32,000 nt of DNA from Aliivibrio fischeri ES114. Lineage in GTDB: Bacteria; Pseudomonadota; Gammaproteobacteria; Enterobacterales; Vibrionaceae. The position numbers were made by a program, and so were the translations under genes. The DNA is taken from the NCBI RefSeq assembly GCF_000011805.1, contig NC_006840.2. The stretch is one strand, 5' to 3'. Below are positions 1 to 32,000 of the stretch, one piece after another (position 1 is the first letter of the stretch; every line of letters begins with the position of its first letter). The notes below the pieces were generated by a model that saw only the letters and a program-made list of their open reading frames with translations, was not told where the DNA came from and did no database searches.

Positions 1-747
1 TGCGCCTTGAGGTAATGGTAGAGTCTTATCAAGCATATTAGTTGGGTGACCATTAATACGGTCGGCAAAACCTTGTTCTTTGGCATTTTTTAACGCCATT
101 TCGATTTGTTGTGGAAGGTCAATGATTGTTACTTCAACATCGTTATCGTAATTACAGCATTGTAGTGCCCATTTACCCGTGTTGCCGCCGATATCAAACA
201 AACGCTTTGGTTTTTGGCTTAATACTTTTTCTAATAAGATTGGGAACGAACGGTCAGAATAGAAGTGATCAAACTTAAACCAGCTCTCTTTGGCTTTTTC
301 TGGTAATCGAGACAAACCTTCATAAATCGTTGGCCAGTCACCTAACTCTTTTAAGCCGGCAGGTGTGCCTTCTTGAATTGCCTCTGTAAGATGCATCATA
401 GCGGCATAACAAACATCAGCTGTAAAGTCTAAGTTAGCGTTCGTCATCCCATCGTGTAATAAGAAGTGCCCAAGGTTCGCAAGAACATAGTTTGGTTTAT
501 TCCAAGTAACAATGTGCGCACTTAATGCCATATCAAGTAAGACTTTCACGCCATATTCAGATACACCCGTTTCTTGTGCTAATTGCTCAGCATCTAAACC
601 TTGATCTTGAGCTTTATCTAAAGCCGCTAGAATACCAAGATCTCTAAGCGTTCGAGCTGTATGAAAAACAATAGGAGCAAAAGAAAGTTTTTGAGCTTCT
701 GTTTTTGCTTCTAATGCGTTAAATGGGTCATTTTTATATTGAGTCAC
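1..747 (-). CDS. SAM-dependent (O-)methyltransferase; N-terminal 249 codons only, because the gene runs off the left edge
   Basis: Absent from the ORF track because no stop codon lies in the window. My own minus-strand translation from GTG at 747 stays open for all 249 codons to position 1: (M)TQYKNDPFNALEAKTEAQKLSFAPIVFHTARTLRDLGILAALD...SQKPKRLFDIGGNTGKWALQCCNYDNDVEVTIIDLPQQIE.... It has a glycine-rich SAM motif I (LFDIGGNTGKW) and an acidic motif II (IIDLP). An in-frame TGA about 35 nt upstream closes the frame. There is no ATG alternative and no clear SD, so the start is uncertain. Confidence 0.7.
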   Translation of the reverse strand, partial: MTQYKNDPFNALEAKTEAQKLSFAPIVFHTARTLRDLGILAALDKAQDQGLDAEQLAQETGVSEYGVKVLLDMALSAHIVTWNKPNYVLANLGHFLLHDGMTNANLDFTADVCYAAMMHLTEAIQEGTPAGLKELGDWPTIYEGLSRLPEKAKESWFKFDHFYSDRSFPILLEKVLSQKPKRLFDIGGNTGKWALQCCNYDNDVEVTIIDLPQQIEMALKNAKEQGFADRINGHPTNMLDKTLPLPQGA

Positions 748-782
748 AGAGATTAACCATAGTTGAAGATAATAAAATGATC

Positions 783-834
783 ATATCAGTGGTATTGAGT
801 GAAACTTTGTTCAAAAGCAAGAAACCACTGATAT
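783..834. repeat. Inverted repeat with 11-bp arms ATATCAGTGGT / ACCACTGATAT and a 30-nt spacer
   Basis: Perfect complementarity of 783-793 with 824-834, read directly from the sequence. It lies between the stop of the 851-1426 gene and the start of the methyltransferase gene, both on the minus strand. No U-run follows, so its function is unknown; it could be an intercistronic structure. Confidence 0.5.
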
Positions 835-850
835 ATAAGAGAGAATGATA

Positions 851-1426
851 TTAATCGATTATATTTGATACGGTATTACCGTTAAATTCGACTTTAAAAG
901 TATTAAATCTATTTTTCCAATATAACCAATGATCGCTATTTAAATTAGGTGTTCTATGTTCTGGTGGGAAGCCGATGGCATATTTTACGCCTTCTTTTGT
1001 CATGCCTTTCTTAACCACACCTTCTTTTATTCCCTGCTGATCAAGTGCACTTAGTTTTTCTACTTTTTCAGTATTACACTCAGTACCGAAATAGTTGCTT
1101 AAGTATTTTGCAAAATCAGGAGATGATTTGTGTTTATCTAAAATATATTCTCTGCCACTACTATCAATTTTAAATGTAAGACGTTTAGTACTAACGTTGA
1201 CAATATCAACTTGAGTACAGAGAGGGATTAATCCATCTTGTTGAAAATTAACAGAATAAAGTTTTGAGCGAGTGTCGTCAGGGTGAAGGTTAACAAGAGT
1301 ATAAACGGGTTTATTGGTAAGAAATAAATCGTCACCCGTATTTTTGTCAGTAAGAGTCATGACACTCGCGCAACCCGATAAAATTATTAAACCGGAAGTC
1401 GCTAATAATGGTTTTAAAAATGACAT
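851..1426 (-). CDS. Lipoprotein of unknown function with a BamE/SmpA-OmlA-like C-terminal segment
   Basis: The 191-aa ORF has an N-terminal signal with a lipobox (LIILSGC). The C-terminal GMTKEGVKYAIGFPPEH...WLYW resembles the SmpA/OmlA (BamE) fold signature. It is divergent from the APE operon. Confidence 0.7.
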   Translation of the reverse strand: MSFLKPLLATSGLIILSGCASVMTLTDKNTGDDLFLTNKPVYTLVNLHPDDTRSKLYSVNFQQDGLIPLCTQVDIVNVSTKRLTFKIDSSGREYILDKHKSSPDFAKYLSNYFGTECNTEKVEKLSALDQQGIKEGVVKKGMTKEGVKYAIGFPPEHRTPNLNSDHWLYWKNRFNTFKVEFNGNTVSNIID

Positions 1427-1555
1427 GGTAGTCCTTTAAATTTCGCTATATATATTTATTTACCGTATGACTCGCATTAATCTATTTGCGCCAAGTCACT
1501 GAATTCATATATCCTATACGAGTAGGCTAACAAATTGTAATATTTTTACGACTAG

Positions 1556-2284
1556 ATGGATATCATGACATACGCAAATTTTAATATTATCGATTGGCAC
1601 GCAATTTCTGCAGGTTTGGATAGCAAAAATGCGTGGTTAGAATGGCGTGAAAATAATTTCACTTGGCCTGAAAATGAAAAAGCGCCAGTTGATAAAATAC
1701 CAGCAATGGCTCGAAGAAGAATGAGCTCGTTAAGTAAATTAGCCGTGCAAACCGCATTAACATTAGCGGAAGAAAATGACATTGATTATTTGGTGTTCTC
1801 TAGTCAACATGGTGAGTTAACTCGAACTGTCGCTCTTTTAGAAGATATTTTGAATGGAGATGATGCTTCTCCAATGGCTTTTTCTCAATCGGTTCATAAT
1901 ACTGCCGCAGGTCTATTTACCATCACGGCCAAAAAAGCCATTCCAGTTACTTCTATCGCTGCTGGGGAAAATACCTTTCATTCTGCGGTTGTTGAAGCCG
2001 CTGCGTACTTAGCTGAAAATCAAAATAACAAAGTTCTCATTATCGACTTTGACGAGCCTTTACCTTCTCATTACCAAGAGTTTGAAAAACAAAACTATCA
2101 AGGCTATGCAGTTGGCTTAATAATGAGCGCTGGTGACATTTTTTCTCTTCAATGGAACAATAAACCTACAATTAAACCTTCTGGATTGCCTCATGGGTTG
2201 CAATGTATAGCTAACTTAGTAGGATCACACTCTCAATGGATAACGGAGAGTTCTTCAAAACAATGGGTATGGAATCGAAAATAG
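1556..2284 (+). CDS. Ketosynthase-like chain-length-factor protein lacking the catalytic Cys; first gene of the APE operon
   Basis: The segment SPMAFSQSVHNTAAGLFTITAKKAIPVTSIAAGENTF aligns with the FabB/F region SPF..n..aG...G..GP..si.tAC.SG. The active-site Cys position reads AAGEN here, versus STACSSS and SSACTSG in the two true KS genes of this operon. The product is only 242 aa. An alternative ATG start exists at 1565. Confidence 0.85.
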   Translation: MDIMTYANFNIIDWHAISAGLDSKNAWLEWRENNFTWPENEKAPVDKIPAMARRRMSSLSKLAVQTALTLAEENDIDYLVFSSQHGELTRTVALLEDILNGDDASPMAFSQSVHNTAAGLFTITAKKAIPVTSIAAGENTFHSAVVEAAAYLAENQNNKVLIIDFDEPLPSHYQEFEKQNYQGYAVGLIMSAGDIFSLQWNNKPTIKPSGLPHGLQCIANLVGSHSQWITESSSKQWVWNRK

Positions 2285-2288
2285 TCTT

Positions 2289-3086
2289 ATGACTTTACTT
2301 CAACGCACTGATAAATACTGGCGAATTTTAGCTACTGGGTTCTGTTTCTCTTTATTCGGAGTCGGTGCACTTTGCTTGACGTTTATTGTTTTTCCATTAC
2401 TTACATTTACTGTAAAAGATAAAAAACAACGAGAAGTTCGAGTGCAATCGATTATCCAACGTAGTTTTTTTATCTTTTGTAAAACAATGCACTATAGTCG
2501 TGCGATTAAGTATCAATTTGATGGTGCAGAGCTTCTTCAGAGTGACAGAAATTGCTTAATTGTCGCTAATCACCCAAGCTTAATAGATTATGTTTTAATT
2601 GCTTCACAATTGAAGCAATGCGATTGCATCGTAAAAGCAGCCTTATGGCATAATCCGTTTACACAAGGGATTGTCAGAGCTGCGGGGTACATTCCAAATC
2701 AAGAACCAGAAGCGTTTTTAGAAGAGTGTTCTGAAAAATTAAACTCAGGTAATGTATTGTTGGTTTTTCCTGAAGGAACGCGAACAACACCGGGTAAAAA
2801 ATCAAAACTTCAACGAGGTGCAGCGCAAATTGCGGTTCGTAGTCAAAGTGATATTCGTATTATTCATATCACAGTAACACCCAGCTTTTTAACTAAAGAA
2901 GCAAAGTGGTATCAAGTTCCTGATGTTCGCCCTTTCTTTCATTTACAAGTGAAAGAGAGAGTCGCCATCACTCCATTTATCGAAGACGCTGACTCTTCAT
3001 CTTCAGCGGCTCGAAATGTAAATCGATTTTTAGATACAGCTTTGTATCCACAAAATGAAGTCAACACATCAAAAGAAAATAAGTAG
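2289..3086 (+). CDS. PlsC/LPLAT-family (lysophospholipid-type) acyltransferase, membrane anchored
   Basis: Carries the H(X)4D motif NHPSLID and the FPEGTR motif. An N-terminal hydrophobic helix is present. The start is 5 nt after the upstream stop. Confidence 0.9.
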   Translation: MTLLQRTDKYWRILATGFCFSLFGVGALCLTFIVFPLLTFTVKDKKQREVRVQSIIQRSFFIFCKTMHYSRAIKYQFDGAELLQSDRNCLIVANHPSLIDYVLIASQLKQCDCIVKAALWHNPFTQGIVRAAGYIPNQEPEAFLEECSEKLNSGNVLLVFPEGTRTTPGKKSKLQRGAAQIAVRSQSDIRIIHITVTPSFLTKEAKWYQVPDVRPFFHLQVKERVAITPFIEDADSSSSAARNVNRFLDTALYPQNEVNTSKENK

Positions 3087-3093
3087 GCCATTG

Positions 3094-3351
3094 ATGGAAG
3101 TATTACACAACGAAATTAAACAATTAATTATTGACGCTCTTAACCTAGAAGATATCTCTGTTGATGATATTGAAACCGAGGCACCGCTATTTGGTGACGG
3201 CTTGGGCTTAGATTCTATCGATGCTCTAGAGTTAGGTTTAGCAATTAAGAAAAAGTACAACTTAGTGTTAGATGCTGACGATACTCAAACTCGTGAACAT
3301 TTTGCGTCAGTAGCAAACCTAGCCGCTTACATTAATGCAAACAAAGCGTAA
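3094..3351 (+). CDS. Acyl carrier protein (first of a tandem pair)
   Basis: The sequence LGLDSIDALELG contains the phosphopantetheine-attachment Ser, and the product is 85 aa from ATG 3094. The track ORF from 3055 overlaps the upstream gene; I chose the internal ATG, which comes just after the upstream TAG (3084-3086). Confidence 0.85.
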   Translation: MEVLHNEIKQLIIDALNLEDISVDDIETEAPLFGDGLGLDSIDALELGLAIKKKYNLVLDADDTQTREHFASVANLAAYINANKA

Positions 3352-3362
3352 GAGAGTAAATA

Positions 3363-3620
3363 ATGACAGACGTAAATAAAGAGCAAGTATTAGAGCAAGT
3401 AACTTCTGCATTAGTTGAACTGTTTGAAATTGATGAAGCAGATATTACCCCAGAAGCTCAGCTGTATACTGACCTTGATTTAGATAGTATCGATGCTGTC
3501 GATCTTGTTGTTCATTTGCAGAAAGTGACGGGTAAAAAAATCAAACCAGAAGAGTTCAAAGAAGTTCGTACTGTTGACGATGTAGTTAATTCTGTAGCTG
3601 CACTGTTAAAAGGCGAATAA
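3363..3620 (+). CDS. Acyl carrier protein (second of the tandem pair)
   Basis: 85 aa, with an acidic LDLDSIDAVDLV attachment motif. Confidence 0.9.
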   Translation: MTDVNKEQVLEQVTSALVELFEIDEADITPEAQLYTDLDLDSIDAVDLVVHLQKVTGKKIKPEEFKEVRTVDDVVNSVAALLKGE

Positions 3621-4180
3621 TGCGTTGGCTGACAGCGCTGTCAGCCATTGCACTCTTAGCATATCCGCTAGCGGTCTACTATGGTCTCCATTTTGGTGGA
3701 ATAAAGACAGTAGCAGGCGTACTAGCGGTGTTGTTTTTAGTGCGTATGGTCGGTGGTAAACAAGTACCGATAAAAGAACTCAAATACATCGCTATTATCA
3801 GTGGTGGAGCAGGGATAATTCTTGCTTCTCTTGGTTGGATATTCAAAACCGAAGGCTGGTTTACCTTCTATCCTGTAATAGTCAATGTCGTTATGTTCGT
3901 TATGTTTTTTTGGAGTTTATTTCAATCCCAAAGCATGATTGAACGTTTTGCTCGTCTACAAGAACCTGATTTACCTGAAAGTGGCGTTAAGTACACCAGA
4001 ACCGTAACTAAAATTTGGTGTGTATTTTTTATTATTAATGGCTCTATCTCTTTTTCTACCTGTTTCATGGATATGAAGATGTGGATGCTATACAACGGAT
4101 TTATTAGCTACTTGCTTATTGGAACTTTGTTCATAAGCGAATGGTTAGTGCGCCAATGGATAAGAAAAAAAGAAGTATGA
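3620..4180 (+). CDS. Integral membrane protein of the APE cluster; function unknown
   Basis: 186 aa with several hydrophobic helices. The start overlaps the ACP stop (TAATG), and the stop overlaps the next start (ATGA). Confidence 0.8.
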   Translation: MRWLTALSAIALLAYPLAVYYGLHFGGIKTVAGVLAVLFLVRMVGGKQVPIKELKYIAIISGGAGIILASLGWIFKTEGWFTFYPVIVNVVMFVMFFWSLFQSQSMIERFARLQEPDLPESGVKYTRTVTKIWCVFFIINGSISFSTCFMDMKMWMLYNGFISYLLIGTLFISEWLVRQWIRKKEV

Positions 4181-5544
4181 AAACAGTCTCTCTTTCGCAA
4201 TTAGTATTACAAGATAAAACAGACCACACGGTGTGTTTTGATGAGCAGCACTCATATATTTCTTATTCTCAATTTCAAAAAGACGTTCAGAAAGCGTGTG
4301 CCTTTTTTCAGCAGCAACCTCACACTAAGTGGGCATTGTGTTTTGATGACAGCTATTATTTTTCGGTTACTTTTCTTGCATTAGCCCATGCGGGTAAACA
4401 CCTTATTCTTCTAGGTAATCATCAACCAGCGGCATTGGCCGAATTATCTCAGCATTTTGATGCCTTAATTCATGATGACATTATTAAAGTGATGCCATGC
4501 AGTGAGCATGTTGCCTATCATGATATAAAAAGTGACCATTTAGCTACATTATCACCACTTCCTCTTCATGAGGTTGAGCTTACTTTATTTACTTCTGGCT
4601 CAACTGATACACCCAAGCCCATTGCTAAAAACCTTCAATTACTTGATAACGAAATTCAACAATTAGACTGTTTATGGGGTGAAAAACTCGGACAAAGTGA
4701 CATTTACAGCACCGTATCACACCAACATATCTATGGTTTATTATTTAGAGTGTTGTGGCCATTAACGGCTGGTCGTGCCTTTAGTCGCCATAACTTTATC
4801 TACCCAGAGCAGATTTTATCTCATCGACCAGATGATAAAAAAACGCTTATTTCTAGTCCCGCATTGCTTAAGCGCTTGGTTGATCACGAAGGGTACAATG
4901 GCTATCAGATGGTTTTCTCTTCCGGCGGACCTCTTGCTATTGAAGGGGCTGAGCAAAGTGAGAAAAAACTCTCACTGCGTCCATTTGAAGTTTATGGTAG
5001 TACAGAAACAGGTGGTATTGGCTACCGTCAGCAGTTTGAACCAAGCTCTTTATGGTGCTTCTTTCCTTCTCATCAAGCTCGTTTAAACATTGAACATTGC
5101 TTAGAATTGCTTTCTCCATTTATTGATGACGAAGAGTGGTACGCGACGAGCGATTACTGTGATTTGCTTGCTAATGGTCAGTTTGTTCTAAAAGGTCGCG
5201 TCGATCGCGTGATCAAAATTGAAGAAAAGCGCCTCTCTTTAACGGAAGTTGAAAAACGATTAATGCAGTTAGAGTGGATTAATGAAGCGGCAGTGATCCC
5301 GATGGAAGAAGAAAAACGCACCGTATTGGGCGCAGTGATTGTTCTATCAGAAGCAGGAACTAAACTAATGGAGCAGGGCTCTAAGGGTAAGTTTTGGTTG
5401 AGATTACGCTCAGAATTACGTGAATGGTTAGAGCCTGTTGGTATTCCTCGTCGTTTTAGAACTGTTAGTGAAATTCCATTAAATAGCCAAGGTAAACGTC
5501 AAATGCACGATTTAAAGCAGCTATTTAATGATGCGAATAATTAA
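4177..5544 (+). CDS. AMP-dependent synthetase/ligase (adenylating enzyme); likely the aryl-starter-activating acyl-ACP synthetase
   Basis: Contains the adenylation motifs LFTSGSTDTPKPI, YGSTETGG and GRVDRVIKIEEKRLSL. I place the start at ATG 4177, which forms an ATGA overlap with the upstream stop, rather than at the track start 4141. Confidence 0.85.
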   Translation: MKTVSLSQLVLQDKTDHTVCFDEQHSYISYSQFQKDVQKACAFFQQQPHTKWALCFDDSYYFSVTFLALAHAGKHLILLGNHQPAALAELSQHFDALIHDDIIKVMPCSEHVAYHDIKSDHLATLSPLPLHEVELTLFTSGSTDTPKPIAKNLQLLDNEIQQLDCLWGEKLGQSDIYSTVSHQHIYGLLFRVLWPLTAGRAFSRHNFIYPEQILSHRPDDKKTLISSPALLKRLVDHEGYNGYQMVFSSGGPLAIEGAEQSEKKLSLRPFEVYGSTETGGIGYRQQFEPSSLWCFFPSHQARLNIEHCLELLSPFIDDEEWYATSDYCDLLANGQFVLKGRVDRVIKIEEKRLSLTEVEKRLMQLEWINEAAVIPMEEEKRTVLGAVIVLSEAGTKLMEQGSKGKFWLRLRSELREWLEPVGIPRRFRTVSEIPLNSQGKRQMHDLKQLFNDANN

Positions 5545-5557
5545 AAAAGATTAGATT

Positions 5558-5932
5558 ATGATAAAACGTAAGCCAAGTATCCTTACAACAAAAGATATCT
5601 CAGTAAATGAAGCGCAACCAAGTGTGCTTATTTGTATGCGTGTGGATGATGATATCTTAGACTTCACCGGACACTTTCCAAATCATCCTTTGTTACCCGG
5701 TGTTACTCAAGTTGATTGGGCTATTCATTATGCGAAACATTACCTTAATGCGCATTCAAACTTTAAAGGAATGGAAGTACTTAAGTTTCAAGAACCTATT
5801 TTACCGAATATGGAAATAGAACTTGAGCTTAAATGGGATATTGAGAAGAGTAAGCTGTATTTTACTTACCGCTCAAATAAAGGCGATACGGTAAGCAATC
5901 ATGCTTCTGGTCGTATTGTGTTAGGAGCGTAA
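5558..5932 (+). CDS. FabZ/FabA-like hotdog dehydratase
   Basis: 124 aa, with the HFPNHPLLPGV active-site motif typical of beta-hydroxyacyl-ACP dehydratases. Confidence 0.85.
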   Translation: MIKRKPSILTTKDISVNEAQPSVLICMRVDDDILDFTGHFPNHPLLPGVTQVDWAIHYAKHYLNAHSNFKGMEVLKFQEPILPNMEIELELKWDIEKSKLYFTYRSNKGDTVSNHASGRIVLGA

Positions 5933-5934
5933 TC

Positions 5935-7626
5935 ATGACTAACTTTCGCCCTTGTTTTTTAATTCCTTGTTATAACCATGGTAAAACCATTCCTGCCGTT
6001 GTTGAATCATTGATGTCGTATGGTTATCCAATGATCATCGTTGATGATGGCAGTGAGAATGAAACAAAGCGTATTTTAGAAGAAGTAACTCAACATAATG
6101 AGTCAATTACCTTAATCACATTGGCTGAAAACCAAGGTAAAGGTGGGGCTGTGATTGCTGGTATCGAAAAAGCCTATCAGCAGAGTTACAGTCATGCGAT
6201 TCAAATTGATGCTGATGGTCAACATGATCTCGAAGCGCTACCTAAATTAATCGCTGAATCTCAAGAACACCCAACGGCACTGATTTCTGGACAGCCTATT
6301 TACGATGAGAGTGTACCTAAATCTCGTTTGTATGGTCGCTATGCTACGCATATTTGGGTGTGGATTGAGACACTTTCTTTTACCATTAAAGACAGTATGT
6401 GTGGTTTCCGCTCTTATCCTATCGGTCCAACGATTAACGTATTAGAGCGAGCGGTGCTTGGCCGACGAATGGATTTTGATACCGAAATCATGGTTCGTAT
6501 GTACTGGAATGAAACCGATATTCGCTTCATCAATACTCGTGTTATTTACCCAGAGGATGGCATTTCTCATTTTGATGCATTATGGGATAACGTGAAAATC
6601 AGTTGGATGCATACCAAATTATTTTTTGGCATGCTGCCTCGTATTCCGTCATTACTAAAACGTAAACCTGTTCAAGAAGATCATTGGTCGTCTCATGCTG
6701 AGCGCGGTACGATTTTAGGTATTCAATTTTTACTTTGGATCTATTCAACGTTTGGTCGCAAGGTATTTTCACTATTACTCAAACCAGTCATGGCTTATTA
6801 CTACCTACGTGGTGGTTCAGTCAAAGACGCTTCTGATGATTTCATTCAACAGGTAAATGCTTATGCTCGAATTAAAGGCATTCAATTACCTGAAAAGCTA
6901 ACCACTTATCGTCATTTGGTCTCTTTTGGTGAAACCATGTTAGATAAGCTTGCGGCATGGCGTGGTGATTTTTCAGATAAAAACTTAACGGTTCATGGTA
7001 TTGAGCATTATCAAACATTAGCTCAGCGTGAAAAAGGCATTGTATTATTGGGTTCTCATTTAGGAAATCTAGAACTATGTCGTGCGCTTAGCCGTCGTCA
7101 TACTCACCTGAAGATTAATGCGTTAGTTTTTACTGAGCATGCAGAGCGTTTTAATACGGTAATGAAAACCGTTAATCCGCAATCAGAAGTGAATGTTATT
7201 CAGGTGTCTAAAATAGGGCCAGATACCGCCATTTTATTGCAGCAAAAAATTGATGATGGTGAGTGGATTGTTATCGTTGGTGATAGAACGTCAGTCACTA
7301 AAGAGAATCGAGTGATTTGGGCTGATTTTCTTGGTAAGCCTGCGCCATTTCCTCAAGGGCCATTTATGTTGGCCTCTATTTTAAAGCAACCAGTATATTT
7401 AATGTTTGGGCTTCGTGACGATACACAAAAAGATCCGTTGTTTGATGTGTATTTAGAACCGTTTTCTGAACAAATCATATTACCTCGTGGTAAGCGAGAA
7501 GAGGCTTTGCAAGAAGTCGTACAAAATTATGCTCAACGTCTAGAGCATTTCACATTAAAAGCACCATCACAATGGTATAACTTTTTTAATTTTTGGCAGT
7601 TAACTGGAAAGAAAGATGACAACTAA
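5935..7626 (+). CDS. Fusion protein: N-terminal family-2 glycosyltransferase plus C-terminal LpxL/HtrB-like lipid acyltransferase
   Basis: The N-terminus has IPCYNHG...IIVDDGSENET and QIDADGQHD (GT2 DxD-type motifs). The C-terminal half has GSHLGNLE (an HX4E acyltransferase motif) and the overall LpxL-like length. Confidence 0.88.
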   Translation: MTNFRPCFLIPCYNHGKTIPAVVESLMSYGYPMIIVDDGSENETKRILEEVTQHNESITLITLAENQGKGGAVIAGIEKAYQQSYSHAIQIDADGQHDLEALPKLIAESQEHPTALISGQPIYDESVPKSRLYGRYATHIWVWIETLSFTIKDSMCGFRSYPIGPTINVLERAVLGRRMDFDTEIMVRMYWNETDIRFINTRVIYPEDGISHFDALWDNVKISWMHTKLFFGMLPRIPSLLKRKPVQEDHWSSHAERGTILGIQFLLWIYSTFGRKVFSLLLKPVMAYYYLRGGSVKDASDDFIQQVNAYARIKGIQLPEKLTTYRHLVSFGETMLDKLAAWRGDFSDKNLTVHGIEHYQTLAQREKGIVLLGSHLGNLELCRALSRRHTHLKINALVFTEHAERFNTVMKTVNPQSEVNVIQVSKIGPDTAILLQQKIDDGEWIVIVGDRTSVTKENRVIWADFLGKPAPFPQGPFMLASILKQPVYLMFGLRDDTQKDPLFDVYLEPFSEQIILPRGKREEALQEVVQNYAQRLEHFTLKAPSQWYNFFNFWQLTGKKDDN

Positions 7627-9151
7627 TTCAATTACATTTGGTAAAGGACGTCTGACAATTGAAGACGTTGTTGATATTGCAAATGGTGCAAATGCACAAC
7701 TTAATAATTCTGATGAATTCACTGCCAAAATTGACCGTGGTGTTGAGTTTTTAGAACGTTTATTAAAAGAAGAAGGCGTGATCTATGGTGTAACAACGGG
7801 TTATGGTGACTCTTGTACTGTAGCAATCCCAATGGATTTAGTGGATGAATTACCGCTGCATTTAACTCGTTTTCACGGTTGTGGTTTAGGCGAAAACTTA
7901 GATGAACAACAAGCACGTGCTGTATTAGCGACTCGCTTATGCTCTTTATCACAAGGGGTATCGGGTGTGACTCATGATCTGCTTAATCAAATCGTGACTC
8001 TAATTAATCACGGCGTATCTCCACGTATTCCTCAAGAAGGTTCTGTGGGTGCAAGTGGTGATTTAACGCCATTATCTTATCTTGCTGCTGCCCTTATTGG
8101 TGAGCGTGAAGTGATTTATAAAGGTGAAATCCGTGCAACTGCAGATGTATTTAAAGAGCTAAATATCACACCAATCAAGCTTAAACCAAAAGAAGGTTTG
8201 GCTTTAATGAATGGTACATCAGTGATGACAGCGTTAGCGTGTTTAGCATATAAGCGTGCTGAGTACTTAGCGCAAATGGCAACTAAGATCACCGCAATGG
8301 TATCGGTAGGGATGCAAGGTAATGACTTCCACTTTGATGAAGCGTTATTTGCGGTGAAACCACATCCAGGCCAACAACAAATTGCTGCTTGGTTACGTTC
8401 TGATTTACATAACGAAACACCACCAAGAAACAGTGATCGTCTGCAAGACCGTTACTCACTTCGTTGTGCTCCACATGTGATTGGTGTACTTCAAGATAGC
8501 CTACCGTTCTTGCGTCAAATGATTGAAAATGAATTAAACAGTGCGAACGATAACCCAATTATCGATGGTGATAATGAGCGTGTTCTTCACGGTGGTCATT
8601 TCTATGGTGGTCATATTGCAATGGCAATGGACATGCTAAAAACCGCAGTAGCAAATATTGCTGATTTATTAGATCGCCAAATGGCACAGCTAATGGATTA
8701 CAAATTCAATAACGGTTTACCATTTAACCTGACGGGGTCAACAGGGGCTCGTAAACCAATTAACCATGGCTTTAAAGCGGTTCAGATTGGTATTTCAGCA
8801 TGGACAGCAGAAGCGCTTAAAGGAACAATGCCTGCAAGTGTTTTCTCACGTTCAACAGAATGTCATAACCAAGATAAAGTGAGCATGGGTACGATTGCCT
8901 CTCGTGATTGTTTACGTGTTTTACAGTTAACAGAGCAAGTGACATCAGCTTCATTATTAGCGGCAACTCAAGCGTTAGTATTGCGTGAAAAGCAAGGTGA
9001 GCTTGATGATACTCAGTTAAGTAAAGAGCTTAAAACCATGCGTGATGCGGTATTAAGTGAATTTGCTTTTGTCGATGAAGACCGACCATTAGAGAACGAT
9101 TTACGTAACTTTATGGCGAAGATTCAGCAACAGCACTGGACACTATACTAA
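7616..9151 (+). CDS. Aromatic/histidine ammonia-lyase family enzyme (MIO-dependent; HAL/PAL/TAL)
   Basis: The motif GSVGASGDLTPLSYLA contains the Ala146-Ser147-Gly148 MIO-forming triad (nt 8051-8059). TTGYGD, NDNP and the 511-aa length are typical of the family. The start overlaps the upstream gene by 11 nt. Confidence 0.9.
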   Translation: MTTNSITFGKGRLTIEDVVDIANGANAQLNNSDEFTAKIDRGVEFLERLLKEEGVIYGVTTGYGDSCTVAIPMDLVDELPLHLTRFHGCGLGENLDEQQARAVLATRLCSLSQGVSGVTHDLLNQIVTLINHGVSPRIPQEGSVGASGDLTPLSYLAAALIGEREVIYKGEIRATADVFKELNITPIKLKPKEGLALMNGTSVMTALACLAYKRAEYLAQMATKITAMVSVGMQGNDFHFDEALFAVKPHPGQQQIAAWLRSDLHNETPPRNSDRLQDRYSLRCAPHVIGVLQDSLPFLRQMIENELNSANDNPIIDGDNERVLHGGHFYGGHIAMAMDMLKTAVANIADLLDRQMAQLMDYKFNNGLPFNLTGSTGARKPINHGFKAVQIGISAWTAEALKGTMPASVFSRSTECHNQDKVSMGTIASRDCLRVLQLTEQVTSASLLAATQALVLREKQGELDDTQLSKELKTMRDAVLSEFAFVDEDRPLENDLRNFMAKIQQQHWTLY

Positions 9152-9162
9152 GGTTAAATGTT

Positions 9163-9609
9163 GTGACTAATACAAATGAAGCTAAGCCAGTGAATGTATT
9201 AAGCGCAGAAGTGATGATCACAACCGCCTTTCAGGATGCGGATCCGATGGGAGTTGTGTATCACGGTAATTATTTCCGATTTTTTGAAAAAGCACGTCAT
9301 GAAATGCTTGAAAAAATCGGTTATAGCTACCGAGATATGATGGCGTCAGGCTATGTTTGGCCCATCATTGACACTCGTGTTAAGTACGTTAAATCCATTC
9401 CTTACGATCATAAGATCCGAGTGGAAGCGACACTAACGGAATGGGAAAACCGCATGCGTGTTGATTATGTTATCTATGATGCAGAAACCAACGTACGAAT
9501 GACTAAAGCCCATACAATGCAAGTAGCGGTAAGCATAGAAACTGAAGAAATGTGCTTTGTTTCTCCTCGTATATTTACCGATAAAGTAGAGGCTTATCAT
9601 AATGCTTAA
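9163..9609 (+). CDS. 4HBT/YbgC-type hotdog thioesterase
   Basis: Carries the signature DADPMGVVYHGNYFRFFE in a 148-aa product. GTG start at 9163, with AAGG 9-10 nt upstream. Confidence 0.82.
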   Translation: MTNTNEAKPVNVLSAEVMITTAFQDADPMGVVYHGNYFRFFEKARHEMLEKIGYSYRDMMASGYVWPIIDTRVKYVKSIPYDHKIRVEATLTEWENRMRVDYVIYDAETNVRMTKAHTMQVAVSIETEEMCFVSPRIFTDKVEAYHNA

Positions 9610-10222
9610 TGTTAAACGTTATTGGTCATTATTATTGGCATCGTTTGTTATGCTTTTTAGCGTAAATAGCTTTGCATTTAGTGTTGATGACTTGCAGCAG
9701 CAACTCGCAAAATCGACGCTTGTTCGTGGTGATTTTAAACAAGTAAGAACCATGCAGATGTTTGCACAACCATTATCGACATCAGGTACTTTTTTGTTGG
9801 ATCATGAAAAGGGGTTATTGTGGCAACAAACAACGCCTTTTCCGATTGCGTTGACTTTAACGCAGAACAAACTTCGCCAATCCATTAATGGTGACACTCA
9901 AGTCATGACGGATTCAGATAATCCAATGGCGTTTTATTTTACTCGTCTATTTCTATCTCTATTTAAAGGGGATACGGAATCCATTAAAGAAAATTTCACT
10001 CTGCAATTAACGGGTGAAAAAGACGCTTGGACACTCATACTTACTCCAACTAAAGCCCCAATTGACAGCGTATTTAAAACCATAAAAATTGAGGGTAATG
10101 ATTATTTAAATCGAGTGGTATTAAGTGAAGTGCGAGGTGACGTAACTGAAATGGTATTTACTAATCAGTCGACAGAACCTGCGACCTTAACAGAAGAAGA
10201 GTTACGTGTTTTCGAATTCTAA
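9602..10222 (+). CDS. LolA-like periplasmic lipoprotein-carrier family protein
   Basis: Has a signal peptide (MLFSVNSFA/FS) and the LolA-like segment GDFKQVRTMQMFAQPLSTSGTFLLDHEKGLLWQQTTPFP. Overlaps the upstream stop by 8 nt. Confidence 0.85.
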   Translation: MLNVKRYWSLLLASFVMLFSVNSFAFSVDDLQQQLAKSTLVRGDFKQVRTMQMFAQPLSTSGTFLLDHEKGLLWQQTTPFPIALTLTQNKLRQSINGDTQVMTDSDNPMAFYFTRLFLSLFKGDTESIKENFTLQLTGEKDAWTLILTPTKAPIDSVFKTIKIEGNDYLNRVVLSEVRGDVTEMVFTNQSTEPATLTEEELRVFEF

Positions 10223-12639
10223 TTGGATAAAACCACGAGTTTTAGCTCTGGTTTGGGCATTGGCTCTATTAGGAATCGCAGGGGTATTTGGTTATCAATG
10301 TACAACCAAAGGCGCACTGCCAATAGAAACCAATATCTTGGCGTTATTACCTGATAATCAACAAGATACAGTTGCTCAGCAAAGCGTTTGATAATATTGC
10401 TAATACCATGAGTGATAAAGTGGGTGTTGTAAGTTAGGCCAAAACCCCAAGGTTGGACAAGTTAAAAAACTGGATTTGAAAGCGGGTGGATTCCAGGTTT
10501 AATGGAACAGGAACTTGGTTTGCGTTTACCCCTTATTGGTTTTGACCTCGGGTAAACGGGCAAACGAATTAAGTTCCCTTGAAGCAACAAACAAGGCGGT
10601 GGGGGGACAACTTTTATTTTTCCTGGCTTCGCGCTCAGTTTACTTGAGCAGCAACAAGGCAAAACCCAAACAATTTAGAAACACGCAACCAGAAGCAGCA
10701 AGTTCAAAAGGTATTACACGCACTATACAATCCTTTTTCAGGTGTGACGGGAGGGGAGTTAGAGAACGATCCTTTCTTGTTATTTCGAGATTATTTATCA
10801 GGGTTAACTCAAAGCTCTGGTAATGTTCAAGTAGAGAATGGCTATCTGATTGCCAAGCACGATGATAAAGAATATGTCGTGATCACCGCTGATCTATCAG
10901 GATCATCATACCAACTCTCTTTGCAGCAGCAATTACCTCAACTATTGTCACTTGAAAGCAAAGTATCAAAGACATTTTCGGTTGATATTCAACATACAGG
11001 TGTGATCTTTTATGCAGCCCATGGGACAGAAAGCGCCAAAGGGGAGATCAGCACAATCGGCCTTGGATCCCTTATCGGAATTATTGTCCTTGTCTTTTTA
11101 GTTTATCGCAGCACATTACCTTTGGCTCTAGCATTACTGTCAATATCAACGGGTCTTGCTTGTGCCTATGTACTGACGATTGCTTTATTTGGTTCCATTC
11201 ATTTGTTTAGTTTGGTTTTTGGTGCCAGCTTAATTGGGGTTTCTATTGATTATGCATTTCACTTTTTAACCGACCGACTTCATGCGGGCAAAAAATGGAA
11301 TTCAGTGGTGGGTATTCAGCAACTGTTTCCAGCCATTACCTTGGGGCTAATTACCAGTTTAATTGGTTATTTAGGGATGCTTATTGCGCCTTTTCCCGGG
11401 TTACAGCAATTATCCTTATTCTCCGCCATTGGTTTAACGGCAGCCTATTTTACAGTGGTATGCTGGTATCCAATATTGGCAAGTAAACCAAATCAATATA
11501 ACAAAGTACCGATGCAACGAGCCTTGAGTCAGTGGCTCTTGGTGTGGCAACAACCGCTTATTCGATTAGTTTTACCATTGAGCTTATTGATTGCTGCAAG
11601 TTTTGGTGTCTATATGGCGAAATATGATGATGATATTCGTCAACTTCAAGCTTTGCCACATGCACTGCAGCAGCAAGAGAGAGAGATAAAAGCGATTACC
11701 GGTGTCAGTGGCTCTCAGCAACTATTGCTTGTACGAGACAGCTCTGAAGAAGGGTTACTGCAAAAGTTAGAAACCATATCGACTAAACTGGATAAACGTA
11801 ATGATTTCGGTGGTTATCAATCCATAAGCCGTTATGTACCGTCACAAAAAAGACAACAAGAAAATTACCAATTAGTTAAACACCTGTATCAGCAACAATC
11901 TGAGTATTATCAAAGTGTCATACAGCAAAAAACAGCGCTGGATTTTTCACAGCAATATCAGCCTCTGACTATAGATGGTTTCTTAGCGTCACCAATATCA
12001 GACACAGTGGGTTTTTTATGGTTAGGCAAAATTGATGATGTATTTGCCTCGGTGATCGCGTTTAACCAAGAAGTGAACAGTACGGAACTGCAAGCATTTG
12101 CAGCGGATAATCACATTACTTATTTAAATAAAGCAGAAGAGATTTCTCGTTTATTTGCAGATTATCGACATCGTATTACCGAGCTATTGTTGTTTGCTTA
12201 TGCCGCTATTTTCTTACTGCTGTTACCTCGCTATAAAATGAAACAAGCGTTTTTAATAGTATTGCCACCATTTATAGCAGGTTGCGCCGGTTTAGCTGTA
12301 ACCGTTTTAACTGGCGTACCGTTGAATTTGTTTAACTTACTAGCCTTGATGTTGATTTTAGGGATCGGAATAGACTACACCTTGTTTTTTGCAGAGCAGA
12401 ATAAGCAAAGTGATGATTCACATAAAGAAAGCACGCTATTAGCGATATCTTTATCTGCGTTAACAACGATTTTGTCATTTGGTTTATTGGCTTTGAGTGA
12501 AACCCAAGCGATTCATAGCTTTGGTATTACGGTTCTTACAGGGATTATCGTGGCTTGGTTACTGGCTCCGTTAAGCCAACAAAATAAAGAGAGTAAAGGG
12601 TATATTAATACGCTTTCGGAGAAAAAAGATGCATCATAA
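10206..12639 (+). pseudogene. MMPL/RND-superfamily exporter gene whose reading frame is interrupted between about 10380 and 10647; either a sequencing artefact or a pseudogene
   Basis: The N-terminal 61 codons (GTG 10206) run into TGA at 10389-10391. The +1 frame then continues sensibly (AFDNIANTMSDKV...). The C-terminal frame is open from 10648 to 12639 and encodes multi-TM MMPL-like sequence (GASLIGVSIDYAFHF, ILGIGIDYTLFF). At least three frame changes are needed to connect the parts. Confidence 0.8.
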
Positions 12640-13255
12640 GGCCATAAAAGTCCGCCACCTTATAGCGCTTGTTCTATCCTTTCTTTTGATGGGATGTGCA
12701 GCAAAACCGGTAAAGCAACCCAACCAAGTAGAAGTATCACAAGGTCAGTTTATTACCTTACCTCAGCCTGAAGAGTATGGCAGTGACTTATCACTTAGTC
12801 AGTTAATCTCAGTTGAATGGCAAGGAAAAAAGAATCAACTTCCTGTTCAACTGCAACTGACAGGTAATGACTTGGTATTAGCTGGCTTTGCCTCATGGGG
12901 TTCTCGTTTATTAAGCTTAGATTATGATGGTCAAACATTAGATACTTACGTAATGGCAGGGCTAAGTGACACGCTACCACCGCCAGAGCAAGTGCTATTT
13001 AATGTCATGATTACCTTGTGGCCACTTGAAGCATGGCAAGAAAGTTTAACTAGCATTGGCTGGCAACTAAACGAACATGACAATCATAGAACATTAGTGA
13101 CTGAATCAGGAAAAACAATCCTTGATGCTCGTTATGATGACATCACAGACAAATTAAGTGGTGAAATTGTGTTAACCAGTCCAGATTTTGGTTATGTCAT
13201 AAAAATTAAAACGTTCTCGCATTCAAATACAACAACTCAAAATAATAACGGATAA
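12629..13255 (+). CDS. Lipoprotein of the APE export module (resembles the DUF3261/LolB-like partner found in APE clusters)
   Basis: Lipobox LLMGCAAKP in a 208-aa product. Overlaps the exporter gene by 11 nt. The family assignment rests on position in the cluster and on memory of APE cluster composition. Confidence 0.75.
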   Translation: MHHKAIKVRHLIALVLSFLLMGCAAKPVKQPNQVEVSQGQFITLPQPEEYGSDLSLSQLISVEWQGKKNQLPVQLQLTGNDLVLAGFASWGSRLLSLDYDGQTLDTYVMAGLSDTLPPPEQVLFNVMITLWPLEAWQESLTSIGWQLNEHDNHRTLVTESGKTILDARYDDITDKLSGEIVLTSPDFGYVIKIKTFSHSNTTTQNNNG

Positions 13256-13260
13256 ATTAA

Positions 13261-14448
13261 ATGAGTGACTTTCCTTTATATATACATGCGTGTGGCTCAC
13301 ATTCAGCCATGGGTAAAGAGGTTGATGAAATCCATCAAGTATTGAGTGGAAATAAAGCGCCATCAATGCATAAAGAGACAGGTTGGCTCAATAATGGAAA
13401 GGCAACAGTCGTTGGTAAAGCATTAGGTGAGTTACCTTTAGTTCCTGAGCATTTGGCTCATTGGGATACCAGAAATAATCAGCTTGTTTTGTCCGCTTTA
13501 CAGCAAATCGAACCTCAAATTAACGCCGCAAAAGAGAAATACGGTTCAGATCGTATTGCTGTTATTGTTGGTACGAGTACTTCAGGGATCTCGGATGGTG
13601 AAGTCGCTTTAAAAGAGAAGATGGAGCAAGGGGCTTTTCCTGCTGGTTATAGCTATAAACAACAAGAGTTAGGAAACCCCGCGGATTTTATTGCTCAATA
13701 TCTTGATATCAATGGACCAACGTATGCGATCTCAACCGCTTGTTCCTCAAGTGGTCGTGTTTTCTTATCAGCAAAGCGTTTATTAAAAGCAGGGTTTGTT
13801 GATGCGGTTATCGTTGGCGGTACTGACAGTTTATGCCGTTTAACATTAAATGGTTTCAACAGCCTAGAAGCACTATCAAATGAGTATTGTCTGCCGTTTA
13901 GTCCCAATCGAAAAGGGATAAACATTGGTGAAGCTAGCGCATATATGTTGTTAAGTGCAGAGCAAAAAGATTCTGATGATCCTATTGCTTTATTAGGAGC
14001 TGGAGATAGCTCAGATGCTCACCATATATCGGCCCCGCACCCTGAAGGAAAAGGGGCAATTGAAGCGATGAATAAAGCGCTAACAGATGCTGGTTTGGAA
14101 CCTAAAGACATTGGTTATATTAATGCGCATGGAACCGCCACACCGCTGAATGATGCCATGGAATCTAAAGCCGTTCATGCGGTGTTTGGTCATTCAGTAC
14201 CGGTGAGCTCAACAAAACCATTCACTGGGCACACATTAGGTGCCGCAGGTATCATTGAAGCAAGCATTTGTTGGCATATTTTAAAGTATAATTTACCGCT
14301 ACCTAAGCAGATTAATGACGGACAGCAAGATGATGCACTGGCTGATATTCAGCTTGTGGTCGATCAACCACTAAGAAAAAAAGCCGTTATTAGTAATTCA
14401 TTTGCCTTTGGCGGTAATAACATCAGTTTAATTTTTGGATGTATTTGA
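13261..14448 (+). CDS. Beta-ketoacyl-ACP synthase (elongating KS)
   Basis: Cys-His-His triad motifs are present: ISTACSSSG, NAHGTATPLND and FTGHTLGAAG. The C-terminal NSFAFGGNN motif is also present. Confidence 0.92.
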   Translation: MSDFPLYIHACGSHSAMGKEVDEIHQVLSGNKAPSMHKETGWLNNGKATVVGKALGELPLVPEHLAHWDTRNNQLVLSALQQIEPQINAAKEKYGSDRIAVIVGTSTSGISDGEVALKEKMEQGAFPAGYSYKQQELGNPADFIAQYLDINGPTYAISTACSSSGRVFLSAKRLLKAGFVDAVIVGGTDSLCRLTLNGFNSLEALSNEYCLPFSPNRKGINIGEASAYMLLSAEQKDSDDPIALLGAGDSSDAHHISAPHPEGKGAIEAMNKALTDAGLEPKDIGYINAHGTATPLNDAMESKAVHAVFGHSVPVSSTKPFTGHTLGAAGIIEASICWHILKYNLPLPKQINDGQQDDALADIQLVVDQPLRKKAVISNSFAFGGNNISLIFGCI

Positions 14449-14909
14449 TGAGTAGTATTCCTCCTTTAATCGACCTTTTACCCCATGATACACCTTTAGC
14501 TCTTGTTGATGAGTTGATTGAGGTAAATGACTTATCGGTTCATTGTCAGGTGACAATCGGTGAGAATAATGTCTTTTTTGATCATGAGACGAAAACCGTT
14601 CCCGCTTGGGTTGGTATTGAGTTCATGGCGCAAAGTATTGCTGGTTGGTCTGGCTATCATGCGTGGAAAAAAGGCAATAAGTCACCAATAGGCTTTTTAC
14701 TTGGTAGCCGTAAATACCAAGCTGAGTGCAGCGAGTTTCAACAAGGCGACACACTCGACATTTTTGCAGAGCAAGTGTTAGAGAATAATGGCATGGCCGT
14801 ATTCAGTTGTTATATTGAACATAAAGGACAACAGTTGGCATCGAGCCAATTAAACGTGTTCGTGCCAACAGAAGAAAAATTAGAAGAGCTCTTAACGCCA
14901 AAGCAGTAA
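14448..14909 (+). CDS. Hotdog-fold dehydratase (second DH of the cluster)
   Basis: 153 aa from ATG 14448, which forms a TGATG overlap with the KS stop. The segment AWVGIEFMAQSIAGWSGY is hotdog-type. The track start at 14439 is less likely. Confidence 0.8.
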   Translation: MSSIPPLIDLLPHDTPLALVDELIEVNDLSVHCQVTIGENNVFFDHETKTVPAWVGIEFMAQSIAGWSGYHAWKKGNKSPIGFLLGSRKYQAECSEFQQGDTLDIFAEQVLENNGMAVFSCYIEHKGQQLASSQLNVFVPTEEKLEELLTPKQ

Positions 14910-14928
14910 CGCAGTAGTAGAGGACAAC

Positions 14929-15654
14929 ATGAAAAGACAAGTATTAGTGACAGGCGCCAGTAAAGGCATTGGTCGCGCAATTTCAGAGCAACTAGCAAAG
15001 GATGGCTTTTATATTGTTGTTCATTATATGAGTGATAAAGCTGGCGCAGAGACAACGTTAGCAGCAATTCAAGAGCACGGTGGTGAAGGGCGCTTAATTC
15101 AGTTCGATATTAGTGACCGTGCACAATGTAAAGCGACACTTGAGAGTGATATCGAAACTCATGGTGCATATTATGGTGTGGTAAGTAATGCTGGCATTAC
15201 TCGTGATACCGCTTTCCCTGCAATGACAGAAGAAGAGTGGGATGGCGTAATTCATACCAATTTAGACAGTTTTTATAATGTACTTCATCCTTGTGTTATG
15301 CCGATGGTTCAAAAGCGAAAAGGCGGTCGAATTGTGACGCTTGCATCGGTGTCAGGCATCATGGGTAACCGTGGTCAAACGAACTACAGCGCAGCAAAAG
15401 CTGGCGTTATTGGTGCAACTAAATCTCTTGCGTTAGAGCTAGCAAAACGAAAAATCACAGTAAACTGTGTTGCACCTGGCTTAATTGATACAGGCATGGT
15501 TGATGAGCATGTGAAAGAGCATGCATTGCCACAAGTACCACTTCGAAGAATGGGTGAACCAGAAGAAGTAGCCGGTTTAGTAAGTTACTTAATGTCAGAT
15601 GTTGCGGGTTATGTGACTCGCCAAGTTATTTCAATTAATGGTGGTTTAGTATGA
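14929..15654 (+). CDS. FabG-family 3-oxoacyl-ACP reductase (SDR)
   Basis: Has the TGASKGIGRA cofactor motif, the NAG motif and the catalytic YSAAK, in a 241-aa product. Confidence 0.95.
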   Translation: MKRQVLVTGASKGIGRAISEQLAKDGFYIVVHYMSDKAGAETTLAAIQEHGGEGRLIQFDISDRAQCKATLESDIETHGAYYGVVSNAGITRDTAFPAMTEEEWDGVIHTNLDSFYNVLHPCVMPMVQKRKGGRIVTLASVSGIMGNRGQTNYSAAKAGVIGATKSLALELAKRKITVNCVAPGLIDTGMVDEHVKEHALPQVPLRRMGEPEEVAGLVSYLMSDVAGYVTRQVISINGGLV

Positions 15655-16886
15655 GTCGTCGTGTAGTCGTAACCGGAATGTCTGGTGTTACCGCTTTAGG
15701 TAGTGATTGGAACACCGTAGGCGAAAACCTACGTAAGTGTGAAAATGCCACTCAATATATGCCAAGCTTTGAAGTCTACGATGGTCTTAATACTAAGCTA
15801 GCAGCCCCTATTAATGATTTCACATTACCAAAGCACTATACCCGTAAAAAAATTCGTTCTATGGGACGTGTTTCTTTGTTATCTACCGTTGCTTCAGAGC
15901 AAGCCTTAGAGCAAAGTGGCCTTATTGGAAATGACATCTTAACCAATGGCCAAACAGGTATTGCCTTTGGTTCCTCAACCGGTTCTACCGATGCCGTTGG
16001 TGCTTTTGGTGTGATGCTTAATGAGAAATCAACTCGTGCTATTACGGCAACAACCTATGTGCAAATGATGCCACATACCGCAGCGGTTAACGTTGGTTTA
16101 TTCTTTGGTTTACGTGGCCGAGTTATTCCAACAAGCAGCGCATGTACTTCAGGCAGCCAAGCGATTGGTTATGCTTATGAAGCGATTAAACACGGTTATC
16201 AAACGGCAATGGTTGCTGGTGGCGCAGAAGAATTATGCCCAACAGAATCAGCAGTATTTGATACATTATTCGCAACAAGTTTAAAAAACGATGCGCCAAA
16301 AACATCCCCAAGCCCATATGACCAAGATCGCGATGGTCTTGTTATTGGTGAAGGTGCTGGTGCTTTAGTTCTTGAAGAGTATGAACATGCTAAAGCTCGT
16401 GGCGCAACGATTTACGCAGAGCTAGTTGGTTTTGCAAGTAACTGTGATGCTGCCCATGTAACACAACCACAAATGGAAACCATGCAAATGTGTATGGAAA
16501 TGTCGTTAAGGGATGCCAACTTAGCGCCAGAGAAAATTGGTTATGTTTCAGCGCATGGTACCGCAACAGAACGTGGTGATATAGCAGAAAGTACAGCAAC
16601 AGAGAACGTATTTGGCTCATCAATGCCAATCAGTTCATTGAAGTCTTATTTTGGTCATACATTAGGTGCATGTGGTGCGATTGAAGCGTGGTTATCCATT
16701 GAGATGATGCGTAACAATTGGTTTAGCCCAACATTGAACTTAAATAATGTAGATGAGCGTTGCGGTAAGTTAGATTACATTACAGGTACAGGTCGTGAAA
16801 TTGAGTGTGATTACATCATGAGTAACAACTTTGCTTTTGGTGGTATTAATACATCACTTATCTTTAAGCGCTGGACTGAAGAGTAG
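15651..16886 (+). CDS. Beta-ketoacyl-ACP synthase (FabB/F-like); last gene of the operon
   Basis: Contains the motifs SSACTSGSQA, SAHGTATERGD, FGHTLGACG and NNFAFGGIN. Forms an ATGA overlap with the reductase gene. Confidence 0.95.
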   Translation: MSRRVVVTGMSGVTALGSDWNTVGENLRKCENATQYMPSFEVYDGLNTKLAAPINDFTLPKHYTRKKIRSMGRVSLLSTVASEQALEQSGLIGNDILTNGQTGIAFGSSTGSTDAVGAFGVMLNEKSTRAITATTYVQMMPHTAAVNVGLFFGLRGRVIPTSSACTSGSQAIGYAYEAIKHGYQTAMVAGGAEELCPTESAVFDTLFATSLKNDAPKTSPSPYDQDRDGLVIGEGAGALVLEEYEHAKARGATIYAELVGFASNCDAAHVTQPQMETMQMCMEMSLRDANLAPEKIGYVSAHGTATERGDIAESTATENVFGSSMPISSLKSYFGHTLGACGAIEAWLSIEMMRNNWFSPTLNLNNVDERCGKLDYITGTGREIECDYIMSNNFAFGGINTSLIFKRWTEE

Positions 16887-16908
16887 CGCTGTCTAAATAA
16901 CAAATAAT

Positions 16909-16941
16909 AAAAAACCGGTGAAGAAATTCACCGGTTTTTTT
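16909..16941 (+). terminator. Rho-independent terminator of the APE operon; bidirectional in form
   Basis: The sequence AAAAACCGGTGAA-gaaa-TTCACCGGTTTTTTT is a perfect stem with a 4-nt loop, flanked by an A-run and a T-run, 23 nt after the stop. Confidence 0.85.
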
Positions 16942-16965
16942 GTGTCTTTAAAAAGCAAAGCTAAA

Positions 16966-17409
16966 TTAGTTTACCCAGTCACGTAGTGTGAAAGTTAGCT
17001 CGTGCTCTTGGCCTTTAAGGATAAGACCTTCTTTAGTTAGTGTAATGTCACTCCAAGTAGATAGAGTGCTAGACACAGCTTGTTCTGTTGTCATCACATC
17101 ACCCATACACATTTTCATTGTCATTCCCATTTTCTCAATGCGGAATTGACCTTCTTCATTTAGCTCAGCTTGGCCAAAGAAGTTGTTACAGCCTGCATTA
17201 CCATTTGCTGTCATCTTTTCGCCGATTTCAAGACGTGGAGCTTCCATTTCTTCTGGAGTAGCGATGTCTTTACCATCAACTTGAGTTAACTGCCAGTTGT
17301 GGTGTTGAAGCATGTCTGCAGAGATTTGTGCGTCAGTGTTGTTATCACCATTGCTTGCACAAGCAGCCATTAATACAGGAAGAGATACAGCAACTAATAA
17401 TTTTTTCAT
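16966..17409 (-). CDS. hslJ: Heat-shock lipoprotein HslJ (META domain)
   Basis: Has the lipobox LMAAC. LQHHNWQL..., GEKM..G..GCNNFFG and MTMKMC align with E. coli HslJ as I recall it. Confidence 0.85.
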   Translation of the reverse strand: MKKLLVAVSLPVLMAACASNGDNNTDAQISADMLQHHNWQLTQVDGKDIATPEEMEAPRLEIGEKMTANGNAGCNNFFGQAELNEEGQFRIEKMGMTMKMCMGDVMTTEQAVSSTLSTWSDITLTKEGLILKGQEHELTFTLRDWVN

Positions 17410-17625
17410 TTTAACTCCTAGAGAGATTTATTAGGAACTACCTAATATTCAATTCATTTTAGTATAAAAATTTAAAAATGCCTAATGTCAAATGTACGTA
17501 AAAAACGGTGTTCAATTAGTTTGTGTTTTAAAAATAAGAATAGGATATGAACAGGATTTAAGTCATGCTTGGGATGAATGAGTAGGGTAAAAAAAGAAAG
17601 GAAAAAACAAAGTACCAGATAGATT

Positions 17626-17656
17626 AAAGCCCCGATACTGGTAATATCAGGGCTTT
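17626..17656 (-). terminator. Probable rplY terminator hairpin
   Basis: On the minus strand the sequence reads AAAGCCCTGATA-ttaccag-TATCGGGGCTTT, a 12-bp stem with one mismatch, about 70 nt after the rplY stop. No immediate U-run follows. Confidence 0.45.
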
Positions 17657-17724
17657 AAAGGGTTTGTTATTTCAATTGGTAAGAAAGAAATAGCAATAAT
17701 GCAAAAGAGTAAAACAGACTCGAA

Positions 17725-18003
17725 TTAGATGCGGATGAAGTCCATGTGCTCAACTTTAGGCTTAAACGCGTGACGTTGAACGTCTTGCGGTTTAACCTTA
17801 ACAGCAGCGCCATCGATTACTAGCTCAATTGCTTCGTAAAATGCTGGCTTGTCCATTTGGTTGATCACTGCGTCATGGTCTAGTGCGATAGAAACTGGCG
17901 CTTCTGTGCCACCATAAACGATTGCTGGGAATTTACCAGCGTGACGAAGGCGGCGGCTCGCACCCTTACCTTGTTCAGTACGTACTACTGCTTCAAATTT
18001 CAT
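17725..18003 (-). CDS. rplY: 50S ribosomal protein L25
   Basis: [32 protein letters not shown]...[20 protein letters not shown] matches E. coli L25 closely. I chose ATG 18003 (92 aa) rather than the track's TTG at 18018. Confidence 0.95.
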
Positions 18004-18093
18004 AGTCTTTACTCTCAAATAGTAAAATAAATAAATGCCGTTAAGCTTAGCGACCTAACTTAACAGACTTTTCGTTTCGAAAAACGAGCGCGG

Positions 18094-18122
18094 ATAATAG
18101 CATTCACTTGGTTAACTCACAA
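18094..18122 (-). promoter_or_regulatory. Candidate sigma70 promoter for rplY
   Basis: The minus strand reads TTGTGA-17 nt-TATTAT (-35 at 18117-18122, -10 at 18094-18099), about 90 nt upstream of the rplY ATG. This is a pattern match only. Confidence 0.4.
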
Positions 18123-18148
18123 CCTATTTTCGTGAATTTACTAAGAGA

Positions 18149-18186
18149 ATTTGCTAATCTGGCTTTTAAAAGCCAGATTAGCAAAT
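18149..18186. repeat. 38-bp perfect palindrome AATTTGCTAATCTGGCTTTT|AAAAGCCAGATTAGCAAATT
   Basis: I verified every base pair by hand: 19-bp arms with no spacer. It lies 15 nt upstream of the cytochrome ATG, directly 5' of its SD (TGGAG, 18191-18195), and about 27 nt upstream of the putative rplY -35 element. Confidence 0.9.
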
Positions 18187-18200
18187 CAAATGGAGTTGAT

Positions 18201-18626
18201 ATGAAAAAAATAGCGATATTAGGCCTATTTTCTTGTTCTTTAATGGCCAATGACTTTTCAAGTGAAATTGAACAACGACAAGATAACTTTCAGCACTTAG
18301 ACGCCACTGCCGACCAATTGGATGACGCGTTTGATAATGAAGTCGTTGAATGGGACAAGATTATACCATTAGCCAAAAGTGCATACTTAACGGTACAAGA
18401 GCAAAAAACACTGTTTCCAGAAGGCAGTGCGGATAACAGCAGAGCAAGAACAAAAATTTGGCAACAAAAGCCAGAGTTTGAAGAGAAGTTCACCGTACTT
18501 GCAGAGCAGTTTCAATTATTAGAGAAAGCAGCGAAAAATAAAGATGAACAAGCAGCAAGAGAAGCACTCAGTGGTGCTTATTCTCAATGCCGTTCATGTC
18601 ATATGAGTTATCGTTCTCTATGGTAA
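18201..18626 (+). CDS. Class II c-type cytochrome (cytochrome c-prime / c-556 family), periplasmic
   Basis: Has a signal peptide (MKKIAILGLFSCSLMA/ND). The mature part is about 120 aa and predicted helical, with a single heme motif CRSCH 8 residues from the C-terminus, the hallmark of class II cytochromes c. Start is at ATG 18201 with SD TGGAG; the track's 18108 extension is rejected. Confidence 0.8.
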   Translation: MKKIAILGLFSCSLMANDFSSEIEQRQDNFQHLDATADQLDDAFDNEVVEWDKIIPLAKSAYLTVQEQKTLFPEGSADNSRARTKIWQQKPEFEEKFTVLAEQFQLLEKAAKNKDEQAAREALSGAYSQCRSCHMSYRSLW

Positions 18627-18643
18627 TCGTGTTTTAACAACCG

Positions 18644-20368
18644 TTACTCTTCAAATATTTTGTCGCGAATGGACCAAAACTTACCTTGCTTACGAGCAAT
18701 CACAAAGCTAGGTGGACGAAAACGGTGTTGGTTATTCGCGATTTTTGTTGCCGCCGTTTCTTCAAAAGGACGATGTCTATCAACAAGATGCGGGCGAACG
18801 AAACTCTTTAAGAATAGCTCTTTCTGCTTTTTGGTTGCCAATTGCCACACTTCATGAATTTCAGAATCATCATCTCCAAAATAGGTGACTTTTATTTGTG
18901 GTTTATTAAATTGATTTTTTCCTGCGGTTAATGTCAGGTCGATACAATTTAAGATCCGTGCATCTTTTAGTTTCAGGGCTTCTTTTAGCTTCTTATCTGG
19001 ATCAACTAAAATGGCATCGCATTCATGGCATACACGAGCTGCTATATCATTATCAGCGCCGCATTCATTACAATATTTGGCTCTAAAACGATAACCGCAC
19101 TCTTCACGTGTGCCTTCGTCATCTTCAAAATAACCTTGGCAGCGACGGCCAAAATGCTCAAGCAAAAAACCGTTACTGTCTAACTTGCCCCAGAAATTAT
19201 TATTAAAGCCGCAAGCTGGGCAGGGGATAGTAATGATTTCACTACTGCTATCAGGTTTCGGGTCGCCAACTTCTGGCTGATATAAATCATAACAGTTACC
19301 TGCATAATCTAAGACCGTACACTCGGTTTTACCTTCAGCAAGACGAAGCCCACGACCAACAATTTGTTGATATAAACTCACCGATTCTGTTGGGCGTAAA
19401 ATGGCAATTAAATCAACATGAGGCGCATCAAAGCCCGTGGTTAATACCGACACATTCACTAAAAATTTCGTTTCTTGATTTTTAAATCGTTGAATGATGG
19501 CATCACGATCACCCAATTTAGTATCACCAATAACCAGTTCAGACTCGGTTGGTGGCAATAAAGAAAGGATCTCTTGAGCATGGCGAACGGTAGCAGCAAA
19601 GATCATCACACCTTTTCTGTCTTTCGCGTATTCCACAATTTGCTGAACGATTTGTGGCGTCGCACGTTTTGATTCTTCAATCACTAAATCCAATTCTGAC
19701 TCTTTGTACTTACCAGTAGAAGCCGGTTTTAACTGTGAGAAGTCATAACTTAATACTGGTGCATCCAAGAGTTTTGCAGGGGTTAAAAATCCCTCATCTA
19801 ATAGATATTGAATAGGGAGTTCAAAAATACAATCACGGAAAAAGCGAGGCGTATCGGTTTTTACCTGTCCACGAGTGTGATACTGATAAATCCAACCAAT
19901 TCCTAAACGGTAAGGCGTCGCCGTTAACCCCAGTACTTTTATGCCAGAGTTTTGGGTCTGTAAGTGCTCAATAACTTTACGATAGCTGGTGTCTTTGTTA
20001 TCTGGAACACGGTGACATTCATCAATAACTAACAGAGAAAATTGATCTTTAAATTCATCAAGATTACGAACCACAGATTGCACAGAGGCAAATACCACCT
20101 GTTTATCGGTCTCTTTTCTACCTAATCCTGCTGAGAAAATCGCTCCCTCTAGACCATAACCTTCATATTTCGCATGGTTTTGTTCAACAAGCTCTTTAAC
20201 GTGAGCAAGTACCAATACACGACCTTTCGCTATTCGTGCTAGCTCTGCAATCACCAAACTTTTCCCTGCACCTGTAGGCAGTACAAGTACCGCAGGCGTC
20301 GTATGTTTTCGGAAATAATGGATAACCGCTTTAACAGAATCTTGTTGGTAAGGTCGTAACGTATACAT
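18644..20368 (-). CDS. radD: SF2 DNA-repair helicase RadD (YejH)
   Basis: MYTLRPYQQDSVKAV...LPTGAGKSLVIAELAR (Walker A), VIDECH (DEAH-like box) and the C-terminal zinc-ribbon Cys clusters (CPACGF...CNECG...CHEC) are essentially collinear with E. coli YejH/RadD as I recall it. The gene neighbours rplY, as it does in E. coli. Confidence 0.9.
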   Translation of the reverse strand: MYTLRPYQQDSVKAVIHYFRKHTTPAVLVLPTGAGKSLVIAELARIAKGRVLVLAHVKELVEQNHAKYEGYGLEGAIFSAGLGRKETDKQVVFASVQSVVRNLDEFKDQFSLLVIDECHRVPDNKDTSYRKVIEHLQTQNSGIKVLGLTATPYRLGIGWIYQYHTRGQVKTDTPRFFRDCIFELPIQYLLDEGFLTPAKLLDAPVLSYDFSQLKPASTGKYKESELDLVIEESKRATPQIVQQIVEYAKDRKGVMIFAATVRHAQEILSLLPPTESELVIGDTKLGDRDAIIQRFKNQETKFLVNVSVLTTGFDAPHVDLIAILRPTESVSLYQQIVGRGLRLAEGKTECTVLDYAGNCYDLYQPEVGDPKPDSSSEIITIPCPACGFNNNFWGKLDSNGFLLEHFGRRCQGYFEDDEGTREECGYRFRAKYCNECGADNDIAARVCHECDAILVDPDKKLKEALKLKDARILNCIDLTLTAGKNQFNKPQIKVTYFGDDDSEIHEVWQLATKKQKELFLKSFVRPHLVDRHRPFEETAATKIANNQHRFRPPSFVIARKQGKFWSIRDKIFEE

Positions 20369-20504
20369 GGATATATAAACAGTGGTTAAGGCAAAAAGGC
20401 ATCATATCAGAATATATAAGATTACTCTTTGTTTTCTTGCTAAGATTAAAACAGTTCTTATCTATCGCATTGGTTATTCAACATTAACAAAGGAAGTTTA
20501 TTCA

Positions 20505-22052
20505 ATGTCAGTGCTTAAACGCATTCATGTCACTCTATTTTTTGTCGCTATTCTTTCTGGCTGTGGTTCGCTTCCTAATGAAATTGAACACACGAACGAA
20601 TCGGTATCAGCACCATTAAGCAGTTCGCTTTCTGAGTTAAGTGCTTCTTTCCAAACAGTTCCCTCAACAGCAGAAACCAGTGCTGTTTTGTTGCAAGATT
20701 CGGGATGGGATGCATTAGCGCAACGTTTAGCATTAATTGAGACTGCAGAGCACAGCATTGATATCCAATATTATATTTGGAACTCAGACGCTTCAGGTCA
20801 TTACCTTGCCAGTCGTTTATTAGCGGCGGCAGATCGTGGTGTTAAAGTGCGTGTCATGCTGGATGATATCAATCTCAATGAACGTGAAGATCTACTTGTG
20901 GCATTAAACGCGCATCCTCACGTTGAGATACGAGTATTTAACCCTATTCCCACTCGCCGTGGCGTTACAAAGTGGGTGAACTTCTTAGGGGATTTTTCTC
21001 GTTTAAATCGTCGTATGCACAATAAATCATTCACCGTTGATGGCGTGTTCTCTGTTGTTGGTGGACGTAATATTGGTGATGAGTATTTTGATCTTTCTAA
21101 CGAGATTAACTTTCGAGACCGTGATGTGTTAGTTCGAGGTTCTGTCGTTTATGATATACAAACCAGCTTTATCGAGTATTGGGACAGCCGTTGGTCTTAC
21201 CCTGTGGATTTATTAGCAAAAGAAGCTTCGCAAGAACCACTCTTACAAAAACAACCAGTATTAGATGAGATTGATGCACCTGTTTATAAAAACTACCCAG
21301 CTTTACCAGAGGGAAATAAAACAGCGCATCAATACTTAACTAATCTAATGGATAAAATGACTTGGGTTAATGCTAAGTTCGTATTTGATCGCCCAGTACC
21401 GCTTGATAAAGACAATACCGATGAGCCTAAAGAGACCGCAAAAGCCCTCGGCAAATTGGCCAGTGAATCCAAGAAAGAGATCTTATTAGAATCGGCTTAC
21501 CTTATTTTTGATGATAACCAACTTAAAGGGTGGCAAGCGCTTATTAATACAGGTGTTGAGATAAAAGCGCTTACCAACTCAATGGCATCGAACGATTTAA
21601 CCACTAACCACTCAGGTTACGCAGGTCGCCGTCAAGATATGCTTGAGCACGGCATTCAACTTTATGAATTAAAGCCTGAAACAGAGCTATGTGAAGAGTC
21701 GACCAAAGACGTTTCTAAATGTGCACCAATATTACCTTATGGACTTCACGCCAAGTCCGCAGTTTTTGATGACAAAATCGCAAGTATCGGCTCTTTTAAC
21801 TTCAATTTGCGTTCAACGTACTTGAATACAGAATCGATTTTAATTATTGAAAATCAAAAAATCGCAGAGCAACTCACTCAAGATATTGAACACGCCATGG
21901 ATGAAGAAAATAGTTGGCACCTAAAACTGCAAGAAGGGGATGTTCGTTGGTATTCTGGTGATAAAAGTTGGGAAAGTGAACCAGAAACTGGGCGTTGGGA
22001 GCGATTTCAATCTGGATTCTTACAGTTATTACCAATAGAAAAGTATTTGTGA
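20505..22052 (+). CDS. Phospholipase D / cardiolipin-synthase-family lipoprotein with two HKD motifs
   Basis: Start at ATG 20505 with SD AGGAAG. Lipobox ILSGC. HKD motifs: RRMHNKSFTVDGVFSVVGGRNIGDEY and GLHAKSAVFDDKIASIGSFNFNLRS. Confidence 0.85.
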   Translation: MSVLKRIHVTLFFVAILSGCGSLPNEIEHTNESVSAPLSSSLSELSASFQTVPSTAETSAVLLQDSGWDALAQRLALIETAEHSIDIQYYIWNSDASGHYLASRLLAAADRGVKVRVMLDDINLNEREDLLVALNAHPHVEIRVFNPIPTRRGVTKWVNFLGDFSRLNRRMHNKSFTVDGVFSVVGGRNIGDEYFDLSNEINFRDRDVLVRGSVVYDIQTSFIEYWDSRWSYPVDLLAKEASQEPLLQKQPVLDEIDAPVYKNYPALPEGNKTAHQYLTNLMDKMTWVNAKFVFDRPVPLDKDNTDEPKETAKALGKLASESKKEILLESAYLIFDDNQLKGWQALINTGVEIKALTNSMASNDLTTNHSGYAGRRQDMLEHGIQLYELKPETELCEESTKDVSKCAPILPYGLHAKSAVFDDKIASIGSFNFNLRSTYLNTESILIIENQKIAEQLTQDIEHAMDEENSWHLKLQEGDVRWYSGDKSWESEPETGRWERFQSGFLQLLPIEKYL

Positions 22053-22072
22053 TTTAACGTTGAATAGGAACC

Positions 22073-22100
22073 TTGTGGTAATTTTTCGTTATTACCACAA
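22073..22100. terminator. Hairpin between convergent genes; possible bidirectional terminator
   Basis: TTGTGGTAAT-ttttcgtt-ATTACCACAA is a 10-bp perfect stem. It lies between the PLD stop (22052) and the barrel-gene stop (22134). No clear U-run on either strand. Confidence 0.4.
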
Positions 22101-22133
22101 ACCCTAACACTCAGTGTTTATTCATAAATCGAA

Positions 22134-22808
22134 TTAGAATGACATTCGTCCACCGACAGTCCAGCTATATTCGGTCTCTGTCATACCGTAGTAGGTACGG
22201 TTGGGATTAAAAGCGGATACTTTTGCGTATGGATAAATATGCCATACAGGGCGCATTGTACCAATTGACAGTTCCCATTCTGCTGCTTGTCCTTGGTTAA
22301 AATCAAGCATGTCCGATTTGTCTTCAGCATAGTGATATTCCAATCTGCTCGTAATATAAGTGTGCTGAAAATATTTAGCGGCAGCAAAATAGGTCGAATA
22401 CTTATTTGCATCATCAACGGTTATCCATGTAAAGCCATTACGAACAAACTCACTGGTGACACCAAATTTTGCAGAATACCCATCAAATAATCGAGCGGCT
22501 GAGAGCTCAATAAAGTGTGTATTGGTTTTAACGCCATCAATACCAGCTACTTCTGACATTAGCCAATCATCTCGTATACCGTATTCATAGTAAGACGCAA
22601 GTTTCCAGCGGGGGTTTACGAATTTATGATAGCCAATTCCTAGACCAACCCAGTTGTCATTGTCTCCACCAATATATAAATAGGTATTATTCGTTACTGC
22701 TGCGGTAACGCCAACTTCTACGACATCCTTTTCAATTGATAAATCAATTCCAGCAATAGCTGAAGTACAGAGCATCATTGCGCTGCAAGTCATTGAAATG
22801 GTTTTCAT
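22134..22808 (-). CDS. Outer-membrane beta-barrel protein; family not assigned
   Basis: 224 aa with a signal peptide (...CTSAIA/G). Alternating aromatic/polar strands are visible throughout, and the C-terminus ...WTVGGRMSF ends in Phe, the OMP beta-signal. Confidence 0.7.
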   Translation of the reverse strand: MKTISMTCSAMMLCTSAIAGIDLSIEKDVVEVGVTAAVTNNTYLYIGGDNDNWVGLGIGYHKFVNPRWKLASYYEYGIRDDWLMSEVAGIDGVKTNTHFIELSAARLFDGYSAKFGVTSEFVRNGFTWITVDDANKYSTYFAAAKYFQHTYITSRLEYHYAEDKSDMLDFNQGQAAEWELSIGTMRPVWHIYPYAKVSAFNPNRTYYGMTETEYSWTVGGRMSF

Positions 22809-22826
22809 GTGATAACCTAGAAAGGT

Positions 22827-22849
22827 GCTCCTAGTACGTAACTAGGAGC
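22827..22849 (-). other. Intercistronic hairpin between the lipoprotein and barrel genes
   Basis: GCTCCTAGT-acgta-ACTAGGAGC is a 9-bp stem sitting in the 50-nt gap. No U-run follows, so it is more likely a processing or stability element than a terminator. Confidence 0.45.
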
Positions 22850-22858
22850 GAGGGAACA

Positions 22859-23482
22859 TTAGTTTAAGCGAGCGCGAATTGAGTCACGGATAGTGTTACG
22901 GTCTATCTCTGGGCTTGAATTTTCCATAAATGGTCTTAAACCACCTTGAACAGTATCACCACCAATGATGATGGATTCACCATCAATAACAATTCCAAAG
23001 TCACCTTCATAGTCGCCTTGGCGAATGATACTTACGTAATGGTCATTACCGTCTTGGTCTTGAACAATCATAGACTGACCATGCCAGTCAACGTTCTTAA
23101 TAACGAATATATTGCCATTTGTATCTGTAATAGTGCTTCCTGAAATCGTGTAGCTTGCCTCTGGACCATTATCAATTGGTGGCATTTCAGGGCCGCCCCA
23201 TACAGGAGGTAGTCGATCTGGTGTATTCCCAGTGTCTAATCCCCAATCAGGTGTGTTATCGATGTCTGGAATCGATGGTACAGGTAGACCAAACTCAGGA
23301 TCAGCGAGTCCCCAATCAGGAGTATCACCAACATCTAAACCCCACTCTGGAGAGTTATCAATATCAGGAATAACAGGATTACCAGGGTTCGTTTGTCCAG
23401 AGCCACTAGAGTCGCTTGAAGAAGAACAACCAGACAGCAATAAAGCACCTGATACTACAACGGCTAAAAGAGATTTATTCAT
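22859..23482 (-). CDS. Lipoprotein with tandem Pro/Asp/Trp-rich repeats and an uncharacterised C-terminal domain
   Basis: Lipobox LLLSGC followed by a Ser-rich linker. Two 19-aa repeats, IPDIDNSPEWGLDVGDTPD (23315-23371) and IPDIDNTPDWGLDTGNTPD (23216-23272), are 15/19 identical. Additional P-[DEV]-[WF]-G-[LG] units follow. SD AGGTGA precedes the ATG. Confidence 0.75.
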   Translation of the reverse strand: MNKSLLAVVVSGALLLSGCSSSSDSSGSGQTNPGNPVIPDIDNSPEWGLDVGDTPDWGLADPEFGLPVPSIPDIDNTPDWGLDTGNTPDRLPPVWGGPEMPPIDNGPEASYTISGSTITDTNGNIFVIKNVDWHGQSMIVQDQDGNDHYVSIIRQGDYEGDFGIVIDGESIIIGGDTVQGGLRPFMENSSPEIDRNTIRDSIRARLN

Positions 23483-23931
23483 AATGTATCACCTAAAGTC
23501 TTATCAAAATTTACTGACTCTTCAATTGGTCAGTGCAGAAAATATCACCCTTTCCTTTGGCGCAATGACAGAGACTTTTTTGGTACATCAACAACCTAGT
23601 ACCATTAGACAAAAATCAAAACCACGCTGTTTGCAATCCATGCGAGTTATTTGTTGAGAGAGATTATGATAATTAGAGGAGGGGATATCTAATGATGATT
23701 ACTTTAGATAGTTATAAGCTTAGCTTATTATTAGTTTGTTAATTATGCCTATCAATAACTTATTCGCAGGAAAAGAACCATTTTCAAGGGCAGAAATTAA
23801 AAATGAAGAAAATGCGAAATGAACAAAGCATCAAAATAGTTAAAGAAAAACATCGATAAACGATACAATAGGTGAGTTGCAAGATGGCAGCATAAAAGAC
23901 TCATTCACATAAAACCGTAAAGTAGCCCTAT

Positions 23932-24435
23932 ATGTCTAAAGATTTTAGTGTCACCACAGAATACGTTCTCGACAAGACCTTCTTTGCAGAATGTTATGAT
24001 CAAACTAGTCAGCCGATTACCTTTCCGAAAGCTTATTTAAAAGGAATACTCTTTTTTCTTTTTGGTCTGGCGTTATTAAAACTTGAGCTATTACCTAATG
24101 GCTACATTGGTTGGTTTTTTATTGCGTTGAGTATTATTGAAGCGTTCAGTATTTACTTTAAGAGAACGTGGTGGCTATGGCGACAATCCATCAGTTCACT
24201 CTCTGGCAGTAAAGTGGTGTTTAACGTTGACGCAAATGGTGTGAGTTATAAAAGCCTTAAAAACACTAAAAATTCTCGCACCATCGCTTGGAGTGACATC
24301 GACCAAGTTGAACAAAGCGATTTAGGGCTTATTTTTCATATTGGAAAACAGCGCCAATACGTCAGTAAATCGTGCTTAAATGAAGAAGAAATCGCCTTTA
24401 TTTTAGAGCAGCATGAACAATCAAAAGTCGAGTAG
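23932..24435 (+). CDS. YcxB-like small membrane protein (two TM helices plus a C-terminal PH-like domain); function unknown
   Basis: 167 aa with two adjacent hydrophobic helices (ILFFLFGLALL..., GWFFIALSIIEAF). The C-terminal pattern IAWSDIDQVEQSDLGLIFHIG...YVSKSCLNEEEIAFI is typical of YcxB-type proteins. The family call is made from memory. Confidence 0.6.
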   Translation: MSKDFSVTTEYVLDKTFFAECYDQTSQPITFPKAYLKGILFFLFGLALLKLELLPNGYIGWFFIALSIIEAFSIYFKRTWWLWRQSISSLSGSKVVFNVDANGVSYKSLKNTKNSRTIAWSDIDQVEQSDLGLIFHIGKQRQYVSKSCLNEEEIAFILEQHEQSKVE

Positions 24436-24464
24436 TTCTCATCAAACTACATAATATTAGCAAC

Positions 24465-24495
24465 TCAAATGGTGCGATACTGTCGCACCATTTGA
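24465..24495 (+). terminator. Terminator hairpin after the YcxB-like gene
   Basis: TCAAATGGTGCGA-tactg-TCGCACCATTTGA is a 13-bp perfect stem followed by ATTTG, a weak U-tract. It lies between convergent genes. Confidence 0.65.
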
Positions 24496-24579
24496 ATTTG
24501 TAGTCTTTCATTCACTCTATTTAGTGATAAATGATTCTCATTGGTCGCTTTTTAAAGACTGTTTATCTTTATTAAACCG

Positions 24580-24837
24580 TTAACGTTGATTCATTTGTGC
24601 TTGTGCAGACGTCGCTCCAAGAGGAGTAATACGATACGGTCGTCCACCTTTAGAGCTGATAAGCTTTTTATTCTTCAGCTTTTTAAACGTGTCCATAGTA
24701 CAGTTAGATAGACCATAACCTTCTCGAGTAAAGCAAGTTATCTCTGTTAACTTTCCATCTTCATTTAGGTAACGGCGGATTTCTCCACCCATTGCAAGTG
24801 TGTGAAGCACTCGTTGTTCTTGTTTTGATATATTCAA
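24580..24837 (-). CDS. yjhX: YjhX/TopAI-family (UPF0386) protein, a topoisomerase I inhibitor-type toxin
   Basis: From TTG 24837, with GGAGA 6 nt upstream, the product is 85 aa: MNISKQEQRVLHTLAMGGEIRRYLNEDGKLTEITCFTREGYGLSNCTMDTFKKLKNKKLISSKGGRPYRITPLG.... It is collinear and equal in length with E. coli YjhX (MNLSRQEQRTLHVLAKGG...REG...FKKLKTKKLI...PYRI) as I recall it. The track's longer ORF (to 24912) lacks an SD. Confidence 0.85.
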   Translation of the reverse strand: MNISKQEQRVLHTLAMGGEIRRYLNEDGKLTEITCFTREGYGLSNCTMDTFKKLKNKKLISSKGGRPYRITPLGATSAQAQMNQR

Positions 24838-24964
24838 GGGATATCTCCGCGTATATTTTAAATTTTTCCTCATTGTTGATTTTGAAATTGTGTTTGTTCC
24901 ACTTGGAGCCAAACACGGTTTTTATACAATGCTAACTAGTGTTTTAATCAAAAAGTACCTTGTT

Positions 24965-25468
24965 TTAAATTTGTTCGTCTGGGTGACTCCACATAATTGG
25001 ATCCGCAAACACACCTTTAATGGTTGATGATGATTGACCAATACCATCAAGTGCATCAGTCGTTAACTCTCGAGCAAACCAGAAATCTGGTGATTCATCA
25101 GAACCGATAGGCAGTGCGACGTTATGTTGAGCATTAAAGCGTCGAGCGTAATGTTTTGGATCACCGAGAACGAAGATAACATCAGCACCTAATTCGCTTT
25201 CTGCTTGTTCCATTAATTGTGTGGCGTAGCCTTTACCTTGATGTTCAGGTAATACCGCTAATGGCGCTAATACAAAGCATTTTAGATGAGGGGCTTTATC
25301 AATCGTGATTGGTGTATAGCAGGCGTGCGCAACTCCTTTGTAGACGATAGAGTAATTACCTTCGTTGATTAAATTGTCTGCAAATTGGGCATACAGTTTT
25401 GCATGTGCTTCAGTATAAAAATCGTCAGCGTTAAATGCTTCAAATTGGATTTGATATGGTGTTTTCAT
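24965..25468 (-). CDS. GNAT-family N-acetyltransferase of the YhbS/COG3153 type (YjhQ-like putative antitoxin)
   Basis: From ATG 25468 the product is 167 aa. LAPLAVLPEHQGKGYATQLMEQAE...VFVLGDPKHYARRF...FWFARELTTDALDG aligns with E. coli YhbS (MAPLAV...YRGQGLARQL...VTLGDPALYSRFGF...FQVHRLADDALNG) as I recall it. Confidence 0.82.
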   Translation of the reverse strand: MKTPYQIQFEAFNADDFYTEAHAKLYAQFADNLINEGNYSIVYKGVAHACYTPITIDKAPHLKCFVLAPLAVLPEHQGKGYATQLMEQAESELGADVIFVLGDPKHYARRFNAQHNVALPIGSDESPDFWFARELTTDALDGIGQSSSTIKGVFADPIMWSHPDEQI

Positions 25469-25493
25469 TTTTATTCTCAAAATTGCCAAATAA

Positions 25494-25507
25494 ACCGACT
25501 GGTTGGT
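25494..25507. promoter_or_regulatory. Operator-like motif ACCGACTGGTTGGT upstream of the GNAT gene
   Basis: It shares ACCGACTGGnnGGT with the site at 26113-26126 and has partial dyad symmetry (ACC...GGT). It lies in the 89-nt tetR-GNAT gap, 26-39 nt upstream of the GNAT ATG. Confidence 0.35.
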
Positions 25508-25557
25508 TTGGTTTTTGGTGTTTAAAAAATCACGCATATATTGATGCGTGATAGGTT

Positions 25558-26100
25558 TTATTGACAGTACTTTTTAATGAACTCTTGTTTAATGTCCATT
25601 AATGGAAAGTCGTTGTTTAACAAGTAATTCATGGCTATACCATCTATCTCTGCGATAAACATCTTTGTGATGACTACTGGGTTTGAATAGCCCACCGCAC
25701 GAAATATTTCTTCTGCTGAGGTTTGTAATTGTTGATATCGGTCTTCAATCAGATCAGCGACGATCGCTCTTGTTGTTGGATGAACCATGACGCTGAAGTT
25801 AAATTGGTACATTTTTCTGTATTTAGCGACAGACATACCATCAAAAATTTCATGGATTGCAGCCTCAAGAGGATCTTCTTGAGTCGCTAAATGAACATCA
25901 TTTTTGTCGGTTTCTTCAATGATAGTGGTAATGTGTATAAAGACTTCTCTTAGTATGTCATTCTTATTCTTAAAGTGATGAAATACTGCGCCTTTTGAGA
26001 CTTCAGCCTCCTCACATATCAATGATACAGGCGTATTCTCAAAGCCATGTTCTGCAAATAACCTTGTTGCTGTTTCTATTATTTGGCTTTTTTTACTCAT
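25558..26100 (-). CDS. TetR/AcrR-family transcriptional regulator
   Basis: The N-terminal HTH is IIETATRLFAEHGFENTPVSLICEEAEVSKGAVFHHFKNKNDIL. 180 aa from ATG 26100, with SD GAGGTG. Confidence 0.9.
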   Translation of the reverse strand: MSKKSQIIETATRLFAEHGFENTPVSLICEEAEVSKGAVFHHFKNKNDILREVFIHITTIIEETDKNDVHLATQEDPLEAAIHEIFDGMSVAKYRKMYQFNFSVMVHPTTRAIVADLIEDRYQQLQTSAEEIFRAVGYSNPVVITKMFIAEIDGIAMNYLLNNDFPLMDIKQEFIKKYCQ

Positions 26101-26112
26101 ACACACCTCAAT

Positions 26113-26126
26113 ACCGACTGGACGGT
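26113..26126. promoter_or_regulatory. Operator-like motif ACCGACTGGACGGT just upstream of the tetR SD
   Basis: Shows dyad symmetry ACCG-N6-CGGT (10 of 14 positions symmetric). Same core as the site at 25494-25507. Confidence 0.35.
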
Positions 26127-26358
26127 CTGTAATTTACCAATGAGCATGCGTCACTGTCAAGAAATTATCTTGGTGATGAAATTTCATCGTTTTTAAATGG
26201 GGTTTAATTTGTTGTGATGCGAATAATACCTCTAATCTAATCACATTTTGATTTGAATAGCTGGGTTATTCGCATCACGAAATGATGTGAATACTTTTTA
26301 GTGGTGGGATGGGCTTGATAATTCACTCAAGCCCACAATCGAATTGAGATAAATTATT

Positions 26359-27447
26359 TTATTTATCTGCAACGATTTCATCCATTAAACGATCAATTTG
26401 AATTACGACTTGTTCGCTTGAATCTTCCATTGCATTAATTGATGTAATCATACCAGCCATATTACCTGTTTGAGCTTTACTCATGGCTTTACGTCCATTG
26501 TCGTGAACTGCCTTGTGAGGCTCTTCCAGTAGAGCATAGCTTTTTAGATGATTATAAGCTTTGCCACTTCCTTTGTAGTACCACTGACCCAATCGACATT
26601 CAGAGTGAGTATTAACGGTTTCGTCGAATGAGTGTTTTTGCAGTAAGCGATACACATTGTTTTTCCAAATCGCATGATCAAGTTTTACCGTATCAAGGAA
26701 CGCTCTCGTTGAAGCGACATAAATGATCTCTTTCATGTGCTCTGATTTATCAACTACCTCATTTACGATGGTTCCAATTTGTGCTGAAGAGGCTGATACT
26801 TCTTCTGCACAGGCTTGGTTTTCATCGATAGATATTTTAATGGCATCCACTTGAGTTAACACTTGGTTCACTAGGGAATCAATCTGCTCGCTAGCGTCAC
26901 TGGCTTTGCTTGCTAGGGTTCTTACTTCATCAGCAACAACAGCAAATCCTCGGCCAGCATCACCTGCACGAGCTGCTTCAATTGCTGCATTGAGAGCAAG
27001 TAAGTTTGTTTGGTCAGAAATTTCTTGGATAGTAGAGACAAGATGAGAAATGGAGTTAGCCGTTTCATCTAATATTTGAACAGATTTAATGCTGTGGGTT
27101 GTTTGAGAGCTTATTTCTACGGCTCTATTGTCAAGTCGAGTGAGGGCTTGATGGGTTTGTTTAAAGACTTCGCTAAGTTGTTCTAGGTTTTCATTCTCTT
27201 GCGCCATCGATTGAGCGCTTTCTACCATTGCAGTTCGAATGGTTTGAAGCATATCACCACCTTTTAAACTGCTCGAAATCAAACCGTCGCTACTTTGATA
27301 ATCTTGCTGTACTGAGATGACTTGCTGTTTAGCTTCTTGGAGCTGATCTTCTAATTTCTGAATATCTGTTTGGTATTTATTTTTAAGGTCAGATAACTCT
27401 TTTTTTAGAGCTTCATTTTCTGCTTTGACTCGATTTAATCTAAACAT
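26359..27447 (-). CDS. Cytoplasmic methyl-accepting chemotaxis protein with a C-terminal CZB (chemoreceptor zinc-binding) domain
   Basis: No TM segment or signal peptide is present. The N-terminus is coiled-coil. It has the canonical MCP hairpin [38 protein letters not shown]. The C-terminal HAIWKNNVY...[10 protein letters not shown]...[10 protein letters not shown] fits the CZB His/Cys/His/His zinc motif. Confidence 0.9.
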
Positions 27448-27778
27448 AAGCTAAGAAATTAATTAAATGATTTCCCGAGTCTACCTAGAATGGTTGATTT
27501 TTGTCATACCAAAGGTAATAGATATTGGTTAATTAAGTGAAATATTTGAGGTGGCTACACCTAAGTATAACCGTTACTTAGTGATTAAATAATGAGTTAT
27601 TTTTGTACTATATGATATGCGCAATAAAAGTAGCAAAGCATGAGTATGCTAGCTTCAACTTGACCTTTAATAGTATTTATTGAGTTTGTTTTTTTTCTAA
27701 AGAACAGTATACAATTCAATTAAGACGGCGTAGAGTTCTTATTTCCTATAATTCTTTATCAATAAGTATATAAATAAT

Positions 27779-28165
27779 ATGAAAAAATACGTCACTTTGG
27801 CTTTATCGTTAGCAACATTAACTATGTCCACTCATGTCATGGCTTTAAATGGTATGGGGGTCCAAATTGAAGCTATTTATATGAGCTCTAATTCTAACGG
27901 TTTATTTATTACACCAAAAGAAAAGCAATCTCCAAGTGGTTTTTATCGCCCAGAGTTTCCTCAAACTTGCCAAATTAATGGTGAGTTCTACCTCCCTTTA
28001 CCTGATGGAGCTATTGGTACTCGTATGCATTTTATGCTTGAAGATGCTATGCAGAATAGTGCGTTAATCATGTTATATTCTGATGGAGAATGTGCGGGTG
28101 ACCCAAAAATGGATGGTAGTTCTAGACCAAAAGTTGTTGCCATTAAAAAATTATTTAAAGGGTAG
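27779..28165 (+). CDS. Small secreted protein; unknown function
   Basis: 128 aa with a signal peptide (LATLTMSTHVMA/LNG). The mature part has two Cys residues. It is flanked by more than 300 bp of visibly AT-rich non-coding DNA on each side. I recognise no family. Confidence 0.55.
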   Translation: MKKYVTLALSLATLTMSTHVMALNGMGVQIEAIYMSSNSNGLFITPKEKQSPSGFYRPEFPQTCQINGEFYLPLPDGAIGTRMHFMLEDAMQNSALIMLYSDGECAGDPKMDGSSRPKVVAIKKLFKG

Positions 28166-28381
28166 TTATTTTAACGCTTCTAATCTGAGATGCATTACTT
28201 TTTAATGTGCTGCTAAAATCAAAACAAAATTCTTCATCATTACTTATAGTATTTTTAGTTAATATTTTTCAATCATTGAATTTAATTCTAAATATTTGAT
28301 ATAGTTAGTTTTGTGTTAGTTGTTAATAAGTTTTATTTATATAAGAGTTGCATTAAAAACAAATTGCGTAACAGCACCCAC

Positions 28382-28413
28382 AAAAAAGGGATCTAGCCTA
28401 AACCAGATCCCCC
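28382..28413 (-). terminator. Rho-independent terminator of secDF
   Basis: The minus strand reads GGGATCT-10 nt loop-AGATCCC followed by TTTTTT. Confidence 0.75.
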
Positions 28414-28419
28414 AACATC

Positions 28420-28443
28420 AAGCCGCATTCCCTGCGGCTTTTT
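28420..28443 (+). terminator. Hairpin with a T-run on the plus strand; faces the secreted-protein gene and is also the first hairpin after secF
   Basis: AAGCCGCA-ttccc-TGCGGCTT followed by TTT. Confidence 0.55.
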
Positions 28444-28465
28444 ACTATCTATCTAAACCTAACTC

Positions 28466-29365
28466 TTACGGCTCTTCAGAAATTGGTTTTGGCTTGTAGT
28501 GCTCTGAATTCAAACCAAAGTACTCAGGTAAACTTGTACCTACCGAGATAGAAGACCAAGTACCTGTTACGATACCGATGAACATCGCAATCGCAAAGCC
28601 CTCTAGTGGACCGCCACCTAATAACCATAAAGAACCAACAGTGATTAGGGTAGTACCTGATGTCACCATAGTACGAGAGAAGGTTGCCGCAACTGCCTCG
28701 TTATTGATCTCTTGGATAGATAACTCAGGCTTGGCAATTAACAGCTCACGGATCCTATCTGCAATGATGATAGAGTCATTTAACGAGTAACCTAAAATCG
28801 CCAAAATAGCGGCTAGGGTGGTTAAGTTAAACTCCATTTGAGTCGCAGCAAAGAAACCAAGTACAAACACGATATCGTGGGTTAGGGCAAACAGAGAGCC
28901 AGAAGCCAAACGCCATTCAAAACGGTAGCTTAAATACGCTAAGATAACCAAAACCGACACCAATAATGCCATGCCACCTTGTTCAGTTAGCTCTTGGCCT
29001 ACTTGTGGACCAACGATACTGGTATTTAATACTTGAACATCGGTATGCAGAGGAGCAAGTACCTCAGTCAGTGGTGGAAGTTCAGTACCATGTGGTGGAA
29101 TCGCATAACGCAGAACCCAACGACCCGGCTCACCAGAGGCAATAACAGCAACATCTTGTTTAAAGCCGGCATCCAATAATGGTGCAATTTCACTGTTGGT
29201 GATTTTGCTATCCAGTTGAACTTCACTCACGATACCGCCAGTAAAATCCAAGCCCCAGTTAAGGCCTTTGGTTGCGATCATCGTTAATGCAAAAATCATT
29301 AAACATACCGAAACCACACTCGTCATGTGACGCCATTTTGTTGCATTTTTCATATTTATAAACAT
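28466..29365 (-). CDS. secF: Protein translocase subunit SecF (paralogue linked to the VemP-like ORF)
   Basis: The sequences GLNWGLDFTGG, LAILGYSLNDSIIIADRIRE and a multi-TM profile identify it. The start is either ATG 29365 or ATG 29353, and the secD stop is only a few nt away. Confidence 0.9.
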   Translation of the reverse strand: MFINMKNATKWRHMTSVVSVCLMIFALTMIATKGLNWGLDFTGGIVSEVQLDSKITNSEIAPLLDAGFKQDVAVIASGEPGRWVLRYAIPPHGTELPPLTEVLAPLHTDVQVLNTSIVGPQVGQELTEQGGMALLVSVLVILAYLSYRFEWRLASGSLFALTHDIVFVLGFFAATQMEFNLTTLAAILAILGYSLNDSIIIADRIRELLIAKPELSIQEINNEAVAATFSRTMVTSGTTLITVGSLWLLGGGPLEGFAIAMFIGIVTGTWSSISVGTSLPEYFGLNSEHYKPKPISEEP

Positions 29366-29368
29366 AAC

Positions 29369-31192
29369 TTAAACCCTAACATCATGACGAGAATCACGAC
29401 CCCAAACTAAATTGATAATGGCACGTGAAGCGAAGATGCCGGTGAACATACTGGTTAATAGACCTAAGCCCAGTGTTAATGCAAAGCCTTGGATAGGGCC
29501 ATTACCTATGGTGTATAGAACCACTGCGGTAATCATGGTGGTGAAGTTGGCATCAAAAATGGTACCAAATGCACTACTAAAACCTCTATCAATGGCTTGA
29601 GCCAATGTTCGACCTTCTTTCTGTTTATCTTTAATACGTTCAAATATCAGTACGTTGGTATCAACCGCCATACCTACGGTCAGTACAAGACCTGCAATCC
29701 CCGGAAGCGTAAGAACAGCACCCGGAATAAGAGCAAGCAGACCAAATAGCATTACCATGTTGCCAATAAGTGCAATGTTGGCAACCCAGCCTAAGCGACG
29801 GTACCACACCGCCATAAATAGCAGCGTTAAACCAAGACCAAGACCTAAAGCCGCAAAACCGTTTTGGATGTTTTCAGCACCTAGCGTTGGACCAATAGTA
29901 CGTTCTTCAACGATGGTTACAGGCGCAGTTAATGAACCAGCACGTAGAAGTAGAGCAAGCTCTTGAGATTCTTGAAGAGAACCAGAACCTGTGATTCTAA
30001 AGCGGCTACCTAACTGACTTTGAATCGTCGCAACACTGATGATTTGGTTACTTTGCTCTGTGTTACCTGCGCTATCACGGCTGTATTCGTTGTATGAGGT
30101 TGCCATTGGCTTGCCCACATTGTGACGAGAAAACTCAGACATGATTTTGCCGCCTGAACTATCAAGAACAATGTTTACTTCTGCCATGCCCATTTCACCA
30201 AGACTCGCACGTGCATCAACAATGTGATCACCCGTTAGTACTGGTTTTCTGCCTACACGAACTGGTTGGCCGTTTTGGTCAGGAATAACCATTGTGCTGC
30301 CAGTGCCTTGTTCTTTTACTGCGTAGAAAGCAAGACTTGCTGTCGCACCGATAACGTTTTTCGCCGCTGCTGGATCTTGAACACCTGGAAGCTCGATACG
30401 AATGCGGTTTTCACCTTGACGCTGAACCAGTGCTTCGGTAATACCTAACTCTTCAATACGGCTACGCATGGTTTGAAGGTTTTGCTGTACTGTTAGGTTA
30501 CGTACGGCAATTTTTTCATCTTCTTTTAGCGTTAATTTAAGATCAAAACCGTCATCATTGGTGATTTGCCAAGTAGGGTAGTTTTTATGAATGAATTGAC
30601 GAGCTGCGTGGCTTGCTTCTTCTGAAGGTAAGTGAACCACTAGCGTATCACTGTCTACTTTTTGTAAGCGAACTGAGCGAATACGTTCTTCACGTAACTC
30701 TTGTTTTAGCGAGTCAGCTAATTCGTTACGTTGTGCTTGGTAAACTTGGTTTACGTCCACATCCAGTAAGAATTGCACACCGCCACGTAAATCAAGACCG
30801 AGTTTGATTGGTTCAAAGCCCATGTTTTGTAGCCAAGCTGGTGCAGCAGGTGCAAGTGACAATGCTAGTGTGGTGCCTTTTTGGCTTTCATCAATCACTG
30901 AACCAAGCACATCTTTAGCGGCAACTTGTTGTGCTTCATCTTTCAAAATAACGATGGTTTTATCGCCTTTTTGTTCGATGCGTTTTACGTTAATGCCTTG
31001 CTCAGTCAAGGTGTTTTGTAGTGATACAATCGATGGAATGTGTCCATCTTTGTTGGTGATTTGCACGGCGGCATCTTCACCATACCAAGTCGGGATCGCA
31101 CTCAATAATAGAATAACAAGGGTCGTAATAAGTACGATGTATTTCCATTTAGAATAATGGTTCAGTCGCTGTATTGGTTGTTTTCTTTGCAT
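29369..31192 (-). CDS. secD: Protein translocase subunit SecD (paralogue linked to the VemP-like ORF)
   Basis: Has an N-terminal TM helix and a large periplasmic domain (LGLDLRGGVQFLL). The C-terminal TM bundle contains AGLVLTVGMAVDTNVLIFERIKD. SD GAGGTG (31201-31206) lies 8 nt from ATG 31192. Confidence 0.95.
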   Translation of the reverse strand: MQRKQPIQRLNHYSKWKYIVLITTLVILLLSAIPTWYGEDAAVQITNKDGHIPSIVSLQNTLTEQGINVKRIEQKGDKTIVILKDEAQQVAAKDVLGSVIDESQKGTTLALSLAPAAPAWLQNMGFEPIKLGLDLRGGVQFLLDVDVNQVYQAQRNELADSLKQELREERIRSVRLQKVDSDTLVVHLPSEEASHAARQFIHKNYPTWQITNDDGFDLKLTLKEDEKIAVRNLTVQQNLQTMRSRIEELGITEALVQRQGENRIRIELPGVQDPAAAKNVIGATASLAFYAVKEQGTGSTMVIPDQNGQPVRVGRKPVLTGDHIVDARASLGEMGMAEVNIVLDSSGGKIMSEFSRHNVGKPMATSYNEYSRDSAGNTEQSNQIISVATIQSQLGSRFRITGSGSLQESQELALLLRAGSLTAPVTIVEERTIGPTLGAENIQNGFAALGLGLGLTLLFMAVWYRRLGWVANIALIGNMVMLFGLLALIPGAVLTLPGIAGLVLTVGMAVDTNVLIFERIKDKQKEGRTLAQAIDRGFSSAFGTIFDANFTTMITAVVLYTIGNGPIQGFALTLGLGLLTSMFTGIFASRAIINLVWGRDSRHDVRV

Positions 31193-31194
31193 AA

Positions 31195-31325
31195 TAATTT
31201 CACCTCACATACGACAATGCGTATGCGAAAAAGTCACAAATCTAGCTAGATCAAATGCTTATATAGATTGGTATAAGTACAGAAATAACTAAGTGATAAA
31301 TCGATGGATTTTGAATGTGAAATTA
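31195..31325 (-). promoter_or_regulatory. vemP-secD intergenic leader with candidate SD-occluding RNA helices
   Basis: mRNA UAAUUUCAC (31317-31325: the vemP stop codon plus 6 nt) is perfectly complementary to GUGAAAUUA (31195-31203: the last 3 nt of the SD plus the spacer). A local hairpin CGCAUACG-cauugu-CGUAUGUG (31206-31227) abuts the SD. Confidence 0.5.
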
Positions 31326-31859
31326 AGCAGCAGGGAACAGTCGATGACTGTAGAGGAGGTTACTTTCTTTCCAAGCAGAGACTCGAGAAACCGATGAATA
31401 GCTGTATAACGCCCAATCAACACTTGGTTTTGGCTTTTCTTGATAACCAATAGTTAATTGTTCAGCAGGGATAGCTGGGATCTCTAACGCTAATTCATAA
31501 ACAGGAAAGACTTCTTCTGGCTCATGGCGTGCTAGGTTTGCCATACGAGATGAGTTACCTACACCAAGGTTTACATTATGGCCTTGAGAAGAATTTTGAG
31601 AATGGGAAGAGAGCGTATTGCTTGGGGTGTCTGTGACATTACAAGTTAAGAAGTCAACTTGATGTGTCAATGACGGGTCTAAAGTAAGGTTCACTTGAAT
31701 GGTAGAATGTTGCTCGATAGTGAAATCGGCAATTACGGTGTCACTGTTTTGCTGATATGAAGATGCCTGAGCAAGCGAACTTACCCCTAAGCATAAACAG
31801 ATGATCAGTAATCGAAACAGTTGTACCACGAAAAATCCAGTGATGTGATAATAGACCAT
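31323..31859 (-). CDS. vemP: VemP-like secretion-monitoring arrest peptide (leader ORF of secDF)
   Basis: Sits immediately upstream of secD on the same strand. It has a signal-peptide-like N-terminus (LLIICLCLGVSSLAQA/SS), a low-complexity S/N/Q/H-rich middle and a C-terminus ...SRVSAWKESNLLYSHRLFPAA*. The start is uncertain: ATG 31859 was chosen, and TTG 31892 is possible. Confidence 0.75.
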   Translation of the reverse strand: MVYYHITGFFVVQLFRLLIICLCLGVSSLAQASSYQQNSDTVIADFTIEQHSTIQVNLTLDPSLTHQVDFLTCNVTDTPSNTLSSHSQNSSQGHNVNLGVGNSSRMANLARHEPEEVFPVYELALEIPAIPAEQLTIGYQEKPKPSVDWALYSYSSVSRVSAWKESNLLYSHRLFPAA

Positions 31860-31945
31860 CGCATCGTATTCGATGAATGGCCTTACTGGCAAGTGAAATT
31901 AATGGATTAATAAAAATTGATGTAATTTTTGTTGTTTATTTCGCT

Positions 31946-32000
31946 TTATTTTCTTGCTGCATTCTTTGATTCAAAGCGTTCAAGTACATGATCAATAAAA
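31946..32000 (-). CDS. 3' end (17 codons) of an unidentified gene entering from the right edge
   Basis: The minus-strand frame ...FIDHVLERFESKNAARK* is open from the window edge to TAA at 31946-31948. It is too short to identify. Confidence 0.3.
   Translation of the reverse strand, partial: FIDHVLERFESKNAARK

Follow-up and report, generated by a model that had tools for sequence, protein, structure and literature searches.

Regulation of secD-secF by a translation-arrested leader peptide is described in Vibrio alginolyticus, where VemP, targeted by its signal peptide, stalls the ribosome through contacts of its compacted nascent chain with the tunnel, the force of translocation releases the stall, and a ribosome that remains stalled opens a fold of the mRNA in which the secD2 ribosome-binding site is hidden (PMC5449182, PMC7793623). 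The results of Ishii 2015 and Mori 2018 on VemP are used here as given in PMC5449182 and PMC7897499. The V. alginolyticus protein ends in HRISGWKETNAMYVALNSQ|FSA and arrests at Gln156 (PMC5449182), in agreement with the motif quoted in a first-pass annotation of the DNA studied here. Asn154 is a PTC-proximal contact in the cryo-EM structure of VemP (Su et al. 2017, PMC5449182), and Arg-85 delays arrest cancellation (PMC7793623). Fujiwara et al. 2024 (PMC10987492) assembled 339 VemP-like uORFs with an RxxxWKxxNxxY-like motif in the group uDF_VemP_Enterobacterales; in the sections of that publication consulted, no member besides V. alginolyticus is described as tested.

We analysed a window of 32,000 nucleotides from chromosome I of Aliivibrio fischeri ES114 (NC_006840.2). 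All positions given below are window coordinates, obtained by subtracting 930000 from the genome coordinate; the offset follows from Supplementary Data 3 of Fujiwara et al., which places secD at 959369..961192 and the uORF at 961323..961829. The first-pass annotation had reported an open reading frame at 31323..31892, directly 5′ of secD. The frame is present on the minus strand, where its longest, TTG-initiated form encodes 189 amino acids and terminates in ...SRVSAWKESNLLYSHRLFPAA and a stop codon, and secD, on the same strand with its start at 31192, begins 130 nt downstream. A word-indexed protein search found VF_0876 of A. fischeri ES114 to be 100% identical to the encoded protein. The gene (VF_0876/VF_RS04580, WP_005418430.1) occupies 31323..31829 on the minus strand, stop codon included, when read from the GTG that gives a 168-residue product.

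The downstream gene secD (29369..31192, minus strand, 607 aa) carries all Pfam SecD domains and scores 1095 bits against the NCBIfam equivalog NF009545, above the cut-off of 728, whereas E. coli SecD stays below it with 646 bits. Its identity to E. coli SecD is 43%, and over the N-terminal 142 residues of V. alginolyticus SecD2 the identity reaches 44%; the locus has no upstream yajC, the gene that precedes the housekeeping secD in E. coli. Taken together, the NF009545 score, the identities and the missing yajC fit a SecD2-type gene, as far as can be read from the sequence; for the SecDF paralogue named at first pass, which would be a second, Na+-independent pair beside a housekeeping SecDF1, this evidence is indirect. 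It is followed by secF (28466..29365, minus strand, 299 aa; TIGR00966, 263 bits against a cut-off of 160) and by a terminator-like stem-loop with a T-run at 28386..28413 on the same strand, the likely end of the operon.

The resemblance of this leader to VemP is already in print, by computation. The A. fischeri gene stands in the first row of Supplementary Data 3 of Fujiwara et al. (PMC10987492); in that table, NC_006840.2 961323..961829 is classified as ‘VemP, uDF_VemP_Enterobacterales’, with a signal peptide at 1-22, the motif WKESN placed at 153, residue 166 as the predicted P-site and a spacer of 130 nt. Since the gene is thus catalogued as VemP, its recognition carries little weight as a discovery. 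A literature search with the locus tags, and with VemP together with fischeri, returned nothing relevant, and none of the papers found takes up the A. fischeri gene, or a test of it, in the main text. None of the Pfam and NCBIfam models matches the vemP reading frame, a PDB sequence search with it returned no match, the VemP chain itself included, and an Rfam scan of the window was likewise negative.

Three start codons are available to the reading frame: TTG 31892, ATG 31859 (GenBank, 178 aa) and GTG 31829 (RefSeq, 168 aa). GTG 31829 is the sole candidate common to all 12 of the 12 Aliivibrio loci compared, it lies three codons ahead of a conserved LFR, and the open frame offers no other candidate in another A. 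fischeri strain or at the Aliivibrio loci L006 and L008. A promoter-like site, TTGCCA -18 nt- TACGAT, was found by consensus scan at 31863..31892 on the minus strand, a weak match (9/12); if real, the transcript would begin 3′ of both TTG 31892 and ATG 31859, which favours the GTG. The true start of vemP is therefore probably GTG 31829, and the 5′ end at 31892 in the first-pass annotation was over-extended. Residue numbers below refer to the 168-aa form. Its first 22 residues, MVQLFRLLIICLCLGVSSLAQA|SS (31764..31829, minus strand), read as a signal peptide with a short basic n-region, a hydrophobic core and an AQA cleavage motif, and the SignalP-6.0 output tabulated by Fujiwara et al. (PMC10987492) gives ‘SSio 1to22’, so that the signal-peptide-like N-terminus claimed at first pass is supported by both.

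The word-indexed search with the ORF retrieved homologues in Aliivibrio only. Among these, residues 84 to 166 are nearly invariant, while the mature N-terminal part is variable and is the least conserved region. An exhaustive search with a profile (HMM) of the Aliivibrio proteins then gave 56 cluster representatives, 55 of which carry WKxxN within their last 20 residues. In a 59-sequence family alignment W139, W153, K154 and N157 are invariant, and at least 90% of the sequences share R95, P109, Y111, E116, R149 and S156. A scan of one genome per species yielded 80 related loci, from Aliivibrio, Photobacterium, Shewanella, Ferrimonas and Moritella, and in all 80 the next gene downstream is secD.

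Direct comparison with V. alginolyticus VemP gave a BLASTP match over the motif (E = 4e-5); the identity is about 45% and is confined to a 20-residue motif. Alignment with VemP homologues had been proposed as a check at first pass, and with profiles the homology extends beyond the motif: hhalign aligned the Aliivibrio profile to V. alginolyticus VemP over 109 columns (E = 2e-5, probability 77%). The aligned columns pair R95 with Arg-85 (SSRMANLARHE vs NSQRWTSYLRE; Arg95 codon at 31545..31547, minus strand), W139 with Trp124 (codon at 31413..31415, minus strand), and the two arrest motifs with each other. In V. alginolyticus VemP, Trp124 contacts uL22. The family profile, the Arg-85 and Trp-124 equivalents, the strict synteny with secD and the entry in the table of Fujiwara et al. 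all bear out the VemP-type leader that had been claimed. We conclude, with a probability that we put at roughly 85%, that the ORF is the A. fischeri orthologue of VemP, a Sec-monitoring leader heading a vemP-secD-secF operon.

The putative arrest module extends from R149 to P166, RVSAWKESNLLYSHRLFP (31332..31385, minus strand), as identified by motif match. It reads R149-VSA-W153-K154-ES-N157-LL-Y160, which fits RxxxWKxxNxxY; the whole window, translated in six frames, contains a single instance of the pattern R...WK..N..[YF], against 0.015 expected from composition. The two proteins share R-x3-W-K-E-[ST]-N-x2-Y near the C-terminus, and the tryptophan of this motif is the 16th residue from the end in A. 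fischeri and the 17th (W143 of 159) in V. alginolyticus, as had been counted. They differ in the core, which is WKETNAMY in V. alginolyticus and WKESNLLY in A. fischeri, and in the distance between the two tryptophans, 19 residues against 14 (Trp139 to Trp153). The consensus of the family core is S-R-[IL]-S-[GA]-W-K-[ED]-S-N-L-L-Y, with which the A. fischeri sequence agrees, and the listed Shewanella members of uDF_VemP_Enterobacterales, in which the A. fischeri gene is included, have the identical WKESNLLY. Judged from these alignments, it is V. alginolyticus, with WKETNAMY and five extra residues between its two tryptophans, that is the outlier of the family. Accordingly, the first-pass description of a divergent arrest module holds for the tail after the tyrosine, which is unusual though hypervariable throughout the family, and fails for the core, which is the family consensus.

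The tail of A. fischeri VemP, SHRLFP|AA, has eight residues, within a family range of 6 to 12, and corresponds to VALNSQ|FSA in V. alginolyticus; two codons separate the predicted P-site from the stop, against three in V. alginolyticus. The shortest of 90 unique tails has six residues, which equals the distance from Tyr150 to Gln156 in V. alginolyticus. By homology to Gln156, the P-site of the arrest is most probably Pro166 (31332..31334), so that the P-site Gln would be replaced by Pro and arrest is predicted a few codons before the stop, as in V. alginolyticus. The pattern of codon change within Aliivibrio is in line with this position. Codons 149-166 show synonymous or conservative changes only (V/I, Y/F, H/Q, F/Y), and those for S161, R163, L164 and P166 vary only synonymously, whereas codons 167 and 168 undergo amino acid changes. 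Constraint on the amino acid sequence thus stops at Pro166, as expected if 166 is the last residue that matters for arrest.

Of the 17 residues with a reported importance in V. alginolyticus, seven differ in A. fischeri (H138S, G142A, A148L, M149L, V151S, L153R and N154L). Positions 155 and 156 of the V. alginolyticus protein serve as a spacer. The PTC-proximal V151, L153 and N154 correspond here to S161, R163 and L164; the wider family does not conserve these three residues either, so that they characterize the variant found in V. alginolyticus and not the family as a whole. The fourth position after the tyrosine (Y+4), Asn in V. alginolyticus, is Gln or His in 67 of the 90 unique tails and Leu in Aliivibrio. 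The tabulated members of the group have many different tails, among them S[HQ]RL[FY]P in Aliivibrio.

At Y+6, Pro is found in 13 of the 90 unique tails. It ranks second among the residues at this position and is more common there than at other positions of the tail. Its carriers include all Aliivibrio proper (not A. kagoshimensis), Moritella (SHRQYP) and a few Photobacterium, and closely related Photobacterium have either Pro or Ser at Y+6 (SHYEHP vs SHYGHS).

The vemP-secD spacer was then examined for RNA structure. The Shine-Dalgarno sequence of secD, GAGGUGA (31200..31206, minus strand), was read from the sequence 7 nt ahead of the ATG at 31192. Both the MFE fold and the RNAalifold consensus of 11 Aliivibrio sequences contain two elements that involve it. 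One is a long-range helix between a 5′ arm formed by the vemP stop codon and the following 6 nt, UAAUUUCAC (31317..31325, minus strand), and a 3′ arm, GUGAAAUUA (31195..31203, minus strand), which covers the 3′ half of the Shine-Dalgarno sequence and the spacer behind it. The other is a local hairpin of 10 bp, UUCGCAUACG-loop-CGUAUGUGAG (31204..31229, minus strand), which pairs the GAG of the Shine-Dalgarno sequence. The two blocks of the long-range helix are invariant in 11 of 11 Aliivibrio sequences; no other non-coding stretch of the spacer, whose middle diverges and carries indels, is fully conserved. The helix blocks show no covariation because nothing in them varies among the 11 sequences, and two pairs of the hairpin are altered on one side only, remaining paired as G-U.

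To model the stalled state, the fold was restricted to RNA lying 3′ of the ribosome. The alternative of forcing the footprint to be unpaired within a longer RNA was dropped, as the upstream coding sequence re-paired with the Shine-Dalgarno region. The mean unpaired probability of the Shine-Dalgarno sequence rose from 0.05 in the free RNA to 0.27 when the RNA 5′ of 31318 was removed, and the local hairpin kept part of it (GAG) paired in the modelled stalled state. The z-score of the fold is -2.5; the duplex energy is unremarkable against shuffled controls (z = -0.9). If Pro166 occupies the P-site (31334-31332), the 5′ arm falls on positions +10 to +18, which are in the mRNA channel of the ribosome or just at its border. 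The predicted helices and the modelled accessibility of the Shine-Dalgarno sequence fit the unmasking model. Across the family the spacer measures from about 50 to 630 nt, and a test for pairing between the stop-codon region and the Shine-Dalgarno sequence at 74 loci, in which the automatic calls of the secD start were imperfect at several Shewanella loci, gave a mean z of -0.4 against shuffled controls, with 9% of the loci below -2. The direct stop-to-Shine-Dalgarno pairing of Aliivibrio is thus no general rule of the family.

From these elements the following mechanism can be proposed. The signal peptide of 22 residues would target the 168-aa precursor to the Sec translocon, and R149-x3-W153-K154-x2-N157-x2-Y160 together with the tail SHRLFP would, by analogy with V. 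alginolyticus, pause elongation from within the exit tunnel. An active translocon would pull on the chain and release the pause, whereas under slow export the ribosome would remain in place. Standing at codon 166, it would cover the mRNA to about +15 (~31320), and with it the stop codon and UUUCAC, which are otherwise predicted to pair with GUGAAAUUA in the secD ribosome-binding site. Stalling would then partly unmask GAGGUGA, a strong Shine-Dalgarno sequence, and raise translation of secD-secF, a last step for which the RNA prediction and sequence conservation are the basis. The likeness to V. alginolyticus VemP spans a secreted leader ORF with an N-terminal signal peptide directly upstream of secD-secF, and may extend to the RNA mask on the ribosome-binding site of secD, here a predicted one.

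The position of the proline allows a different reading of the arrest itself, in which the arrest of this VemP homologue would come one codon sooner. Phe165 would then occupy the P-site and Pro166-tRNA the A-site, the arrangement of SecM (RAG|P) and RAPP-type leaders; R163-L-F-P166 would then be a Pro-dependent stalling element grafted onto the mid-tunnel motif of VemP. SecM and the RAPP-like (RQH) leaders do share with A. fischeri VemP the role of Sec-monitoring leader, a signal peptide, a C-terminal arrest and an Arg followed by Pro three residues on. Neither R163 nor P166 varies in Aliivibrio, R-x-[FY]-P is also present in Moritella and one more lineage (AQRVYP), the frequency of Pro at Y+6 points the same way, and the Asn154 that acts as PTC silencer in V. 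alginolyticus is Leu here. The end of conservation at P166 suits a proline in the A-site and one in the P-site equally. There is, however, no sequence homology to SecM or the RAPP-like leaders, and R-L-F-P misfits the experimentally defined (R/Q/H)-(A/G/D)-(P/G/S)-(P/G) at both middle positions, with bulky residues where A/G/D and P/G/S are needed; a RAPP-like reading of R163-L164-F165-P166 was rejected as unlikely for this failure at positions 2 and 3. In those leaders the last Pro is in the A-site and the third residue of the motif in the P-site, whereas homology puts Pro166 in the P-site. Moreover, a Pro codon in the A-site weakens the arrest of V. alginolyticus VemP, the occurrence of Ser beside Pro in related Photobacterium indicates that Pro is not required in that clade, and the minimum tail of six implies that the last residue needed is Y+6, not Y+5. 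We therefore consider stalling at Phe165 improbable. A broader proposal is somewhat less so, but still tentative and on balance doubtful: Aliivibrio VemP, with Moritella and a few other lineages, would form a functional subclass in which a Pro-dependent S-[HQ]-R-x-[FY]-P replaces PTC silencing of the Asn154 type, and in which Pro166 may act in the P-site or possibly in the A-site.

Two further explanations accept the homology and question its consequences. The peptide might stall while secD-secF is controlled through another RNA rearrangement, translational coupling or mRNA stability in place of the proposed helix. The invariance of the helices, which leaves them without covariation, their modest thermodynamic support, the GAG that stays in its hairpin after removal of the 5′ arm, the wide range of spacer lengths in the family, and direct stop-to-Shine-Dalgarno pairing that is not general would all be compatible with such control. 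Against it stand the full conservation of the pairing blocks in an otherwise indel-bearing spacer, the location of the 5′ arm within, or at the margin of, the mRNA that a ribosome holding codon 166 in its P-site would cover, and the mechanism reported for V. alginolyticus, which is unmasking of the Shine-Dalgarno sequence; we judge a control of this other kind to be unlikely. Less probable still is that the gene is a decayed or repurposed VemP, a secreted protein that has lost stalling and whose conserved C-terminus serves another function. The seven substitutions listed above could be taken in this sense, as could the finding of no experimental data for A. fischeri in the literature. The residues that depart from V. 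alginolyticus, however, are the consensus of the wider family and not random drift, purifying selection on residues 84-166 is strong and ends at the predicted P-site, the synteny with secD is strict, and conservation is lowest in the mature N-terminal region, the place at which one would expect a folded functional domain.

The VemP orthologue favoured here is then best seen as a natural variant that combines the family-consensus mid-tunnel motif with a different PTC-proximal tail. The interest that remains lies in the Aliivibrio tail, where Y+4 is Leu and the predicted P-site is occupied by an invariant Pro, and in a predicted RNA switch that would be very compact, as the stop codon itself pairs with the secD ribosome-binding site. 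Since A. fischeri is genetically tractable, it would offer a convenient second system for defining the essential parts of the VemP arrest module. If the Pro-dependent subclass is real, it would combine the mid-tunnel module of VemP with proline-based stalling in one hybrid, and would demonstrate that the arrest module evolves as two exchangeable halves.

The annotations of vemP, the leader ORF upstream of secD, disagree on its start: GenBank places an ATG at window position 31859 (178 aa), whereas RefSeq uses a GTG at 31829 (168 aa). Comparison of the minus-strand region 31829-31892 with its counterparts in the Aliivibrio loci (L001-L011) revealed that the GTG is the sole start kept across all of them.

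At the other end of the protein, the predicted P-site residue, six positions after the motif Tyr (Y+6), is variable even among closely related Photobacterium VemP tails. Two loci (L040 and L045) encode the tails SHYEHPFVTA and SHYERPFVTA, while four others (L022, L029, L033 and L037) encode SHYGHSFVTA; in this clade, then, either proline or serine can occupy Y+6. The VemP tail of Moritella dasanensis (L078, 3426-3486), SHRQYPAVTPSV, shares the pattern S-H-R-x-[FY]-P-A with the A. fischeri tail SHRLFPAA, although Moritella and A. fischeri belong to different families. This likeness between the two sequences points to either an old tail type or convergence.

Across the 80 loci of the family (L001-L080), the vemP-secD spacer is between about 50 and about 630 nt long, with secD starts that were called automatically and are unreliable for some Shewanella loci. 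Direct pairing of the vemP stop-codon region with the secD Shine-Dalgarno sequence is predicted in Aliivibrio and is not general in the family, and lineages other than Aliivibrio must have different RNA arrangements.

The window also carries a co-oriented gene run on the plus strand (2289-16886) that looks like a lipid pigment cluster of the aryl-polyene or flexirubin type. The hits in a scan of its first ten ORFs were an acyltransferase, an adenylate-forming ligase, a glycosyltransferase, a histidine/tyrosine ammonia-lyase, a YbgC-type thioesterase and a LolA-like protein; the LolA-like hit was to 'flexirubin biosynthesis/transport LolA2'. The stretch separating this run from secF (18644-27447) includes genes for a RadD helicase (18644-20368, minus strand), a phospholipase-D/cardiolipin-synthase-like protein (20382-22052, plus), a TetR-family regulator (25558-26106, minus) and a protein carrying a chemoreceptor signalling domain (26359-27447, minus); several ORFs within it had no match in the NCBIfam search.

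Set against the rest of its family, the experimentally studied VemP of V. alginolyticus is atypical. In the family alignment it reads WKETNAMY where most members read WKESNLLY, and its motif Trp lies 19 residues after the invariant upstream Trp, compared with 14 in the other 62 tabulated sequences. Consequently, the contacts of the lower-tunnel helix seen by cryo-EM with the V. alginolyticus peptide may not be transferable to most VemP members.
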